Shown piece by piece: positions 1 to 52,132 of a stretch of DNA of 52,132 nucleotides. The DNA comes from Candidatus Woesearchaeota archaeon (GTDB lineage Archaea > Nanobdellota > Nanobdellia > Woesearchaeales > ARS49). The notes beneath the pieces are model-generated. The model did not search any database, was not told the origin of the DNA, and worked only from the letters and a program-made list of their open reading frames with translations. A program made the position numbers and the translations under genes. The DNA lies in contig JAHFOI010000001.1 of assembly GCA_023266895.1 (NCBI GenBank), positions 1-52,132 on the forward strand. The letters are read 5' to 3'. Each line of letters starts with the position of its first letter. Positions within the stretch are counted from its first letter, which is position 1.

Positions 1-2
1 TA

Positions 3-2333
3 ACACTTATTGCAAAAACATTTGCCATAGATGCAGGGCAACTTCTTGCGCGAGCAGGAAGTGGTGGATTTGATGGAGTTAATCAAAATTTTGCACCAAG
101 CGGTGGAGCTGGTGTTATAGAACTTAAGCATGCAGGAATTTCTTGTAGTTCTGAGTGCCTTGATGGAATTATTCCAGACTATCAGCCAAGCATTGTATCC
201 GGTGTTAGTTCAGGATGTTGTGGTGCTCAGCATGAATGCATGAATTTTACAAATGCAACCTTGTGCACCCAGGTTAGTAATACAACTTGGCAATGGCTTA
301 CGTTGGACAAGCAGGGGAAAACATTCACAAGTGTGTGTGGTAGTCCAACAGCAATTTTAGTGAGTGATAGATATTATTCGTGTGGTGCCAATGCGTCAGG
401 CACAACCCTCTTGCGCATTGCAAGTGCATCTCAAAGCAACAAAAGTCATGAGTATGCTTGTCGTGATGTGTCTACATCAGGTTCTGCAAGTACACTGGGT
501 ATTGCAGAATGTAGGGGTAATGCTCCTGCATTTAGTGATTCAGCACGGTTTACTTCTGGTGAGAATATCACGCAAGTTCAGGGGTATCCTTCTCAGTCAT
601 TTTATTGTACTGCTGCGAGTCACTGGACTGCAGATTTGGATAATGCAGATCAAGAAACATGCACTCGTGCAGGGTATGTGTGGACTGGAAGCAAGTGTTG
701 TGCTGAGGAGGTCAATGAAACATACAATGAACCAAATATTTTGCCCACAGGTATTCCAAGCTGGCAAAATCCTGTGCGTTCAACAAGTATTGGAAATACC
801 ACACCAATTACTGGTGCATGTTGGGAGTCACAATATGTTGCACTTGGCCAATACGTGCTACGTAAAAATAACACGCCAACAGCTCAAGCATCTCTTCGTA
901 AGACAATTATTAATTATCAGGGAATGTTTTACAATTGTAATGAAGAAAATCGTAGCCTTCTTGGCACGCGTGACACACATACAGGTCAGGTTGTTGTGCA
1001 GGAATTAGGGCAGGCGTGTGCAGTGCTTGCAAATGCGCGTCCTGGAGCAGAGCAGCCTCATGCATTTTGCACATCTGAAGGGTGGTTGTTTGATAGTGAG
1101 TTGCGAAATTCTCGTACAACAATTGCATGGCAAGTGCCTGAAGTTATTCCTCAAGGATTTAGTGTGGGAGGCTGTTGTGGCGCGACAAGTTGCTGGAATG
1201 GGACAGGTTGTGTTCAAGATCAGGCAGGTCAGTCAAGTACACTGAATACCTATCCTGGTAATAGGCGTTGTATTCATGGTCAGTGGGTTGTGCAGGAACC
1301 AAAAATAAGTTTTAATGGTAATGGTCAAGGTTTTTGTCCAGAACCAACACAGTGTCTTGCAGATCCGTTAGGTAATCCTGCAAAGAATGGTAATGTTCAA
1401 CAGCTTGCAAGCATGCGTAGTCAGGATCGTCCTCAATGTTTGAATGCAAGTCAATACTTTTTGGACAATTTTTGCAAGCAAGGTAATTGGACATCACGCA
1501 CGCGTTTGCTTGCAACACAATTGCTTAGTCATGCATTACAGACAAGTCCTACAAACTATACCTTGTATTGTGACACGCCACAGCGCATAATTCCATGGCT
1601 TGATGATGTGCCTGTTGTGCAGGCATATTTTGCTGTGCCTTGTGCAAATGCTGATTCGTGCTCAAATAATTTGTGTGTGCTTATGACTGCTTCAGGAATT
1701 GGGGTAGGTACAACACTTAATAGTTTAGATCAAGATCCAGGGCTTGCGCTTCAAGGATTTATGAATGCACTTGGCAGTACTGGAGCACAATGCGTGGTTT
1801 CTGAGTTTTCAGGGCAAAATTTTGTGTCATGTGGTGAAGGAATCTGGTACAGTAAGGGTTTGAATGCAGTTGTGTATTTACCTAAAGAAAATTTCAGGCC
1901 TTTTGATGGAAGTGCAGGTGAAGTTCTAACAAATGCATTGCAACCCATTGTGCTAAGTGCGCAAGCGCATACCACAACTCTTCATCCTTTTGATAAACTG
2001 TATGCAACAACTAGGATGATGAATTCCTTGTACATTGCTCAGCATGAGCGTGGATTTTTGTTAAGTTTTGTTGAGCCAATGCAACGCAGGCCTGCAGGTA
2101 CTGGGGTGTTTCAAGACTGGCTTGGGGTGTATGCAAAAGGAATTGCACACTCTGCTTGTGCAGAACAACCTCTGGGCAGCATACGACAATATGATCCTCA
2201 GGCAGTCTGTACATATGATCCTTTGACACAGACAACAATTATTCTCAGAAGTCAGCAAGCGCAACCTCTGGATGCAACACCGAGCCCGCTGATTAAGGAG
2301 TACTCTAACATTGCAGGAAAACTACGCCCATGA
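3..2333 (+). CDS. Cys-rich, N-glycosylation-sequon-rich surface protein, 5'-truncated by window edge
   Basis: The reading frame is open from nt 3 with no stop before the first ATG (240), so the gene begins upstream of the window. Many Cys and N-x-S/T sites, no TM helix. The stop overlaps the next start as ATGA (2330-2333). Confidence 0.6.
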   Translation, partial: TLIAKTFAIDAGQLLARAGSGGFDGVNQNFAPSGGAGVIELKHAGISCSSECLDGIIPDYQPSIVSGVSSGCCGAQHECMNFTNATLCTQVSNTTWQWLTLDKQGKTFTSVCGSPTAILVSDRYYSCGANASGTTLLRIASASQSNKSHEYACRDVSTSGSASTLGIAECRGNAPAFSDSARFTSGENITQVQGYPSQSFYCTAASHWTADLDNADQETCTRAGYVWTGSKCCAEEVNETYNEPNILPTGIPSWQNPVRSTSIGNTTPITGACWESQYVALGQYVLRKNNTPTAQASLRKTIINYQGMFYNCNEENRSLLGTRDTHTGQVVVQELGQACAVLANARPGAEQPHAFCTSEGWLFDSELRNSRTTIAWQVPEVIPQGFSVGGCCGATSCWNGTGCVQDQAGQSSTLNTYPGNRRCIHGQWVVQEPKISFNGNGQGFCPEPTQCLADPLGNPAKNGNVQQLASMRSQDRPQCLNASQYFLDNFCKQGNWTSRTRLLATQLLSHALQTSPTNYTLYCDTPQRIIPWLDDVPVVQAYFAVPCANADSCSNNLCVLMTASGIGVGTTLNSLDQDPGLALQGFMNALGSTGAQCVVSEFSGQNFVSCGEGIWYSKGLNAVVYLPKENFRPFDGSAGEVLTNALQPIVLSAQAHTTTLHPFDKLYATTRMMNSLYIAQHERGFLLSFVEPMQRRPAGTGVFQDWLGVYAKGIAHSACAEQPLGSIRQYDPQAVCTYDPLTQTTIILRSQQAQPLDATPSPLIKEYSNIAGKLRP

Positions 2334-3583
2334 AAAATCTGAACAATCGCGCCCAACTCACAGTTTTTATCATTCTTGCTATGCTGATTTTGATTGTTGT
2401 TGGAACCCTTGTGTGGGCTGGAGTTCGCGTGAGTAACACAAATCAATTTGCGCAGCAAGACAATCGTGCAAGAACAAGTGCAGTGCATGCGTATCTTGAA
2501 TCATGTCTTGAGCGTGTTGCTCTTGACACAATTGCGCTTTGGGCAGGTCAGGGAGGAAGGTTGTATGTTGATCAGGGAGGTCAGGATCCACTGCCCGACC
2601 AATTTATCAGGTTTGAGGGAAAAACAATTCCATACCTTATCTTGCCTCCAGAAGGTGCTGTGGGGAGTGTGTATTCTGCAGCACCTCCAGAGTATCCGTG
2701 GAGAGGTTTTCCATTTTTAACAACTGGTCAGCCATGGTTGTATGGGTATTATGGAAGAAGCATGCTGTTGCCCTTGTATGATAATTTTTCATTTTCTGCA
2801 CAGCACAACTTTGAGCAGGCAATAGAATTTGGCATGCGTGCGCAATGCAAAAATCTTGCAGCAATAACAAGAATGCCAACACTTCTGGATTCAGTTCGTG
2901 TTTTTGTGACTCTTGCGCAGGATCCGTTGTTTGTGCTTGATACGTTGAGTTTAGCTCAAGAGCATAGCATAATTAGCGCAAGTGTTCATGTGAAAAGTGC
3001 TGATGAACAGAATACGGTTGTTGACTGGCAGGATACCATAAGTTTCGCACAATCTGTGCGCATTGTCAAACTGTATCATGTTATAAAAAATCTGATTGAA
3101 CAGGACACAACACGCATTGACTTTAATATTCAGGGAATACAGTCCGGAGGTTATGTTGTGACAGTATTGCCTCAGGGGGCTGATGACTTGATTATGGTGC
3201 GGGATGAGCGTACACGTATTAACGGGCGTGCCTTGGAATTTTTGTTTGGACGAAAAAATAGGCTGCCAGCATTGTATGAATTGCCAAAGACTTTATCAGT
3301 GGGCTGCATAGGAACAAGTATTACGTATGATGCAACGACTGCAACACTTTGGATTGCACCCCCTGTGCAACAAACAGGTTGTGGACAAAACACGAGCCTA
3401 TCTCTCAAAGCACTTGATCCTGATGAGGAAAAAGTTACGTATGCATTTGTTCCGTTGCTTCCTCATATAATAACTTCTGATGAAGTGAGTGCGAATAAAG
3501 ATTTGCCTCTTACAGTGTTCGTAAAAGATAGTGCAAACATGACTGATTGGCAATCAATTCAAATTCCTTTGAGGCGCACATGA
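2330..3583 (+). CDS. Type IV pilin-like protein (class III signal peptide) with large globular domain
   Basis: N-terminus MKNLNNRAQ/LTVFIILAMLILIVVGTLVW: a short basic leader, [GAS]-Q, then about 20 hydrophobic residues. ATGA overlaps at both gene ends. Confidence 0.5.
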   Translation: MKNLNNRAQLTVFIILAMLILIVVGTLVWAGVRVSNTNQFAQQDNRARTSAVHAYLESCLERVALDTIALWAGQGGRLYVDQGGQDPLPDQFIRFEGKTIPYLILPPEGAVGSVYSAAPPEYPWRGFPFLTTGQPWLYGYYGRSMLLPLYDNFSFSAQHNFEQAIEFGMRAQCKNLAAITRMPTLLDSVRVFVTLAQDPLFVLDTLSLAQEHSIISASVHVKSADEQNTVVDWQDTISFAQSVRIVKLYHVIKNLIEQDTTRIDFNIQGIQSGGYVVTVLPQGADDLIMVRDERTRINGRALEFLFGRKNRLPALYELPKTLSVGCIGTSITYDATTATLWIAPPVQQTGCGQNTSLSLKALDPDEEKVTYAFVPLLPHIITSDEVSANKDLPLTVFVKDSANMTDWQSIQIPLRRT

Positions 3584-6500
3584 TTAAAACTAAAAAAACT
3601 TTTTTCCTTCGCTGGTGTACTGGCTATGATGCCTGTTCAGTAAAATACAATCTTTTTTTCCTGCTGGTAGGAATCATATTTTTTGTTGTTCTTTTAAGTA
3701 GTATTCTTCCGCAGGTTAGTGCAGCTATCACTGGCTGTTGTTGTGATCCAATAACGCGTACTGGAGGATTTCAGCCTCAGCCTGAGTGTGCTGCTGAATA
3801 TCTTTTTTTCCCAAATATCAGTGTTGGTCAAACCTGTGGTGTAGTGTGTGATGCGCGTCTTCCGCCTGCGTTGCCCCAGAATTGTACAACTCAAGAGCCA
3901 CAAAACGTGGTTGCTCGGCCACTTGCAGGACAGCCTGTTGTGCTGATTTCATGGCAGTCAGGGTGTGGTGCGGATAGTGCAGATGTTGAGCGATGCCTGG
4001 GATCTTCATGCACTGCATTCACTTCACTGGTGAAAACCCAAAGTACAAGTTATTTGGATCAGGATACTGATCTGGTTGTGGGACAAGACATCAAGTATAG
4101 GGTCAGGTTTCATTATGATTCACTGAATATGACAACGCAGTATGTTGTGGCAACAACAAATCTTGGAGATATTGAATGTCAAGGTCAGGCACAGGATGTG
4201 AGTTTTTGTATAAGTCCTTTTTTCTACATTGCGTACAAAAAATACTTTGTGCAAAAAGGGTATCAAAGTCCTATTGCAAGTATTCCTGCAGTGTCTCGTG
4301 AACAATTTATTCAGTCATTTGATGCAACAATTAATACAACATTTTTCAGTAGGTTCAATACTGCATTCATGTGTGGTCAGGACAATAAATTGCATCAGCA
4401 ATGGGGTTGTACTGTAGGTAGTGCGTGTGTGAATAATCCAGAAACTCAGTGTGCACAACTCAAGGTGTGCCGTCAGCAAACAACTCTTTTTGGTATTTAC
4501 ACCACCACAGACTTGTGTGAGAAGGATCAGAACGCAACTTCGTACTGCTTTTTTGATCGTTCTTCGTCTATCACTAATCAGTGTTATGCCTGTAATCCAC
4601 GTATGAATTGTTATGATTATCGCACAAAAGAGTCATGTCAGCGTGATAATTGTGGTGTTGGCGCAAGTACTGTAAGAGTTACAGCAAATAATGCTGCTGC
4701 AAATACTGAAGGTCAGAGTGGAGGTTGTGAGTGGCGAGAGACCATACCTCAGCTTGGCATAGGAGTGTGTGTTGATGCTCAAAAAAATAATTGTATTGCG
4801 TGTGATCAAACAGAAAATGTTGGGGGGATATTTGGTCTTGATAATCATGACGCGTACAATCCTGTGTTTGATGCGTGCACTCCAGAAAAAGCTCAAGCGC
4901 TTGGCAGGCCAGATGATGCATTTCAGTGTTTTTACACTGCTGATGAGAATACTGCAATAGGTTGTGATACTGCAAGTTGTGTGTCATTTAAAAATCAACA
5001 ACAATGTGCTACACCAAGTGCGGGCATACAGCTTGATGCAACAAATGCACTACGTCAATCATCAGCAGATCCTTGTAGCATACGTGTTTGTCAGTGGTAT
5101 GCAAGTGCAACAGGAGGTAGGTGTGCCAAAAACGCTGATGGCAGGTCTGACATTATTGATTGTGTAAATGCAACATGTGAGCAAGACTACTTTCCGCCGA
5201 TCACCACGCTTGTTGCCCAGAAAAGTAATGGAACTCTAAGTGGGTTGAGTATTCGTGTATTGGATAAGACAACAAAACAGGAATTGCCAACTCTGCATCA
5301 AGGGTACACAACCTTTTTGTGCGTCAAAACACCCACGCAGTCGTGCGCAAATGCACAGCAATTTTCTATTAACACAACTAGTCAGTCACTTTCTCTTCAG
5401 GATCTCACCCTTCTTGATGGTCAAATGCCTGTGGCGCATCTGCTTGATGGAGTTAACACTCTTTTTTATTATTCTATTGATTCTGCACGTAATCTGGAAA
5501 TTGTGAAAAACACCACTTTTTTTGCGTGCACGAACTGTCAAGGACCGCAGCTCATAAAAATAAGTATTCTGCCAAGTAGGGCAGTCAATCAAACAGTTTA
5601 TACAAATCAGAATCTGCCTCGTATTGAGCTGAGTTTTAATGTTCCTGCAGAGCTCATACCTGGCACAGGGCTTACGCAAGCCAACCAAACTATTGCAGTG
5701 CAGGGCATCACTCCAGGCTATCATCTTAATTATACGCTTACACCAACACGTGTGCTTCAAGACGGGTCATACGTACTTGTTATTCAAGCTCGTGCACAAA
5801 ATGGTGTGATTATGAGTCAGGCGCGCGTGCTCACATTGGTTATTGATACACAACCTCCGCGTATTCAGTTTGGAATAGCAGGAGAAACTAAACTTAACAC
5901 AACCCAAACAGTCATACCCTTCACGAGTACAGAGCCTATGGATCTTCCTACTGTTTCATACACTGAGGAAACATACTTGAATGGGTTTGCAAAAAAAATC
6001 AGTACAATTCAGGTTTCTGAGCAGGATGTAATATCGCAGAATAATCAGTACCAGTTTGTGCTTCGTGCCACAACACAAGGGGTGAAAAAAGTTCAAGTGC
6101 TTGCAAAAGATTTTGCAGGAAATACTGCAATAGCTACAGTTACGTATTATGTTTTGAATCAAGCTCCGGAAATTCGTATGGTCAGTCCTTCTTTTGGTGT
6201 TACGACAACACAAACCTTTGATGTGGGTATTGAGACAAGTATTCCTGCTACGTGCAAGCTTTGGTTTAATGCACCGCCGTTGCCTGTCACGCAATTTGAT
6301 CAGCTTTCATCTCTTGCAACAAACAACAGCTTGATGCATACCCAGCAAGCGCTTTCTCTCACTCAACCAACTGGTTTGCTGACTGTGTATTGTAAAAATG
6401 CACAAGGCATACGCACTCGAACGTATACTATTGTGCTTGATCCGAATCCTCCGCAGGTTGCGGAATTCCATGCATTTCCAAATCCAGTATTTGAAGGTCC

Positions 6501-8613
6501 TCCTTTTGTCACACAACTGAGCATTAACTTGAATAAGCCAGGTTTTTGCAAGTATAGCACGACAACAACGAATTATGCGTTGATGGAAAACACCTTTCCC
6601 GAATTTCAAGAGGAGCCGCGCACAACCCACACAGATGCATTTAGCACTAATGGAACAATAACAGTGAATGCAGCCTGTGAATCGCCTGCAGGAAGAGTGA
6701 GTCAGACAAAAACAATTCTTGTGCAAACAAATGCAACAGCAAAATTAAGCGCAATAAGCACAACACCTGTCACAACAAACTCAACAAACATCACTCTTGG
6801 TGTGCAAACAAACAAAAAAGCAGTGTGTTATGTGGGGTATGCGCCAGACAATCTTGTTCAGTGCATGAGTAATTGTACGTTTGAGTATGCGCATGTGACA
6901 ACCCTAGAAGGAATTTCAGGCAATAACACGTACTATGCAAGTTGTACCACGCCAAATTCACAGGAAACAACAACTCCATTCAGTATTAGTGTGCTTGCAG
7001 ACATAACTGCTCCGCTCATGCAGTTTGTTAATGATACTGCGTATTATGAAACAAATGGTGCACATGAGCTTCTTGTGCCAGGATTTCCTGATGTGAGTTT
7101 TTTCACAGACAGAATTATGGTGGGAATGTTTGCTTCAGACAATGAAACCCGTGTCATGAAATATGTGTACAGTGTAGAAACAGTGTTTGGCAATGCGGTT
7201 GTGATTCCTGACACAGAATTTAATGTGCTGAATGGTTCAAGTACGTGGGTTTTGCTGGGCAATACCAGTCTTGCTGATCAGACCGAGTACAGATTTAGTG
7301 TGCGTGCAGTTAATGCAGTGGGGCGCGTGAGTGAAGCTATGAAAAGCGATGGTGTGCTTATTGATGCGAGCAAGAAGCCCGGTTTGTGTGCCAACAAACA
7401 AAAAGACGAAAATGAGACTGATCTGGATTGTGGAAAAAGCTGTGGTCCTACATGTCAGGAAAACAAGTCTTGCATAACGCATAATGATTGTGTAAGTCTT
7501 TATTGTAGTCAATCAACTCATACGTGTGCGCAACCATCCTGTACTGATAACATAAAGAATGGTAAGGAATCAGACATAGATTGCGGCGGTGCCTGCGCGC
7601 CGTGTAGCATAGGAAAAGTCTGTACTCAACACACAGATTGTAACACTCAGTATTGTGCGCAACAGAATGCTACGTGTGGTACTGCTCCCTTGTGCAGTGA
7701 TAATGTGCTTTCATCAGGAGAGTCAGATATAGATTGCGGAGGTAGTTGTACAGCTAAATGCAGTCAGGGACAAACCTGTGTTGCACAAACAGATTGTGCT
7801 CAAGCACTCCTGTGCGCCAACAGCAGATGTCAAACCTGCAATGGTAATGACTGCGGTCCGTATTCTTGTGGAGACAATATTCCAGATGCGTGGCGTCAGA
7901 AGTATTTCAACACTCTTTCCTGCACTGGGCAAGGCGCACAAGATGCAGATCCTGATCATGATGGACTTCGCAATGGTGATGAGCATCTTCAGCATACAGA
8001 TCCAACTCGTGCAGATACAGATGGTGATGGCTGGAATGATATGGCTGAGCTTGCAAAAGGAACAAATCCTGTGGATGCAAGTGATCATCCTTCTCGAAGA
8101 GTGATTTTCTGGATTATCGGAGGGCTAAGTATGGTCTTGCTTTGTCTTGCAGGATATTACAGAAACAAGTGGCTTCCATATCTTGGCAGGAAAAGTTTGC
8201 GAACAGTTCAGCATCCTTTTGTGAGGCAAGTGCCTCAATACTTTTTCCGTAAATCAAAAGAGTTGTCAGCACGCAAAAAAATACATGAATCTTCTCAGCA
8301 GGATCAGGAGGTAAATCAGCATGTTTTTGAGAAAGATTTTTCTCAAGAAACAGTAAGTTCTGAGCGACAAGGTGTAGCAGAAAAATCAAAACTCACTATT
8401 TTTGATCGGCTCAAGCTTATTGCACTTCAAAAACTTCCTCAAGCAGAACAGCAGCGTTTGCTCAAAGAGTTTGAAGCACTAAAGCAAGGAACGCTTGCAG
8501 AGCAAGAACGCAATCAATTGTTTGCAAAACTAAAAATAACAAGTACGTGGTATGAGCTTCATAAAGAGACACTGCATAAAGAACTCAGTACGTGGCTTGG
8601 TAGGAAAAAATGA
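3580..8613 (+). CDS. Giant (1677 aa) type-I membrane surface protein with FN3-like, Cys-rich, Ig-like, 8-Cys repeat and TSP3-like Ca-binding modules, a TM helix and a cytoplasmic coiled-coil tail
   Basis: ATG 3580 forms ATGA with the upstream stop (the track start 3547 is TTG). Sec-type signal ...LPQVSA/AITG. FN3-like segment at 3898-4116. Three 51-aa 8-Cys repeats at 7387-7839. DxDxDG repeats at 7942-8049. TM helix VIFWIIGGLSMVLLCLAGYY at 8101-8160, followed by a roughly 150-aa charged tail. Confidence 0.75.
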   Translation: MIKTKKTFFLRWCTGYDACSVKYNLFFLLVGIIFFVVLLSSILPQVSAAITGCCCDPITRTGGFQPQPECAAEYLFFPNISVGQTCGVVCDARLPPALPQNCTTQEPQNVVARPLAGQPVVLISWQSGCGADSADVERCLGSSCTAFTSLVKTQSTSYLDQDTDLVVGQDIKYRVRFHYDSLNMTTQYVVATTNLGDIECQGQAQDVSFCISPFFYIAYKKYFVQKGYQSPIASIPAVSREQFIQSFDATINTTFFSRFNTAFMCGQDNKLHQQWGCTVGSACVNNPETQCAQLKVCRQQTTLFGIYTTTDLCEKDQNATSYCFFDRSSSITNQCYACNPRMNCYDYRTKESCQRDNCGVGASTVRVTANNAAANTEGQSGGCEWRETIPQLGIGVCVDAQKNNCIACDQTENVGGIFGLDNHDAYNPVFDACTPEKAQALGRPDDAFQCFYTADENTAIGCDTASCVSFKNQQQCATPSAGIQLDATNALRQSSADPCSIRVCQWYASATGGRCAKNADGRSDIIDCVNATCEQDYFPPITTLVAQKSNGTLSGLSIRVLDKTTKQELPTLHQGYTTFLCVKTPTQSCANAQQFSINTTSQSLSLQDLTLLDGQMPVAHLLDGVNTLFYYSIDSARNLEIVKNTTFFACTNCQGPQLIKISILPSRAVNQTVYTNQNLPRIELSFNVPAELIPGTGLTQANQTIAVQGITPGYHLNYTLTPTRVLQDGSYVLVIQARAQNGVIMSQARVLTLVIDTQPPRIQFGIAGETKLNTTQTVIPFTSTEPMDLPTVSYTEETYLNGFAKKISTIQVSEQDVISQNNQYQFVLRATTQGVKKVQVLAKDFAGNTAIATVTYYVLNQAPEIRMVSPSFGVTTTQTFDVGIETSIPATCKLWFNAPPLPVTQFDQLSSLATNNSLMHTQQALSLTQPTGLLTVYCKNAQGIRTRTYTIVLDPNPPQVAEFHAFPNPVFEGPPFVTQLSINLNKPGFCKYSTTTTNYALMENTFPEFQEEPRTTHTDAFSTNGTITVNAACESPAGRVSQTKTILVQTNATAKLSAISTTPVTTNSTNITLGVQTNKKAVCYVGYAPDNLVQCMSNCTFEYAHVTTLEGISGNNTYYASCTTPNSQETTTPFSISVLADITAPLMQFVNDTAYYETNGAHELLVPGFPDVSFFTDRIMVGMFASDNETRVMKYVYSVETVFGNAVVIPDTEFNVLNGSSTWVLLGNTSLADQTEYRFSVRAVNAVGRVSEAMKSDGVLIDASKKPGLCANKQKDENETDLDCGKSCGPTCQENKSCITHNDCVSLYCSQSTHTCAQPSCTDNIKNGKESDIDCGGACAPCSIGKVCTQHTDCNTQYCAQQNATCGTAPLCSDNVLSSGESDIDCGGSCTAKCSQGQTCVAQTDCAQALLCANSRCQTCNGNDCGPYSCGDNIPDAWRQKYFNTLSCTGQGAQDADPDHDGLRNGDEHLQHTDPTRADTDGDGWNDMAELAKGTNPVDASDHPSRRVIFWIIGGLSMVLLCLAGYYRNKWLPYLGRKSLRTVQHPFVRQVPQYFFRKSKELSARKKIHESSQQDQEVNQHVFEKDFSQETVSSERQGVAEKSKLTIFDRLKLIALQKLPQAEQQRLLKEFEALKQGTLAEQERNQLFAKLKITSTWYELHKETLHKELSTWLGRKK
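7387..7839 (+). repeat. Three tandem 153-nt (51-aa) 8-cysteine repeats inside the giant gene
   Basis: Units start at 7387, 7540 and 7693. Shared pattern: C-x-D/N-x5-7-E-[ST]-D-[IL]-D-C-G-[GK]-x-C-x2-C-x5-C-x5-D-C-x4-C-x6-C. Confidence 0.8.
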
Positions 8614-9221
8614 GCAAGAAGATGAAGCATGGTACGGCACTGCACAAGAAAGTGTTACAAGCTACCGAAAGTTCTCGTACGTGTGTTCTTGCCCAAAAGT
8701 ATGTCATGCCTGCAAAGGTGCATGCACAAATTATAGGTCAGGTATTTGTATTTATTATTGCAGGACTCGTGTTTGTACTCATACTTACGTATGGCTATAC
8801 TGCAATCACGAAGTTATTAGAAACAAAAAAAAGTGTTGATGTTATAGAGTTTAAAACTAGTCTTGAGCAAAACATTGCTGCAATACGCACGAGCACAGGA
8901 AGCGTGCGTAAAGTGGTTTTGTCTGTTCCTTCAGAGTATATTGAATTTTGTGCAGTAGATCCTCTAATGACGCAGGCGCATAGTAAAGAGTTTAAAAAAA
9001 ACCACCCGCTTTTTTTTAATGCATGGCGGTCAGATCCTACACTCACAGTGTTCCTTCAACCATTGCTTGAAACACCGATTAAACTGCCAGACATTGCAGT
9101 CAACGGGCCATTATTTGACGAGCCGGGTTTTTTTTGCATTCCAGTCAGTAATGGAAGACTTGTGCTTAGCATGCAGGGCACGGGCACGCATGCGCAACTT
9201 CTTCCGTGGGTGGAGTCATGA
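8610..9221 (+). CDS. Pilin-like membrane-anchored protein
   Basis: Contains ...VHAQ/IIGQVFVFIIAGLVFVLILTYG. ATGA overlap with the giant gene. An internal ATG at 8706 would give a short MPAKVHAQ leader instead. Confidence 0.45.
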   Translation: MSKKMKHGTALHKKVLQATESSRTCVLAQKYVMPAKVHAQIIGQVFVFIIAGLVFVLILTYGYTAITKLLETKKSVDVIEFKTSLEQNIAAIRTSTGSVRKVVLSVPSEYIEFCAVDPLMTQAHSKEFKKNHPLFFNAWRSDPTLTVFLQPLLETPIKLPDIAVNGPLFDEPGFFCIPVSNGRLVLSMQGTGTHAQLLPWVES

Positions 9222-10297
9222 AAAAACTTCCTTCCAAAACCGTGCGTGGGTTCTGGTCAAGAAAGGCATTTGAAGTGCAGTTTCACTGGATTTTTATCAT
9301 GATTGCAGGAGCAATTATTCTTACGTTTTTCATTACTGTTGTCACAAAGTATCAGTCGGTTAGTGAAGAACGTTTTTCTCTTGTGTTGAGTAAGCAATTG
9401 GAAACAATTCTTTCTGGTGCGAGTATTGCAAAGCAAACCACACAGCACATACAGCTTCCACTTCCTCTGAAAACCTCTTGTACAGAAACGTGTGCGTGCA
9501 GTTTTAGTACAGGAACAAAAGTAACTCAGCTTAAAGGAACATCTCTTTTTAGTCCGTCAGTTCTTGCTGGAAAAGAGCTCATATACACAACCCATGATTG
9601 GAATATTCCTTTTCGTGCAGGAGTGTTTGTGTATCTTACTGATGACCAACAGCAATATGCACTCGTGTATGATCCTGGTGACAGCGCAAGCACTGCGTTA
9701 CTCACAAAAATAACACAGCAATTGCCGCAGGAATTGAGCGTAAAAAACATAAGCATAACTCTGCTGTCATCAATTGTGCTGCAGCAAGAAAACAAAAAAA
9801 TTCATTTGATTTTCCTTAACACACTGCCAGATGCATTCGCATTGCGTAACGCGCAGGAAAATTCTGGCGTAATTATAACAGTGATCACTGCAGCTGGAGG
9901 TGTGCAGTTTTATGCACGAAATACAGTGCAAGAATCAAACAATGTTCAGATAGCGCAGGTTCCTATTGCAAGTACCTGGACTAGTGATGCTGAATTGGTT
10001 GGTGCAATTTTTAGTGACACGCAGCGTAGTTATGCCTGCAATTTGAGGCAAGCATATGCTCGTGCACAATGGATTGTGCAAGTTCAGAATAAACGTCTTG
10101 ATGCATTGCAGTCACGTTGTTCAACTACCAAAATTAAAGAAACACTTGCTGAATTTGAGAAAACAATGAAAGTCCTCTCGCAGGAAATAGGAACTCAAGG
10201 TGAAGCGCCAGCAGTACTTACATTGCGAGCACTCCAGCATGATCTTGCGCAGGAAAATCAGCAGCTTGCCAAAGCAAACTGTCCAACAATATACTAA
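9218..10297 (+). CDS. Pilin-like membrane-anchored protein
   Basis: ATG 9218 forms ATGA with the upstream stop (track start 9206 is GTG). N-terminus MKKLPSKTVRGFWSRKAFEVQ/FHWIFIMIAGAIILTFFITVV. Confidence 0.45.
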   Translation: MKKLPSKTVRGFWSRKAFEVQFHWIFIMIAGAIILTFFITVVTKYQSVSEERFSLVLSKQLETILSGASIAKQTTQHIQLPLPLKTSCTETCACSFSTGTKVTQLKGTSLFSPSVLAGKELIYTTHDWNIPFRAGVFVYLTDDQQQYALVYDPGDSASTALLTKITQQLPQELSVKNISITLLSSIVLQQENKKIHLIFLNTLPDAFALRNAQENSGVIITVITAAGGVQFYARNTVQESNNVQIAQVPIASTWTSDAELVGAIFSDTQRSYACNLRQAYARAQWIVQVQNKRLDALQSRCSTTKIKETLAEFEKTMKVLSQEIGTQGEAPAVLTLRALQHDLAQENQQLAKANCPTIY

Positions 10298-10345
10298 TCC
10301 AATAATATAATAATACAGTTAATACATAATCTGGTTCAGGAAAAA

Positions 10346-10939
10346 ATGATGTGTACTAAAAAAAGTAAAATAACTGGTATAGAAAAACCAAGAGGCATTG
10401 TTCAGAAAGCGGGTACAAAGAATGTTGTACTGGTTGGCAGAATGTTGTGTTTTGGGAGTAAAAAATCGCAGATACAAATGTTTGAAAGTGTCGCAATTCT
10501 TGTTGTTTTTTTCTTTTTTATTGCGTTTGGAACAACTATTTGGTATGGCGCGCAAAAGGCCAGTTTTGCGCAGGATCTTGAAAGAACTCTTGAGTCTAAT
10601 GCGCTTGCAATTGCGTTGCGTGCAAGTCATGCACCAGAACTTGACTGTAGTTTATTGGGTGTGCAGCGTCAGGAGTGTATTGATATCACGAAAGCAGCGC
10701 AGTTTGCGAATATAACATTGCAAGAACAAGCGCGTTTGAGCTATTTTGAACTCTTTGGTTTTTCCACAATTGTTCTTCATCAGCTGTATCCAGAAAATCT
10801 TTCAGTATTGCTGTACAATAATCAGCTTTCTAATGCTACAGATATTCATGCAACCTTCCTTCCGATATTGGTTGAGGACCCCAACAAAAATACCTTCTCT
10901 TTTGGTATGCTTGAGGTGCACACGTATGCAATGCCGTAA
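10346..10939 (+). CDS. Pilin-like membrane-anchored protein
   Basis: Contains ...GSKKSQ/IQMFESVAILVVFFFFIAFG. A TATA-like ttaataca lies 20-27 nt upstream of ATG 10346. Alternative ATG at 10442 (MLCFGSKKSQ...). Confidence 0.45.
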   Translation: MMCTKKSKITGIEKPRGIVQKAGTKNVVLVGRMLCFGSKKSQIQMFESVAILVVFFFFIAFGTTIWYGAQKASFAQDLERTLESNALAIALRASHAPELDCSLLGVQRQECIDITKAAQFANITLQEQARLSYFELFGFSTIVLHQLYPENLSVLLYNNQLSNATDIHATFLPILVEDPNKNTFSFGMLEVHTYAMP

Positions 10940-11426
10940 CAAACACTCAAAAACTCAGGGCAAGGGTCAAATGGAAATTATGGGTCTTGCAATTATTATC
11001 ATTCTTGTTGTTCTTGCGCTTCTTTTTACGCTTCACTTTGTCAGGCAGGAATCACAAGAACGTTCAATTCCTGATAGTCTCATGGCAAACATGTTTGTGA
11101 GCACGTATCTTGATACAACTGTACCAGACTGTAGTAATGTAAGAATAAAAGATTTGTTGAAGGATTGTGGTCAAAGCAATAGTATGGTGTGTCCTAGTGG
11201 AAAAACAGCGTGTCAGCAGGCAGAAGGGGTAACTAAAAGAATTACCTCTTCATATGAGAAAATTCTTCATCGGCACTTTAATCTTATTATTCAAGGTCCA
11301 CAAAATCTTCAGGCAATGAGTATTCGCGTGGCGTGTTCTGGAGAACGTGAAAGCTCAAAACCGTTTATTGTACCTACCATTGGAGGAACTGGTATAACAG
11401 TGCGATTTGAGATTTGTGAAAAATAA
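10926..11426 (+). CDS. Pilin-like small protein
   Basis: ATG 10926 overlaps the previous gene by 14 nt and gives MQCRNKHSKTQGKGQ/MEIMGLAIIIILVVLALLF. The track start 10746 is TTG and lies inside the upstream gene. Confidence 0.5.
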   Translation: MQCRNKHSKTQGKGQMEIMGLAIIIILVVLALLFTLHFVRQESQERSIPDSLMANMFVSTYLDTTVPDCSNVRIKDLLKDCGQSNSMVCPSGKTACQQAEGVTKRITSSYEKILHRHFNLIIQGPQNLQAMSIRVACSGERESSKPFIVPTIGGTGITVRFEICEK

Positions 11427-11433
11427 CTGCACG

Positions 11434-11441
11434 TTTTTTTT
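11434..11441 (+). terminator. Oligo-T tract at the end of the surface-protein operon
   Basis: A T8 run lies 8 nt after the stop at 11426, in a 28-nt convergent gap. Oligo-T is the usual archaeal termination signal. Confidence 0.3.
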
Positions 11442-11454
11442 CTCTTTTCTTCTT

Positions 11455-13152
11455 TCACTTTCTTTTTCGTAACTGTATTGCAATCGTGAGTGCAAGTCCG
11501 AGAAGTACACAATACCCGAGCAAGGCAGATAACTGTAGAGAAACCTCTCCAAGACTTTCGTGGAAAAGCATTGTTTTTCGTAGTACTGTGCTGCCAAGTA
11601 CAAAGGGATTTTGGCCAGAAACTGTTTGAAGCCATGAGGGCATGCTTTCTATGGGGATGATTACATCGCTTACGAATAATAATGCGCTTCCAATCATGAC
11701 TGCTGCAAGCGTGGCAGTTTCTTCAGTGTTGAATAATTCGCCAATGAGCATGCCTGCAAGAGAAAACAAGAGGATAACTGTGAGTAGCACAATACTTGTT
11801 GCGCCAAGAGAACCAAGCACTTGTGCAGTAAAAAAAAGTCCTGCGATAGTTAAAATAATAATTGATTGAAACACAACCAGCAACACGCTTGTTAAGAAAA
11901 TTGCGCCTGCAAACATCAATGGCGGGGCAGGGCTTAAATAGTTTCTAAAGCCCGCAGGAGAATTCTTGTCCATGAGCACAAGAATCTGGCTTACGAGTAA
12001 TGCAGTGAACATGATCACGAGTACGATGAGTACTGGAAATACATAATTCAGGTATGAACGTTCAGCAACCACTGGCTTAATACTTGTCTGGATAGGTGCA
12101 ACAATTGAAGCAGGATCAATAACTTCTATAGCATCAATAATTTCTTGCACGTGATTCATGCTTTTTTGCACAAATACTACTTGAATGAGTGCGTGATCAA
12201 GATTTTGTACAAGGGTATCGATGCGGTCTTTATTCACAGTTTTTGAGTCAGTAAGACGTGCGAGTTGAGATTTTGTTTGTTCAATTTGTAAGGTTAATGC
12301 ATCTGAAACAAGGTTAAAATCATTGACTTGATTTTTTGCCATACCTGATGCATTGGCAAGGTCAAGGCGTAGTAAGTCGATACTGGTTCGTTCTTTTTTG
12401 AGTGTAGAAGTATTTAGGTCTTTGCCCAGTAAGTCTTGTGCTGCGCGAATGCCTTTATCTGCTTGGTCTAAGCTTTTATCTGCCAGCACAGAAAGTGCGC
12501 CAAACCAGTAATTTACTAATCCTTTTGAATGGGACATGTTGTTTAGCGTGTCTTGGTCAAGGCGACTGTCTACATCAAGGCTTCCAAGATCAGTTTGCAC
12601 GAGTGTGGCAAGACGGTGTGATTCTTCATTGAGTGTTGTTAAGGAGATCATGTGCTGGCCACGTGCTTTCAGTTCAGTGGCAGTTGCTTCTAGTGCGCGC
12701 AACAAAACTGCAGTAAGATTCGTGCTTAATTCCTGAGAACGGCTGCGTACACTTTTACTCATTACATCAAGTACAGTCCACACCAGATTCAAACGTGAGT
12801 AATCAACAAAAAACTGAATTTCATTTGACAAATTTTTTGCAAGTGTGAAGTCTGGAGAAAAGACCACGCAGGTGTGTATGTCGCCACTTTTAATTGCTTG
12901 CACACAAGTGTCTTGGGACGCATATTTTTTTACAGAAAACTGGCTTTGGGATAATCTGTCAACAAAGCTAGTACTTAATGAGTTGTATTGAGAGGAAAAC
13001 GTGCCAACCTTTACTGCATAGGTATTTGTGTTGTCAAATGCTAACCCTGCGAGAAGTATGACCAGCAGTGGTCCGAGCACAATAATTGCAGCACTGCTTT
13101 TTGCGCGTAAAAGGACAAGTATGTTTTTTTTAATTAATACAACAAGGTTCAT
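11455..13152 (-). CDS. ABC-2 type permease with large extracytoplasmic coiled-coil insert (YhgE/Pip-like topology)
   Basis: One N-terminal TM helix, a roughly 330-aa polar/coiled region, then about 5 C-terminal TM helices. ATGA overlap with the ATPase gene at 13149-13152. Confidence 0.7.
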   Translation of the reverse strand: MNLVVLIKKNILVLLRAKSSAAIIVLGPLLVILLAGLAFDNTNTYAVKVGTFSSQYNSLSTSFVDRLSQSQFSVKKYASQDTCVQAIKSGDIHTCVVFSPDFTLAKNLSNEIQFFVDYSRLNLVWTVLDVMSKSVRSRSQELSTNLTAVLLRALEATATELKARGQHMISLTTLNEESHRLATLVQTDLGSLDVDSRLDQDTLNNMSHSKGLVNYWFGALSVLADKSLDQADKGIRAAQDLLGKDLNTSTLKKERTSIDLLRLDLANASGMAKNQVNDFNLVSDALTLQIEQTKSQLARLTDSKTVNKDRIDTLVQNLDHALIQVVFVQKSMNHVQEIIDAIEVIDPASIVAPIQTSIKPVVAERSYLNYVFPVLIVLVIMFTALLVSQILVLMDKNSPAGFRNYLSPAPPLMFAGAIFLTSVLLVVFQSIIILTIAGLFFTAQVLGSLGATSIVLLTVILLFSLAGMLIGELFNTEETATLAAVMIGSALLFVSDVIIPIESMPSWLQTVSGQNPFVLGSTVLRKTMLFHESLGEVSLQLSALLGYCVLLGLALTIAIQLRKRK

Positions 13153-14237
13153 TGTTTCACCAATGCAGTAAACACTTCTTGAATGCTTGGGCGTGCAACA
13201 TGAAGAAACTGGATTTTTTCGCCAGACTGGTGGACACTTGCGCTTATGATATCAAGCACATGTTCTGGGAAGGGTGTGCGTACGCGCAAACTCTGTTCAT
13301 GACGCTCAACTGATGAGCATATGCGTTGCTGTTGAAGTCCTGCAATTACTGAAGCATAGTCTTTACGAACAGTCTGGAGATGTACAACAAAGTCTCTGGA
13401 GTACAAGCGCTTTAATTCATCAGGACTTCCCACTTCAGTAATGGTGTTATTTCGCAGTATTGCAATGCGTTCACATAAATGTTCAATTTCTCCTAAAAAG
13501 TGTGATGACATGATGATGGTTGTGCCATGTTTGTTAATTTCGCGGACTAAATGGAGCATGCTTGTGCGTAAAATAGGGTCAAGGTCAGCAGTTGGTTCAT
13601 CAAGAATCAAGACTGCAGGGTCATGAATTAATGCGCAGGCAATATCAAGTCGTTTTTGCATGCCTCCAGACAAGTCAGCTGCAAGTACGTCAGCATTGCC
13701 GTCAAGTCCGACCACACGCAATAAGCCATGTGCTCTTGATTCAGCTTCATGTAAACCTACGCCATACAGGGATGCAAAGTGTGTTAAGTTTTCTTTGCAG
13801 GTTAGTTTTCCATAAATGCTTGGTTTTTGTGTGCTGAAGCCAACAAGTGATTTTAGTTCTTGGCGGTTTTTAAAAACACTAAAAAACTTTTTGCTGTGTG
13901 CAACGGTTACATCGCCTTTGTCTGGCTGATAAAATCCTACAAGTAGGTTAAGGAGTGTTGTCTTGCCTGAGCCAGAGGGTCCGATGATGCCAAATATTTC
14001 TCCTTTTTCAACTTCAAGGTATACATTATCAAGCACAATTTTTTTGCCAAATGTTTTGCGTAAGCCTTCAACTTTGAGGACAGTGTTATGCGGAAGTTCT
14101 TGAGCTTGTTCGTTGAGTATTGCACTGACCTCATCTTTAGGCCAGCCAGAGTTCACTAAGAAGCTTTGCACATCAGGTGTGCTCATGCCTCGAACAAGTG
14201 CTTGGCGAACATAGTTTTTAAGTGCAGCATCAGCCAT
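13149..14237 (-). CDS. ABC transporter ATP-binding protein with ~55-aa N-terminal extension
   Basis: Walker A GPSGSGKTT, signature LSGGMQKR, Walker B LILDEPT. ATG at 14237 (track start 14252 is TTG). Confidence 0.9.
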   Translation of the reverse strand: MADAALKNYVRQALVRGMSTPDVQSFLVNSGWPKDEVSAILNEQAQELPHNTVLKVEGLRKTFGKKIVLDNVYLEVEKGEIFGIIGPSGSGKTTLLNLLVGFYQPDKGDVTVAHSKKFFSVFKNRQELKSLVGFSTQKPSIYGKLTCKENLTHFASLYGVGLHEAESRAHGLLRVVGLDGNADVLAADLSGGMQKRLDIACALIHDPAVLILDEPTADLDPILRTSMLHLVREINKHGTTIIMSSHFLGEIEHLCERIAILRNNTITEVGSPDELKRLYSRDFVVHLQTVRKDYASVIAGLQQQRICSSVERHEQSLRVRTPFPEHVLDIISASVHQSGEKIQFLHVARPSIQEVFTALVKQ

Positions 14238-14346
14238 AGTTCTTCCTCTCAAGCTGCATTTTTAAAAGAATGCCACTACTAAAGAAGAGTTACTGGAGTT
14301 TGTGGAGCGAGGGGATATGCTATTTTTTGAGCACTCCTCCGCAAGG

Positions 14347-14355
14347 TTTTTATAA
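14347..14355 (+). promoter_or_regulatory. TATA box for leaderless mbf1
   Basis: tttttataa lies 22-30 nt upstream of ATG 14377. Confidence 0.55.
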
Positions 14356-14376
14356 CTCTATCTATGGGAAAAATTC

Positions 14377-14871
14377 ATGACGTCATGTGAGCTTTGTGGT
14401 AGCATAAAACCGCCGTTGGTGTTTGCTGAAGTAGAGGGTAGCAGGCTTACGGTGTGTAGAGCCTGTAGTGCGTATGGCAAAGTACTTCCTTTCCAGCAGC
14501 GTTTTCAACCAAACTCAAAAACAAGTGGATCAAAAAATAACTTGGGCAATCAACAAGCACTCCCTCTTAAAAAAGAACCAGTTACGTATGAGGCAGTGGT
14601 GCAAGAGTATGCTCAGCGTATACGAGAGGCTCGGGAAAAACTTAAACTAACACAGCAAGAGTTTGCAAAGCATATCACCGAAAAAGAAAGTATGGTTTCT
14701 CACTGGGAATCTGGCAGTATAGAACCAAGTCTTGATACTGCCAAAAAAATCCAGCATACGCTTCACATTCAGCTTGTTGAAATGCGTACTGAAGAACCAG
14801 TCATACGTTCGCAAAAAAAGAGTTCAGCAGGACTTACCATTGGTGATATACTGGCGCAAAAGATGAAATAA
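14377..14871 (+). CDS. mbf1: Archaeal multiprotein bridging factor 1 (Zn-ribbon + HTH)
   Basis: N-terminal CELCG...CRAC zinc ribbon and C-terminal HTH LTQQEFAKHITEKESMVSHWESG. Confidence 0.8.
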   Translation: MTSCELCGSIKPPLVFAEVEGSRLTVCRACSAYGKVLPFQQRFQPNSKTSGSKNNLGNQQALPLKKEPVTYEAVVQEYAQRIREAREKLKLTQQEFAKHITEKESMVSHWESGSIEPSLDTAKKIQHTLHIQLVEMRTEEPVIRSQKKSSAGLTIGDILAQKMK

Positions 14872-14936
14872 TGAGATGTCTGAAAAACTCTTATGATGAG
14901 CAGAATTTAAAGAGCTCACATTTTTGAATGATTTTT

Positions 14937-16388
14937 TTACTGATATGCATTATTCCTAAAAATAAGATGCCAGCACCTTCTTCGTGAAGCATTTAGCACA
15001 GGAACAAAATGTTCTGATAAAAACGCGCGTGTATCATTTAATTCTTGAGCGCAATGCATATCTGCATCTGCGCAAATAATGCCTCCACCACAATTGTCTA
15101 AAGCAACATATTCAATATTATTCGTGTGTTGAACAAGATATTCATGAAAACTCTTGGCAATCGTGCCATCATAGACTGGATAGTACACTTTGTGAAGCAA
15201 TAGGTCACTATACACTGCCATCACAGGATTCGCAATCCACACCTCGCCAGAAGCATCCACATTCGCAAAAAACTGTAAATATGCTTCTGAAATATCATCC
15301 TTAGCTACATATTCGCCTTGATAAAATGTTATTGCATGAAACACCGCAACACCAAGAAGTACAAAACACACAACATGCCACAGCCATGCTTTCTTGCAGC
15401 ACCAGGACTTATTGAAGAACCACTGCACTCCTTCACACGCAAGTAATGTTACAAAAGGAAGAAAACTGAGTAAATAGCGATAATCCCTGCAAGGCAGCAA
15501 AGAGTAATACGCTAACGGAAATAATGTGCACAGCACAACAACCATGCGTGTGCGTGAAGGTTTTACCAAAAATAAGGTGAATCCAATAACTGCAAATGCA
15601 TACACCCAGTGTTCAAACCACAATAATTGAAAGTAGGCATACCATGGGCGTGCGTGAAGTACTGTGCATCCTAATACTTTGCCAATCACTCGTTGTCCTT
15701 CTATAAAGGAGTGTAGTGGGTTGCTATACATCCACGTGCTCCAGACCAGAAATGGTGCGACCACAACACCAAAACCAGCACCTAACTTGCAGCATTGTTG
15801 CCAGATGTGTTTCCAGGAGTTCTGCCAGCACAACATGCAGAGTAATGCAATGCCAAATATTCCGCTTGGAAATCGTGTTAGGGTAGCAAGACCAAGGCTA
15901 AGACCTGCCCAGAAGAGTGATTCATTCAAAAAAAGCAACACGCTTAGTAGTACGAAAAATAATGAAGGTATTTCAGTGTACTCATGAAATCCTAAAAAGA
16001 AAAAGATTTGTGAAAAACCAAATAAACCAGTAGCGAGCAATGCAGTTCGTTCATCACTCATTTTTTTACATATCTTAAATACCAGCCACATGCATCCTAT
16101 TGAAAGAACCAACATGATCGCTCGTGCAGCAAGCACAGGTGATATGCTGAGTTTCCAAAAAAAGCCAAGCACTACAGGCCACAGCACAGGACGAATGTCT
16201 TCCCATAATCCTGCACTGCCTAATGACCAGAGCCATTTGCCCATGCCCAGGTACACTCCAGAATCCCACCATATTTCATGCCAGCGAAATGCAAATAATA
16301 ATCGTACCAGCAAGCTAATTCCCAGCAACCACCAAATTCCTTGTTTCATAAAATATTTGTCAATCAATTCTTGACAGTTTTTTTTCAT
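14937..16388 (-). CDS. GT-C fold glycosyltransferase (ArnT/PMT_2, family 39-like)
   Basis: About 12 TM helices, Trp-rich N-terminal loop, soluble C-terminal domain. The start overlaps the upstream stop (TAATG at 16386-16390). Confidence 0.6.
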   Translation of the reverse strand: MKKNCQELIDKYFMKQGIWWLLGISLLVRLLFAFRWHEIWWDSGVYLGMGKWLWSLGSAGLWEDIRPVLWPVVLGFFWKLSISPVLAARAIMLVLSIGCMWLVFKICKKMSDERTALLATGLFGFSQIFFFLGFHEYTEIPSLFFVLLSVLLFLNESLFWAGLSLGLATLTRFPSGIFGIALLCMLCWQNSWKHIWQQCCKLGAGFGVVVAPFLVWSTWMYSNPLHSFIEGQRVIGKVLGCTVLHARPWYAYFQLLWFEHWVYAFAVIGFTLFLVKPSRTRMVVVLCTLFPLAYYSLLPCRDYRYLLSFLPFVTLLACEGVQWFFNKSWCCKKAWLWHVVCFVLLGVAVFHAITFYQGEYVAKDDISEAYLQFFANVDASGEVWIANPVMAVYSDLLLHKVYYPVYDGTIAKSFHEYLVQHTNNIEYVALDNCGGGIICADADMHCAQELNDTRAFLSEHFVPVLNASRRRCWHLIFRNNAYQ

Positions 16389-18514
16389 TACTCAAACCTC
16401 GGATTCACATCGCCGAAACAAGTTTGGTTTGCAAATTCTTGAAACAATAAATAACCATAGGGGTATGGTGCTGAATGAAATAAGACTGCGTGTCGTGATG
16501 AATTTTTGGCAAGCCAGTCGCGTACGTGTACATAATCATCCTGAGAATAAACGCGTACTGCAATGGTGTTGGCGCCAATAGACTCTGCCGTGCTTGTTAT
16601 GGTACTGGTTTGATTAAAGTCAGTGATTTGTACTGAGACAATATCAAGAGGAAATGTAGTGCGTAATTCTTCAAAATAATTTGTAGGCGTTTGGTAATAC
16701 CACAATGCGTATGGTAGAGGGGTGGCGTTTTCAACAACCACAACTTGGTTGCGTTGAAGCACACATTCCTGGCCTCCAATAATTGTTGTGTTATTTACGA
16801 AATGAAGTGGTGGGCTTGGTAGTAATTTCAGGTCATGTCCGAGACCAAGAAATGCATACTTGTCAGGAAAGCATACGACCGTAATGTCATGTTCAGAAAG
16901 ATATTGTGCTGCTGCAACTTTGCCTGGGTGATCACAGTCGCTCCAGACAACAGAAGCATTCAAACGAATTGCTTGTTCAACTAGCATGTTCACGCCATGC
17001 GTATCTATTAGTAAGCCAATATTCTTGTGCAAAAATCTTGCAGTAGGATATGAAACTTTATCTAAAGGAACTTCAAATCTGAACACTCCTTTTTCATCAG
17101 GAGCATACCACTTGCCTGAGGAGTATGCTACCATGGTTCCTGTGGCAGTCAATGGAATGATACGTGTTTTGTTGAGCACATTTAGCAAACGACCTCCTTC
17201 GTGCCATCCAATATCTGCACGTAGTTCCTCTTCAGAAAGTGTATGTTCTTCAGAAAAAACATGTAGCACTTTATTACCCCAAGGGCTTTGATTTAAGTGT
17301 CCTCCGAGCCAGTCTCGTTTCACTCTGTCAGTTTGAGGCAGGACGCGCGCACCGTCAAGCAGTGTAAGACGTGAACTGCCAAGCACAACACGTGATGCAT
17401 TATGCGCACCTGTTGAGCTGGTAGGAGCAATAGAAAGTGGTGCGAAATGTATGGTTGGTTCTTGATTATTTGCAAGTGCATGAAGAATATCTGCGCGCCA
17501 TTGCACTCCTAATTTACGCCATGCTGATTCTGCTTGTGTAAGCGCAATTGCGTTATTGCGACCGCATCTCACGCTGGCAATTGTTTCTAATAATAATGCG
17601 CGTTCTTCAAGAACAATTGCACTTTCAGGCATGTTTGTGAGCGCATCAAGGGCAGCATCATAATCGGCTAATGAATTGCAAATCAATGTTCTGTTCGCAA
17701 ATACTCTTCCTGCAAGTAATTTCAGATCACCTTTTGCAAAAGAATCATTAACGTGAATCAATAGTTTTTCAGTTTGATTTTTAAACCAGGTCATGTTGGT
17801 TCCAGCACTTCGCAGTACATATCCAAAATCAATAGGTGCATAGGGGTCTGGCGTTCGTAAAATGCTCAAAATTGTTGCATTAAGTACTCCTTGATATGCA
17901 AAACCTTCGTGTTTTACGTTGCCTATAATGATGGTGGGTGCGCGAGAAACATTATTCGCTTTGGCAAATAGTCCGACAAGTGGTTCGTCAATGTAGTCTT
18001 TGTCAATGGATAGCACAATTACTTTATCTTCATATGCTTTGCTTAAGTCTTCAAGCACAAAACCTTCACGTACGCTTAATTCATTATCAACGCTGTAAAA
18101 AAACACAATTGGAATGTAAGGATTGCCGCATTCAGTGTTCACGCCTTGTACCAAAGAAAAAAACCTGAGCTGCAAGAGAATATATTTACGTTTCAAATAA
18201 TCAAAGTCTTTTTTGTTCAGCCAGCTTGCAGAAGAGTATCCGCTTAAGTCAGCGCCTACTTGGCGCATTTGCTTTTTTAGTTCAACAACTCGCTCACGAA
18301 GTAAATTGCATGGCGCAGCACTCACTGTTTGAGTGAATTCTTGTTCTACAACAAAACTCAACCTGCCAATTTCGTGTGAAACCATTTGGTTAAGAATAGT
18401 ATCAACACGCACAAAATCAAGTCCGTAATTGAGCAGAATGCCTACCATAAAAATACTAAGAGTTATGAAAAATGAAAGCATGATTAGTTCAGCAAAAGAA
18501 TGGTCAAGTGGCAT
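16388..18514 (-). CDS. Membrane-anchored 708-aa extracytoplasmic protein, N-terminal module paralogous to 20482-21177
   Basis: N-terminal TM helix (FAELIMLSFFITLSIFMVGILL). Shares the module C-x-L-x-R-x-R-V-x-E-L ... LKRxYxLLQxR ... N-[VI]-SRAP with the 231-aa protein. Confidence 0.6.
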   Translation of the reverse strand: MPLDHSFAELIMLSFFITLSIFMVGILLNYGLDFVRVDTILNQMVSHEIGRLSFVVEQEFTQTVSAAPCNLLRERVVELKKQMRQVGADLSGYSSASWLNKKDFDYLKRKYILLQLRFFSLVQGVNTECGNPYIPIVFFYSVDNELSVREGFVLEDLSKAYEDKVIVLSIDKDYIDEPLVGLFAKANNVSRAPTIIIGNVKHEGFAYQGVLNATILSILRTPDPYAPIDFGYVLRSAGTNMTWFKNQTEKLLIHVNDSFAKGDLKLLAGRVFANRTLICNSLADYDAALDALTNMPESAIVLEERALLLETIASVRCGRNNAIALTQAESAWRKLGVQWRADILHALANNQEPTIHFAPLSIAPTSSTGAHNASRVVLGSSRLTLLDGARVLPQTDRVKRDWLGGHLNQSPWGNKVLHVFSEEHTLSEEELRADIGWHEGGRLLNVLNKTRIIPLTATGTMVAYSSGKWYAPDEKGVFRFEVPLDKVSYPTARFLHKNIGLLIDTHGVNMLVEQAIRLNASVVWSDCDHPGKVAAAQYLSEHDITVVCFPDKYAFLGLGHDLKLLPSPPLHFVNNTTIIGGQECVLQRNQVVVVENATPLPYALWYYQTPTNYFEELRTTFPLDIVSVQITDFNQTSTITSTAESIGANTIAVRVYSQDDYVHVRDWLAKNSSRHAVLFHSAPYPYGYLLFQEFANQTCFGDVNPRFE

Positions 18515-18564
18515 AAGAACTGAGTAAAAAGACCGCTTTAAAGAGTTTTTGCTTTACCTGTGCT

Positions 18565-18579
18565 TTGGTGAAAATCTCG
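18565..18579. repeat. 15-nt direct repeat, left copy (ttggtgaaaatctcg)
   Basis: An exact copy recurs at 20197-20211. The two copies bracket the plus-strand dehydrogenase gene. Confidence 0.8.
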
Positions 18580-18879
18580 CATTGCTCGCCTTGTTGTCAG
18601 TTTACCTTCCGGAATATCGCCCTAAATGGAGGCTAATTCGAACTTTGGTTCTCGAAGCATTGAGCTTGGAAAATCCAAGATTCAATGCAACCCCCTTCTC
18701 AGTACGCAATATGCTGTGGGAGGTTCTCAATAACTATGGTTCTTGGATCCTTCAAGTGTAAAACACATTGGAGGCTTCACGGAAAGGAAGCAAGGGACTT
18801 TTTCACCAGAGCTGCAAATTTTTCATATAATTCTAAAAAAAGCCTTCGCAAGATTTTTAAGCGGCAGAGTGTGAAGAAA

Positions 18880-20190
18880 ATGAATATGAGTTGGGATAAT
18901 GTAGTTGTTGGGGTTGTAGGACTTGGATATGTTGGACTGCCACTTGCCGTTAGAATGAGCAAATTCTTTAAAACTATAGGCGCTGATGTAAATCAGCAAA
19001 AAATAAATTCGTTAGTTCACGGCATTGACTACACTGGTGATGTTGGTGATGCAATTTTACACGACGCCATTGAATCTGGAAATATTCAATTTACTAACCG
19101 TGCAGAATTGCTTAAAGGTGCAAATTTCATCATTGCAGCAGTGCCGACACCAGTAAGTAAGGCAAAAGTGCCTGACTTGTCCCCAATTCTCTCAGCTGCA
19201 AAAACAATTGGAGAAAACCTTCAGAAAGGCACAACTGTCGTGCTAGAAAGCACAGTTTTCCCTGGTGTTACACAAGAAATTTTTGGTCCGGCAATATCAA
19301 AGTATTCAAGTCTGCAAATGGGAGTAGACTTCTTTTTAGGATATTCGCCTGAACGAGTAAACCCAGGAGACAAAGAACACACCATCGACAAAATTGTCAA
19401 AGTAGTCTCAGGCCAGGATGAGAAAACTCTTAGTCTTGTGGCAGAAGTTTACTCAAAAATAATTTCGGCAGGAATTCATAGGGCATCATGCATTAAAGTG
19501 GCAGAAGCTGCAAAAGTAATTGAGAACACTCAGCGCGATTTAAATATTGCATTAGTGAATGAGTTTGCAAGAATTTTCAGACTGGAAGGCATTGACGTCG
19601 CAGATGTTTTAGCAGCAGCGGCAACAAAGTGGAATTTTCTAAATTTTACGCCCGGTCTTGTCGGAGGACATTGCCTACCAGAAGATCCATACTATTTGAC
19701 GCATCGTGCACGAGAAAAGGGCTACAACCCGTCAATCATACTTGCAGGCAGATATGTGAATGATACTATTGCAGAGGACATTGAGAAAATAATATTGCAA
19801 GGATTAAACACTAGAGGAAAAGCAGCAAGTGCAAGTAAATTATTAATCATGGGCCTAACTTTTAAGGAGAATGTAAATGACTGTCGACACTCAGGCGCAA
19901 AAGATGTTATTGATCGCTTAAGAGAGTGGAACGTAATATTAGATGGGTATGACCCTCAATTGACAGAAGAAACAATTTTGAAGGAATTTCGAGTGCAACC
20001 GCTTGATTTAAACAAACCCTGCCATAAGTATGATGGAATAGTATTAATTTCACCCCACAAAGAAATACTGAAATTCAACCTAAAGACATTAGCTTCTCAG
20101 TGTGCTGATAAACCAGTGTTATTCGACCTCAAACGCTCGTACAGTGCAATAGACGCTCAAAATGCAGGTTTTTTATACCTGCATTTGTAA
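18880..20190 (+). CDS. Nucleotide-sugar 6-dehydrogenase (UDP-glucose/GDP-mannose dehydrogenase family, TviB/WbpO-like)
   Basis: Rossmann motif VGLGYVGLPLA follows directly after ATG 18880. Catalytic GGHCLPEDPYYL is present. The 65-aa extension implied by the track start (18685) has no family counterpart. Confidence 0.85.
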   Translation: MNMSWDNVVVGVVGLGYVGLPLAVRMSKFFKTIGADVNQQKINSLVHGIDYTGDVGDAILHDAIESGNIQFTNRAELLKGANFIIAAVPTPVSKAKVPDLSPILSAAKTIGENLQKGTTVVLESTVFPGVTQEIFGPAISKYSSLQMGVDFFLGYSPERVNPGDKEHTIDKIVKVVSGQDEKTLSLVAEVYSKIISAGIHRASCIKVAEAAKVIENTQRDLNIALVNEFARIFRLEGIDVADVLAAAATKWNFLNFTPGLVGGHCLPEDPYYLTHRAREKGYNPSIILAGRYVNDTIAEDIEKIILQGLNTRGKAASASKLLIMGLTFKENVNDCRHSGAKDVIDRLREWNVILDGYDPQLTEETILKEFRVQPLDLNKPCHKYDGIVLISPHKEILKFNLKTLASQCADKPVLFDLKRSYSAIDAQNAGFLYLHL

Positions 20191-20196
20191 TTGGCG

Positions 20197-20211
20197 TTGG
20201 TGAAAATCTCG
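20197..20211. repeat. 15-nt direct repeat, right copy
   Basis: Identical to 18565-18579 and begins 6 nt after the dehydrogenase stop. Confidence 0.8.
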
Positions 20212-20289
20212 GAAGAATTATAGTGAATGACATAATTTTTTAGACAGTCAGCTTTCATTCGCTATTACGAACGGTTGCGAGAGTCTTGC

Positions 20290-20355
20290 AGACCTACGAA
20301 CCGAAGTGAGTATGGTTGAGCGTAGCGTGAGACCTACGAACCGAAGTGAGTATGG
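20290..20355. repeat. Two perfect 26-nt direct repeats, 40-nt period (agacctacgaaccgaagtgagtatgg)
   Basis: Copies at 20290-20315 and 20330-20355. A degenerate unit lies upstream (about 20263-20285, tacgaacggttgcgagagt), and a third GTGAGTAT occurs at 20383-20390. Confidence 0.85.
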
Positions 20356-20481
20356 ACAAGTATTGTATGAAAACTTTTGTCAGTGAGTATATAACCCAGT
20401 AGCAGCTAACGCAGCTATGAGGTGGGGACTTGATCCCTGCAGGAAAAATAAAAAACGTTTAGTATAAAAGATTGGTAGTGT

Positions 20482-21177
20482 TCAGTCAGTATGTGTCAGT
20501 TCAGGTTGCACTGGTGTAGGTGTTTGGCTTGTTGATACGTTTTTTTGGGCAGCAATGGCATTCTCAAGTGCTTCTTTGGTTGCAACAGTTTGGAATATCA
20601 TTTCATAATTTAGTACAAGTGCAGGTGCGCGAGAAATGTTGTAATATTCTTCTAAAAAGCGCAGGTCTTGAGAGTAATTAAACTCAAGGGCATACACTTG
20701 TGCACCATGTTTGTTCACGAGTTCATCAAGAATTTTGCCTTGTTCACTGCTTTCTTTGCTGTGTTGTGTGTAATAAAAAAGAATGACTGGACTTGATGAA
20801 TTGCAGTTTTCTGTAAGACGAAAGTTCAGGGTATATGTGCGAATTTGTAGTAAGTGATACTGGCGTTTTAATATATCATAATTAACGCCTAAGTCGTGGC
20901 GTGCGCTGTTTGTGCTTAGTAAGTTGCCTAAGTGATAGAGTTGGTCGCCGAGTTCATTCACGCGCTGGCGTGCAAGATCACAGCCTTGCGGTCCTAATGT
21001 TTTTACGAGCTCTTGCTCAAGTAAAAAGCTTTCTGTGTTGAGTTCAGTGTTTTTTAAAATCTTTGTTGCTTCTGAGAGTTTTGAGGTGCTCAAGCTCCAG
21101 CCGAGTAAAATGCCTAGTGCAAATGCAATGCATACTGCAAGTATTGTTGCAGTGAAAAAAAGCTGGCGTTTTACCAT
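20482..21177 (-). CDS. Membrane-anchored protein, paralog of the N-terminal module of 16388-18514
   Basis: ATG 21177 (MVKRQLFFTATILAVCIAFALGILLGW) overlaps the GT2 stop as ATGGTAA. An earlier track start would overlap GT2 by 157 nt. Confidence 0.6.
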   Translation of the reverse strand: MVKRQLFFTATILAVCIAFALGILLGWSLSTSKLSEATKILKNTELNTESFLLEQELVKTLGPQGCDLARQRVNELGDQLYHLGNLLSTNSARHDLGVNYDILKRQYHLLQIRTYTLNFRLTENCNSSSPVILFYYTQHSKESSEQGKILDELVNKHGAQVYALEFNYSQDLRFLEEYYNISRAPALVLNYEMIFQTVATKEALENAIAAQKNVSTSQTPTPVQPELTHTD

Positions 21178-22427
21178 TTTTTTTTGGTCCTCAGCAGGTC
21201 GTGCGCAAGTGATGCAATCCAGTGCATGCATGTTAGATATGGTCCAACAATAATATACAGCCAGATCTGTATTGCATGACGCAGTAGTTTTTCTTTCATA
21301 CGACGATGAGCCAGCACTAAAATCCACAAACCTAGTGCGCTGCCAAGAAGTATGGGAAGAAGCACTTGTACATTTTGTCCAATGAGAACTTCTTTCAGGT
21401 TAGGAAAATCAAGCACGTGATTAAGAAAATACCCATTTACACTCAGGCTTCGTGCAACAAAAGTGGTCCAGGAATCAATAACTCCGTATGATACAAAACC
21501 CATGGTAACTAAAAGCAAGACCACACTAATAACATTTAAGGGCAACTGAAACAAGCCAAGCAAACCGTAGTCTGGGTTACCAATGAGACGTCTATATTTT
21601 AGGTGATTATACAAAAAGCCACGAAACCAGCGCACTCGCTGACCCCAGAGTTTGCGAAAGGTATCTGGCACAAAGGTGTAGCCCAATGAGTGCTGGCTCA
21701 TTTTTATGTCATAGTGGTGTGCGCGTAAGCGTAGTCCCATTTCTAGATCTTCAGTAAGATTTTCTCTGCTTCCATCAAAACCACCCAAGGAACGCACAAC
21801 TCGTGTCCTAAAAATGCATAGCACTCCGTGTGAGAAAAAAAGAGTTCCCATTTTTCCAAAGAGTTGCCGTATTAAGTCGCTCAAAATATATTCTACGCGT
21901 TGTAGTTTTTCGTATATGTTTTTTGGATCATCAACTTTTATTGATGGAATAACTGCGCCAATACGTGGTGAATCAAACAAACTCAGGCTTATGCGTATGC
22001 AATTTGATGCGACACGACTGTCACAGTCAAGTACTGCAAAAAAGGTGCCTGATGCCTGCTCAAGTGCAGAGTTTACCGCTGCACCTTTGCCTTTGTTTAC
22101 TTTGTGACGTAGGAGTGTGATATTCATGTTTTTGTGGGAGTTCATAAACTGACGTACAATTTGCAGAGTATTGTCAGAACTTTTGTCATCAACAACAATA
22201 ATTTGCAATAATTCCTGAGGGTAGTCAAGTTGTTGGATTGATTCAAGTGTTCTTACAATACCTCGGCGACTGCCTTTTGCCCCATTAAGTACAGGTATGG
22301 CAATAGATACTGTTTCTTTTGGTGTGCACATGCGTATAGGTGCGTCTTGGCCAAAAAATGCAACACTTAACCACAAAATAGAAAGCCATAAGCTTACAAA
22401 GCTTACTGCCCAAAGAACATATTGCAT
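21171..22427 (-). CDS. Processive family-2 glycosyltransferase (QxxRW type, membrane-integrated)
   Basis: Motifs VVDDKSSDNT, DCDS and GQRVRWFRG, plus N- and C-terminal TM helices. Confidence 0.8.
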   Translation of the reverse strand: MQYVLWAVSFVSLWLSILWLSVAFFGQDAPIRMCTPKETVSIAIPVLNGAKGSRRGIVRTLESIQQLDYPQELLQIIVVDDKSSDNTLQIVRQFMNSHKNMNITLLRHKVNKGKGAAVNSALEQASGTFFAVLDCDSRVASNCIRISLSLFDSPRIGAVIPSIKVDDPKNIYEKLQRVEYILSDLIRQLFGKMGTLFFSHGVLCIFRTRVVRSLGGFDGSRENLTEDLEMGLRLRAHHYDIKMSQHSLGYTFVPDTFRKLWGQRVRWFRGFLYNHLKYRRLIGNPDYGLLGLFQLPLNVISVVLLLVTMGFVSYGVIDSWTTFVARSLSVNGYFLNHVLDFPNLKEVLIGQNVQVLLPILLGSALGLWILVLAHRRMKEKLLRHAIQIWLYIIVGPYLTCMHWIASLAHDLLRTKKKW

Positions 22428-22775
22428 ACACTCCTTAGTAGCACCTGCTCTTTTAAAGTTTTCGTCAAGAAAGGGTTCTGTCCAGTATTGCTACTTTTTG
22501 GTGCACGCAGAAGATGCATTAATGGTATCTGACTGAATACTTCGTGATAGTTTAGAAACACACTGCGAGCATGGCGCAGTTCTGGCATCCTTTGCCAGCA
22601 GCAGATACTAATTTCAAATGTCCGATTTTTGCGGACAACTCAAAACTTCATGAAGTCGAAATTTCTGGGGGGGTCAAAACTTTGGTTAATCCTGATGTTA
22701 ATTCCAACTTGAGATTTGAGCTAAAAAGTTGGTCAAATTAAAAACTTTAAGAAGTATGAAAAAAGAAATTGACTT

Positions 22776-23045
22776 CTAAATTCTTTCATTGGCAGCCGAA
22801 AGATAACTTCGAGTTTTGTATGCGTTTCTAACTCTGTCGTCCCAGTCTGCTCTTTCTGATGGGCTTAATCCACTATCGCCATCATCCAAAATTTTTCTTG
22901 CTGTTTCTTCAGCAGTTTTTGCACCTAAATCGTATTTTCCACCTTTCGCACTCTCTATTGTAGTAACTGCTGTGCTCAATGCAGTTCTAGCTGTTCGTTC
23001 TCTTTGAAGGGCTTTCACATACTTATCTACAATTTCTTCTGACAT
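22776..23045 (-). CDS. Small hypothetical protein
   Basis: ATG 23045 (MSEEIVDKYVKAL...). The longer track ORF overlaps the upstream gene. Confidence 0.4.
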   Translation of the reverse strand: MSEEIVDKYVKALQRERTARTALSTAVTTIESAKGGKYDLGAKTAEETARKILDDGDSGLSPSERADWDDRVRNAYKTRSYLSAANERI

Positions 23046-23091
23046 TTTAGTTTGCCTTTCATGTATTGTATGGGAAATTAATTTTGCAATC

Positions 23092-23328
23092 TTACGCAGC
23101 AGCAGGGTGTTTGATGAACAATTCTTCAAGTCGTTTGAGTTTTTGGTATTCCTCATCAGGTTCTGGGAATATGCTCCCTAATCCTGCATAATCATGTGTG
23201 CCTGCGAGAAACTGTTCAAAAGCTTGTGAACGCTTGTGGTCTTCAGCTGTAGGAAAAAGAGAGCGGAGCATTTCATACTTTTCATAAGGTAACTTTTGGC
23301 CAGGCATTGGCGTGTAATAGTCTGTCAT
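23092..23328 (-). CDS. Small hypothetical protein
   Basis: 78-aa ORF with an ATG start, in tandem with 22776-23045. Confidence 0.4.
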   Translation of the reverse strand: MTDYYTPMPGQKLPYEKYEMLRSLFPTAEDHKRSQAFEQFLAGTHDYAGLGSIFPEPDEEYQKLKRLEELFIKHPAAA

Positions 23329-23416
23329 GATTTGCTTAAAGAGAGTCTGGTATTTAAAGCTTTCTGTTGTAACTACTGTGCAGAAATTACTTGCTTATTA
23401 CTTGTGCTGCTCTGTT

Positions 23417-24178
23417 CTATCGTATCTTTCCTGCTTGCCATTGCTTGAGTATCATGACTGAGGTGCGTTCAATATCAGGCAGTTTGCCTTTGAGAATTAG
23501 TCCTTGTTTGAGGGCAATGCTTGCAAGTGTTTGTTCTTTGTCTTCTTGTTGAGGGACATGGTAGTGGTTTTCTATGCGTCCAGGATATGCGTCCATGATT
23601 GCCATAATGACTACGTCAGGGTCTTTTTCTGTTCTGTAATCTATTGCGCCAATAATTGCGTGTTTGAGTTTGGCGCCAGGTTGAGTTTTTTCTTTTATTG
23701 GAATAATGCCTGGTGTGTCAACAAAGGTGATGTTGCCTCGCATGCTCGCGATTTTCTTCTTCCCGCGAGTATAGCCTGCGAGGTTGCTTGTTTTTGCTGA
23801 TCCTTTGCCTGTCATGGCATTGATCAGGCTTGATTTGCCAACATTAGGGTATCCGAGTACGCCTACAAAGATAGTGGTTTTTTTAAGGCCTGCTCTGGAT
23901 GCTTCTCCAAATATTTTTTGTTTGAGCTGGTTAAGACCGTGATAGTTTGTTGATGAAACAAAGACGCAGGGATGTAGTGTATGTTTGAGTTTTTCCAATT
24001 GGTCTGGGTGTACCAGGTCACATTTGGTGACTGTGTAAATGAGTGGTTTTTTTTCAGCTTTCACATGCATTTCTATATCTTTGTGGCGTGTTTCTTCAAT
24101 CATGCGTGCATCAATCAAGAGTAGCACAACATCTGCTGCCTTGATGACTTGTGATACAATTCCCCAGAATTTTCCCAT
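23417..24178 (-). CDS. Circularly permuted GTPase (YlqF/YawG, ribosome-biogenesis type)
   Basis: G4 TKCD precedes G1 GYPNVGKSS and G3 DTPG. Confidence 0.8.
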   Translation of the reverse strand: MGKFWGIVSQVIKAADVVLLLIDARMIEETRHKDIEMHVKAEKKPLIYTVTKCDLVHPDQLEKLKHTLHPCVFVSSTNYHGLNQLKQKIFGEASRAGLKKTTIFVGVLGYPNVGKSSLINAMTGKGSAKTSNLAGYTRGKKKIASMRGNITFVDTPGIIPIKEKTQPGAKLKHAIIGAIDYRTEKDPDVVIMAIMDAYPGRIENHYHVPQQEDKEQTLASIALKQGLILKGKLPDIERTSVMILKQWQAGKIR

Positions 24179-24303
24179 GAATTGTTAAGGTGTGTGTAGG
24201 TTATAAAGGATGCTGTTGTTTTTTTCTTTCTCTCTTCATTCAGTTTTTCCTGTACATTTATAATCTCTTCCTTGTTTTTCACCTTATTTTGCTGGAGGTT
24301 GTT

Positions 24304-24447
24304 ATGCCAACTGATAAGAAAACTATGGATAAATTGCGTCGTGGGTATCGTGATAGTCTCGCGATTTTGGAAGAAAAGTGTAAGGCGGGTAATGCAAGTA
24401 AGGAAGAGTATCAGGAATTAACTAAGCTGCGTAAGAAGATGAAGTAA
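24304..24447 (+). CDS. Small (47 aa) basic hypothetical protein
   Basis: ATG 24304 is preceded by GGAGGT. Its last 24 nt are duplicated at 25636-25659. Confidence 0.4.
   Translation: MPTDKKTMDKLRRGYRDSLAILEEKCKAGNASKEEYQELTKLRKKMK
24424..24447. repeat. 24-nt direct repeat, left copy (aagctgcgtaagaagatgaagtaa)
   Basis: A 23/24-identical copy lies at 25636-25659, 1212 nt downstream. Confidence 0.85.
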
Positions 24448-24519
24448 ACAGCGCACAACAACCGTTGACTAAACAAAGAATTTATGCTGTACAATCCTGC
24501 TTAAAATTCTATGATTTCC

Positions 24520-25452
24520 TTAACCTAACATCTTAAGCAACCAGTTTCTGTTTTCAGCTATTGCACTAAGAATATACTTTGTTCTTCCTGCAAGATACTC
24601 ATTTCGTTGTCTTATGTTTGCAGTGCCATGAATCAGAGGATAAATTACATCTGCTGAAGAAGTGTTTCTATCAACTATTTCATGGTATAATGAAAATGAA
24701 GGAAGAATTCCAAAAAGTCGTGCTTGGAATCTTTCATTAGATTTAGAAGAAGGTTCATCTTTTTTTCGTGCTGATTTTTCATCAGATTCATCTCTAGATT
24801 CAAGCGAGGCGTACGCCAATATGCTCCTTAACTCTTTTTCGCTATCAGAAACTTTTTTAACTGCAGAGAAGTTAGTTCTGTCTGTCTCAAAATGAAGATA
24901 GTCAAGAGCGATTTGCCTTTGTGTTAAGGTTCGATGCAATGTTCTTTCAAGAACCGCCCTTGCATATCGAGATAAATAAACTTCACTGAAGTCATTTGGA
25001 TCAATCAGATCTGTACCGTGCAGATATACTTCTCTCATAGTCTTTTTATATGAACCATTTCTAATACTACCAAGTAGGTCTTCGGCGTCTACTTCTTTTT
25101 TCAAGATTTTTCGGCAAACTTTTTCGAATACAATTGCCTTTCTAACAACCAGATCGTTTATGTTAAAACAATTAAATGCGGTGGAGTATTCTTTCAAAAA
25201 AATAAGAGCGTTACTTGGGCTTTCTGGTTCTCCCCATGTAACTTCTTTGAAAAATTCGTATGCTTCATTAACAAAATCAAATGTTAAAAAATCATCACTT
25301 TTATCAATTGTGTGAATTTCTTTCTTCAGTTCAGAAAGATATGCCTCAACAATGTCGCATTCTTTTAGGTATGCTAAAGCTGGTGCACTGCCAATGCCGT
25401 ACTCTTGCTTCAAATCTTGCACGCGTTCAACTAGTGCTGCATCAACAATCAT
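24520..25452 (-). CDS. Hypothetical 310-aa protein (cassette cargo)
   Basis: Long ORF with an ATG start and no motif I can assign. It is the only gene between the 24-nt direct repeats. Confidence 0.55.
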   Translation of the reverse strand: MIVDAALVERVQDLKQEYGIGSAPALAYLKECDIVEAYLSELKKEIHTIDKSDDFLTFDFVNEAYEFFKEVTWGEPESPSNALIFLKEYSTAFNCFNINDLVVRKAIVFEKVCRKILKKEVDAEDLLGSIRNGSYKKTMREVYLHGTDLIDPNDFSEVYLSRYARAVLERTLHRTLTQRQIALDYLHFETDRTNFSAVKKVSDSEKELRSILAYASLESRDESDEKSARKKDEPSSKSNERFQARLFGILPSFSLYHEIVDRNTSSADVIYPLIHGTANIRQRNEYLAGRTKYILSAIAENRNWLLKMLG

Positions 25453-25635
25453 ATCTGATTAAGGTGCAGGGGTATTTTAAATCTTACGCTATGCGACTCC
25501 ATTTTCTTTTCAGGCTTCTCAAGATGAAATAATTCAAGAGATTAATATCATAAGAGGAATACAACTACTTGCTCTTACTGCTGGAGAACTTGTCTTTTAT
25601 GTTAAATGCGTTTCTTATGACTGAAGAAATACTCG

Positions 25636-25659
25636 AAGCTGCGTAAGAAAATGAAGTAA
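25636..25659. repeat. 24-nt direct repeat, right copy (remnant of the small-ORF 3' end)
   Basis: aagctgcgtaagaaaatgaagtaa ends 2 nt before the helicase stop codon (25662-25664). Confidence 0.85.
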
Positions 25660-25661
25660 TG

Positions 25662-26885
25662 TTAGCGGTGTTGTCGTTTCCAAAAAGGTCTGCTGCCTTG
25701 CCTGTTTTGTTGGCCTGCTTGATTTCTGCCACGAAATGAACCGTGCTGTGAGCGTTCATGAGAGGGTCCTGCAACCATACTTATTTTTTCAAATACGGGC
25801 AGGTTTTTTGAGGCAACGCTTCTGCCAACTGTGCGTAGTATGTTGCGAAACTCTCGTACGTCAGGAGGTGTGACAAAGGTAATTGCGTCGCCTGTTGCTC
25901 CTGCACGTGCTGTTCTTCCAATGCGGTGCACATAATCATCAGGTGTTTGTGGCAGGTCATAGTTGTACACGTGGGAGATGTTGTTGATGTGTAGTCCTCG
26001 TGATGCTACGTCGGTTGCGACCATGACTCCTAGTCCTCGTTTGTGGAGTGTTGTGATTGTTTGCATGCGTTTGTTTTGTGGCATGCCTCCATGAATTGCG
26101 ATTGCATTAATTGTTTGTGCACGTAGGTTTTTGGTGACTTTGTCGCAGGTTCTTCGTGTTGCGCAAAACACAAGTGCAATGCCTGTTGTTTCTTGTTTCA
26201 AAAAATGTGCGAGGAGTGAGAATTTGTCTTGCGAGCTTACTTCATAGGCTGTTTCTGTGAGCAGGCTGGTGTCAACCTGAGTTTTTGCCTCAACTGAAAC
26301 TGGTGTTTTCATGTATTTGTGAACCAGTGATCTCAGTCGTGGTGAGAGTGTTGCGCTGAATAAGAGTGTTTGGCGGTGTGCTGGTGTTTGGCGAAATATT
26401 TTTTCTACATCATCAATAAATCCCATGTCAAGCATTCTGTCTGCTTCATCGAGGACGAGGTAGTGTACGTTGTTGAGTTTGAGTCCGCGATCCATGAGGT
26501 CAAGAAGTCTTCCTGGTGTTGCCACCACAACATCTGCAGTGCGTACTGCGCTGATTTGGGGGCCAATGCCTACGCCGCCATATACTGCAACTATGTGGGT
26601 GCGTTGGTGTTTTGCAAAGCCTTTGAGTGCATCAGTTACTTGAACACAAAGTTCTCGTGTTGGTGTGATGATGAGCGCATTCAGCGCTTTGCCTGTGAGT
26701 TTGGCAAGGAGTGGTAATCCAAATGCTGCGGTTTTTCCTGAGCCTGTTTCTGAATGGCCAATAATGTCTTTTCCTTGCAGAATAAGGGGTATTGTTTTTT
26801 CTTGAATTGCAGTGGGTGTTGTGTACCCTTGTTCTTTTACTGCAGTAAGCAGGTGGGCTGGTAGGTTAAAATCTGAAAATTGCAT
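25662..26885 (-). CDS. DEAD-box ATP-dependent RNA helicase
   Basis: Motifs SETGSGKTAAF, PTRELC, DEAD, SAT and HRIGRTARAG, with an R/G/Q-rich C-terminal tail. Confidence 0.92.
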   Translation of the reverse strand: MQFSDFNLPAHLLTAVKEQGYTTPTAIQEKTIPLILQGKDIIGHSETGSGKTAAFGLPLLAKLTGKALNALIITPTRELCVQVTDALKGFAKHQRTHIVAVYGGVGIGPQISAVRTADVVVATPGRLLDLMDRGLKLNNVHYLVLDEADRMLDMGFIDDVEKIFRQTPAHRQTLLFSATLSPRLRSLVHKYMKTPVSVEAKTQVDTSLLTETAYEVSSQDKFSLLAHFLKQETTGIALVFCATRRTCDKVTKNLRAQTINAIAIHGGMPQNKRMQTITTLHKRGLGVMVATDVASRGLHINNISHVYNYDLPQTPDDYVHRIGRTARAGATGDAITFVTPPDVREFRNILRTVGRSVASKNLPVFEKISMVAGPSHERSQHGSFRGRNQAGQQNRQGSRPFWKRQHR

Positions 26886-27007
26886 AGGATCACATCACAT
26901 ACTGTTTGACAAGTCAAATGAGTAGTTGTCTATATAAATAAGGACGGTGCGTGATTATAAAGGTTTGGTTTTTTTGTAATTGGTTGGGTGAGGAGTCTTG
27001 CGTATCC

Positions 27008-27360
27008 TCATCGTTGTGTGATTTCGCGGTTTTCTTGCGCAAATACCTCCTTGCCTTTTTGCGCAACAAAAAGTCCTGGTAATTCAGAACTATCAAAGCA
27101 CTCAAAACCTGGGGTGTGAAAATCTGGACTTTGTGCAGAAATGTAATCCTTTGTTCTTCCTATTTCAATAACTTGTTCTTTGGAGGGGTTCACACTTTTG
27201 TCACGCGAAATACAACTGATTTTAAGAATACTAGTCTTGAGGTTGTAACTCCTGAAGATTTTTTGAAAAAGTATGGGTGAGTTCTGGTTTTTTGTTGCTA
27301 AGAGTGCGTCAGATCTGAGGTCCAGTCCATGATCTGAGTGCCAAATTGATCGTCGTCTTT
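27008..27360 (-). pseudogene. Possible decayed gene
   Basis: Three consecutive open segments on the minus strand are separated by an in-frame TAG (27298-27300) and one frameshift near 27193. The surrounding 508-nt stretch has no intact ORF over 61 aa. Confidence 0.2.
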
Positions 27361-27393
27361 AAATAATTGTCATATTCAATAAATCTGGATGTC

Positions 27394-27873
27394 CTACTGT
27401 TTTCTAATTTTGTCTACGAATTTATTTAGGGCAACATATAATTCGTGGTAGTCTTTGAGAATTTTATCATAATTTTCCCTATCGTATCTTTCGATTTTTG
27501 CACTCTCTTCTGGAGACAAAACTTTTTTGCATTTAACTTGTAACTCAGTATCTGATTTTCCATCCCACTTGTTATATTTTCCCAGAGTTTTATCATTTGA
27601 ACAATCCAAAATGACCCAGCTTCCATTCTGTTCAATCTCCAAATAAAGATGGAAATCTAATTCTTTTGGCGCTTTTTCAAATATTTCTTTTGGAATTTTT
27701 AATTCATCCCATCTAAATTCGCAGACTCTATATCTAACCTGATATCCTGCTTTCCTTAACTTATCATAAAGAATTCTATGTTTGCCCCAGCATCTATGGT
27801 CTACATCTTTTTTTGATTCTGGACAATGATAAGTTAAATCCCTTACTGAATTAAAAATCTCAATTGTTTTCAT
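27394..27873 (-). CDS. Transglutaminase-like cysteine protease-fold protein
   Basis: Cys-His-Asp pattern: RCWGKHRILYDKLRKAGYQVRYRV ... HLYLEI ... ILDCS. ATG 27873 has ttttatata 23-31 nt upstream (track start is TTG). Confidence 0.55.
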   Translation of the reverse strand: MKTIEIFNSVRDLTYHCPESKKDVDHRCWGKHRILYDKLRKAGYQVRYRVCEFRWDELKIPKEIFEKAPKELDFHLYLEIEQNGSWVILDCSNDKTLGKYNKWDGKSDTELQVKCKKVLSPEESAKIERYDRENYDKILKDYHELYVALNKFVDKIRKQ

Positions 27874-28068
27874 ACTTTTAATAAATTCCAATTGATATAT
27901 AAAATCTTTGTGATGGAGCTCCAGATTTACTCAAAGAATTTCCTTCTGAACGCTACACTACTCTTTTACCCTTCAGAGAATATAACCCTGATTAAGAAAT
28001 TCTAAGGTCTTTCAGAATTATTCATTCTTTCCGAAACACTTTAATACTTCTTCTTGATTTGTGTTGGT

Positions 28069-28350
28069 ATGATTATTGCGTCGTGGATGATTGCTGCTGG
28101 CTGGGGTTGTTTAGGTGGGCTTTTAAGAGCAGGTCTTGGTGTTGATAATGCGTATAGAGAAGAGCGCAAGATTATTGTGTTTTTTTTGATTCTCACACTT
28201 ATTGAGGCAGCAGTGTTTGGTGGGGTGCTTGGGTTTTTCTTGAAAGACTATACTCCGGTGTACAGTTTTCTTGCAGGTGTTGGTGGAACATCACTGCTTG
28301 ATAAGTTTGCCAGGCGCTTTAATATCTTGCCAGTAAAAATTGGCGGATAG
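28069..28350 (+). CDS. Small membrane protein (3 TM)
   Basis: Hydrophobic 93-aa ORF. ATG 28069 has tttaata 23-29 nt upstream. Confidence 0.45.
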   Translation: MIIASWMIAAGWGCLGGLLRAGLGVDNAYREERKIIVFFLILTLIEAAVFGGVLGFFLKDYTPVYSFLAGVGGTSLLDKFARRFNILPVKIGG

Positions 28351-28439
28351 TAAGTCTTGGTTCATAGACTTCATGAGTAAGTGATATTAAATTTGTTGTG
28401 TGAAAGGTGATCTGGAGAGGGTATGAGCAGGCTATAAAA

Positions 28440-28748
28440 CTATTTTTGTTTTTTCTTTTTTTCTCGAGCGCTTCCTGGGGGTCCTGAGAACCAGTCTTCG
28501 TAGGTTTTGATTTTTCTGTGGGGTGGTCCTGAAAACCAGTCTTCAAAGGTTTTTATCTTGCGATGTGCAGGTCCTGCAAAGCCATATGCAAGTTCGTGGT
28601 TTTTGTGTGCTCTTGTTTTGCGGGTAATTCTTTGAAAAAGTATGTTGCGTATGAGTTGTGGCACTGATTCGTTATTAGTGTGTGCTTCGTGTTGGAGTTG
28701 TACGAAAAGCTTTTGAGTTACGCGAACAAGTATTCCTGGGCTTACCAT
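28440..28748 (-). CDS. Ribbon-helix-helix (CopG-like) protein with C-terminal 15-aa tandem repeats
   Basis: ATG 28748 has tttttata 22-29 nt upstream. ILVRVTQKLFVQLQHEAHTNNESVPQLIRNIL fits a beta-alpha-alpha RHH fold. C-terminal repeats are GPAHRKIKTFEDWFS / GPPHRKIKTYEDWFS / GPPGS. Confidence 0.5.
   Translation of the reverse strand: MVSPGILVRVTQKLFVQLQHEAHTNNESVPQLIRNILFQRITRKTRAHKNHELAYGFAGPAHRKIKTFEDWFSGPPHRKIKTYEDWFSGPPGSAREKKKKQK
28480..28583. repeat. Imperfect 45-nt tandem repeat (about 2.3 copies) encoding the RHH protein tail
   Basis: ggtcctga.aaccagtcttc... units start at 28480, 28525 and 28570. Confidence 0.75.
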
Positions 28749-28889
28749 GCAATAAGTGTGTGGTTTGGCTATAAAAACCTTTTGAACGAGTGTGATATCA
28801 GCTGATATCAGACAGCGACGAGAATTATGAACCAATAGTCTTTTTAAGTGTTCTACCTTTTGTTCTGAGTGCCCGTTGTTGTTGTGTGT

Positions 28890-29042
28890 TTACAGTTTTT
28901 CTAGCAATTCTTGTTTTGTTCCTTTTTTTTGGCAGTCAAAACATACTGGGTGCAGGCTTCCTTTTGTGTCTTTGATGTACGTGCCTTTTATTTTTTCAAG
29001 AAAGGTAGTGGCAAGTGTTGTTTTGCAAATGTCGCACTTCAT
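28890..29042 (-). CDS. Small Zn-ribbon protein (50 aa)
   Basis: MKCDICKTT...HPVCFDCQKKG has two CxxC pairs. The longer track ORF runs antisense into ABCE1. Confidence 0.5.
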   Translation of the reverse strand: MKCDICKTTLATTFLEKIKGTYIKDTKGSLHPVCFDCQKKGTKQELLEKL

Positions 29043-29062
29043 GTGTAACCGTATGCCTATGG

Positions 29063-29071
29063 TTTTATAAA
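29063..29071. promoter_or_regulatory. Palindromic TATA box shared by divergent leaderless genes
   Basis: ttttataaa is centred about 25 nt from the minus-strand ATG (29042) and about 27 nt from the plus-strand ATG (29094). Confidence 0.5.
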
Positions 29072-29093
29072 GTTTTGGCATCAATGTTATTTC

Positions 29094-30860
29094 ATGCCGA
29101 GAATTGCGATTATTCAAAAAGATAAGTGTAATCCTGTGGGTTGTGGTAATTACTTGTGTGCACGATTGTGTCCTGTGAATCGTGAAGGGCAGGAATGCAT
29201 TTCTGTTGGTCCGGATAAGAAGGCGTTTATTAATGAACAATTATGTACTGGTTGTGGTATTTGCCCGAATCGTTGTCCTTTTGGTGCGATTAGTATTATT
29301 AATCTTCCTGAACAATTGGACAAGCCTGTGCACAGGTATGGTCGTAATGGTTTTCATTTGTATAATCTTCCGATTCCGGTGTTTGGTAAGGTGGTTGGTA
29401 TTGTTGGCAGAAATGGTATTGGCAAATCAACAGCGATAAAGATTTTGGCGGGCACGCTTATTCCTAATTTGGGTGCTGATGAAAATTCTGATTCTGCGGT
29501 CAAGCACGGTGGATTTTCTGCTGAGCTTATCAAGCGTTTTCGTGGTAGTGAGGCGCAGGCATATTTTGATCGCTTGAAAAAAGGCTTGCGTGTGAGCAGT
29601 AAGCCTCAACAGGTTGATTTGATTCCGAGGACAACAACTGGTACAGTGAAAAGTTTGCTTGAAAATGTTGATGAGAAAAAAGCGCTCAAGCATGTTGTTA
29701 CAGCTCTTGATTTGCAACAGGTTTTGAACAGCAAGATTGAAACATTGTCTGGTGGTGAGCTTCAGCGTGTTGCTATTGCAGCCACTGCGCTTAAGCAGGC
29801 TGAGGTGTACTTTTTTGATGAGCCTACGAGCTTTTTGGATATGAAGCAGCGTCTTCGTGTTGCATCATTTATTCGTTCTCTTGTTTCACCATCGACGGCG
29901 GTGCTTGTGGTTGAGCATGACTTGATTATGCTTGATGCCATGACTGATTTAGTGCACGTGATGTATGGGAAAGAGCAATGTTATGGTGTGGTTGCGTTGC
30001 CAAAGTCAAGCAAGGAAGGCATTAACACGTATCTTGAAGGTTTTCTTCGTGAGGAAAACATGCGTTTTCGTGATAAAGTAATTAGTTTTTTGTCGCGTGT
30101 TGATCGTGGTCCTAAAAAAACTCCTCCTGTTGTGGAGTGGTCTGGTGTGCAAAAAAAACTGGGGGTGTTTCATCTTTCTGCAAAGTCTGGTGTGTTGCGT
30201 CAGGATGAGGTGATTGGTGTTGTTGGAGAAAATGGAGTGGGGAAAACTAGTTTTGTAAAGCTTTTGGCAGGTGTGGAATCTCTTGATGCAGGCACCATTC
30301 CTTTTTCTGCAAAAGTGAGTTATAAACCTCAGTATTTGGAAGCAAGTTCTGTGCTTGTGGCAACTGTGCTTGAGCGTGCGCTTGAGCGTTTTGAGGTGCA
30401 GCTTATTCGTCCTTTGGAACTCAAGGGTTTGTTGACCAGAAAGCTTGATGAATTGTCTGGTGGTGAGCTTCAGCGTGTTGCTATTGCGCGTTGTTTGAGT
30501 CAGGATGCTGAGCTTTTTTTGCTTGATGAGCCAAGTGCGTATTTGGATATTGAGCAGCGTTTGGCGCTTTCAAGAATCTTGCGTGATTTTGCATCTCAAA
30601 ATTCAAAGACTGTGCTGGTGGTTGATCATGATTTGTTGTTTGTTGATTATATTGCTGATGAGTTATTGGTTTTTTCTGGTATGCCAAGTCGTGAAGGTGA
30701 AGTTCTTGGTCCAATGCGTGTTGAAGATGGTATGAACAGGTTTTTGCAAGACTTGCATATCACGTTTAGAAAAGATGCTGAGTCTGGTCGTCCACGTGCA
30801 AACAAGCCTGGCAGTGTGCTTGAGCGTGAGCAATTGGCTGAAGGAAAATTGTATGGCTAG
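29094..30860 (+). CDS. abce1: ABCE1 / RNase L inhibitor, ribosome recycling ATPase
   Basis: N-terminal 2x[4Fe-4S] Cys clusters (CNPVGCGNYLCARLCP, CTGCGICPNRCP). Two NBDs with GRNGIGKST and GENGVGKTS, and LSGGELQRVAIA twice. Confidence 0.95.
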   Translation: MPRIAIIQKDKCNPVGCGNYLCARLCPVNREGQECISVGPDKKAFINEQLCTGCGICPNRCPFGAISIINLPEQLDKPVHRYGRNGFHLYNLPIPVFGKVVGIVGRNGIGKSTAIKILAGTLIPNLGADENSDSAVKHGGFSAELIKRFRGSEAQAYFDRLKKGLRVSSKPQQVDLIPRTTTGTVKSLLENVDEKKALKHVVTALDLQQVLNSKIETLSGGELQRVAIAATALKQAEVYFFDEPTSFLDMKQRLRVASFIRSLVSPSTAVLVVEHDLIMLDAMTDLVHVMYGKEQCYGVVALPKSSKEGINTYLEGFLREENMRFRDKVISFLSRVDRGPKKTPPVVEWSGVQKKLGVFHLSAKSGVLRQDEVIGVVGENGVGKTSFVKLLAGVESLDAGTIPFSAKVSYKPQYLEASSVLVATVLERALERFEVQLIRPLELKGLLTRKLDELSGGELQRVAIARCLSQDAELFLLDEPSAYLDIEQRLALSRILRDFASQNSKTVLVVDHDLLFVDYIADELLVFSGMPSREGEVLGPMRVEDGMNRFLQDLHITFRKDAESGRPRANKPGSVLEREQLAEGKLYG

Positions 30861-31377
30861 GCGTACTGCATACTTGCCGTTTGTGCGCATCAATCAATTG
30901 AAGCATTACCTTGATCTTTCTTGTGAAAAACGGCAAGACCTTTTGGATAGGTTTTCAGTTACGTTGCACAGAAAAAATGCTGTGCTTGAAGCAATGCTGG
31001 TTGATTATGGAGCGTCAATTGAAATGCCTGAAGTTATTGTGAGGGGGTCGTATGCTGCGTTTCTTACATATGCGCTTCTTGAGCAGGAGTGCGCGGTGCG
31101 TGAGCTCTTACTTCCTGTTGTTTCTCCTGACTGTGCAGTTCGTTTCATGGAGGATCATCACCTTTCTTCATTGTCAGGAGCTGTGAACAAAGATCTTTTT
31201 GAGTTATTGCGTTGTTTTGAAAAACAAAATCAGAACTTGGTATGTATGGCTGCTTTTTTTCTTCCGGAAAAATCTTGTTTGCTTGACGTTCTTCAAGTTT
31301 TTCGTCCTGCAATAATGCTGTATAATCTTTTGGAGTCACAGGCAGAAATTAATTCATTAAAAGAAAGTTTTCGTTAG
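30853..31377 (+). CDS. Hypothetical protein translationally coupled to ABCE1
   Basis: ATG 30853 overlaps the ABCE1 stop by 8 nt (ATGGCTAG). No recognisable motif. Confidence 0.45.
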   Translation: MARRTAYLPFVRINQLKHYLDLSCEKRQDLLDRFSVTLHRKNAVLEAMLVDYGASIEMPEVIVRGSYAAFLTYALLEQECAVRELLLPVVSPDCAVRFMEDHHLSSLSGAVNKDLFELLRCFEKQNQNLVCMAAFFLPEKSCLLDVLQVFRPAIMLYNLLESQAEINSLKESFR

Positions 31378-31418
31378 GTAGTTCAAAAGGTAATAAAGCA
31401 ATAGCGTAATCTACTGAT

Positions 31419-32855
31419 TTACCATTGTTCTTGTAAGTCTTCTATGAGCAGGTCTGTGTTTGGTGCGTGAAAGTCAGCAATTGGGCTTTCTGATCCGTCT
31501 TGCATTATTTTTCTAAGGTCTTGTCCTGCGCTTGCTGAGGTCCACCATGCGCCGTGTTTGTTTTGTAAGTTTCTGCCAAGTTCTGCTGCACGTATCATGG
31601 CAAGCAGATAGCTTGGTACATACATCATTGCTTCTGGCAGAATATGGTGCAACTTCCAGTACTCACCAGGCATGTTAACATTCATACATTCTTTGATGTG
31701 TCCTGCATAGTTTTTATCACACTGTGCTGGGCTAAGGTTTTTCTTCCAGTAGTCTATTTTGAATAAGCTGTTGGCGCAATAGAATGCAATGGCAAACATG
31801 CGGATAAAATGTATTCTTTTTATTAAATCATGTGCAACAGTATGGGATAGTCCAAGGTAGTCTGTGAGAAATTCGTGGTTGTGCATGAGATCTTCGTATA
31901 GTGTGCTAAAGCTTTCTGCAAGTCCTTCATTCAGGTTGTATCTTATCCAGTATGGTAATTCTTGGCGTATGCTGCTTGCATGAATTGCATGGCCATACTC
32001 GTGCAGCACTGAGGTGACGTCATTGATGCTTCCTTCTGCTTTGTAGCTTACGCGTATGTCGGTCGGTATTTTGATAAATGAGCAAAATGGTGAGGGATAT
32101 TTTTTTGGTCTGTCTGCAGCGTCTTCGCGTATGTTATTCTTTCCAAATCCTTGTTTGTTACGTATCTCTTGTATGATCGCAAGTGGTTTTTTATGTGGTG
32201 GCTGAATACCACTAAATATTTTGTTGCGAAGGACATAGAGATCGTCATAATATGCAGGTTTTCTTCCAAATAATTCCTTGCTGTATTCATTCCATTGTTT
32301 GAGGAATGGTTTTTTTATTGCTGAAGCAAGTGTGCGTACAGTTTTTTGAAGCACCGTAAGACTCATGTGATGGTCTTTGCAGTACATGCTGAGTGGCTCT
32401 AGGCCATAGTCTGAAAAGATGCGTGTTTCTTTGTCAAATTTTTCATGAATCACGGGCGCGATACTTTTGCTTTTTTCCACAAACTCATCAAACACTTTTT
32501 TGCGTTGCTGGTCTGTTGCGCTTGCTGCAAATTGTCTCCAGGTTGGCCAATTAATTGCTTTGCCTGCGATTATACTTGTGATTTTTGTTCTTCGTAATTC
32601 TTCAAGTTTGAGTTCAAGCTGGTATGTTTTTTCCCCAGAAATACTTCCAACTGCTTCCCAATACAGCACCTCTGGTTTCTTCCAGTGCTGCAAAAATGTT
32701 TCGCCATGCTTTTTGCTTTGGGTTTCTAAAAGTCCTATTTTTTCTTTGGAGTATGGAAGACCTATCTGCAGTTTCCAGTGTTCTTTTCGTAACTCTACTG
32801 AAATGCGTTCTTGATGTTCACACCATTGAGTGAGGTTTTGATTGTTGTTGTTCAT
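31419..32855 (-). CDS. M3-family (oligoendopeptidase F-like) zinc metallopeptidase
   Basis: HEYGHAIH zinc motif. ATG 32855 forms ATGA with the trmI stop (track start 32876 is TTG). Confidence 0.7.
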   Translation of the reverse strand: MNNNNQNLTQWCEHQERISVELRKEHWKLQIGLPYSKEKIGLLETQSKKHGETFLQHWKKPEVLYWEAVGSISGEKTYQLELKLEELRRTKITSIIAGKAINWPTWRQFAASATDQQRKKVFDEFVEKSKSIAPVIHEKFDKETRIFSDYGLEPLSMYCKDHHMSLTVLQKTVRTLASAIKKPFLKQWNEYSKELFGRKPAYYDDLYVLRNKIFSGIQPPHKKPLAIIQEIRNKQGFGKNNIREDAADRPKKYPSPFCSFIKIPTDIRVSYKAEGSINDVTSVLHEYGHAIHASSIRQELPYWIRYNLNEGLAESFSTLYEDLMHNHEFLTDYLGLSHTVAHDLIKRIHFIRMFAIAFYCANSLFKIDYWKKNLSPAQCDKNYAGHIKECMNVNMPGEYWKLHHILPEAMMYVPSYLLAMIRAAELGRNLQNKHGAWWTSASAGQDLRKIMQDGSESPIADFHAPNTDLLIEDLQEQW

Positions 32856-33637
32856 GTTGTTGTTATTTTTCTGCAAAATGTGATAAATGCAGTGTGCCCT
32901 ATACTTATGCTTTTCGGATGCACCGCATCACCTTCAACTTTCCAAGAACGTTCAACTATTTCAATTGTTTTTCCAAGAAGTATTTCTTCATGTGCTCGTG
33001 CAGTATTGCAAAAAGATTGCACTTGGGGTACGCTTGGTGAATAGCTGACAAGCCATCCGCCAATCTTAATTGCGTTCACTGCATGAGGGAGGGCGCGCCA
33101 GGGTTCTGGCAAGTCAAGAATGATAACATCCATGTTTTTTTCAGAAATTTTTTCATACACACTGCCTTTTTTGAAGCTAATATTTGTGAGTCCGAGAATG
33201 TCTGCATTTTTTTTGGCCACGTCTTGAAATTCTTGATTTATATCATACGTCACTACTTTTTTGCAAATGTGTGCAAGGTAGCAGCTAAGCCAGCCAGAAC
33301 CTGTACCTGCATCAAGCACGGTACTTTCTTTGCCTATACCTGTTTCTGCTGCAATGATTCCCGCATCTTTTAGCATGATTGCCTGGGGTGTTTTTTTAAG
33401 GCGTCTAAATGTGTCGCTGAAGCCTGGAGTGAGTATGATGAACTCCTTGTGCATGCTGGTTTGTATTTTGCTTCCATCTTTTTTTTTAAGGTCTTTTTTT
33501 GCAATCACTCCATAGGTTGTGCTAAAATCTTTTGAGGTGTCGTGCACAGTGTACTCTTTTGGCTTGAGCACGGTTACTTCGCGTTTGAGTTCTTCAACAT
33601 ATGTTTTTTTTCCTTTGCTAATGAGGAGTCGGGGCAT
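32852..33637 (-). CDS. trmI: tRNA (adenine-N1)-methyltransferase TrmI/Trm61
   Basis: SAM motif VLDAGTGSGWLS, then DLPEPW. ATG 33637 (track start is TTG). Confidence 0.8.
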   Translation of the reverse strand: MPRLLISKGKKTYVEELKREVTVLKPKEYTVHDTSKDFSTTYGVIAKKDLKKKDGSKIQTSMHKEFIILTPGFSDTFRRLKKTPQAIMLKDAGIIAAETGIGKESTVLDAGTGSGWLSCYLAHICKKVVTYDINQEFQDVAKKNADILGLTNISFKKGSVYEKISEKNMDVIILDLPEPWRALPHAVNAIKIGGWLVSYSPSVPQVQSFCNTARAHEEILLGKTIEIVERSWKVEGDAVHPKSISIGHTAFITFCRKITTT

Positions 33638-33741
33638 AGTTTTGCGTGAGAACTGGTGGTTTAATAGGTTTGTTATTTGCTGGTCCAACTGCAATTTTAA
33701 GCGTAACGAAAAGGCATGTAAAAGCAGTTGTGTATTGGTGA

Positions 33742-33814
33742 AGCGGAGGGAGGGACTCGAACCCCCGGATAAACGCTCTGCAGGCGTTCCCCTTAGCCGC
33801 TTGGGTACCTCCGC
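33742..33814 (-). tRNA. tRNA-Cys (GCA)
   Basis: 73-nt cloverleaf. Acceptor GCGGAGG/CCTCCGC, anticodon stem AACGC/GCGTT, loop CTGCAGA, T-arm GGGGG-TTCGAGT-CCCTC. Discriminator is U, which is the Cys identity base. Confidence 0.8.
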
Positions 33815-33838
33815 GTGTGTGAAACAAAGTCTGAGGTG

Positions 33839-33846
33839 TATAAAAA
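33839..33846 (-). promoter_or_regulatory. TATA box for tRNA-Cys
   Basis: tttttata on the minus strand, 25-32 nt upstream of the tRNA 5' end. Confidence 0.55.
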
Positions 33847-33881
33847 GCTACTTCTTTGTGGTGTGACCTTTTGTCCAAATG

Positions 33882-33889
33882 TTTATAAA
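33882..33889 (+). promoter_or_regulatory. TATA box for tRNA-Arg
   Basis: tttataaa lies 25-32 nt upstream of 33914. Confidence 0.55.
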
Positions 33890-33913
33890 CATTAAGCAAG
33901 CCAAAACACGCAT

Positions 33914-34009
33914 GGGCCTGTAGCTCAGCTTGGATAGAGCGACAGCCTTCTACTGAGCGTGTGCTCATAAGATAGCTGAAGGTCGTGGGTTCAAATCCCA
34001 TCAGGCCCG
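33914..34009 (+). tRNA. tRNA-Arg (TCT) with 21-nt intron after position 37
   Basis: Acceptor GGGCCTG/CAGGCCC, D-arm GCTC..GAGC, anticodon loop C-T-TCT-A, T-arm GTGGG-TTCAAAT-CCCAT. 75 nt of exon plus the intron. Confidence 0.85.
33953..33973 (+). other. tRNA intron (canonical 37/38 position)
   Basis: ctgagcgtgtgctcataagat contains a 5-bp hairpin, TGAGC-gtgt-GCTCA. Confidence 0.7.
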
Positions 34010-34276
34010 TGAGTTTTAGCGAACGTGTTTGATGGCTACGAATAGCAATCAGTCTGTCATCAGGCAAGTTTTTTTTTGGGTGGGTGGGTTCTTTCTTGAT
34101 TTTTTTGGGCATATTTTTTAAAACTACGTGCATGAACTGCTGAACTCCGAAATTGTAGTTACCGCTGGTTGTAGGTTTTGTACCCATTGAGATTTATGCT
34201 TAATATCAGATTTTTTCGAAGAAACTCCTCTGGACTCAATCCATAGATTTATTAATCAGAGTTCTTATTTTTGTTT

Positions 34277-34639
34277 ATGAATCTCTGGAAGAAACTGCCA
34301 CAGTGGTTGAAGTATGGTTTAGTTTTTGCAGGTATTGAATTTGTTTTACTGGGAGTTCTTTGGTTGATAGGATTCTGCGAAAACGGGTTTTCCCCTCAAA
34401 CTTCTTTTCCAATGCCGTGTGTCTTCCTCCAATTTTTTGGATGGGCACTGCTTCTTCCTCAGCTTTTTTTTTCTGCACCTCTTTCATTTCTTTTGGAGCA
34501 CATAACAAAAACGCTTTCTGAATTTGGACTGGGATGGTCTGCAGATGTTGTGGGAATAACCATTCTTGGAATTTTGTTTTATTTTGTGTTAGGGAGTGTT
34601 ATAGGCCTTCTTCTTTCCTCAAAGAAAAAAAGAAAGTAG
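34277..34639 (+). CDS. Small membrane protein (4 TM)
   Basis: Hydrophobic ORF with ATG at 34277 (track start is TTG). Confidence 0.45.
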   Translation: MNLWKKLPQWLKYGLVFAGIEFVLLGVLWLIGFCENGFSPQTSFPMPCVFLQFFGWALLLPQLFFSAPLSFLLEHITKTLSEFGLGWSADVVGITILGILFYFVLGSVIGLLLSSKKKRK

Positions 34640-34708
34640 GCAGTACGTTCAATAGTATCGAACTGATGCAAACGTAGATTTATAATTAACTGTGCGATTT
34701 TCATAAAT

Positions 34709-35242
34709 ATGACTGATCTGACTCGTTTAAGTGAAAAAGTATCAATTGCGGTGTCTGAAAAAGCATTTGTTGCGTCTCACACTCGTCGCGTTTTTTCTCT
34801 TGGTGAGGGACTTTGTGCAACGCTTTATGAAAATCAAGGCGCGGCAGATTTTTTCCATGGGCAACTCAAAAAACTTCATGCAGCAGTGAGAGTTCCTGAA
34901 CCAAAAGTGCTTGTACCTTTTGTGTTTTTTGGTGAGAAAAAGTATGCTCCTGTTATGGAGTATATTTCCGGCCTAACACTTGGCGAGTATGTTGCTGGTA
35001 AAAAGAGGCTTCCTCTTCCTGTTTGGCAGCAACTTGCTGAAGGTATTGATAAACTAAAAAATGCAGGTTTTGTCATTATTGATAATGCGCTGAATAGAAA
35101 TGTGTTGGTTTCTGAGGGGGCTTTATTTTTTGTTGATCCTGAAGCATATAAGTCTTCTGCGCAGCTATCCTGGTTTGCACGTTGCTGGTATTGTGCAAGA
35201 ACGGCTGTTGAACGTTCCTACTATCATGCCTTAGTTAAGTAG
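34709..35242 (+). CDS. Small atypical protein-kinase-like fold protein
   Basis: Hinge-like VMEYISG, then FVIIDNALNRNVLV and FFVDPE. tttataat lies 23-30 nt upstream of the ATG. Confidence 0.3.
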   Translation: MTDLTRLSEKVSIAVSEKAFVASHTRRVFSLGEGLCATLYENQGAADFFHGQLKKLHAAVRVPEPKVLVPFVFFGEKKYAPVMEYISGLTLGEYVAGKKRLPLPVWQQLAEGIDKLKNAGFVIIDNALNRNVLVSEGALFFVDPEAYKSSAQLSWFARCWYCARTAVERSYYHALVK

Positions 35243-35350
35243 AATCTTTATGCTTTCGAGAGAGTGAAACTCAAAATAATTTGTTATTTTTGTGTGTGGC
35301 TTGTTCGCAATCATTGCCTTTGCTCATGCGTGTCCACTATCTCCAACCGT

Positions 35351-36490
35351 TCACACCACCCACTGATTTTTAAGCAGTAACTTTGATGTTTTGTACAATT
35401 CTTCTTTGAATTTGTGATAGTGTTTTTTTGGCACACTGGCTCCTGCTGCAGGTATGTGACCTCCGCCTCGTGCTCCGGATATGTTTTTGATTGCACAGGT
35501 GAGAAGTTCATTTGTGGCAATTTTGCTGTCATTGCGTCGTGCACTAATACAGATTGGATCTTGTGAGCTATCCACAATAATGACTGTTTTGTGTGCATGC
35601 TTGTGGCCTAGTATTGTGCTGAGGGTGCCTGTTATTCTATATGATGGCTTCATTTCATAGAGATAAATGCCATCTTTTTGTTTGACAGTGGCAAATTGGT
35701 GTATGTGTTTTTTGATTTCTTTCTCTACTGCACTTCTATATTTTTTGAGCGTGCTTGCATTGAATTCTTTCCATGTTTTTGCAGAGAGTAATTCATCATA
35801 GCATCTTGCGGTGTATTTTTTATTGAAACAAAGTGCGAGTGAAATTGTGGAAGGTACTTTTCCCAGTTCTGTGTCAAACCAGTTTTTCTTTGAGAGGATA
35901 CGTAATCTTTTGAGCAATGCAGTTAGGTATGTACTCCACTGCATAAATCCTGAGTCCCCTATGAGTCCTGCGCCAGCAATCCACTCAAGATCTCGTAGGT
36001 CACAAATGCGTGAGCCTAAATCATATGCCATTTTTGCAGTTGCATAATATGCAGGATTTGGTTCTTTCCAAATAAGTTGTGGTTTGATGAGTAGTACTTT
36101 TTTGTTTTTTGGCGTACTAAGAATTTTGTGATGATCGATTATGATTATGTGCGCAAACTGTGCTGCTTGATTAAGTGTTTGTGTATTTTCTTCAACAGGC
36201 AAATCTGCAGTAATAATGTGTGTGATCTTGTTTTTTTTCAGCTGAGTTATCATGTCTGGACTTATGTTGTGATTTCCATCTTCTCGCGCGAGTCTGAGGT
36301 CTACTGTTTTTCCGCGTATTCGCTCAATGAGTCGCGTAAGAATTGCTGCAGCGCATATTCCATCAGGATCTGCATCGTGAATAATTGCGATGCGGTCTTT
36401 TGTGTTCATTGCCCTCATTCGCATATCCCATGCGTGTAGTAGCGCTGGATTGAGAGGGGTCCACTTTTTCGGCAAAGGTAAGGTTTCCAT
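35351..36490 (-). CDS. DHH/DHHA1 family phosphoesterase (NrnA/RecJ-like)
   Basis: Motifs HDADPDG, ITADL, IIIDHH, GDSG and DHHA1 GGGHIPAAGA. Starts 5 nt after the upstream gene's stop. Confidence 0.8.
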   Translation of the reverse strand: METLPLPKKWTPLNPALLHAWDMRMRAMNTKDRIAIIHDADPDGICAAAILTRLIERIRGKTVDLRLAREDGNHNISPDMITQLKKNKITHIITADLPVEENTQTLNQAAQFAHIIIIDHHKILSTPKNKKVLLIKPQLIWKEPNPAYYATAKMAYDLGSRICDLRDLEWIAGAGLIGDSGFMQWSTYLTALLKRLRILSKKNWFDTELGKVPSTISLALCFNKKYTARCYDELLSAKTWKEFNASTLKKYRSAVEKEIKKHIHQFATVKQKDGIYLYEMKPSYRITGTLSTILGHKHAHKTVIIVDSSQDPICISARRNDSKIATNELLTCAIKNISGARGGGHIPAAGASVPKKHYHKFKEELYKTSKLLLKNQWVV

Positions 36491-36495
36491 GGTAT

Positions 36496-37371
36496 TTATG
36501 CAGCGAGTTTTCTCGTTGTTACTCCTTGTTTAGTATTTTTTGAAATATCACGTATTTCTCTCTCAAAGCATTGTAAAACTCCTTCAAGACTTTGGACTGA
36601 AGGTTCATGAGTTATGATTACTGCACCAACAGCGTCATATCCTTTTTCTCCAGAAATTGTTGGGAATAACGCAGAGAAAGTGAGCTCTTGTATTGCATGA
36701 GTCATACATTCTTGAATAACCCCTGGTGATATGCCGTACGTTACGACAGCAACATCAGGAGTGTTTTCTTTATCCGCGCGTAATTTCGCCATGACAATTG
36801 TACCTGTGATTGATTCAATTGATTTAGAAATAGCATCTATTCCTGTTGTAATCGCGTTTTCTTTTGCTTTTGAACCATATTGGTCTGCAACTATTTGTGA
36901 GCTCAAACTAACTAATACCAGATTTACAGGGTTGCATGTTTGTTCACTTGAGTGCACAAAGTATCTCAGCAGCATATTTGCTTCTTCGGCTCCAAACTGC
37001 ATTTTAGCTTTTTTGTTAGCAGTAGCAAGGCGAGTTACACTAGTCATATTTCCTCGGATACGTTCATATACTTCTGGTGCGTCAGGAGGCAAATCACTTC
37101 TTTTTGCCATTTGTAAAACCTGTTTCGCAGTTTTTGTTGCTTTATTAGAAGACATGCCTCTTGTCAAAGAAGTGCATATTAGTGCGTATGCTGCAAATAC
37201 CTCTTCTGCAGTAAATGTTTTTTGAGGCCAGGCATGTTGTCTTTCTGGCGTCTCAATTCCTTGGTATCTTCGTGGCTCATGAGGACACTCAGTGCCAATG
37301 TATGCTTCAGGAACAACCGGTTCTGGTCTACTCTGTTGTTCATGTCCTGAATAAATTGTTAATTGGCTCAT
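36496..37371 (-). CDS. Orphan 291-aa protein between the GGDEF and DHH genes
   Basis: ATG is preceded by GAGGA. No motif recognised, and no PilZ RxxxR/DxSxxG pair seen. Confidence 0.6.
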   Translation of the reverse strand: MSQLTIYSGHEQQSRPEPVVPEAYIGTECPHEPRRYQGIETPERQHAWPQKTFTAEEVFAAYALICTSLTRGMSSNKATKTAKQVLQMAKRSDLPPDAPEVYERIRGNMTSVTRLATANKKAKMQFGAEEANMLLRYFVHSSEQTCNPVNLVLVSLSSQIVADQYGSKAKENAITTGIDAISKSIESITGTIVMAKLRADKENTPDVAVVTYGISPGVIQECMTHAIQELTFSALFPTISGEKGYDAVGAVIITHEPSVQSLEGVLQCFEREIRDISKNTKQGVTTRKLAA

Positions 37372-37450
37372 GTTTTTCCTCGTTTTTTCTTTGTTTTTTC
37401 TTCAGAACATGCTGGTGTGCATGACTGAATACTGATCATACTCAGTCAAA

Positions 37451-37500
37451 TATATTTATAACGTACTTCTTGAACGACAAATACGTTAAATACGTTATCT
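37451..37500. promoter_or_regulatory. Conserved 50-nt control element, copy A (TATA-like + TACGTTA heptamers)
   Basis: 39/50 ungapped identity with 38601-38650. Contains TAACGTA (37459-37465) and two direct ATACGTTA (37481-37488, 37490-37497). Confidence 0.6.
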
Positions 37501-37522
37501 TTGTTTTATATTTATTTTCGCG

Positions 37523-38461
37523 CTACCGTTGTGTGTAACATTGCCCGACCGCACCCATGATACCTGCAGCGTATGCTGCGGCTTGTGAAACAAATGCAAG
37601 CATTCTTCTACCATAATTTCGCAGTGGTTTCATTGTTTCTTGTGTTCTGCCCTGCATTTTTAGCATGCGTAATGCGTCAGCATAGTTGTCAAGAGGCGTT
37701 CTTGGATCAAGAGTAACTACTCTTGGAATTATTCTTATTCCTTGTTTCGCACCTATTTTTGCAGCATACATATTGGTATCAGCACATGCCTTCAATTTTG
37801 CAAATATTTCTGGGTCTGCTGCGCAATTACCAGCGTAGTGCACTGCTCCAACATCGTATGCAACAGTAATTATCTGCTCTCCTGTACGTACAGGTATTTT
37901 TTCTCCTGCATGAATTAGTCGCTCTTCAATCGCGCGTGCAATGTCAAGGCTAAGTTCTTTTCCTGGCTCTCCTTTTTCTATGACCGTAAATTCATCTCCT
38001 CCTGGTCTGTAAACTCCAGTACCAGTACGTGTTGCACTTACAAGTGTTTTTGCAATTGCTTGAAGAGCTCTATCTCCAGTAGGGTGACCATACTGGTCAT
38101 TTACCTGCTTGAAATCTCTAACGTCAACGTATGCAATTAAACAAGGAATTCCTTCTCGCACAGCAGTTTCTAAATCTGCATCAAATTTTCTTCTATTGTA
38201 TACTCCTGTTAATGCATCTCGTGTTGCAATTTCTTCGGCTCGCTCAAGCAGTCTGGCTTTTGAGCTTATTACGCGATCTGCCCTTCTGATTTTTTGGCCT
38301 TGTTCTGCGCAGTATTGTGCGATTTTCAGGATTGCCCTTCCAGGATCTTCTCCCAGAATTTCTAAAACTTGTAAGCGAAGATTTGGTGGCATTCCACTTG
38401 TTTCAAGTAAACTTTCAATGTTGGGAATGTCTTGTGACTGTATGTCTGTTTGAACTGGCAT
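37523..38461 (-). CDS. GGDEF-domain diguanylate cyclase-like protein
   Basis: Motifs RDALTGVYNRRKF, VDVRDFKQVNDQYGHPTGDRAL and GGDEF (37988-38002). GAGGTGA Shine-Dalgarno-like motif before the ATG. Confidence 0.85.
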   Translation of the reverse strand: MPVQTDIQSQDIPNIESLLETSGMPPNLRLQVLEILGEDPGRAILKIAQYCAEQGQKIRRADRVISSKARLLERAEEIATRDALTGVYNRRKFDADLETAVREGIPCLIAYVDVRDFKQVNDQYGHPTGDRALQAIAKTLVSATRTGTGVYRPGGDEFTVIEKGEPGKELSLDIARAIEERLIHAGEKIPVRTGEQIITVAYDVGAVHYAGNCAADPEIFAKLKACADTNMYAAKIGAKQGIRIIPRVVTLDPRTPLDNYADALRMLKMQGRTQETMKPLRNYGRRMLAFVSQAAAYAAGIMGAVGQCYTQR

Positions 38462-38600
38462 GTCTTCACCTCATTTTTTTGTTTGTTGTTCTTTTTTTTC
38501 AGTCTTGGTGTGACTTTTTTGTAATTGTAAGGCCAAAACCCGCATTTCTGCAGGGTTAAGGTCTGGTTGTTGTCATGAAGTTAGTATTCCAAAAGATTAA

Positions 38601-38650
38601 TATATATGTAACGTACTTTCTATACGAAAAATACGTTTCATACGTTAATT
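38601..38650. promoter_or_regulatory. Conserved 50-nt control element, copy B, in the divergent GGDEF / AbrB-PhoU intergenic region
   Basis: tatatatgTAACGTActttctatacgaaaaATACGTTtcATACGTTAatt, ending 11 nt before ATG 38661. Confidence 0.6.
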
Positions 38651-38660
38651 TTGGCAACCC

Positions 38661-39593
38661 ATGACTTCCATACGAAAACTCGTCAAAGCAGGCCCTGCAT
38701 CACACACCATTTCACTGCCTAAAGAGTGGCTTGAACAGCATGGTGTGAAGACTGGAGATTCATTGTATGTAGAAGAAACTCCTGACACGTTGGTTGTGAA
38801 AACAGAATCAAGAAAAGTGCAGGTTGTTGAGCAGGAGTGTACCATTGCTTTGGACAACAAATCAGATTCTTCAGTCCAACGCGAGCTTGCTTCAGCATAT
38901 GTTAACAACAATCGGACCATTCGTTTTTCAGGAAAATCAGCTGAGTCTCGCTTGCCTGTAGTGAGAGCTATGCTTCAAGGTTTTGTTGCATTGGAAATTA
39001 CTGAGCAAACCCCCACGGTCTTGGTTGTCCGTGACTTGTTAGATTTGGAAGAGATAAGTGTGGAAAAAACAATTCGGAGAATGGAAATGATGGTACGTAC
39101 CATGCTTGTAGAGTGCTGCAATCCTGATGTGCAAGAGCAGTTACGTGTGAAAGATGAAGAAGTCAATAAGCTTTATTTTCTGCTTGTGCGTCTGATACGT
39201 AGCGCGTTATCAGTGCCTGGCATGGCAGAACGTTTTTCTCTCACACCAGTCAAGGCAGGGCAGGTATGGTTTTTAATCACCTATCTGGAAAGTCTTGCGG
39301 ATTATGCCCAGTCAGTGCACGGTTCTTTTGCACGAACACCAAAAGCAAGCATAAAAATGGTAAAAGAGCTTGTTGCTGAGCTCAAGATAGTGTTTGAAAA
39401 GGCAATGACCAGTTTTTGGAAAAAAGAAAAATCAAGCGCAGATGGAGTGCTTCAATCAAGACAGTCATTGCTTGCGTCATGCACAACAATTTCTGAACAT
39501 CACAAAGATGCAGTGCTTGCAGAAATTGCTGAGCAGGCAAAGGCAATTGTTTCGCTCATCCTCAGCATTGCACGACTGGTTATTGATGAATAA
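38661..39593 (+). CDS. AbrB/SpoVT-domain + PhoU-like regulator
   Basis: N-terminus RKLVKAGPASHTISLPKEWLEQHGVKTGDSLYV is a swapped-hairpin AbrB-type motif. It is followed by a helical PhoU-like repeat region. Confidence 0.7.
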   Translation: MTSIRKLVKAGPASHTISLPKEWLEQHGVKTGDSLYVEETPDTLVVKTESRKVQVVEQECTIALDNKSDSSVQRELASAYVNNNRTIRFSGKSAESRLPVVRAMLQGFVALEITEQTPTVLVVRDLLDLEEISVEKTIRRMEMMVRTMLVECCNPDVQEQLRVKDEEVNKLYFLLVRLIRSALSVPGMAERFSLTPVKAGQVWFLITYLESLADYAQSVHGSFARTPKASIKMVKELVAELKIVFEKAMTSFWKKEKSSADGVLQSRQSLLASCTTISEHHKDAVLAEIAEQAKAIVSLILSIARLVIDE

Positions 39594-39688
39594 AGAATAA
39601 CAATGTAAAGAATAGCAACGCGAAAGAGCAGAAACCAACATCAAAAATAGAAACTGAAAAAAAGAAACACTGACTTACGACTGACTTT

Positions 39689-40063
39689 TTAATTCTTTTT
39701 TCTCATGCGTTCAAATGTTTCAGGAATGTCAATGATGTATTTGCCATCAGCCAGTTTGAAAATAAGTGGTTCTTTTTTGAACAAGTGAACAAGATCAATT
39801 TCATATTTTCCGGGTTTTATGATATTAATACTTTCTAAATCGAGCACAACTGGTGCAGCAGGATTTTCTGTGCCAAGAATATCATACACATCACTTTCTA
39901 GTTCTTGTTTTGCTTCAGTGCTGAGCGTTACGGTAGTCTGTTGCTTGTTGAGTTTTTCTTTCTTGATGTAGAAAAACAAACGCGCACCGCACGTGCAACC
40001 GCTCAGAATTTCTTTTGCGCCATCATCATACATGGCATCACAGCGCACACACTGATGTGGCAT
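39689..40063 (-). CDS. Zn-ribbon protein (archaeal COG3364-like)
   Basis: CVRCDAMY...CTCGA zinc ribbon. Last gene of the GTPase/DUF2073 triad. Confidence 0.6.
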   Translation of the reverse strand: MPHQCVRCDAMYDDGAKEILSGCTCGARLFFYIKKEKLNKQQTTVTLSTEAKQELESDVYDILGTENPAAPVVLDLESINIIKPGKYEIDLVHLFKKEPLIFKLADGKYIIDIPETFERMRKKN

Positions 40064-40064
40064 G

Positions 40065-40439
40065 TTATTTCCTTCGCTCTCTCGTGAGAAGCTCTATTTT
40101 GTTTGGATCTTTTCGTATGCTTTTCACAACACTTGCCGGACCAATAATTGTCAAGCCTGCTTTTTCTCCCAGCATAAGACTTACCACACCATTTTTTATT
40201 CTGCTGAGCCCGCTTGTGTTCGGGTTTGTTGGCTGAATCACTGCAAGTTCTATGCCTTTAAATTCTTTGTTTATCTCTTCCATTGTTGATTTGATGAGTT
40301 CTGCTTCTTCTTGCTTGCGTAATCTTCCTTGAAGCAGTACTATTTTATTTTCTTTTGCGAGGTTGAGCAGTTTTCGTATGCGTCCGAGACTGCTGAGCTC
40401 TAGGATTTCATGGTAAGGAACAACACGCAGTGTTACCAT
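40065..40439 (-). CDS. DUF2073-like protein
   Basis: Position within, and similarity to, the conserved archaeal GTPase-DUF2073-Zn-ribbon operon (from memory of the family). Confidence 0.5.
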   Translation of the reverse strand: MVTLRVVPYHEILELSSLGRIRKLLNLAKENKIVLLQGRLRKQEEAELIKSTMEEINKEFKGIELAVIQPTNPNTSGLSRIKNGVVSLMLGEKAGLTIIGPASVVKSIRKDPNKIELLTRERRK

Positions 40440-40441
40440 TG

Positions 40442-41071
40442 CTATCCTCCTGTGAGTTTGAACAAGGCGCTATAAAAAGCGTCCGTGTGCTTGCCATACT
40501 TTGCGCTTACACCCACTACTTCATACTGAGGGAATGCTGATTTGATGCGTTTCATGCTTGCTTTTTTCAGGTCTACTTTGTTTGCAACAAGTAAGACTGG
40601 TATGTCTCGTGCTGCGAGATTGCCAATAATCGTAACATTGACTTGACTGTAGGGATCTTGTGTTGCGTCAAGCACGACGAGAACAGTGTCCACTTCATCT
40701 AGCCATTTAATGCTGTCAATAACTCCTTTTGTTGCTTCTTTGGCGCGTCGTTTTGCTTTTGATTCAGCAAGTCCTGCGCGCATAAAATCTTCATAATCTA
40801 TTTTTGTGGCTATGCCTGGTGTGTCAACAAGATTAAAAAGAAGTTCTTTATCTCCATTTTTGATGCAGATTTGTTCTTTAATATGCACTTCTCTGGTTTC
40901 ATGAGGTATAGGGCTCACGCTACCCATTTCCTCGCCAAGCCAATCAACGCAAATTCTATTTGCAAGGGTTGTCTTGCCTGAGTTTGGCGGTCCATATAGT
41001 CCAAGCTTTACGCTTCCTCGCTTGCCAAAAAGTGAGCGGAAGACTTTGTTAAAGAATCGTGTTATTCCCAT
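40442..41071 (-). CDS. Small GTP-binding protein
   Basis: G1 GPPNSGKTT, G3 DTPG, G4 NKVD. Confidence 0.8.
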   Translation of the reverse strand: MGITRFFNKVFRSLFGKRGSVKLGLYGPPNSGKTTLANRICVDWLGEEMGSVSPIPHETREVHIKEQICIKNGDKELLFNLVDTPGIATKIDYEDFMRAGLAESKAKRRAKEATKGVIDSIKWLDEVDTVLVVLDATQDPYSQVNVTIIGNLAARDIPVLLVANKVDLKKASMKRIKSAFPQYEVVGVSAKYGKHTDAFYSALFKLTGG

Positions 41072-41095
41072 TTGAAAAAGAAAAAAAGAAGAGGC

Positions 41096-41329
41096 TTATC
41101 TGCCGCCTCTGACCATCTTTGCTCGGGAAACATCGCCGTTCTTGTCAACGAAGTAGAGGTATCCTGATTGTTTTTTAACGCCAACTTTCGCGACTTTTTC
41201 GGGCTTGCTTGCTTTTCCTTTCTTTCTTCCGCGAGCCATTTTTGCGCGACTGACATCTCCTTGCTTATCAACAAAGTAGAGATAGCCGTCTTGCTTTTTT
41301 ACTCCTGCTTTTGCTACTTTTTCTGCCAT
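41096..41329 (-). CDS. Small basic protein made of two 40-aa repeats (GYLYFVDKxGDVSRAKM)
   Basis: The repeats EKVAKAGVKKQDGYLYFVDKQGDVSRAKMARG and EKVAKVGVKKQSGYLYFVDKNGDVSRAKMVRG are 28/32 identical. GGGGTGA precedes the ATG. Confidence 0.6.
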   Translation of the reverse strand: MAEKVAKAGVKKQDGYLYFVDKQGDVSRAKMARGRKKGKASKPEKVAKVGVKKQSGYLYFVDKNGDVSRAKMVRGGR

Positions 41330-41418
41330 GTGGTTTCACCCCTTAATATGAAGAGAATTCCTCTTCGTTCCGTCACAAAACAAGAGCTCCTTTATATATT
41401 TTTCGACGAGTAGTCTGT

Positions 41419-41703
41419 TCACCGGCGTCGTGAGTGAGTAGTGGTTCCTGGACTACTCCGTCGAGACTTCTTGGAGCGTCTCTTTTTTGTTGTTGCGAAC
41501 TGCTGTTTTTTCTTCAGCACTGGTGTGTCTATGTCTTTGATAAACCAGCTTGGGACAAGCATTTCTTTGAGCTGTGCTGCGCGTGCCATGCCATCATGGT
41601 ATGTGTTTTCAGTGTGTTCCTGTGGTGGCAAAGGCTGTGCAGCAATACGTTTTGCATCTTCAAGAGCTTTTTGTACCTCTTTGCGTTGCAAAATGCTAGC
41701 CAT
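41419..41703 (-). CDS. Small hypothetical protein with Arg/Lys/Ser-rich tail
   Basis: 94-aa ORF with an ATG start and a basic C-terminus, KKRRSKKSRRSS. Confidence 0.4.
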   Translation of the reverse strand: MASILQRKEVQKALEDAKRIAAQPLPPQEHTENTYHDGMARAAQLKEMLVPSWFIKDIDTPVLKKKQQFATTKKRRSKKSRRSSPGTTTHSRRR

Positions 41704-41803
41704 AACATGGAGAAGCGTAATGCACGTTATTATAGTTTTCGCTGAGGAGTGGTCAGAAAATCAAAATGATATTTGGAATCTTCAACAAACAATTCTCCTA
41801 ATC

Positions 41804-41811
41804 TTTATTAA
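41804..41811 (+). promoter_or_regulatory. TATA box for leaderless rfcL
   Basis: tttattaa lies 22-29 nt upstream of ATG 41833. Confidence 0.5.
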
Positions 41812-41832
41812 GTAGCACGTGCCTGCACAAAC

Positions 41833-43020
41833 ATGCAACCATGGACAAGTACGTATGCGCCTAAAAATCTTGCTGATTTTTCTCAGAAAGAAGTAGTGGA
41901 AAAACTACAATTGTTTCTCTCAACATTTGCCAAGCAAAAGAAAAAAGCAGTACTAGTGTATGGCGCTTCAGGAACCGGTAAGACATCGTTGATTCATATT
42001 CTTGCGCAACAACAAAACTGGGAAGTTGTTGAAGTAAATGCTTCAGATGTGCGCAATGCGGAGGGTATTAATTCAAAATTATTATGTGCTGCACAGCAAC
42101 GTAGTCTTTTTTCTTCAGGTAAAATTCTTCTTGTTGATGAAGTAGATGGTATTGCTGGACAAAATGATCGTGGCGGGGTCACTGCTCTTGCTGCAGTGAT
42201 GAAGTCCACGTCGTTTCCTATGATTTTAACTGCAAACGACCCATTTGATCAAAAATTTTCTCCTATTCGTAAACTTGCAATGCTAGTGGAATTTCCTTTA
42301 TCAAGCCCTGCAGAGATATCTAGCCTCTTGATCAGTATCGCTAATGCAGAAAATCTTGTGTTTGATGAACACGCAATTCGGTCACTGGCGCGTCGTTGTG
42401 GCGGGGATCTACGTGCTGCAGTAACTGACTTGCAGATTTTGTCTCACCGTACGATCACTTCTTCTGCACTTGAATTGCTTGGAGATCGTGATAAGTCTGA
42501 AGAAATGACTCATGCACTTGGCCGTATTCTTAAACAGTCTGATCCAAAAATTGCACTCTCTGCGTTTGAACACGTAACTGAAGATCTTGATGATGCGTTT
42601 TTGTGGCTTGAAGAAAGCATTCCTAAAGAATACAAAAACTCTGCAGATCTTGCTCGTGCATTTGATGTGCTTAGTCGTGCTGATGTGTTTCGCGGTAGGA
42701 TTTTGCGTCGTCAGCATTGGCGTTTTCTTGCCTACGAAAATGATCTGCTTACTGCAGGTGTTGCGTGTGCTAAGGATGCACCCTATCGCACTTCTGTTGA
42801 GTATGAACGTTCTGAGCGTATCTTAAAATTGTGGATTGCAAAACAAAAGTATGCCCTGCGCTTGTCTTTTGCAAGTAAGGTTGCTGAGGTATGTCATTGT
42901 TCAACTCGTCGTGCAGTGCAAGATGTTCTTCCTTTTTTGCGTTCAATAGCGCGAAAATATTCTGTTGCGTCTTCATTAGAACTTGATGATGAACAAGCAG
43001 AATGGTTGAAGGTTTCATAA
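41833..43020 (+). CDS. rfcL: Replication factor C large subunit
   Basis: PWTSTYAPKNLADF, Walker A GASGTGKTS, Walker B LLVDEVDGI. Confidence 0.85.
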   Translation: MQPWTSTYAPKNLADFSQKEVVEKLQLFLSTFAKQKKKAVLVYGASGTGKTSLIHILAQQQNWEVVEVNASDVRNAEGINSKLLCAAQQRSLFSSGKILLVDEVDGIAGQNDRGGVTALAAVMKSTSFPMILTANDPFDQKFSPIRKLAMLVEFPLSSPAEISSLLISIANAENLVFDEHAIRSLARRCGGDLRAAVTDLQILSHRTITSSALELLGDRDKSEEMTHALGRILKQSDPKIALSAFEHVTEDLDDAFLWLEESIPKEYKNSADLARAFDVLSRADVFRGRILRRQHWRFLAYENDLLTAGVACAKDAPYRTSVEYERSERILKLWIAKQKYALRLSFASKVAEVCHCSTRRAVQDVLPFLRSIARKYSVASSLELDDEQAEWLKVS

Positions 43021-43103
43021 GGTAAGTTGTGTATGAAAACAAGTCAAACAAAAACAGAAAATCATAAATACAGAGGTCTTTTATAACTTCTTGAGGTGTT
43101 CAT

Positions 43104-43508
43104 ATGAATTACGTGGCAGTACTTGTTGCAGGAATTATTAGCATGATTATTGGTGGTTTTTGGTATTCACCAGCAGGTTTTGGCAAAACATGGGTGAAGC
43201 TATCTGGCATGACTAATAAACAGCTTTCGCATGCCAAGAAAAAAGGCATGGCGTGGTCTTATGTGTTTGCGTTTGTGGCTGCACTTCTTACGAATTGGGT
43301 GTTTGCACAAGTGTTAACATTATCTGGTGCGACAAGCGTAAGTATTGGCATGCTTGTTGGTTTTTCACTCTGGCTTGGCTTTATTGCAACAACTTTGCTC
43401 AGCAGTTTATTATGGGAGCAAAAGCCCTTGCGGTTGTATCTCATTAATGCAGGTCATTATTTGCTTGTGTTCCTCATTAATGGAGCACTACTTTCAGTGT
43501 GGCAGTAA
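43104..43508 (+). CDS. DUF1761-like membrane protein
   Basis: Four TM helices. N-terminus MNYVAVLVAGIISMIIGGFWYSPAGFGKTW is typical of the family. GAGGTG precedes the ATG. Confidence 0.55.
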   Translation: MNYVAVLVAGIISMIIGGFWYSPAGFGKTWVKLSGMTNKQLSHAKKKGMAWSYVFAFVAALLTNWVFAQVLTLSGATSVSIGMLVGFSLWLGFIATTLLSSLLWEQKPLRLYLINAGHYLLVFLINGALLSVWQ

Positions 43509-43544
43509 AATACTAAAGAAAAAATAAAAAAACAAAAAAGTTCT

Positions 43545-43763
43545 TCAACTGAATGCGTTGTCAATTGCTTGCATGTCTGAGTCAAGTGCATCCACTTGCG
43601 CAGGTTGTAAGTCCTGTGTGCTTGCTGGCACAGATACTTCTTGTGCAGTTATGCCCAATTCAGATGTTGCTGTTTGAGCTGGCAGGGTTTGTTTCACTGG
43701 ACTTTGCGTGCATGCAATGACCAATACTGCAAGAGCTAAGGTAATGATGAGTATTTTCTTCAT
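43545..43763 (-). CDS. Small secreted lipoprotein-like protein
   Basis: Signal peptide with a lipobox-like LVIAC. ATGA overlap with the upstream gene. Confidence 0.5.
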   Translation of the reverse strand: MKKILIITLALAVLVIACTQSPVKQTLPAQTATSELGITAQEVSVPASTQDLQPAQVDALDSDMQAIDNAFS

Positions 43764-45010
43764 GCCAGGCCTCCTGCAGAATTGTTTGTGCTTGCGTTCA
43801 CACTGCCATTCACAGATGCGTTTTCTTCAGCTTCAGAAAGTATGTCATTTGCTTCTTGTGCATTCACGCTTGCACGTACTTGTGCTTGGATTTTTGCATG
43901 CAAATCTTTTATGAGCTCAAATGATTTCTTTGCAGTTTCCTGCGCTTGTTTTAGCAAGGTGTGGGCCTCATCTTTTTTGTTTTCCCGTAATGCATCTTGG
44001 GCGTGGGTAAGTGATGCAGTGCCTGCGACAAGTGTTTCTTTTATTGTTGCTGTTGCACTGGCATATGCTTCCTTTGCAATACCTTTTTTCTCTGCACGCT
44101 CAATCAATTGTTCAATTCGTTTTTCTGCGGCTCTGAACTTCGCAAACACGCCATGGAATTGTGCAAATGCCTGGTGCTCAATACCTAAACCAAGTTCTGC
44201 ACGAACTTCTTTTAAGTTTTCCCGCATCTTACCAAGCACTGCTTTAATTTGTTCTTTCGTGCTTGTTGCATTTAAGGCACTGATTTTTTCTTGAGCATCA
44301 GCAAGTGTTGCTCTTAATTGAGCTATTGCATCCATACGTGCGCTGATGACTTCTGAAACTGAGTCATTGTTTTCAGCTTGTGCTTGCGCAAGTTCCGCAC
44401 TTAATTGCTCAAGTAGTTTGTCTGCATGAAGCGCAGTTACAGTCATGAGCTCTTTTGCAGCAGTTACTCGTATTTCTTGTTTTTCTGACTTGAGCTGTTC
44501 TCGTGCACTTTCTGCTTCTTTACGCAATTCTTCACGTTGCTGTTTTGCTTCAAGACGTATTTTTGCTTGTCCACTCAAAAATTCTTGTCGTGATTCTTTT
44601 GTTGCAGTTCGTAAACCCATAAGTTTGTTGCGTGTTTCAGCGCGTTTTTCCAGAATAGTGTTTCGAAACTCAGTGCGATCTGCTTTGAGTTCTTCTCTAT
44701 CTTCGCGAAGTTTTTCACGAGCTTCTTTAAGATTAGCGCGTAATTCGTTACGTTCTTCTTTACGCACATCTCGTGCATCACGTCGTTCTTGACGCATTCC
44801 TGCGTTTACTTCAGCATTGCTTGAAGCATTTGTTGAGGTATCTTGATCAGAGTTTTCAGTAGAAACACCTGCTGATACTCCAAGGTTAGCATTTACTTCG
44901 CTTTGATCTTGTCCTCCTTGATTTTGATCTTCCTGAGCCATAACTGCCACAGCACTTATGATGAGCAGCAATGTTATGACCAACGCCATTGTTTTTTTCA
45001 TGATTTTCAT
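43760..45010 (-). CDS. Secreted, highly charged coiled-coil protein
   Basis: ATG 45010 is preceded by GGAGGA (track start is TTG). Signal peptide MKIMKKTMALVITLLLIISAVAVMAQ, followed by long E/R/K-rich heptad-like segments. Confidence 0.6.
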   Translation of the reverse strand: MKIMKKTMALVITLLLIISAVAVMAQEDQNQGGQDQSEVNANLGVSAGVSTENSDQDTSTNASSNAEVNAGMRQERRDARDVRKEERNELRANLKEAREKLREDREELKADRTEFRNTILEKRAETRNKLMGLRTATKESRQEFLSGQAKIRLEAKQQREELRKEAESAREQLKSEKQEIRVTAAKELMTVTALHADKLLEQLSAELAQAQAENNDSVSEVISARMDAIAQLRATLADAQEKISALNATSTKEQIKAVLGKMRENLKEVRAELGLGIEHQAFAQFHGVFAKFRAAEKRIEQLIERAEKKGIAKEAYASATATIKETLVAGTASLTHAQDALRENKKDEAHTLLKQAQETAKKSFELIKDLHAKIQAQVRASVNAQEANDILSEAEENASVNGSVNASTNNSAGGLA

Positions 45011-45225
45011 GGTTTTTTCCTCCAGCCCATACAAGGCATGAAAAATAAAAAGGTGTTTTTACTTAAATACATTCTTTTTGCCTTTGATGAAAAAAGCTTT
45101 TTTTGAACTGTGAAACCACGAATAAGCTTTAAAATCATGCCTTCTCCACAAAAAAGGTGAATAAAAAGCTTTTTTAATATTTTTTGGGCGCAATATTTAA
45201 AAGCAAACCCAGATATTTCTCATGA

Positions 45226-45954
45226 ATGAAGAAGGTATTTTTAGGGGTTACTGCATGTGTTTTTTTCATTCTTTTTTCGACAGCTATGCAGGCATCAGTG
45301 ATTCAAGGCACAGTATATCAGACAGATCTTTCAGTTGCAAAAGCAGCAGTGGTAAAGATTTCGAGTGTTCCAGAGCAGATTTTTGTTGCAGTTACCGGAG
45401 CATATACCTTTGCAGTACGCCCAGGAACATACACTCTTTCTGCAACGCACCAAAGCGGTAACACAAGTCAAGTTCTTACTATTTCTGATGATGAAGAGTA
45501 TATTCGTGATCTTATTTTATTTCCCATAATTACGAGTTCTGAATTAGAAAATGAAACAACTCTTTTATTAGATATTGCTGAACCACAAGTCCAAAAACCA
45601 GTATCTTGGCTGGCAGTGGTTATTATTCTTGCAGCAATTGCAGCCAGTGTGTGGTACGTACGAGGTATGCGAAATTCAGCACTAGAGTTAGCCCAATCAA
45701 AAACAAAGTCCTCTTCTGCTCAAATTTCTGAGACCGAACAATTGAATCAAGAGATACGAAAGACAACACGTGATGAAGAAGAACAAGTTATGGCAGTTAT
45801 TAGAAAAGAAGGAGGAAGAACAACCCAAAAAAACATTAGAACTGCAGTGCCTCTTTCTGAAGCAAAAATATCAGTTATCATCACTCAGCTTGAGCATGAA
45901 GGTAAAATAGAGAAAATAAAAAAAGGAAGAGGCAATGTTGTTATTCTCAAATGA
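45226..45954 (+). CDS. Membrane protein: extracytoplasmic CarboxypepD_reg-like beta domain, TM helix, cytoplasmic winged-helix (COG2512-like)
   Basis: Signal peptide, IQGTVY...GTYTLSA, TM helix WLAVVIILAAIAASVWYV, C-terminal wHTH VMAVIRKEGGRTTQKNIRTAVPLSEAKISVIITQLEHEGKIEK. TATA box 25-32 nt upstream. Confidence 0.6.
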   Translation: MKKVFLGVTACVFFILFSTAMQASVIQGTVYQTDLSVAKAAVVKISSVPEQIFVAVTGAYTFAVRPGTYTLSATHQSGNTSQVLTISDDEEYIRDLILFPIITSSELENETTLLLDIAEPQVQKPVSWLAVVIILAAIAASVWYVRGMRNSALELAQSKTKSSSAQISETEQLNQEIRKTTRDEEEQVMAVIRKEGGRTTQKNIRTAVPLSEAKISVIITQLEHEGKIEKIKKGRGNVVILK

Positions 45955-47117
45955 ACCTGATTGTTGGTATTGATCCGGGCACGACAACTGGTTTTGCATG
46001 TCTTGACTTGAATGGCAAACTCATAAGTACAGGTTCTGAGCGACAGCTGGGAAAAGACCAACTTGTGCGCCTTTTGAGTGAATCAGGTAGTCCTCTTATT
46101 GTGGGTTGTGATAAGCACAATATTCCAGGACTTGTTGAATCTGTTGCAGCCCAGTTTGGTGCAGTGATTCACGCACCACAACAAGACACTCTTGCAAGCG
46201 ACAAACGAGAGCTCACCCAAGATGTCAAAACAGCAAATGTTCATGAGCTTGATGCAATTGCAAGTGCACGTCTTGCATACAATGCATTTGCTCCAGTAAT
46301 TCAACGTACGTATCGTAAGCTTGAAGCACAGGGAAAAGAAGCTTTTTTTGATAAAGTCATTGTTCTGGTCATCAAACACAAACTATCAATTACAGGAGCA
46401 GTTCTTGCAGTTGAGCAACCCGCGCTTCCTCGCGTTCAAGCACTTCGCCAGGTGATTGCCATATCTTCTGTAAAAACCCGCAACATTGTGCAGTTATACA
46501 ATGACGCTGTACTTTTCGAACACGCAAACACACTTCTCAAGCAAAAACTCAAGGAAGTGCAGGATCAGCTTGCAAAAGCAATACGCACGAACACTACACT
46601 TCAAACAAAAATGGATTCATTATCTGTACAAAAAGCAGGTGTTCGTCTTTTGCATCAAGAATCACGTATTGCACAACTACGTAAAGAACGCGATACACAT
46701 CAGTTTTCGCTCAGAAAAGAACAACAACTGATTGAAAACATTTTTTATCAAATGCAGAAAAGAATGGTTCACATCAGTCCGCGACTGAAAACTTTTGCAA
46801 CTCATGAACCTTGTACCATGCTTGCACGAGATGCAGTGGTGTTTGTTCAATCAGTAAGCTCCGCAAGTCCAAAAATTCATGCTATGCTCTCACACCTACG
46901 TGCTCTTGTGTGTGAGGTGCTGCCCAGTGCCGCAATTCGTGAACAACTTCCTATTCCTTGTATTCTTGCAGATTCAACGAATGTATTTTACTACAAAAAT
47001 TGGGTGTGCATTGACTGTAACTGGTTGTCAGATCAATTGCAAAAAACCGAGGTTTTCCATAAAGTTATTGAAGAATATAAGAAAGAACGTGCAATAAATT
47101 CAGAAAAAACAAATTAA
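45951..47117 (+). CDS. DUF460 (COG2433) RNase H-fold protein
   Basis: N-terminus IVGIDPGTTTGFACLDLNGK is RuvC/RNase H-like, followed by a central coiled coil. ATGA overlap with the upstream gene. Confidence 0.6.
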   Translation: MNLIVGIDPGTTTGFACLDLNGKLISTGSERQLGKDQLVRLLSESGSPLIVGCDKHNIPGLVESVAAQFGAVIHAPQQDTLASDKRELTQDVKTANVHELDAIASARLAYNAFAPVIQRTYRKLEAQGKEAFFDKVIVLVIKHKLSITGAVLAVEQPALPRVQALRQVIAISSVKTRNIVQLYNDAVLFEHANTLLKQKLKEVQDQLAKAIRTNTTLQTKMDSLSVQKAGVRLLHQESRIAQLRKERDTHQFSLRKEQQLIENIFYQMQKRMVHISPRLKTFATHEPCTMLARDAVVFVQSVSSASPKIHAMLSHLRALVCEVLPSAAIREQLPIPCILADSTNVFYYKNWVCIDCNWLSDQLQKTEVFHKVIEEYKKERAINSEKTN

Positions 47118-47145
47118 TTGGTGTGTTTTTCAATCTTTTTTCTTC

Positions 47146-47655
47146 TCAAGCGTGTGAGTTGTTCTCACTTCTTTTTGCTTCTGCTTCAAAGTCTTGCACG
47201 CGCCAGTGTGTTTTTTTTCCTGACGCAACATTACGCGTGATAATGCGCCTTCCTGCATGAACTATTTCGTGTTCTTCTTCCCCAAGACGTACGTGTTCAG
47301 CACGTTTGCGAAATGACTGCCTGAAAAGAATAGTGATTCTGTACAAGTCTTTGCTTGTGAGGTGTGATCGCGTGTGTAAGGTGTAGCTCAGCTTGTATTC
47401 TCCAAGGAATTTTTCCCGCATTTGCTTTCCAAGAGCTTGTAAGTAGTGCTGGTCTGAAAAGTACAAGTCAACTCCTCCTTGCACGTTTTCTGCATCGCCA
47501 CGTACTTTAAGCTCTTTTGTAATAAGTGATTTTTTGTCTTGCGCAGTACGCAGGTGAACCCATTGCACAAGTTCTGGCGAAGCATTGCGTAACTGCATAA
47601 TTCCTTCAAAATACGCTCCATGCGGCAGTGTTGGATTCTGTTTTGCCATGTGCAT
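47146..47655 (-). CDS. NMD3-like protein lacking the N-terminal Zn-binding domain
   Basis: AYFEGIMQLRN ... GGVDLYF ... YRITILFRQ resembles the NMD3 core. There are no CxxC pairs. Start is uncertain (ATG 47655 or 47649; track start is GTG 47754). Confidence 0.4.
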   Translation of the reverse strand: MHMAKQNPTLPHGAYFEGIMQLRNASPELVQWVHLRTAQDKKSLITKELKVRGDAENVQGGVDLYFSDQHYLQALGKQMREKFLGEYKLSYTLHTRSHLTSKDLYRITILFRQSFRKRAEHVRLGEEEHEIVHAGRRIITRNVASGKKTHWRVQDFEAEAKRSENNSHA

Positions 47656-47759
47656 ATTAAGCAGAAGAGGGTTATTAAGGGTTGTGGAGTTTTTTTGGGG
47701 TGCTGCTGAGGAGTTCCGAAAAAGAATGGAAGAGGTATGCACGTAAGGTTCCACAACTC

Positions 47760-47766
47760 ATTTAAA
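47760..47766 (+). promoter_or_regulatory. TATA box for leaderless nucS
   Basis: atttaaa lies 23-29 nt upstream of ATG 47789. Confidence 0.5.
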
Positions 47767-47788
47767 CACCTTCTTATTCAGCGTACGC

Positions 47789-48529
47789 ATGTGGTCCTTG
47801 GAAGACTATTGCACGCTTTTTAATGATGCATTTCGTCGTAGAGAAACTATTGTGCTTGCGTGCAGGTGTAAGATCAGGTATTCTGGCAGGGCAGAGAGCT
47901 TTTTGGGTGATGGTGATCGTGTGGTTGTGGTAAAAAGTGATGGGGCACTTCTCGTGCATCAGCCAACAGGTAATGCGCCTATTAATTACATGAAGCCTGG
48001 TTGCACGCATGAATTGCGGGTTGATGGTGAGGAATGTCATTTGCACACAAGTCATGTGCTTGAAAAAGAAAAAATGGAGATTAGTATTGAAAAAGTGTAT
48101 TTTCTTAATAGTCACAAGCTTGAGGATGGCCAAAGTATTATTGTGGCAGGCACTGAAGAAGATATGGCAAACATGCTTATGCAGCAGCCTGAGCTTGTTG
48201 AAGAGGGTTTTAAACCAGTGAATCAAGAAGAGCAAACAAAGTATGGTTTTATTGATGTGCTTGGCATTGATAAAGCAGGGATTCTCACAGTTGTTGAATG
48301 TAAGCGTTATGTTGCTGACTTATCAGCAGTTACTCAGCTTCGTCGTTATGTTGAAAAAATAATGGTGTCTAAAGGCATTAGTAAAGTGCGTGGCATTCTT
48401 GCAGCCCCACGCATTACTGATAATGCCAAGCAAATGCTTGAAGACTGGGGCTATAGTTTCAAAAGCATTAAGCCACCAAAATTCATGGAAGACTTTGACA
48501 AAAAACAAAGAAAACTGGAAGGGTTTTAG
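47789..48529 (+). CDS. nucS: Endonuclease NucS / EndoMS
   Basis: N-terminal half-barrel region (RIKYSGRAESFLGDGDRVVVVKSDG) and C-terminal RecB-like IDVLGID...VVECKR. Confidence 0.85.
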   Translation: MWSLEDYCTLFNDAFRRRETIVLACRCKIRYSGRAESFLGDGDRVVVVKSDGALLVHQPTGNAPINYMKPGCTHELRVDGEECHLHTSHVLEKEKMEISIEKVYFLNSHKLEDGQSIIVAGTEEDMANMLMQQPELVEEGFKPVNQEEQTKYGFIDVLGIDKAGILTVVECKRYVADLSAVTQLRRYVEKIMVSKGISKVRGILAAPRITDNAKQMLEDWGYSFKSIKPPKFMEDFDKKQRKLEGF

Positions 48530-49449
48530 TCAAAAAGAGAAATTCCAATGAGAAATCTTTCGCCATCTTGTCCTGCACAATACTCTTCTGCAAGTAGTGC
48601 ATATTCACAGGGTGTTTCAAAAGTGCAGATTTGCCAGCTATTCTGTTTTCTAAGGAGCGAAAGACGTTCTTTACAAGAAATCAAAAAATCATCATTTGAT
48701 TCATTCAACAACTTCGTTTGACTTTCGAAGTCTCTTCCGAAAAGCCCTTGTTTGACTGCCATGCGATTTGGAATAAAACTAAATCCATAAGGCATTCCTT
48801 GTGCACCAATTCCCAAATATTTACCTGTGAAACCTTTTGGAATTATCAAATTTGTTAGCACAAAACCGTATGTTCTTACTTTGTGATGTATTCTTCTAAC
48901 AACCACTTCAAGAGGGAGGTTCAACAAATTTGCACACTTGCGTAATTCTGTCAAACTATGACACTTGTTGGCAGTTTCTTGAGCTTGTTGTTCAGGAAAA
49001 ATAAAATGATTAGCCATAGTCCAAACATAGTTTTCTGGCTCAGCTGGTGCAATCCCTGTTGTAGCGCAGAAACAGCTCAAGAGCACATGCGCAAATTCAT
49101 GTGCAAGAACATACTGCTGCCGTTTCATAGGTGTGTTAGGATTTAATTTAATACCTCTTTCTGTTTCCATAAAGCTACCTTCTGGTGAAAGAAGACCTTC
49201 TCCTCTTGGAATTTTGTCAGAATATACAAGGGGAATACCATAGTCATTTATGATTCTTTTCAAGGATGCAAAATCAAAAAGAACACCTTTGGTGAATTTG
49301 TATGTGAGCTCTGCAGCCAGAGGCATATGAGTAAAATCTTCTCCCCTAAAAAAAGAAGTTAAGTCGCGTGTTCTTGGGAAGTTTGAATGTAAGCATTCTG
49401 CCAGGCTTTGTTGTTCTATTAATTGAGGTGTGTTTCTATGGCGAGTCAT
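48526..49449 (-). CDS. ImmA/IrrE-family (DUF955) zinc metallopeptidase with ~150-aa C-terminal extension
   Basis: LAHEFAHVLL (HExxH) plus a downstream MANHFIFPE. ATG 49449 (track start is TTG). Its 3' end overlaps the nucS 3' end by 4 nt. Confidence 0.7.
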   Translation of the reverse strand: MTRHRNTPQLIEQQSLAECLHSNFPRTRDLTSFFRGEDFTHMPLAAELTYKFTKGVLFDFASLKRIINDYGIPLVYSDKIPRGEGLLSPEGSFMETERGIKLNPNTPMKRQQYVLAHEFAHVLLSCFCATTGIAPAEPENYVWTMANHFIFPEQQAQETANKCHSLTELRKCANLLNLPLEVVVRRIHHKVRTYGFVLTNLIIPKGFTGKYLGIGAQGMPYGFSFIPNRMAVKQGLFGRDFESQTKLLNESNDDFLISCKERLSLLRKQNSWQICTFETPCEYALLAEEYCAGQDGERFLIGISLFD

Positions 49450-49596
49450 CAACAGCTTGTTTTGAAACCAACTTATAAGGTTTATACTAATGAGTTCCTT
49501 CTTTGATTTAAGTTTTTGTGCTAACTTAAAATAAATGGAGATTTTTTAGAACAAAACCCTAAAAAAGAAAGCTGGAATGGTTTTGAGTTCGTTTTT

Positions 49597-49917
49597 CTAG
49601 TCAACAAGTTCTAAGTTCCACTTCTTATTACTCACGCGAGTCCACTGCACAGGAGTTCCTGGTTTCCAGCCATGTTGTTGAAGCACCTTTGGTAGTGTTA
49701 TTGCAATTGAAGAACCAACTTTTATTATTTTTCTCCTTCGCTCAAAAAGCTTGTGCGTGTTCATAAGCTGAAAAACCTTCTTTGACTGTGCTATAGTAAA
49801 CGTTTCATTATCACAACCAAAACAGACCATTGCAGGCACTTCAAAGCCTTCAAAGTCTACTTTTTTTTCTTTGTAGACTCCGCCGCATTCGCAAATTAGT
49901 TTCCTTGATACAACCAT
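49597..49917 (-). CDS. Antitoxin-like Zn-ribbon + AbrB/SpoVT-domain protein
   Basis: CECGG...CFGCDNE zinc ribbon, then KVGSSIAITLPKVLQQHGWKPGT. Overlaps the upstream toxin gene by 22 nt. Confidence 0.6.
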   Translation of the reverse strand: MVVSRKLICECGGVYKEKKVDFEGFEVPAMVCFGCDNETFTIAQSKKVFQLMNTHKLFERRRKIIKVGSSIAITLPKVLQQHGWKPGTPVQWTRVSNKKWNLELVD

Positions 49918-50186
49918 GTTGTTTTCACCATTATATGTGTTTTTTCAAAACGTGTTATGACTAAGCATGTTTGGTTTTGTTTGCCAAAATATTTACGAAA
50001 TGCAATTTTGTGCGGCCATTCGCACTTTTTTTCTTGTATTCTTCCTTCACGAACTGTGAGGACAATGTGCTCTTCTGAAAATCCATCTTTCCAGGCTTCA
50101 ATAAGTGCATGTCTGTCAATAGTGATCAGTGCCTTTTTTGGCAAGAGCCTTTGCAATTCACGTGCAATCCACTTATTATAATCCAT
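49896..50186 (-). CDS. DUF4258-like toxin
   Basis: IDRHALIEAWKDGFSEEHIVLTVREGRI matches the DUF4258 pattern as I recall it. Small protein overlapping its partner gene. Confidence 0.5.
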   Translation of the reverse strand: MDYNKWIARELQRLLPKKALITIDRHALIEAWKDGFSEEHIVLTVREGRIQEKKCEWPHKIAFRKYFGKQNQTCLVITRFEKTHIMVKTTWLYQGN

Positions 50187-50200
50187 GTTATAACACCTAT

Positions 50201-50437
50201 TTATAACTTATGCCTGAACCCTGTTTGTTGGTTCAAAAAAATGTGTTGTTGTTGGTCAATGAATACATATCCTGCATCCAAGCGTATGTGTTTGTGTGGC
50301 AGGAGGGGGTGTTCTCCTGATTGCAACAATTGTTTGGCAAGGCGCCAGTGGCACTGCACAACACACAAACGCTTGGTATTTGCGAGGATAATCACAACAT
50401 TAGACATGAACAGAGAGTGGTATGCATTACTTAACAT
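50201..50437 (-). CDS. Small hypothetical protein
   Basis: Fits the minus-strand gene string. ATG at 50437 or 50407 (track start is TTG). A competing plus-strand ORF (50109-50579) overlaps the toxin gene. Confidence 0.3.
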   Translation of the reverse strand: MLSNAYHSLFMSNVVIILANTKRLCVVQCHWRLAKQLLQSGEHPLLPHKHIRLDAGYVFIDQQQHIFLNQQTGFRHKL

Positions 50438-50540
50438 GGTTTCTAAAGAAAAACCGAAAGACTTCCGATTTGTTTGCAAGGTTTGCAATTTTTTCGGAAG
50501 AACAAGTCATTATGCAGCTAAATTCCGGAAATCGTGTGAA

Positions 50541-50759
50541 TTATTCGGAAACTTCAATAAGCTTTTTCTTGCTTTTTAATCCTGAGAGGAACACAATGCT
50601 TTTTCCAGTATGTTTTTTGAGTAGTTTTAGCACTGCAATATTTGCGTTGTTCTTTTCAGGTGGTGCGCGCACCCAAACTTCAGCAATGCCGTGTTCAGGT
50701 TTCCACAAAATAATTTCATCACGCAATGCATTTGGTTTTACAGTGACTGTCAGCTTCAT
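50541..50759 (-). CDS. DUF167 (YggU-like) protein
   Basis: 72 aa with the VKPNA...V.APP..G.AN..V...L pattern. ATGA overlap with tfs. Confidence 0.6.
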   Translation of the reverse strand: MKLTVTVKPNALRDEIILWKPEHGIAEVWVRAPPEKNNANIAVLKLLKKHTGKSIVFLSGLKSKKKLIEVSE

Positions 50760-51064
50760 TTATTTTCTCGCCATGTGTGCTTGCATTTTTCACACCGATA
50801 AAATCTGGTTGCTGGCTCATCACCTGCGCGCATCTGGCGTTCCCAATAAAATGCTCTTGTGTGACCACATTTTGAGCAATCATTATCAGTGAGTGGCAGG
50901 TTTTCTTTTTCTTCAACCGCTTGAATCTCTTGATGTTTGTGTTTTGAGGTTTCAGTCATTGTTGCATGAACTGTTTCTGACTTGTGACCACAAACGCAAT
51001 GCTGTACAACTTTGTTGCCTTCTTTTTTCGGCATGCAAATACTCCCGCATTTTGGACAAAACAT
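50756..51064 (-). CDS. tfs: Transcription factor S (RNA cleavage factor, TFIIS/Rpb9-like)
   Basis: N-terminal Zn ribbon CPKCGS...CVCGH and C-terminal ribbon CSKCGH...RAGDEP...YRCEKCKHTW. Confidence 0.9.
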   Translation of the reverse strand: MFCPKCGSICMPKKEGNKVVQHCVCGHKSETVHATMTETSKHKHQEIQAVEEKENLPLTDNDCSKCGHTRAFYWERQMRAGDEPATRFYRCEKCKHTWRENK

Positions 51065-51074
51065 GTTGTTTACC

Positions 51075-51680
51075 TCACAGCCCTACAAACTTGAGCAGGT
51101 TGACAAATCCGATTTTTACCCAGCCAATCCATGGAATGCGAATAACTGCTTTACCAAGCACTTGTTCTGGAATAATGACTTGCTCAAATGCGCCACTATC
51201 GCAATTATGATCTCCCTTAGTCTTAAAAACAGTATCTTGTGCCACAACTCTGTGAATAATGGGATCAAAGGGGGTGTTTGCACGAAATACAAGAACCTCA
51301 CCAATTCCAACTTGTTTTGCTGACCGTAATATCATTACATCGCCTTTGTTGAATCCGTTGGTGAATGAAAAACTGGAAAACTGTTCTTTGGTAATGTTAT
51401 GCGCAAGGTACCACTCGCCTTGTGAGTATGCTCCTGCAAGGCTTTTGCAGGATGCTTGTTGCCACCAGTCATTAAATCCTGGGCCATGCTCCATGCTTCC
51501 TGAAACAACTGCGACGATAGGAAAGCCTGTGCCAAGCAAAAAACCAAGTCCAGGATACACCACATACTTCACGATAATAAACGCAAGCACAATATTCACA
51601 ATCCAGCTTGCCACGCTGTCTTCGTGCCAAATAAAATGCCATGCTTTTTTGAGAATTTCTTTCGCACGTTGCAGGTTCAT
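51075..51680 (-). CDS. Signal peptidase I, archaeal/Sec11 type
   Basis: N-terminal TM helix, SGSMEH, GDVMILR, IIHRVV, TKGDHN. Confidence 0.85.
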   Translation of the reverse strand: MNLQRAKEILKKAWHFIWHEDSVASWIVNIVLAFIIVKYVVYPGLGFLLGTGFPIVAVVSGSMEHGPGFNDWWQQASCKSLAGAYSQGEWYLAHNITKEQFSSFSFTNGFNKGDVMILRSAKQVGIGEVLVFRANTPFDPIIHRVVAQDTVFKTKGDHNCDSGAFEQVIIPEQVLGKAVIRIPWIGWVKIGFVNLLKFVGL

Positions 51681-51711
51681 GAGCGTATTTTTTCATACAG
51701 GTTTAAAGGCT

Positions 51712-52083
51712 TTATGGTTTGGAAGTGTGTAATTTATCAACAATATTGCCTCCAATAAAATCTTGTATAAATACTACGCGAGAATTATCAAATATTATTT
51801 CTTTTCCTGTGAAGTGTGCAATATTTCCTTCTGCACCACATTGATATACTAAATTACTGCAACAATATTCTTGAGGTCCACGAAAAGGATGGTCAGGAGT
51901 TGTGTGAAGCAATGCTTGTTTGAGAAATGAAAATATGCGTTTTGCTTCAGATACATTGCCTATAAGCTCTGGAATAACACCACCGGTGTATGACATGGTC
52001 CAGATAGGCACATTCTGAAACCAAACAATCTCACTTCCTGGTGCAGAGAAAAAACCTGCATAACTGTCTCGGTAGTTAAACAA
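51712..52083 (-). CDS. DUF5680-like protein (start uncertain)
   Basis: YRDSYAGF...GSEIVW...PFRGP pattern. The track start is TTG. An in-frame TGA lies at 52117-52119, with the frame open again upstream to the window edge. Confidence 0.45.
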   Translation of the reverse strand: MFNYRDSYAGFFSAPGSEIVWFQNVPIWTMSYTGGVIPELIGNVSEAKRIFSFLKQALLHTTPDHPFRGPQEYCCSNLVYQCGAEGNIAHFTGKEIIFDNSRVVFIQDFIGGNIVDKLHTSKP

Positions 52084-52132
52084 TCCTTTTGAGAAGCTGA
52101 ACTCTTTGAATCCTGGTCATTGCGGGGTTTTG

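Follow-up and report, generated by a model that had tools for sequence, protein, structure and literature searches.

A conserved Woesearchaeal operon pairing large cysteine-rich secreted proteins with five proteins bearing class III-type N-termini

What purpose could be served by a single operon that pairs two giant secreted proteins with five small-leader proteins resembling type IV pilins? Seven same-direction open reading frames (g1-g7) occupy positions 3-11426 on the + strand of the window, the 52,132-nucleotide stretch of DNA that was analysed, where they are joined by overlaps and end at an oligo-T tract. An earlier note had described seven consecutive genes here. All of them exist as described, independent gene calls on identical contigs returned the same set, and the operon is real, with seven co-transcribable genes:

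3..2333, + strand: g1, a secreted protein of ~1130 aa with no membrane anchor, of which the last 776 aa are present; the frame is open to the window edge
2330..3583, + strand: g2, 417 aa, with a large head, a predicted site RA/Q (A8/Q9) and one hydrophobic helix (residues 10-28)
3580..8613, + strand: g3, a 1677-aa type I membrane glycoprotein with a Sec signal peptide, a C-terminal transmembrane (TM) helix and Pfam matches
8610..9221, + strand: g4, small, with a predicted site HA/Q, an invariant IGQVF helix and two conserved head Cys
9218..10297, + strand: g5, 359 aa, with a large head, a predicted site KA/F (A17/F18) and an invariant F-x-W-I-F helix
10346..10939, + strand: g6, small, with a predicted site KS/Q (S9/Q10) and two conserved Cys
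10926..11426, + strand: g7, 166 aa, with a predicted site KG/Q (G14/Q15) and the mature start QMEIMGL
11427..11454, + strand: oligo-T tract (CTGCACGTTTTTTTTCTCTTTTCTTCTT), separating the g7 stop from that of a convergent ABC-transporter gene

Oligo-T tracts serve as archaeal terminators, and by analogy transcription of the unit probably ends at the tract at 11427..11454. The overlap between g6 and g7 is 14 nt long (10926-10939). The four ATGA start/stop overlaps claimed earlier (2330, 3580, 8610 and 9218) are all present in the DNA, but the one at 8610 may not be the start that g4 uses. Because orthologous leaders are 3-8 residues long, the true start of g4 is probably the internal ATG at 8706 (MPAKVHAQ, 171 aa), and that of g6 probably the internal ATG at 10442 (MLCFGSKKSQ, 165 aa). 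At two related loci (L007 and L009) the g7 motif lies upstream of the called ATG, and the true starts must therefore be further upstream.

The DNA comes from a DPANN archaeon, and relatives are named Woesearchaeota, in agreement with the small-genome archaeal source proposed earlier. The order g3-g4-g5-g6-g7 is kept in 39/39 uncut loci from 44 Woesearchaeota/Nanoarchaeia species genomes and in 4 more metagenome loci, while g2 lies upstream of g3 in 32/44 species loci and g1 in about half. A gene set that did not hold together as a unit would have counted against the earlier note, and this is clearly not the case: the core g3-g7 is conserved across the order Woesearchaeales. In deep-branching relatives the cluster is extended by 10-12 more class-III-type genes, among them a 113-125-aa 'KKGQGLSLNVIIVAA' gene directly after g7, a candidate major pilin. 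No major pilin was found in the 52-kb window.

The N-termini of g2 and g4-g7 each comprise a short basic leader, a [KR][GAS]-Q/F junction and one hydrophobic helix, and the five sequences quoted in the earlier note were all correct on re-examination. A six-frame scan of the 52 kb with a loose pattern ([KRH][GAS]x and then a run of hydrophobic residues without charge) gave 7 matches, 5 of which are these consecutive genes. Among orthologues of the five families, position -1 is G/A/S in 212/212, K or R occupies -2 in 197/212 (93%) and -3 in the remainder, and the median leader length is 5-7 aa; Gln is found at +1 in ~90% of g2, g6 and g7 orthologues. The families align in register at their N-termini, but the likeness stops after 30-35 residues (hhalign P 3e-5 to 7e-3) and their heads are unrelated. 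That ~45 species keep this -1/-2/+1 signature in all five families, which are otherwise unrelated, bears out the reading of these leaders as class III signal peptides.

Archaeal prepilin peptidases need G/A/S at -1 and a charged residue at -2, and EppA requires Gln at +1 (PMC4371748). The motif of the pilin-like proteins equals the experimentally known EppA sites of the Methanococcus Epd pilins (EpdA RAQI, EpdB/C KGQV, EpdD KGQL, EpdE KGQI; PMC4371748). EppA substrates typically have Glu at +5; these proteins do not, and acidic residues stand instead at +3 in g7 and +6 in g6, both as an invariant Glu (QIQMFE in g6). Each family carries further conserved features. The site [KR][GAS]Q is kept in 28/30 g2 orthologues (390-855 aa long), which share an ALDPDE motif in the C-terminal region. 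Most g4 orthologues have KA/Q, with an invariant IGQVF in the helix and both head Cys conserved. Distant g5 orthologues carry KG/Q at the site, and the C-terminus holds a conserved CPxL[YF]. Two Cys are conserved in g6 and six head Cys in g7.

Structural models were examined for g4 and g5. The AF2 model of g5 (115 sequences) is confident (pLDDT 87.2, pTM 0.81), with a helix at 15-68, a beta sheet at 75-151, an alpha/beta part at 156-232 and a helical bundle at 257-352. That of g4, a helix at 3-61 followed by a beta sheet, is of low confidence (best model pLDDT 73.6, the other four ~50). Both models have an N-terminal helix of 51-54 mature residues and then a beta-sheet head. The g5 head has no significant PDB neighbour, g4 has none by fold or sequence, and no PDB pilin was recovered by sequence profile or, for modelled g4 and g5, by Foldseek. 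Likewise, g2 and g4-g7 gave no match to Pfam/NCBIfam pilin, archaellin or class III signal models, in a scan that covered 104 orthologues of g4, g6 and g7 and 12 small downstream pilin-like proteins. The g5 family alone comprises 269 clusters at 90% identity and 2023 at 50%, none of which is annotated. Judged by these searches, the five families appear unannotated.

Taken together, we put at roughly 60% the probability that the operon is an accessory (minor-pilin and adhesin-like) module of an Epd-like (clade 1) Woesearchaeal type IV filament; cleavage, filament formation and adhesion by these proteins are what we infer. The pilus-associated adhesion apparatus of the earlier note thus keeps its class III N-termini and its conserved unit, but gains no match to a known pilin family or fold.

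A different use of the same signals is conceivable but unlikely: a short pseudopilus or bindosome-like scaffold, in which prepilin-like processing yields a membrane-proximal stalk that holds the g2 and g5 heads and the giant proteins for nutrient or ligand capture, on the model of the Sulfolobus bindosome. DPANN archaea depend on scavenging, which would favour such a device. The class III signature would be equally expected, two of the five proteins (g2, g5) have large heads, and the window is without a major pilin. Class III-signal substrate-binding proteins are also reported to be widespread in archaea (10.64898/2026.04.22.720090). However, the heads match no substrate-binding-protein families or folds, the adjoining ABC transporter is convergent, of ABC-2 type and not a conserved neighbour, and the small candidate major pilin lies directly downstream in deep-branching relatives.

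The two giant proteins were described earlier as very large, secreted and rich in cysteine and sequons, and this description holds. Both g1 and g3 carry Sec signal peptides (that of g1 is seen in its full-length orthologue), with Cys contents of 4.5% and 4.8% against 1.47% in the other 28 window proteins, and 18 and 16 sequons per 1000 aa against 7.2, twice the density. The full-length g1 orthologue (L003 1235-4624, 63% identity, N-terminal signal peptide) has 1129 aa, and therefore ~350 residues of g1 are missing in the window. The protein ends in a conserved W-x-x-L-T-x-K-L-R motif (IAGKLRP in this copy), and in many relatives it is encoded as two separate genes. A Pfam search with g1 gave no match, and g1 and g3 showed no relationship to each other.

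From its N-terminus, g3 consists of the Sec signal peptide (aa 1-~49), a Cys-rich region, an Ig-like beta-sandwich region, three ~45-aa Cys repeats (nt ~7387-7842), TSP3 calcium-binding repeats (nt ~7942-8079), the TM helix (nt 8101-8157) and a basic coiled-coil cytoplasmic tail of ~150 aa (nt 8158-8610). The Pfam matches are TSP3_bac (E 3.6e-8) and a weak Big_13; CarboxypepD_reg domains are present in orthologues. All 44 of 44 g3 orthologues have the C-terminal TM helix and a tail of 110-270 aa, and Cys makes up 3.6-4.9% of them (~6% in one divergent locus, L054). No sequence relative of g3 was found in the PDB, and DUF2341, the hallmark of clade 1 large proteins, was not detected by Pfam in g1 or g3. 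The combination of Ig-like or CarboxypepD_reg domains with TSP3 repeats suggests adhesin-like features. The earlier proposal that pilin-like subunits present or anchor giant adhesins is narrowed by this architecture: as a type I membrane protein, g3 brings an anchor of its own and does not require one from the pilin-like proteins.

The same architecture could suit an envelope (S-layer-like) module, in which g3 is the main Woesearchaeales envelope glycoprotein and the small proteins organise or open it for appendages; we regard this as quite improbable. In the interpretation of Makarova et al. (PMC4858521), large C-terminal-TM proteins encoded at archaeal type IV pilus loci are S-layer-like. 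In addition, g3 is universal in the cluster, its huge glycosylatable ectodomain always flanked by a signal peptide on one side and by the C-terminal TM helix and tail on the other, and glycosylation genes lie 3-10 kb from the operon. To our knowledge, however, a conserved cytoplasmic tail of 110-270 aa is not typical of S-layer proteins. Such a module would also leave the peptidase-type sites of the five partners unexplained, and it overlaps with the minor-pilin/adhesin reading rather than excluding it.

As stated in the earlier note, the window lacks filament machinery. Pfam analysis of 35 of the larger window ORFs found no assembly ATPase, platform protein or prepilin peptidase, and a Walker-A and A24-motif scan of all six-frame window ORFs of at least 50 aa found none either. 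In ~45 loci, the 10 kb on either side of the cluster contain neither a secretion ATPase nor a polytopic platform protein, and no A24 peptidase motif. At the level of the lineage, one study reports flaI, flaJ and flaK from most of its Woesearchaeota MAGs (PMC11606122). Substrates with Gln at +1 are left uncut by FlaK of M. maripaludis (PMC4371748), and a flaK annotation is therefore no guarantee of processing. That the five proteins are ordinary uncleaved type II signal anchors, whose helices tether unrelated ectodomains in a membrane complex with g3 and involve neither peptidase nor filament, would fit the lack of machinery near the cluster, the absent pilin family and fold matches and one paper's statement that DPANN genomes are devoid of type IV pilus components (10.1101/2020.05.14.094862). 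It is nevertheless very unlikely, since the positive-inside rule covers K/R and not the -1 G/A/S in every orthologue, the nearly invariant +1 Gln in three unrelated families is left unexplained, all leaders are very short, the N-termini of the five families align in register, and the fla genes are reported from most of those MAGs.

Under the preferred reading as an accessory module of an Epd-like filament, a membrane prepilin peptidase of PibD/EppA type, encoded elsewhere, would cleave the five proteins after the small residue, directly before Gln/Phe, and the N-terminal helix would keep the mature proteins in the membrane. A FlaI/PilB-type ATPase and a FlaJ/TadC platform, both likewise encoded elsewhere, would then pull the proteins out of the membrane to form a helical bundle. 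The block g4-g7, invariant in its four genes, may form a priming or tip complex, with the large-headed g2 (and g5) as modular pilins presenting binding surfaces. Secreted g1 could act as a PilY1-like adhesin docking on the g4-g7/g2 complex, and g3, with its own TM helix and cytoplasmic tail, as an envelope component on the cell side, surrounding the base of the filament or lying next to it. A small major pilin from another locus would make up the bulk of the filament; in deep-branching relatives the candidate for it is the 'KKGQGLSLNVIIVAA' gene after g7.

The closest known system is clade 1/System 1, namely Epd of Methanococcus maripaludis with related loci in Thermococci and Methanobacteria; System 1 type IV pili have been reported in DPANN (10.64898/2026.04.22.720090). 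Clade 1 pili combine two large adhesin-like proteins, at least 5 class III minor pilins, small stand-alone major pilins and EppA (PMC4858521), and this operon similarly holds five proteins with class III-type N-termini and two large adhesin-like secreted proteins in one locus. The sites also agree: [KR][GA]-Q-[IVL] in Epd (PMC4371748) and RAQL, (K/H)AQI, KSQI and KGQM here. Small major pilins are encoded away from the Epd locus, as proposed for this operon. In contrast, the Epd locus holds the ATPase, two TadC genes, MinD and EppA, none of which occurs within 10 kb in ~45 loci, and g1/g3 lack DUF2341 and the pilin-like proteins the +5 Glu. The latter also showed no sequence similarity to known pilin families, in a comparison made with Pfam and NCBIfam models and not directly with the arCOG05053, arCOG05055 and arCOG06584 pilins.

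Bacterial minor-pilin tip complexes include type IVa FimU-PilVWX(E) with PilY1, GspH-I-J-K of type II secretion and ComGD-G. The operon resembles them by analogy only: four contiguous pilin-like genes include one much larger (g5, about 360 aa; compare GspK, PilX), a large non-pilin adhesin-like protein adjoins the block, and only the N-terminal helix is common to the pilin-like proteins. The analogy with PilY follows PMC4858521. Unlike the bacterial proteins, those studied here have archaeal-type signals, with a charged residue at -2 and Gln at +1 but neither Phe +1 nor Glu +5, and the two modelled proteins, g4 and g5, have no fold match to GspK, PilX or other PDB pilins. Subclade 4G loci (Pyrobaculum, Thermoproteus) similarly combine several small minor pilins with conserved Cys in almost all components (PMC4858521), a likeness of gene content, although they belong to Thermoproteota and include ATPase, TadC and MinD. 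Finally, despite coming from another domain of life, with another signal type and with head folds without known relatives, g2 and g5 resemble modular pilins such as Streptococcus sanguinis PilB, in which a pilin N-terminus is joined to a large, potentially ligand-binding head (PMC8179133).

The seven consecutive plus-strand genes that the earlier note had proposed to form an operon were borne out by the ORF list and by gene calls on identical public contigs. They are as follows, with predicted class III cleavage sites marked by a slash:

3-2333, plus strand: g1, giant Cys-rich, sequon-rich secreted protein, open at the window edge
2330-3583, plus strand: g2, pilin-like protein, predicted site RA/QL
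3580-8613, plus strand: g3, giant Cys-rich, sequon-rich secreted protein, 1677 aa
8610-9221, plus strand: g4, pilin-like protein, predicted site HA/QI (KA/QI in orthologues)
9218-10297, plus strand: g5, pilin-like protein, predicted site KA/FE
10346-10939, plus strand: g6, pilin-like protein, predicted site KS/QI
10926-11426, plus strand: g7, pilin-like protein, predicted site KG/QM

The ATGA start/stop overlaps at 2330, 3580, 8610 and 9218 are present, as is the 14-nt overlap between g6 and g7, and the g7 stop codon is followed on its 3' side by an oligo-T tract and then by a convergent ABC-transporter gene. Judging from the orthologues, whose leaders span just 3-8 residues, translation of g4 and g6 probably begins at the internal ATG codons at 8706 and 10442, respectively. 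The interior of g1, at or near the window start, is a break point in three independent assemblies with identical g2 (including L001 and L002; such handles denote other contigs or loci carrying the same gene cluster), and this shared break hints at repeated or strain-variable sequence in g1's N-terminal part. An IS (rve) transposase lies immediately upstream of g1 in L003. At the other window end, the contigs found there run only ~450 nt past it.

The gene set is conserved as a unit. Word-indexed searches with g2 and g4 returned only 5-6 proteins each, and the contigs of these matches show an identical seven-gene order, which is seen at 50-70% identity in L003/L004 and at 26-43% in L007, L008 and L009. 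A g4 alignment run against 185,579 species-representative genomes yielded 44 loci, with titles that are nearly all Woesearchaeota, Nanoarchaeia or Nanoarchaeota, and profile HMMs of g1-g7 were mapped onto their six-frame ORFs. The order g3-g4-g5-g6-g7 is kept in all 39 of the 39 loci uncut by a contig end (44 species genomes; 25-45% identity); a set not conserved as a unit, which the earlier note had named as evidence against its claim, is clearly not what was found. Upstream, g2 is present in 32/44 loci and g1 in about half, where it is often split into two genes. By word-indexed search the g5 family comprises 269 clusters (90% identity), and by exhaustive search 2023 clusters (50% identity; 890 of them at E <= 1e-30), all of them unnamed or 'hypothetical' and without a Pfam domain. 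No prior description of this cluster was found in the literature. Many GTDB records with the cluster are titled 'uncultured Methanosarcinales archaeon' (L012, L015, L023, L025-L027, L029, L030 and others), titles that are probably mis-assigned.

The N-termini of the five smaller proteins carry the pilin-like assignment. An archaeal class III signal consists of a short charged leader with G/A/S at -1 and a charged residue at -2, cleaved before a hydrophobic domain of ~20 residues (PMC4371748). At their predicted sites g2 and g4-g7 all match this description, in agreement with the signature that the earlier note had recognized. The only strongly hydrophobic segment of each protein is the N-terminal one, and a loose six-frame scan of the window (basic residue plus G/A/S, then an uncharged hydrophobic stretch) gave 7 matches, 5 of which are g2 and g4-g7. 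Numbered from the predicted site, residue -1 is G, A or S in 212/212 orthologues of the five families, and K/R occupies -2 in 197/212 (93%) and -3 elsewhere. Window g4 has His at -2 and Lys at -4, with K/R at -2 in its orthologues. Position +1 is Gln in window g2, g4, g6 and g7 and Phe in window g5; among orthologues it is Gln in ~90% for g2, g6 and g7, Gln or Met for g4, and Phe, Ile, Leu or Gln for g5 (Gln in distant ones). The median leader, counted from the nearest Met, is 5-7 residues. In g7 of L007 and L009 the called ATG lies downstream, yet the motif is encoded in frame upstream.

All prepilin peptidases need G/A/S at -1, and archaeal ones also a charged residue at -2; in the Methanococcus Epd pilus, the sites that EppA cuts are RAQI, KGQV, KGQL and KGQI, with Gln required at +1 (PMC4371748). 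The five predicted sites match these published requirements of archaeal prepilin peptidases. Glu at +5, a trait of EppA substrates, is absent from the window proteins: Glu stands at +3 in g7 and at +6 in g6, and there is none in g2 and g4. Profile-profile comparison showed that the five families are alike only over their first 30-35 residues, in register, and that their heads (the parts after the N-terminal helix) are unrelated. Likeness confined to the N-terminus with unrelated heads is usual for type IV pilins. The same comparison ruled out, for the heads, that the five proteins are copies of one gene.

Searches against known pilin families and folds were negative. The Pfam Class_IIIsignal (DUF361) model matched neither the window proteins at E <= 1 nor 116 relatives (g4, g6 and g7 orthologues, 104 in number, and 12 small pilin-like proteins encoded downstream) at E <= 0.1, and Pfam Pilin_N, Arch_flagellin and the NCBIfam pilin/archaellin models gave no significant match to either set. 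DUF7288 and DUF7289 produced sporadic sub-threshold matches only (2-3/116 sequences). Across all seven proteins, Pfam and NCBIfam returned only TSP3 and weak Ig-like matches, both in g3.

In the type IV pilin fold, a long alpha-helix at the N-terminus packs against a head built of beta-sheet. An AlphaFold2 model of g5 built from 115 sequences (pLDDT 87.2, pTM 0.81) opens with a helix at 15-68, of which 51 residues belong to the mature protein; an eight-strand sheet comes next, then an alpha/beta part and finally a three-helix bundle. For g4, modelled from 5 sequences, the best model (pLDDT 73.6; the other four ~50) has a helix at 3-61 and then a small sheet. Both models have the helix-then-head order expected of type IV pilins, a likeness at the level of secondary structure. 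Foldseek searches of the two models against the PDB gave nothing significant (best E 0.03-0.07, TM-score ~0.2), nor did PDB profile and sequence searches with g4, g7, g5 and g3. The g5 head has a confidently predicted fold without a PDB match. What is claimed for g2 and g4-g7 is a pilin-like working, not membership in a known pilin family.

The richness of g1 and g3 in cysteines and N-x-S/T sequons, claimed in the earlier note, was reproduced: g1 contains 4.5% Cys and 18 sequons per 1000 aa and g3 4.8% and 16, against 1.47% and 7.2 in the other 28 window proteins. g3 begins with a Sec signal peptide, and the GCCCDP at its mature N-terminus is conserved within its clade. There follow a region rich in Cys, one of Ig-like beta-sandwich type (weak Big_13 match in the window, clear CarboxypepD_reg in orthologues), three Cys repeats of ~45 aa and calcium-binding repeats of the TSP3 type (E 3.6e-8). 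Residues 1508-1526 are a TM helix, after which comes a tail of 150 aa that is basic and coiled-coil. The C-terminal TM helix is kept in 44/44 orthologues, as is a tail of 110-270 aa. Having its own TM helix and tail, g3 is therefore self-anchored and reaches the cytoplasm, with no pilin anchor needed.

For g1, a signal peptide is found in a full-length orthologue, and there is no membrane anchor. Its C-terminus (window 2240-2333), or that of its C-terminal half-gene, has a W-x-x-L-T-x-K-L-R ending in almost all species; this may serve in docking or sorting, or may be constrained by its overlap with the start of g2. Pfam gave no DUF2341 (LamG-like) match to g1 of the window, to the full-length g1 of L003 or to the halves of g1 in L008; the L009 orthologue has a precomputed Laminin_G_3 match. 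A paralogous origin of g1 and g3 was ruled out, as they have no similarity.

Among the remaining genes of the window, those for RLI/ABCE1, a Trm61-type methyltransferase, OapB/OapC and an Orc1/Cdc6-like protein mark it as archaeal, and the closest homologues carry the names Candidatus Woesearchaeota or Nanoarchaeota. At 39689-43020, OapC, OapB, a small GTPase and the Orc1/Cdc6-like AAA+ gene are grouped and probably mark the region of a chromosomal replication origin. The protein encoded at 37523-38461 (minus strand) has a clear GGDEF diguanylate-cyclase domain (E 3.4e-27), which is unusual for an archaeon. Glycosylation-related genes (PMT_2 glycosyltransferase, UDP-glucose dehydrogenase and GT2) occupy 14937-22427, 3-10 kb from the sequon-rich proteins, and a 708-aa membrane protein without any Pfam match adjoins the PMT_2 gene.

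Further class-III-type genes lie 3' of g7 in the deep-branching loci L034, L039, L042, L046, L047, L050 and L052, which have 10-12 of them (12839-19977 in L034). The first gene of this array encodes a 113-125-aa 'KKGQGLSLNVIIVAA' protein, a good candidate for the major pilin, and the array includes a g2 paralogue. When its homologues were sought in the window none was found, the only match being the AbrB/MazE-PhoU gene. In 16 relatives this gene lies on the opposite strand just downstream of the cluster; it spans 10275-11192 in L007, 15447-16322 in L008 and 14608-15510 in L009. In the window it occupies 38661-39593 (plus strand), 27 kb from the cluster, a distance that points to rearrangement in the window's lineage. 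In 11 relatives (L044 13360-15168, L008 12575-15454 and 9 other loci), the gene directly after g7 encodes a protein of 600-960 aa that has a TM segment at its N-terminus and a weak match to APH (kinase-like); it is not in the window. The Woesearchaeal contig of L008 also encodes, at 16911-17357, a small protein with a stretch like a bacterial type IV pilin N-terminus (PFTLIDLGIVSAVIAICAAIAIPG).

A complete type IV filament (TFF) system requires an ATPase, a protein serving as platform, another forming the filament, and a signal peptidase of class III (10.64898/2026.04.22.720090). As the earlier note had stated, such machinery is not seen in the window: Pfam on 35 larger ORFs and motif scans of all six-frame ORFs gave neither a secretion ATPase nor a platform protein nor an A24 peptidase. 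Flank searches for the Walker-A motif, the A24 motif and multi-TM ORFs detected no T2SSE-type Walker A ATPase, A24 motif or recurrent polytopic protein within 10 kb at ~45 loci. Upstream polytopic proteins occur only in L033 and L037 and are UbiA and an amino-acid permease. On machinery elsewhere in the lineage the literature disagrees: one study reports flaI, flaJ and flaK for most of its Woesearchaeota MAGs (PMC11606122), whereas type IV pilus components are stated to be missing from DPANN (10.1101/2020.05.14.094862).

Taken together, the operon is read, with a probability of roughly 0.6, as the module that supplies minor pilins and adhesin to an Epd-like type IV filament, itself served in trans. 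The role in adhesion that the earlier note had proposed, with pilins presenting or anchoring the giant proteins, is still an inference. A short bindosome-like scaffold is an unlikely alternative, and an envelope or S-layer-like module is more doubtful still. Least probable are uncleaved signal anchors: a plain signal anchor accounts for the basic residues before the helix but leaves the invariant small residue and the conserved Gln unexplained.

The minor-pilin and adhesin module could also be given a bolder form, in which g3-g7 constitute a lineage-defining contact organelle of Woesearchaeales; this is distinctly unlikely. Here g4-g7 would be the archaeal counterpart of the bacterial four-minor-pilin priming/tip complex and would be physically coupled to g3, whose conserved cytoplasmic tail would link surface contact to the cell interior, and the only FlaI/FlaJ/FlaK set of these reduced genomes would act on the whole module in trans. 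If so, 'archaellum'-annotated genes of Woesearchaeota would build an attachment filament. The cluster is an order-wide conserved set of candidate surface-appendage and adhesin genes; it bears on how uncultured DPANN archaea touch their hosts and supplies predicted cleavage sites open to testing.

In the clade 1 (Epd-type) model of Makarova et al. (PMC4858521), a pair of large adhesin-like proteins is accompanied by five or more class III minor pilins, by small major pilins that stand alone and by an EppA of its own. According to a 2026 census, System 1 is present in DPANN and large adhesin-like proteins occur in several systems (10.64898/2026.04.22.720090). Unlike clade 1, the cluster stands apart from ATPase, TadC and peptidase at each locus seen, no DUF2341 (of the arCOG03508 large proteins) is detected in it, and all its families are unannotated; unlike Epd-type proteins, its products are without the +5 Glu. 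Subclade 4G loci are also parallel, with a large C-terminal-TM protein, a large secreted protein and Cys-rich small pilins. The architecture of the cluster closely parallels that of clade 1 archaeal type IV pili, and would extend the Epd-type pilus to Woesearchaeales in a motor-detached form.

Follow-up and report, generated by a model that had tools for sequence, protein, structure and literature searches.

Does the chromosome of an archaeon carry its own set of genes for cyclic-dinucleotide signalling? The question is raised by a four-gene locus in the window, the 52,132-nucleotide stretch of contig JAHFOI010000001.1 that we analyzed from a Woesearchaeota (DPANN) archaeon. Genes for a GGDEF cyclase, an orphan protein, and a DHH/DHHA1 enzyme lie on the minus strand, and a gene for an AbrB-PhoU protein diverges from them on the plus strand. 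The initial annotation suggested that this set may be a self-contained module of synthesis, effector and turnover of a cyclic dinucleotide, with a regulator of its own, and considered it undescribed in archaea; we likewise found no published description of this gene arrangement. Each sequence feature that it had listed was confirmed. The four-gene set is a genuine, conserved archaeal GGDEF module, and its parts are considered below together with the ways in which they may be read.

Recurrence of the neighbourhood in related archaeal genomes had been proposed as a check, and its distribution proved far wider than anticipated. Of 80 species-level DPANN loci, 28 have a GGDEF gene beside the DHH gene, usually accompanied by AbrB-PhoU. 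Where an AbrBPhoU-DHH pair is present (33 loci), GGDEF lies within 3 kb in 24, and four further DHH-GGDEF loci have no visible AbrB-PhoU; no GGDEF gene was found in 45 more distant DPANN loci. Three different gene orders all keep the genes together, with DHH-GGDEF gaps as short as 5 nt or with the genes overlapping. The array is kept in three related lineages (L002, L088 and the P0001 contig), and the origin-associated Oap triad is the syntenic anchor of the module in Woesearchaeota, with synteny in at least 25 loci. A catalytically dead GGDEF gene directly ahead of DHH occurs in the window lineage, L028 and L029. In lineages other than that of the window, AbrB-PhoU is mostly the divergent partner of DHH, not of the cyclase.

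Co-regulation of the minus-strand genes with the divergent AbrB-PhoU gene is indicated by a shared upstream element. The same element had been noticed ahead of both minus-strand transcription units, and our comparison bears this out: the two copies span 55 nt each and are 80% identical. Copy A (37449..37503, minus strand) lies in the spacer that separates the cyclase and orphan genes, and its palindromic core AACGTA-N16-TACGTT (37460-37487) is followed by the TATA-like TAAATATATT. Copy B (38599..38653, minus strand; core 38610-38637) lies between AbrB-PhoU and the cyclase and reads TAACGTATgaAACGTAT...GTACGTTA on the minus strand, followed by the TATA-like CATATATATTAA. One copy thus precedes each minus-strand unit, with the core 3-4 nt from the TATA box. 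Within the window, the core motifs occur at these two sites only, against 0.00-0.02 expected by chance. Copy A is found at the same position in L002 and L088, and the palindrome is present twice in the window lineage, in L002, and in the L088 gap. In 11 other species each locus has a single exact palindrome, within ~35 nt of the AbrB-PhoU start in 10 of them and ~200 nt upstream in L022, and it was found nowhere else in ~1.2 Mb of fetched loci. Ahead of AbrB-PhoU in other species, the layout matches that of copy B. As judged from these sequences, the repeat is a promoter plus a predicted operator, and its position suggests AbrB-PhoU as the protein that would bind AACGTA-N16-TACGTT.

The putative regulator itself (38661..39593, plus strand) matches Pfam MazE_antitoxin/AbrB at 32.9 bits. 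For PhoU it stays below the threshold (21 vs 23.5 bits), with a weak PhoU match in the PDB (2i0m); among 17 orthologues, however, 16 match PhoU, the best of them at E 7e-12, in agreement with the earlier description of the window protein as AbrB+PhoU-like and transcribed divergently from the cyclase. It shares its domain architecture with known members such as T. kodakarensis TK2245 (PMC7325993). To our knowledge, no archaeal SpoVT/AbrB-PhoU regulator has a known target or ligand; for this one, we can propose a conserved palindromic operator and a set of targets.

The 291-aa orphan (36496..37371, minus strand) begins exactly 151 nt after the cyclase stop on the same strand, as noted before. 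It had been described as lacking any recognisable domain, which holds for Pfam and NCBIfam (no match even at E≤10) but not for its fold. Only three real homologues were present among 1.8 billion representatives, and an AF2 model from a 3-sequence alignment reached an overall pLDDT of 64.6 (72-87 for the bulk of the domain core) and a pTM of 0.62. When this model was searched against the PDB with Foldseek, all of the top 50 matches were GGDEF domains (E ~2e-5, target TM 0.55-0.71). By sequence, BLASTP gave E 0.09, and hhalign against the GGDEF profile gave E 0.0019 and a probability of 14%, collinear over residues 142-283. The GGDEF motif is replaced by ...RADKENTPDV... in the window protein and by ...GEGEGDLF... 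in L002, and in the hhalign register the protein has neither an A-site nor an RxxD I-site. On this medium-confidence model, built from three sequences, the orphan has a GGDEF fold but is catalytically dead; a helical part lies at its N-terminus, and it may be a paralogue of the cyclase. Because the two sites are absent, nucleotide binding is unsupported, although a non-canonical mode of binding is conceivable, and the effector role suggested for it by the initial annotation is unproven; the orphan is no less likely to be a regulatory partner of the DHH enzyme, in the manner of GdpP, or of the cyclase.

GdpP/YybT, the c-di-AMP phosphodiesterase of Firmicutes with the order TM-PAS-degenerate GGDEF-DHH/DHHA1, offers a close parallel to this arrangement. 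There the degenerate GGDEF unit is directly N-terminal to DHH/DHHA1, and here a GGDEF-fold unit lies directly upstream of it, in the same order. Unlike in GdpP, the two are separate polypeptides with a 5-nt gap between their genes, TM and PAS domains are lacking, the DHH part is RecJ-like by sequence, and the locus, in an archaeal host, adds an active-type cyclase and an AbrB-PhoU regulator. The resemblance is architectural, an analogy rather than a demonstrated homology.

The DHH/DHHA1 phosphoesterase (RecJ-like, 379 aa; 35351..36490, minus strand) starts 5 nt past the orphan stop codon in a different frame, and its Pfam matches (DHH 41.6, DHHA1 29.4 bits) are both over the cut-off. This agrees with its previous identification by DHH plus GGGH. 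The motifs DxD, D, DHH, D and GGH (GGGH in the window) are invariant in 25 homologues, so that metal-binding and catalytic motifs are intact. In bacteria, degradation of c-di-NMPs is completed by stand-alone DHH/DHHA1 nanoRNases and phosphodiesterases, and the window protein shares the two-domain layout and full catalytic motifs of NrnA, Pde2, PggH, TmPDE and Rv2837c. Its similarity to such enzymes is, however, weak: TmPDE was matched at E 4e-6, in an alignment confined to the DHH domain, and the arCOG01566-type PAP phosphatase 8a8k at E 5e-4, and GdpP, Pde2 and Rv2837c gave no structure match at E≤1e-3. The closest solved relatives, rather than NrnA, GdpP or Pde2, are archaeal RecJ/GAN proteins (1e-20 to 4e-18) of the Cdc45-like group that includes PfRecJ 5x4h, TkoGAN 5ghr and MjaRecJ2 6tvv.

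This kinship lends weight to the alternative that survives best, namely that the protein is the housekeeping RecJ/GAN-like nuclease of the lineage, acting in repair or replication or as a nanoRNase, with AbrB-PhoU as its regulator and without turnover of c-di-GMP. The GGDEF genes would then be linked to it through cyclase/c-di-GMP signalling to or from the nuclease and the replication-repair machinery, or would merely share a promoter. RecJ/GAN models are also the best NCBIfam matches, and the family is DPANN-wide, occurring without a GGDEF neighbour in other lineages. The DHH gene survives in one subclade that lost the adjacent GGDEF gene, and AbrBPhoU-DHH pairs are also kept where GGDEF does not adjoin them. 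Elsewhere, orthologues lie between mre11 and rad50 (L031, L038), between dnaK and dnaJ, or near nucS, and others adjoin herA, mre11, Oap genes or RFC; NucS, RFC and Oap genes are all encoded within the window itself. RecJ/GAN kinship, GGDEF-free occurrence, and repair or chaperone contexts argue that the core job of the DHH protein is not c-di-GMP turnover and that it is not a dedicated cyclic-dinucleotide enzyme. This comes close to an outcome that the initial annotation had named as fatal to its proposal, a generic RecJ/GAN-type nuclease with no dinucleotide activity. On the other side, the scores fall far below the equivalog cut-offs (RecJ_archaeal 83.8 vs 360; GAN 43.7 vs 850). The protein is also 50-120 aa shorter than the matched archaeal RecJ/GAN chains (432-500 aa) and probably lacks their extra domains. 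In addition, the tight DHH-GGDEF operons argue for a functional link: overlapping or 5-nt junctions, and the staying together of the genes through three rearrangements, point to a shared pathway, and the recurrence of a dead GGDEF gene ahead of DHH in three lineages mirrors GdpP. Turnover of c-di-GMP, originally suggested for this enzyme, would be a putative function. We regard the housekeeping-nuclease reading as a serious possibility, although somewhat doubtful.

For the GGDEF protein (312 aa; 37523..38461, minus strand), the evidence is clearer. Its scores of 95.6 bits for PF00990 and 93.6 bits for TIGR00254 greatly exceed the curated cut-offs of 23.8 and 37.4 bits, the motifs RDALTGVYNRRKF and DFKQVNDQYGHPTGD and GGDEF are all found in the ORF, and the active-site codons (residues 154-158) lie at 37988..38002 on the minus strand in both the translation and the alignment, where they had been placed before. 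The conserved catalytic and guanine-binding residues D113, K118, N121, D130, GGDEF 154-158 and K235 are all present, K235 being a Lys in place of the GRN Arg, as also seen in the alignment with diguanylate cyclases from the PDB. Like bacterial enzymes such as T. maritima TM1011 tDGC, PleD, WspR and DgcB, with solved structures of the first two of which it aligns, it has a complete A-site, a helical N-terminal stalk and the guanine-specific Asn and Asp (N121 and D130, the latter in GHPTGD), which presumably correspond to PleD N335 and D344. It differs from them in having no REC, PAS or GAF sensor, a hydrophobic C-terminal tail, an archaeal chromosome and an archaeal TATA promoter, and in the loss of the RxxD I-site, the position reading RTGT here, RAST in P0001 and RTET in L002. 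Other GGDEF proteins of the Woesearchaeal clade, most of which retain GGEEF, carry sensors such as PocR (Pfam) or a GAF-like N-terminal region recognized by eye, with no Pfam match. That the cyclase is catalytically intact, as the initial annotation supposed, and that it synthesizes c-di-GMP is a well-supported prediction from its sequence.

A different product, such as cGAMP or linear pppGpG, or a role in which the GGDEF proteins only bind GTP or ATP as regulators, appears quite improbable to us. The degenerate GGDEF of GdpP is a precedent for a regulatory role, c-di-GMP has never been detected in any archaeon (PMC10249747), familiar receptors and EAL or HD-GYP enzymes were not seen nearby, and the window cyclase has no I-site. 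Hypr cGAMP synthases have Ser at the specificity residue, and Asn plus Asp confers guanine specificity. The Asp of the window protein, its full set of catalytic residues, and the RxxD I-sites kept in ~12 of 26 other Woesearchaeal GGDEF proteins all argue against another product. The I-site is common but not obligatory in diguanylate cyclases, and its sole role is the binding of c-di-GMP.

The reading that we prefer, and to which we give an even chance, is a conserved signalling module in which a regulator-controlled cyclase is paired with turnover by the DHH enzyme and its dead-GGDEF partner; turnover and operator binding are the steps that we infer. AbrB-PhoU would bind to the operator, a site that would overlap both the BRE/TATA of the two minus-strand promoters (cyclase and orphan-DHH) and the promoter region of AbrB-PhoU itself; by doing so it would co-regulate, and probably repress, the three units according to a ligand that its PhoU domain senses. 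The membrane-tethered cyclase would dimerise and convert two GTP to c-di-GMP, free of product inhibition because its I-site is missing. The DHH/DHHA1 protein would hydrolyse c-di-GMP and/or pGpG besides a housekeeping nuclease or nanoRNase role, and the dead GGDEF protein may sense nucleotides for it or act as its scaffold, so that the two would form an analogue of bacterial GdpP split over two polypeptides. A bolder joint reading, in which c-di-GMP serves archaea as a second messenger coupled to a RecJ/Cdc45-like nuclease, seems unlikely to hold in all its parts. It would make the DHH protein, gated by a split dead-GGDEF sensor and encoded near Oap, RFC, HerA and Mre11 genes in a large Woesearchaeota clade, both a new c-di-GMP phosphodiesterase and a messenger-controlled replication/repair nuclease, and AbrB-PhoU the first regulator of a cyclic-dinucleotide operon in archaea. 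Archaeal c-di-GMP signalling, so far undescribed, is made directly testable by this module in at least 28 Woesearchaeota species.

PilZ, EAL, HD-GYP and c-di-GMP riboswitches were absent from the window ORFs tested and from seven loci; no receptor or output was found, and the self-contained character of the module is a supposition. A cyclase beside a nuclease-like enzyme and a small regulator could also suggest an anti-phage defence island of nucleotide cyclase and effector nuclease, but none of five proteins had a PADLOC match and, in contrast to mobile defence islands, the locus keeps its chromosomal site by the Oap genes and RFC from species to species, which makes this very improbable.

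The idea that the GGDEF genes entered an archaeal bin as bacterial contaminants or through chimeric assembly, as was suspected for archaeal GGDEF hits by Galperin et al. (2018; PMC5847659) and might be suggested by the bacterial nearest relatives outside the clade (~38% identity), is effectively refuted by continuous composition, concordant independent assemblies, archaeal genes on both flanks of the GGDEF gene in 28 species-level genomes, and an archaeal-type TATA promoter and operator common to the GGDEF gene and the archaeal AbrB-PhoU gene. GC content and tetranucleotide profile, the latter recommended earlier as a check against chimerism, run continuously over the module (r 0.94-0.97 vs a window mean of 0.935). 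The same gene array is present in an independent Logan assembly, and the order RFC-Oap-AbrBPhoU-GGDEF-orphan-DHH-GCD14 recurs in two further contigs, one from NCBI (82.6 kb) and one from JGI. The archaeal setting originally described also stands. On one side is an intron-containing tRNA gene (33914..34009, plus strand; 96 nt, Rfam tRNA 56.4 bits) whose 23-nt anticodon-loop insert is visible in the alignment; on the other are OapC, OapB and the Oap-type GTPase (39689..41071, minus strand; Pfam OapC 84.5 bits, OapB 62.1 bits, MMR_HSR1) and, as a further archaeal marker, RFC (41833-43020). The locus is a genuine chromosomal module of a Woesearchaeota archaeon, inherited within its clade. The window-type cyclase fails to group with the main Woesearchaeal GGDEF clade in the tree (0% bootstrap), and GC3 is lower in its gene (0.25); this cyclase may therefore have been acquired separately.

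All four ORFs of the proposed module were recovered. On the minus strand, the GGDEF cyclase (312 aa, 37523-38461) scored 95.6 bits against Pfam GGDEF (cut-off 23.8) and 93.6 bits against TIGR00254, and its translation placed the GGDEF motif at residues 154-158 (nt 38002-37988), as in the initial annotation. The orphan ORF (291 aa, 36496-37371, minus strand) starts 151 nt downstream of the cyclase, and the DHH/DHHA1 ORF (35351-36490, minus strand) starts 5 nt past the orphan stop codon in a different frame; both spacers had been described correctly. The divergently transcribed ORF (38661-39593, plus strand) had been read as an AbrB+PhoU-like regulator. It has an AbrB/MazE domain match, and its PhoU match, sub-threshold in the window protein, is supported at the family level by 16 of 17 orthologues (best E 7e-12). 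The archaeal markers reported on either side are also present, namely a 96-nt tRNA gene with an intron-type 23-nt insert in the anticodon loop (33914-34009) and, on the opposite side, genes matched by Pfam as OapC and OapB (origin-associated proteins), the Oap GTPase and RFC. The reading of these genes as a cyclic-dinucleotide module was thus partly supported, with three revisions: the orphan is predicted to have a dead GGDEF fold, the DHH enzyme appears RecJ-like, and the upstream repeat is probably a conserved operator. Reading the locus as a defence system was rejected, with zero PADLOC matches for the five proteins scanned. Two other ORFs lie close by. A 189-aa ORF (33618-34187, minus strand), lying across the two tRNA genes at 33742-33814 and 33914-34009, is almost certainly spurious. 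A 177-aa ORF (34709-35242, plus strand), convergent with the DHH gene, has no Pfam or PADLOC match; it is conserved only in a near-identical Logan contig and does not belong to the module in L002, a locus from a related lineage.

Misassembly or contamination at this locus was rejected, since the composition is continuous and independent assemblies carry the same array. The module has a GC content of 0.40-0.41 and tetranucleotide correlations of 0.94-0.97, matching the rest of the window (mean r 0.935), and the cyclase-orphan-DHH array is identical in an independent Logan assembly (L001). A related organism, whose array was found on an 82.6-kb NCBI contig and a JGI contig, keeps the whole order RFC...OapABC, AbrB-PhoU, GGDEF, orphan, DHH, GCD14, M32 and ABCE1, with identities to the window of 90% for OapB, 76% for AbrB-PhoU, 62% for DHH, 40% for the cyclase and 34-36% for the orphan. 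Short contigs from two further lineages carry a 64% identical homologous protein followed 157 nt downstream by the start of the next gene (P0001), and a cyclase with a GGDEF motif, followed by the operator and an orphan homologue (L088).

To survey related genomes, the DHH alignment was scanned against one genome per GTDB species, yielding 80 loci that were analyzed by tblastn and ORF clustering; their taxonomy was taken from record titles only (Woesearchaeota, Nanoarchaeia and other DPANN). The DHH family is spread across DPANN MAGs. AbrB-PhoU stands beside DHH in 33 loci, 24 of which have a GGDEF gene within 3 kb, and three of the other nine end at a contig edge less than 1 kb downstream of DHH. 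Four additional loci show a DHH-GGDEF pair with no visible AbrB-PhoU gene, and no GGDEF neighbour was found in the 45 loci of more distant DHH homologues. At least 28 species-level genomes thus hold GGDEF genes within a conserved archaeal neighbourhood, and its conservation in related genomes is far wider than the initial annotation had expected. Because this linkage spans the clade, the idea that one MAG had recently acquired the genes in an isolated horizontal transfer was rejected. The question of whether archaeal GGDEF genes reflect contamination is settled for one clade.

Three gene orders were observed. In the commonest, OapABC is followed by divergent AbrB-PhoU and DHH genes, with GGDEF downstream of DHH on the same strand and gaps down to 5 nt or an overlap. 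In L034, L036 and L039, GGDEF instead lies downstream of AbrB-PhoU, opposite DHH. In the window, L002, L026, L028 and L029, a GGDEF-like gene is divergent from AbrB-PhoU, and DHH follows further along the same strand. Genes that stay together despite rearrangement are more likely linked by function than by passive synteny. In a neighbor-joining (NJ) tree of DHH, the majority of GGDEF-linked loci group in one large clade and a few branch more basally, while the loci clearly lacking GGDEF form a single nested subclade, consistent with one loss event.

Other features of these loci were also recorded. Many TPA MAGs titled 'uncultured Methanosarcinales' (L008-L013, L017-L019 and others) show the Woesearchaeal OapABC/AbrB-PhoU/DHH/GGDEF order, and their Oap proteins are ~70% identical; the record name 'uncultured Methanosarcinales archaeon' is probably wrong. 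Most Woesearchaeal loci contain, between OapC and AbrB-PhoU and again between DHH and GGDEF, genes for small Cys-rich proteins that are membrane-anchored by a TM helix at the N-terminus and share a G-x-x-C ... CC motif (L007 7620-8517 and 11094-11360; L014 11095-11457; L028 6526-6840 and 11130-11639); the window's module has no such gene, and the two proteins scanned, both from L007, had no Pfam match. Many loci also have two to three tandem paralogous genes of 160-200 aa after an Obg-like GTPase downstream of GGDEF (L007 13665-15312; equivalents in L006, L009, L012, L028, L029, L036, L037 and L042), and two of these proteins, when scanned, gave no Pfam match. In L028 (12706-13359, minus strand) and L034, the GGDEF gene adjoins a gene for an HD-domain protein (Pfam HD, 24.3 bits) without the GYP motif, a possible alternative phosphohydrolase.

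The GGDEF proteins encoded in the usual position downstream of DHH reach 138-148 bits on Pfam GGDEF and begin with sensor regions. In the long form this region matches Pfam PocR; in the short form it has no Pfam match and reads by eye as GAF-like. Most carry GGEEF, and about 12 of 26 carry RxxD. In an NJ tree with a bacterial sample composed of the top matches to the window protein, the downstream proteins are monophyletic with 75% bootstrap, and the window-type cyclase (window plus L002, 99% bootstrap) falls outside that clade (0%). Its nearest other relatives are bacterial, at ~38% identity, and P0004, the most similar sequence from outside the clade on a long contig, has a bacterial context with LigA and GatC. 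The window cyclase also has a low GC3 of 0.25. On these grounds it may be a second acquisition that replaced the ancestral gene. L005, which the DHH tree places closest to the window and L002, still has DHH followed by a 481-aa GGDEF protein. The ultimate origin of the cyclase is bacterial.

The orphan had been described as having no recognisable domain. This holds for profile searches, since neither Pfam (even at E<=10) nor NCBIfam gave a match; its predicted fold, however, is that of a dead GGDEF domain. Exhaustive searching found only three real homologues among 1.8 billion representatives, two more real relatives than a word-indexed search, which returned the query alone. The exhaustive search also brought up P0190, a repeat protein that was discarded as spurious, and a metagenome scan with the orphan alignment returned only an already known contig. 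BLASTP aligned the orphan with the cyclase weakly but collinearly (E 0.09) at VNDQYGH/VADQYGS, and comparing the orphan and GGDEF alignments with hhalign gave E 0.0019 and a probability of 14% over 128 collinear columns, running from strand beta-1 to the C-terminal helix. A two-sequence orphan HMM had negligible scores against individual GGDEF proteins, save for a recurring V-x-D-x-YG match. An AF2 model from the single sequence was unusable (pLDDT 36), whereas AlphaFold with a three-sequence alignment reached pLDDT 64.6 and pTM 0.62, with most of the C-terminal domain core at 72-87. When this model was searched against the PDB with Foldseek, the top 50 hits were all GGDEF domains, including WspR, DgcB, PleD, DosC and GcbC (E ~2e-5, probability 1.0, target-normalised TM 0.55-0.71 for isolated domains). 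At the GGDEF hairpin the window protein has ...RADKENTPDV... and its L002 counterpart ...GEGEGDLF..., and the metal-binding Asp and RxxD are absent. The orphan is thus modelled as a dead GGDEF-fold protein. Both GGDEF-fold genes have one copy of the same promoter-operator in front of them, and a 31-nt DNA repeat (71%) and a second BLAST segment (E 23) align the pre-domain helices of cyclase and orphan. These matches hint at a tandem duplication of an operator-GGDEF gene unit, tentatively so because they are weak. A degenerate GGDEF also directly precedes DHH in L028 and L029, and the corresponding GGDEF in L026 is intact. In bacterial GdpP, a dead GGDEF domain is likewise followed by DHH/DHHA1; the window's orphan-DHH order is the same, an analogy that does not imply homology.

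The shared 50-nt upstream element noted earlier proved to be real, with two copies of 55 nt that are 80% identical (37449-37503 and 38599-38653). Its core motifs occur in the window at these two sites only, against a chance expectation of 0.00-0.02 matches. On the minus strand, each copy reads TAACGTAT-nn-AACGTAT ... GTACGTTA, with a TATA-like box 3-4 nt further, and in the four aligned copies from the window and L002, AACGTAT, AAGTACGTTA and ATATATT are invariant. The exact palindrome AACGTA-N16-TACGTT is present twice in the window, twice in L002, once in the cyclase-orphan gap of L088 and once per locus in 11 other species (L006, L007, L009, L012, L013, L022, L025, L026, L027, L036 and L039); it is absent elsewhere in ~1.2 Mb of loci. 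In ten of these 11 species it is no more than ~35 nt away from where AbrB-PhoU starts and immediately precedes a GTATATATAAAT-type TATA box facing the divergent gene; in L022 it lies ~200 nt upstream. Loci without GGDEF have a CGTAC-type operator variant. The half-sites directly adjoin the rightward promoter's BRE/TATA and lie on either side of the A/T-rich stretch in which the AbrB-PhoU promoter is expected, so one bound factor could control both directions. From its sequence and placement, the repeated element is most readily read as a promoter plus conserved operator, and AbrB-PhoU is, by position, the obvious candidate for its binding factor. Archaeal AbrB-PhoU proteins such as TK2245 are annotated as regulators (PMC7325993), and we found no characterised target for them in the literature. 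About 25-30 nt downstream of each TATA box lies a conserved ATGA(C/T) start, e.g. ATGACAACAACC (window ~38560-38575 and ~37395-37425; L002 7840-7855 and 9085-9100), from which a leaderless mini-ORF would run; ahead of the orphan, this mini-ORF has 24 codons and ends in ATGA on the orphan start codon. The ATGA(C/T) start might serve as a TSS/initiator signal or mark a regulatory uORF.

The DHH enzyme retains all catalytic motifs of its superfamily, which are invariant. Against structures, its family profile best matched archaeal RecJ/GAN proteins (PfRecJ 1e-20, MjaRecJ2 3e-18, GAN 4e-18) and reached only 4e-6 with the NrnA-like TmPDE; no GdpP structure was matched. RecJ ranked first in NCBIfam, far under the equivalog cut-offs. 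In other DPANN, orthologues lie between mre11 and rad50 in L031 and L038 (around 5800-10100), between dnaK and dnaJ in six loci (e.g. grpE-dnaK-DHH-dnaJ at L057 1192-6548), or one gene away from nucS. The mre11/rad50 or dnaK/dnaJ placement suggests a RecJ-like end-resection role in lineages that perhaps lack NurA. No second RecJ/GAN paralogue was found in the window and loci (~20 kb covered per genome). The DHH and AbrB-PhoU pair is also retained in a subclade with no nearby GGDEF gene. Persistence without GGDEF and in other gene contexts therefore points to a basic role independent of GGDEF. Most likely, the DHH protein is a small RecJ-like exonuclease or nanoRNase that is not dedicated to c-di-GMP. 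It may also open c-di-GMP or clear pGpG, as its tight operons with GGDEF genes and its GdpP-like pairing would suggest.

A 2023 review of archaeal second messengers described c-di-GMP as undescribed in archaea and diguanylate cyclases as almost exclusively bacterial (PMC10249747). One archaeal GGDEF protein was known to Galperin et al. (2018), who cautioned about contamination (PMC5847659), Römling (2022) noted that archaeal GGDEF proteins 'need to be confirmed in archaeal contigs' (PMC10086821), and a groundwater study counted diguanylate cyclase genes in ultra-small MAGs, giving no detail (PMC9938205). Full-text searches of the Woesearchaeota/DPANN literature on GGDEF or diguanylate cyclases found no published description of the module. 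It would place a familiar type of system, in altered form, in a domain of life where it was not expected. The locus adds GGDEF genes with, in clade members, sensor domains and I-sites, placed behind an archaeal promoter-operator, and a candidate c-di-GMP turnover route that is neither EAL nor HD-GYP. The cyclase, the dead GGDEF protein and the DHH enzyme are now available for expression, and the 28-bp operator and its candidate regulator are open to test. If the reading is true, c-di-GMP signalling would reach the third domain of life, in DPANN cells that depend on hosts and for which the decision to attach is central, and the widespread but uncharacterised archaeal AbrB-PhoU regulators would gain a first target.

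In the mechanism we propose, AbrB-PhoU would bind the operator and co-regulate its own gene along with the cyclase and the orphan-DHH unit. The cyclase would make c-di-GMP without product feedback, and its conserved hydrophobic C-terminus, seen by direct reading, may tether it to the membrane; DHH, partnered by the dead GGDEF protein, would remove c-di-GMP and/or pGpG. Among 30 window ORFs scanned with Pfam, there was no EAL, HD-GYP or PilZ domain, and Rfam found only tRNAs and no c-di-GMP riboswitch in the window and seven loci. In bacteria, c-di-GMP classically acts on exopolysaccharide synthases. About 15 kb from the module, and with no link to it, the window contains a surface-polysaccharide gene set (11455-22427) comprising an ABC-2 transporter (11455-14252), a PMT_2 glycosyltransferase (14937-16388), a UDP-glucose dehydrogenase (18685-20190) and a GT2 synthase-like glycosyltransferase (21171-22427), in which no PilZ domain was detected. 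At the window's start, four large ORFs, one of 1688 aa (3547-8613), occupy 240-10297, and the four shorter ORFs scanned there had no Pfam match at E<=1e-6. The first 7.5 kb have the most deviant tetranucleotide profile of the window (r 0.84-0.87, against the mean of 0.935).

Follow-up and report, generated by a model that had tools for sequence, protein, structure and literature searches.

The closest described counterparts of the element analyzed here include regulators that act on their own promoters. AbrB/SpoVT/MazE-type autoregulated promoters, e.g., that of Bacillus subtilis abrB, belong to swapped-hairpin proteins with an N-terminal AbrB/MazE domain, whose binding sites overlap their own promoter. 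The MraZ operator consists of three direct repeats of the motif TGGGN, placed upstream of mraZ at intervals of one helical turn. Among the Thermococcales regulators TrmBL1, SurR, and Tgr, an operator located downstream of the TATA box represses, while one located upstream of BRE/TATA can activate, and SurR, which occupies divergent intergenic regions, has its own gene among its targets. AbrB-PhoU proteins are common in archaea; in the literature we found neither a binding site nor a regulon for them, the family being only listed. DPANN archaea cannot be grown alone, and their gene regulation is almost unstudied.

Here, we analyzed a 52,132-nt stretch of a Candidatus Woesearchaeota archaeon genome (contig JAHFOI010000001.1; hereafter “the window”, i.e., the whole stretch at its full length), in which a 50-nt repeat occurs twice around a GGDEF-domain gene. 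From sequence comparisons, we infer this repeat to be a two-way promoter with a built-in regulator site, fronting AbrB-PhoU genes in many DPANN archaea. The locus shares with the B. subtilis abrB type both the N-terminal AbrB/MazE domain and sites overlapping the regulator’s own promoter, so that negative autoregulation would be expected. It differs from this type by an archaeal TATA promoter with a BRE-like stretch instead of a sigma-70 promoter, a sharp palindrome with arms 22 bp apart instead of loosely defined AbrB sites, and by its C-terminal PhoU sensor domain and apparently bidirectional promoter. With MraZ it has in common short repeats at ~9–10 bp between the promoter and the regulator’s own gene, as well as a presumed, probably oligomeric, binder of the AbrB-like superfamily; here, however, one site is inverted (palindrome plus half-site), the motif is RTACGT, and the setting is archaeal. 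As for TrmBL1, SurR, and Tgr, the effect of the operator would depend on its position, and the likeness to SurR extends to the divergent region and to the regulator’s own gene, but these are winged-helix regulators with other motifs, and here a single TATA box apparently serves both directions. Finally, the bacterial Pho box and PhoU resemble this locus in the PhoU fold and in direct heptamer repeats roughly one helical turn apart, whereas PhoU of bacteria lacks a DNA-binding domain, PhoB being the protein that binds Pho boxes. A Pho box was rejected as an identity for the element, which has the motif RTACGTT, a 9-bp period, and one inverted site (vs CTGTCAT and an 11-bp period); within the window, no pst genes lie next to the locus.

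Gene content of the locus

A preliminary description of this DNA had recognized DHH, orphan, and GGDEF genes on the minus strand and an AbrB-PhoU gene on the plus strand, and we retain this layout (Table 1). The GGDEF motif is intact (RPGGDEF), and a set of 5.8 billion proteins contains a single close homologue of the protein; its closest GGDEF homologue is P0001. The orphan protein has no Pfam or NCBIfam match and only 3 relatives among 1.84 billion representative proteins, and its positional orthologue in the related locus L001 is 34% identical. Sequence comparison places the DHH protein nearest to RecJ-type nucleases (best matches RecJ_archaeal and GAN, both below their cut-offs), so that a role as c-di-GMP partner would be suggested by gene linkage. 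The DHH gene adjoins AbrB-PhoU in most loci and is its conserved divergent partner in relatives.

The N-terminus of the AbrB-PhoU protein matches Pfam MazE_antitoxin/AbrB (PF04014; 32.9 bits, cut-off 24.7). The Pfam PhoU score (21.0 bits) falls below its cut-off of 23.5; structural comparison of an AlphaFold model (pLDDT 90) paired its C-terminal 200 aa with PhoU structures at a probability of 1.0. Other sequences retrieved include an AbrB-PhoU fragment that is 91% identical (P0125) and, among the closest homologues, a 9.5-kb locus (P0127). Since homologues of OapA/B/C adjoin, we also considered a replication origin with ORB repeats. This was discarded: the adjoining AAA+ gene encodes the RFC large subunit (344 bits, cut-off 280) and not Orc1, no Orc1/Cdc6 lies near the element, and the motif tracks the AbrB-PhoU start codon everywhere.

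Table 1 Genes, cassette components, and predicted transcript features at the locus (window coordinates)
Feature	Position	Strand	Remarks
DHH/DHHA1 phosphoesterase gene	35351..36490	-	379 aa; second gene of the copy A unit; Pfam
Orphan gene	36496..37371	-	291 aa; first gene of the copy A unit
Copy A left flank	37402..37426	-	Reads GTCATGCACACCAGCA; possible leaderless mini-ORF MHTSMF*, ATG at 37422
Copy A, second cassette	37447..37503	+	20 nt past the GGDEF stop codon, 76 nt before the orphan start codon
Copy A TATA block	37449-37458		AAATATATTTAT at 37448-37459
Copy A site 1	37460..37466	+	AACGTAC
Copy A site 2	37481..37487	+	ATACGTT
Copy A site 3	37490..37497	+	ATACGTTA
GGDEF-domain gene	37523..38461	-	312 aa; exactly between the two copies; Pfam PF00990, 95.6 bits; TIGR00254
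Predicted minus transcript start from copy B	38556..38576	-	Begins ATGACAACAACC; leaderless 6-codon mini-ORF MTTTRP*
Copy B, complete promoter-operator cassette (putative)	38590..38653	+	Divergent region GGDEF/AbrB-PhoU; includes the right repeat edge
Copy B BRE-like stretch	38590-38595		AAAAGA, purine-rich
Copy B TATA box	38597-38606		TTAATATATA
Copy B site 1	38610..38616	+	AACGTAC; left palindrome arm, inverted copy of site 2
Copy B site 2	38631..38637	+	ATACGTT; right arm, just downstream of the predicted plus start
Copy B site 3	38640..38647	+	ATACGTTA; extra half-site 9 nt past site 2
AbrB-PhoU regulator gene	38661..39593	+	310 aa; presumed operator binder

Extent and anatomy of the repeated element

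We next compared the two copies. The gap-free match at 39 of 50 positions between 37451–37500 and 38601–38650 could be reproduced, and the repeat proved longer than claimed, with 80% identity over 55 gap-free nucleotides (37449–37503 vs 38599–38653). Homology between the copies continues leftwards, where TGCTGKTGTGCATGAC is common to copy A of the window and to both copies of L001; hence, the duplicated unit exceeded 55 nt. All sub-motifs of the preliminary description were found in place, i.e., the TATA-like blocks, TAACGTA (37459–37465 and 38609–38615), and, after a 15-nt gap, the two direct copies of ATACGTT(A) (37481/37490 and 38631/38640, 9 nt from start to start). When allowing ≤2 mismatches, ATACGTTNNATACGTTA matched the window just twice, at the two copies, against 0.05 matches expected per 52 kb, and 0 of 100 shuffled windows contained two matches. 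Five of the six TACGTTA heptamers of the window fall within the copies, and a 51-nt position weight matrix detected no third copy there, as had been reported; L001 likewise holds two copies in 21 kb. The earlier note had named a common dispersed repeat unrelated to these genes as the finding that would speak against a control element. This is not what we observed: in the genome scan described below, contigs with a match had the exact motif a single time, even at lengths of 697 kb and 969 kb, which also led us to reject a miniature mobile element, and no terminal inverted repeats were found at the copies.

Across copies, the cassette follows a fixed order and spacing: a purine-rich BRE-like stretch, TTWATATATA, N3, AACGTAC, N14, RTACGTT, N2, and RTACRTW. 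The TATA box is invariant in 50 instances and resembles those of the window’s leaderless genes; an AT-rich box of 8–10 bp at a fixed distance (~25–30 nt) upstream of the transcription start is characteristic of archaeal core promoters. All three heptamers described previously are thus present, although they are best read as a palindrome, AACGTA-N16-TACGTT, followed by an extra half-site, rather than as plain heptamers. At each of the six arm positions of this dyad, 42–53 of 53 instances are complementary, and in L008 the dyad is a perfect 8-nt inverted repeat. A palindrome with a third half-site 9 nt further on displays a symmetry and repetition that would suit an oligomeric DNA-binding protein. 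Conservation is lowest at site 3 (consensus RTAYRTAC), which is degenerate in copy B of L001 (GTCCTTA). We rejected an RNA hairpin or otherwise structured RNA as an explanation for the palindrome, because its arms are conserved but not covarying, with a complementarity about that of independent columns, and the predicted transcription start falls between them.

The two copies differ upstream of the TATA box. In B-type copies, the box is preceded by cAAAaGA, while copy A has kept TATA box and operator but lost the BRE-like stretch (CAGTC vs AAAGA). The counterpart of copy A in L001 (8711–8768), also located upstream of the orphan-DHH unit, likewise has no BRE-like stretch (CCTTC). In the explanation that we consider probable, each copy combines the core promoter of an archaeal gene with the operator of a transcription factor; its anatomy and duplication history are established from sequence comparisons, whereas the plus direction, the minus direction, and the signal are proposed.

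Conservation across relatives and scope of the regulon

The same architecture precedes AbrB-PhoU genes in Woesearchaeota, Nanoarchaeia, and Aenigmatarchaeota, and its spacing is constant even at 35–50% protein identity. Six loci were chosen via the AbrB-PhoU protein and blind to the motif (L001, L004, L005, L006, L008, and L009; proteins 45–82% identical), and all six carry the cassette with identical spacing. Among 78 metagenome loci, also selected blind to the motif and scored with a standard matrix (≥15 bits, no more than 120 nt from the start codon), the cassette was detected in 40; about half of these 78 loci fall below the threshold, and many of the latter carry a shorter-spaced GTAC variant, TATA-GGTAC-N6-GTACG-N3-GTACG. 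Overall, a TATA box is present in 51 of 55 syntenic orthologues, upstream of which GTAC occurs 1.75 times per 98 nt (0.20 in the background), compared to 0.27 (background 0.17) for non-syntenic paralogues. The motif is thereby conserved upstream of the regulator’s own gene while flanking non-coding DNA diverges. The initial proposal of a cis-regulatory element tied to the neighboring AbrB-PhoU gene is supported by this comparative genomics, with the amendment that the element is more than a set of heptamers and apparently comprises a whole bidirectional core promoter plus operator.

We then scanned species-representative genomes with the pattern TAACGTACTT-N12-RTACGTT. This yielded 38 matches, including 12 archaeal loci with a TATA context, all of which have an AbrB-PhoU gene. 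The gene lies directly downstream in most of these 12 loci and ~180–900 nt off in L011, L041, and L042, and a second copy is found ~0.9–1 kb upstream in L035 and L042. The remaining matches are scattered, mostly bacterial with five archaeal ones devoid of TATA context, and about as numerous as expected by chance. The wider regulon anticipated in the preliminary description was hence not found in these genomes, where TATA-context archaeal matches are all at AbrB-PhoU loci. Relaxed palindrome and tandem searches of the window and L001 returned weak matches at chance level only; the nearest weak match lies at 34643/34671, upstream of a gene for a 177-aa protein.

Duplication history

In most relatives, a single cassette separates AbrB-PhoU from a unit that extends leftwards and comprises a structured RNA, in some cases a GGDEF gene, and the DHH gene. 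In the lineage of the window, the cassette and part of its left flank were duplicated, such that copy B would now drive GGDEF while the orphan-DHH unit would keep copy A. The corresponding order, i.e., a plus-oriented copy, an inserted minus-strand gene, and a second plus-oriented copy leading into AbrB-PhoU, is found in three separate lineages (window/L001, L035, and L042/L083), and in all three the distal copy stands in front of the DHH unit. The distal copy of L035 has a degenerate TATA box, and we found no kinship between gene X of L042 and either the orphan or the GGDEF of the window. The suggestion that both minus-strand units depend on a copy is strengthened by comparative genomics, since other lineages independently keep a second copy before the DHH unit.

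Predicted transcription in the minus direction

Read on the minus strand, the heptamers lie upstream of the TATA box, as previously noted, and comparative genomics suggests that this side is transcribed as well. In most lineages, an ATG is found 21–25 nt left of the TATA start, which is the leaderless distance from the far TATA edge, and this conserved leftward ATG opens either a mini-ORF, a real gene (L011, L006, and L042 copy 2), or a ~150-nt structured RNA, R1. Based on this conservation of distance, the same near-palindromic TATA box would also fire leftwards, with a start ~21–25 nt left of the box. The operator would then precede the TATA box, at the BRE position, which on this side is filled by site 1 (GTACGTTA) and is not BRE-like; a bound regulator could either recruit TFB (activation) or block it (repression).

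With the R1 model, the structured RNA was recognized in 28 loci, in every case on the opposite strand at a distance of ~22 nt from the TATA box; in relatives, the RNA is covarying and is followed by (GGDEF)-DHH. Rfam searches yielded two tRNAs and no other match in the window and were negative for ten related loci, R1 itself being unmatched, and a search for structured leaders in the window gave folding z-scores of only -1.7 to -1.8. Most other genes of the window have a TATA box ~31–33 nt before the ATG and look leaderless, which makes the two long minus-strand leaders unusual; comparison of TATA-ATG distances thus agrees with what had been said of these two genes. Their GAGG-type Shine-Dalgarno motifs were also located, at 37381–37378 (-) for the orphan (GAGG) and at 38472–38467 (-) for GGDEF (GAGGTG). 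From copy B, the predicted leader extends over 115 nt to the GGDEF start codon. For copy A, the left flank is homologous to that of copy B in L001 and lies at the same distance from the TATA box, while its start position is uncertain, the ATG not being conserved in copy A of L001 and its distance being ambiguous.

Alternatively, copy A may serve chiefly as an antisense promoter under AbrB-PhoU control, which would fire in the plus direction, send RNA through GGDEF, and so down-regulate this gene. Its orientation is that of copy B, with TATA box and operator kept, and the distal copy of L042 retains remnants of the Shine-Dalgarno motif and first AbrB-PhoU codons while pointing into the inserted gene. 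We nevertheless regard this as unlikely, if the best-placed of the alternatives: the BRE-like stretch, which orients the plus complex in B-type copies, is missing from the A copies of both the window and L001, the A and B copies share the left flank that constitutes the minus-strand leader, and the distal copies of relatives always face the DHH unit on the minus side. The antisense transcription into GGDEF that the preliminary description had envisaged is thus the less likely reading because of the lost BRE-like stretch, and we favor copy A as a promoter of the orphan-DHH unit.

Predicted transcription in the plus direction

In the plus orientation, the TATA box and the AbrB-PhoU start codon flank the repeats, and the autorepression-like geometry ascribed to them is upheld by comparative genomics. 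We estimated the plus-strand start from the TATA-ATG distance in leaderless genes of this organism; this distance of 31–33 nt predicts a start at ~38628 ± 3, between the palindrome arms. Site 1 of copy B is then located between the TATA box and the predicted start, and occupies the BRE position when seen from the minus strand. With its arms on either side of the predicted AbrB-PhoU transcript start, the palindromic operator suggests a repressor geometry. Specifically, AbrB-PhoU transcription would start ~31 nt after the TATA box, between the arms, and a protein on the operator would block RNA polymerase at this promoter. AbrB-PhoU itself, as an oligomer, is the likeliest protein to bind there, which would result in negative autoregulation; its PhoU domain presumably senses the signal, which may be phosphate or a ligand related to nucleotides. 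We infer AbrB-PhoU as binder from the co-occurrence of motif and gene, which by itself does not prove the identity of the binder. A Shine-Dalgarno motif of the kind present in other lineages is missing from the AbrB-PhoU gene of the window, L001, and L004, and the spacer between sites 1 and 2, being AT-rich, could act as a second TATA box that yields a leaderless transcript; the geometry would then be shifted. In three metatranscriptomes from the same study, nothing beyond spurious partial matches was obtained for the locus, and the start sites given here are predictions.

The promoter and operator may also be as described but bound by another transcription factor, e.g., a global regulator, with AbrB-PhoU only a target. 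AbrB-type domains are usually regarded as loosely sequence-specific, whereas the operator observed here is a sharp 6-bp palindrome. A global regulator should, however, have sites elsewhere, while the exact motif was restricted to AbrB-PhoU loci in the genome scan (e.g., once in the 697-kb contig behind L044) and follows the syntenic orthologue group rather than the paralogues. Overall, we find a different binder rather improbable, and AbrB-PhoU remains our preferred candidate.

It is more improbable still, in our view, that no regulator is involved and that the sequences are core-promoter/initiator and 5′-UTR signals of the AbrB-PhoU mRNA, with copy A a decaying by-product of the duplication. 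Sites 2 and 3 would indeed fall in the 5′ UTR of this mRNA, and copy A has no BRE-like stretch. Yet copy A, which has no plus-strand gene, displays three perfect sites in two genomes whose orphan and GGDEF proteins are only 34–39% identical, and distal copies persist in other lineages. In addition, other promoters of this organism have no such sequence past the TATA box, and the dyad would have no obvious 5′-UTR role because the predicted start lies between its arms. Lastly, that the copies are mere scars of recombination or insertion, i.e., direct repeats around a mobile GGDEF cassette, is suggested by their bracketing exactly one gene (a 1150-bp unit) of a type rare in archaea, but is barely credible given that the sequence is single-copy in most relatives, where it is the conserved AbrB-PhoU promoter, that terminal inverted repeats, transposase, and integrase are all absent, that L008 has GGDEF in the same place with one copy only, and that no excision joint of the unit occurs in DNA contigs of four runs (low depth; contigs show presence only).

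Implications for DPANN gene regulation

Archaea have been described as almost devoid of GGDEF genes (PMC10086821). Those described here look native to their hosts, judging from the conserved archaeal neighborhood, the predicted co-transcription with a DHH phosphoesterase, and the archaeal promoter; the GGDEF genes of relatives also lie behind a covarying RNA without Rfam family match. The cassette provides a sharply defined first candidate operator for AbrB-PhoU regulators, together with a testable model of autoregulation. In addition, transcription seems to leave the same near-palindromic TATA box in either direction, which places the one operator downstream of the box with respect to one gene and upstream with respect to the other. 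More tentatively, and with doubts that outweigh our confidence, the cassette may be the control hub of an archaeal c-di-GMP-like module, in which AbrB-PhoU would govern itself as well as a GGDEF cyclase and a DHH/DHHA1 phosphodiesterase, and R1 would be a nucleotide-sensing, riboswitch-like RNA in most lineages. If true, this module would be conserved in Woesearchaeota and related DPANN archaea, and R1 (~150 nt) would be a previously undescribed RNA that opens the leftward transcript.

The repeat and its gene setting

The preliminary description had reported a 50-nt duplication, and the two 50-nt frames are indeed identical at 39/50 positions, with an ungapped identity of 80% over 55 nt (copies A and B in the table). 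The sub-motifs it named are likewise present in both copies, i.e., an A/T block, TAACGTA, a 15-nt gap, and two direct ATACGTT(A) units whose starts lie 9 nt apart. We refer to the TATA box and the three sites as the cassette, and to the three sites as the operator. Allowing ≤2 mismatches, ATACGTTNNATACGTTA matched at copies A and B only across the window (expectation 0.05 per window; two matches reached in 0/100 shuffles), and these two copies account for five of the window's six TACGTTA heptamers. A scan of the window with a 51-nt matrix found no third copy, as had been claimed. Weak half-site resemblances at 34643-34698, beside a TATA box 5′ of a 177-aa gene at 34709(+), comprise GTACGTT at 34643 and AACGTAG-N14-GTGCGAT at 34671; with 3 mismatches to the operator half-sites, they are at chance level. 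Two other repeats, both duplications inside coding sequence, are unrelated to the cassette: one pairs 29724-29852 with 30432-30560 and reflects the two ABC domains of ABCE1/RLI; the other is a 45-nt tandem at 28477-28566 within an ORF at 28440-28835(-). A replication origin (ORB) reading of the element was tested and rejected.

Features of the window and of related loci (L-numbers)
Feature	Locus	Positions	Strand	Remark
tRNA-Cys	window	33742-33814	-	adjoins 96-nt tRNA match
tRNA match, 96 nt	window	33914-34009	+	
DHH/DHHA1	window	35351-36490	-	
Orphan	window	36496-37371	-	
Copy A	window	37449-37503		
GGDEF	window	37523-38461	-	
Mini-ORF MTTTRP*	window, copy B	38556-38576	-	6 codons; starts 38576
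Copy B	window	38599-38653		
AbrB-PhoU	window	38661-39593	+	
OapC	window	39689-40063	-	
OapB	window	40065-40439	-	
GTPase (OapA position)	window	40442-41071	-	
Boxes 31-33 nt from ATG, examples	window	5′ of 14377, 29094, 34709, 41833, 43104	+	
Boxes 31-33 nt from ATG, examples	window	5′ of 24178, 25452	-	
Recurrent neighbourhood	window	35351-41071		also L001, L008, L019, L021, L029, L031, L032, L035, L044 and others
Orphan	L001	7782-8642		
GGDEF	L001	8806-9879		
Upstream ORF MTTTNHSWS...	L001	about 9832-9927	-	leaderless; 30-31 codons
Upstream ORF MTTTNHSWS...	L004	about 487-577	-	leaderless; 30-31 codons
R1 RNA, example	L067	1358-1511	-	
R1 RNA, example	L078	1264-1417	-	
R1 RNA, example	L032	5839-5992	+	
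R1 RNA, example	L019	3525-3677	+	
R1 RNA, example	L042	215-359	-	

The window, whose sequence is present in groundwater metagenome runs, carries the archaeal markers ABCE1/RLI, the RFC large subunit, OapA/B/C homologues, and an intron-containing tRNA; the last is probably the 96-nt Rfam match missed by ARAGORN. Homologues carry source names that indicate Woesearchaeota, a DPANN group. Most window genes have a TTTATAA or TTTAAAA box starting 31-33 nt 5′ of the ATG and no Shine-Dalgarno motif, implying that the mRNAs of this organism are mainly leaderless. We used this distance as a local ruler for predicted transcription starts.

The gene order DHH/DHHA1, often GGDEF, AbrB-PhoU, OapC-OapB-GTPase, and often the RFC large subunit recurs in Woesearchaeota and relatives, so that GGDEF, described as almost absent from archaea (PMC10086821), is a native and recurrent gene of this group. 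By sequence, the window DHH/DHHA1 protein is nearest to archaeal RecJ/GAN nucleases (83.8 bits to RecJ_archaeal, far under the 360-bit cut-off; also PDB 5x4h and 5ghr), and known cyclic-dinucleotide phosphodiesterases are not its closest relatives. Despite this RecJ/GAN-type sequence, its relatives are predicted to be co-transcribed with GGDEF genes. The orphan and GGDEF genes are evolving far more quickly than those around them: between the window and L001, a relative with both copies, their proteins share 34% and 39% identity, compared with 62-90% for DHH, AbrB-PhoU, OapA/B/C, and RFC-L. A search of 1.84 billion representative proteins turned up only 3 relatives of the orphan.

The cassette tracks AbrB-PhoU orthologues

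We retrieved six AbrB-PhoU loci by protein, without consulting the motif (82% identical to the window protein in L004, 76% in L001, 51% in L009, 50% in L006 and L008, and 45% in L005). All have the same cassette, at the same spacing, just 5′ of the regulator gene, and the second L001 copy precedes the orphan-DHH unit, like window copy A. Scanning DNA from one genome per species with TAACGTACTT-N12-RTACGTT yielded 38 matches. Every archaeal locus with a match in TATA context (12/12; Woesearchaeota, Nanoarchaeia, Aenigmatarchaeota, and some bins labelled Methanosarcinales) has an AbrB-PhoU gene (36-41% identity to that of the window), mostly directly downstream of the match and at about 180-900 nt in L011, L041, and L042. 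Two of the 12 (L035 and L042) have a second cassette copy about 0.9-1 kb upstream. The remaining matches show no such clustering; most are in bacteria and five are in archaea but lack a TATA context, and their number is close to chance expectation for 17 specified bases.

A motif-blind metagenome scan by AbrB-PhoU alignment gave 80 loci, 78 with enough upstream DNA, and in 40 of these 78 the cassette reached ≥15 bits no more than 120 nt from the start codon. Many others show a variant with tighter spacing, TTTATATATACTTATGGTAC-N6-GTACG-N3-GTACG, and then a Shine-Dalgarno motif. Upstream DNA is unrelated in a distant, 25-35% identical clade that has neither DHH nor Oap genes nearby. Syntenic orthologues have the TATA box in 51/55 cases, and their upstream regions contain 1.75 GTAC per 98 nt (background 0.20), versus 0.27 (background 0.17) in non-syntenic paralogues.

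A proposed shared TATA box and three-site operator

The consensus of 50 distinct instances is cAAAaGA-TTtATATATac-nT-AaCGTACtTAc-n-atA-nnnn-aa-n-TACGtTtagTA-nn-Ta, followed in most lineages by GGTGA and a start codon. Site 1 (AACGTAC) is an inverted copy of site 2 (GTACGTT), and the three ACGT centres are separated by 22 bp and then 9 bp. At the six arm positions, complementarity holds in 42-53 of the 53 instances, and the L008 arms form a perfect 8-nt inverted repeat. Since this complementarity does not exceed expectation from column conservation alone, we rejected an RNA hairpin; the arms are a conserved protein-type palindrome and do not show RNA-type covariation. By the local ruler, the plus-strand start is predicted ~31 nt past the first T of the box (~38628 for copy B). 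Site 1 then falls after the TATA box but before the start, and sites 2 and 3 follow the start closely. This is the classic location for archaeal repressors that block polymerase recruitment.

The same box is apparently used leftward. Most lineages have an ATG 21-25 nt to the left of the TATA start, which corresponds to the leaderless distance if the count begins at the box's far edge. Depending on the lineage, this ATG begins a conserved 10-codon mini-ORF, MNN(N/T)(T/S)LGTR(V/A)*, the shorter MNKT*, or a full-length gene (L011, L006, and L042 copy 2). In L001 and L004 it opens an upstream ORF with a stop codon overlapping the GGDEF start (ATGA, TAATG), suggesting translational coupling; the window counterpart is cut to 6 codons.

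In 28 AbrB-PhoU loci, the leftward ATG is the 5′ end of a ~150-nt structured RNA (model R1). In every case it is encoded on the other strand from AbrB-PhoU, ~22 nt from the TATA box. A helix joins its 5′ AUGAACAACAA to UUGUUGUUCAU ~130 nt downstream. Covariation is strong, with the caveat that the alignment had been fitted to the model: double (compensatory) changes occur at 24/34 pairs, and 92% of cells are paired versus 30-40% in slid controls. Rfam searches returned no match at the gathering score (ten loci) or at E up to 1 (five loci). DHH lies downstream, sometimes after a short GGDEF gene. R1 may be a new riboswitch or leader RNA; a search with the model did not find it in the window, L001, or L004, whose leaders fold weakly.

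Two copies around an inserted gene

In relatives the order is usually DHH(-), R1 RNA(-), cassette, AbrB-PhoU(+), OapC-B-A(-). In the window and L001, GGDEF lies between two cassettes with orphan-DHH behind the distal one, and the same arrangement, copy(+), gene(-), copy(+), then AbrB-PhoU, recurs elsewhere around unrelated inserted genes (a CYTH gene in L035, one of unknown function in L042/L083). The distal copy faces the DHH side in each of these. In L042 it still has the R1 left flank, along with traces of the Shine-Dalgarno motif and initial codons of AbrB-PhoU; window copies A and B share the left-flank sequence TGCTGKTGTGCATGAC in alignment A1 (window and L001 copies). In copy A the purine-rich BRE-like stretch (BRE, the element 5′ of the TATA box) is gone, but the TATA box and all three sites persist. 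This pattern is common to the window and L001, between which the GGDEF and orphan proteins share just 39% and 34% identity. Together, the repeated layouts, flanks, and retention point to a leftward unit that would need the cassette, a need the duplication would have preserved when a gene was inserted. A mainly antisense role for copy A, as a promoter directed into GGDEF, would be compatible with this model, but we consider it unlikely.

AbrB-PhoU as the candidate binder

The AbrB-PhoU protein has an AbrB/MazE domain (PF04014, 32.9 bits versus a cut-off of 24.7) and a PhoU match of 21.0 bits, under the 23.5 cut-off; its AlphaFold model (pLDDT 90.4) matches PhoU crystal structures 4q25 and 1t72 over ~200 residues with probability 1.0. 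Between these parts, residues about 58-125 resemble an Alba-type fold (3wbm_B, 1udv; probability 0.96-0.98, but E-values 0.7-0.8). By the usual comparative argument for autoregulation, a motif confined to the AbrB-PhoU locus and tracking its orthologue group makes this protein the putative operator binder; that another factor binds the site seems improbable. Viewed from the minus strand, the operator occupies the place of the BRE, so that a bound protein could either recruit or exclude the initiation factor TFB. We give still less credence to promoter and UTR signals acting alone, with no regulator, and very little to the copies being recombination scars of a mobile GGDEF cassette.

The regulatory reading of the preliminary description finds support in outline and is sharpened here to a promoter plus operator, its binder being proposed on comparative grounds. 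The cassette would work like an autoregulated AbrB-family promoter, or like TrmBL1 and SurR, position-dependent archaeal regulators that activate from upstream of the TATA box and repress from downstream, and its repeat spacing is similar to that of MraZ operators and Pho boxes. Its motif, PhoU-fused regulator, and apparently shared bidirectional TATA box set it apart from all of these, and it belongs to none. In the papers we found, the SpoVT/AbrB-PhoU family appears only as list entries (e.g., TK2245), and we found no operator described for it there. While a promoter plus operator is a well-known kind of element, this cassette, the depth of its conservation in DPANN, and its duplication pattern appear undescribed. 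More surprising is the surrounding module, with archaeal GGDEF and DHH genes and, in relatives, a new structured RNA.
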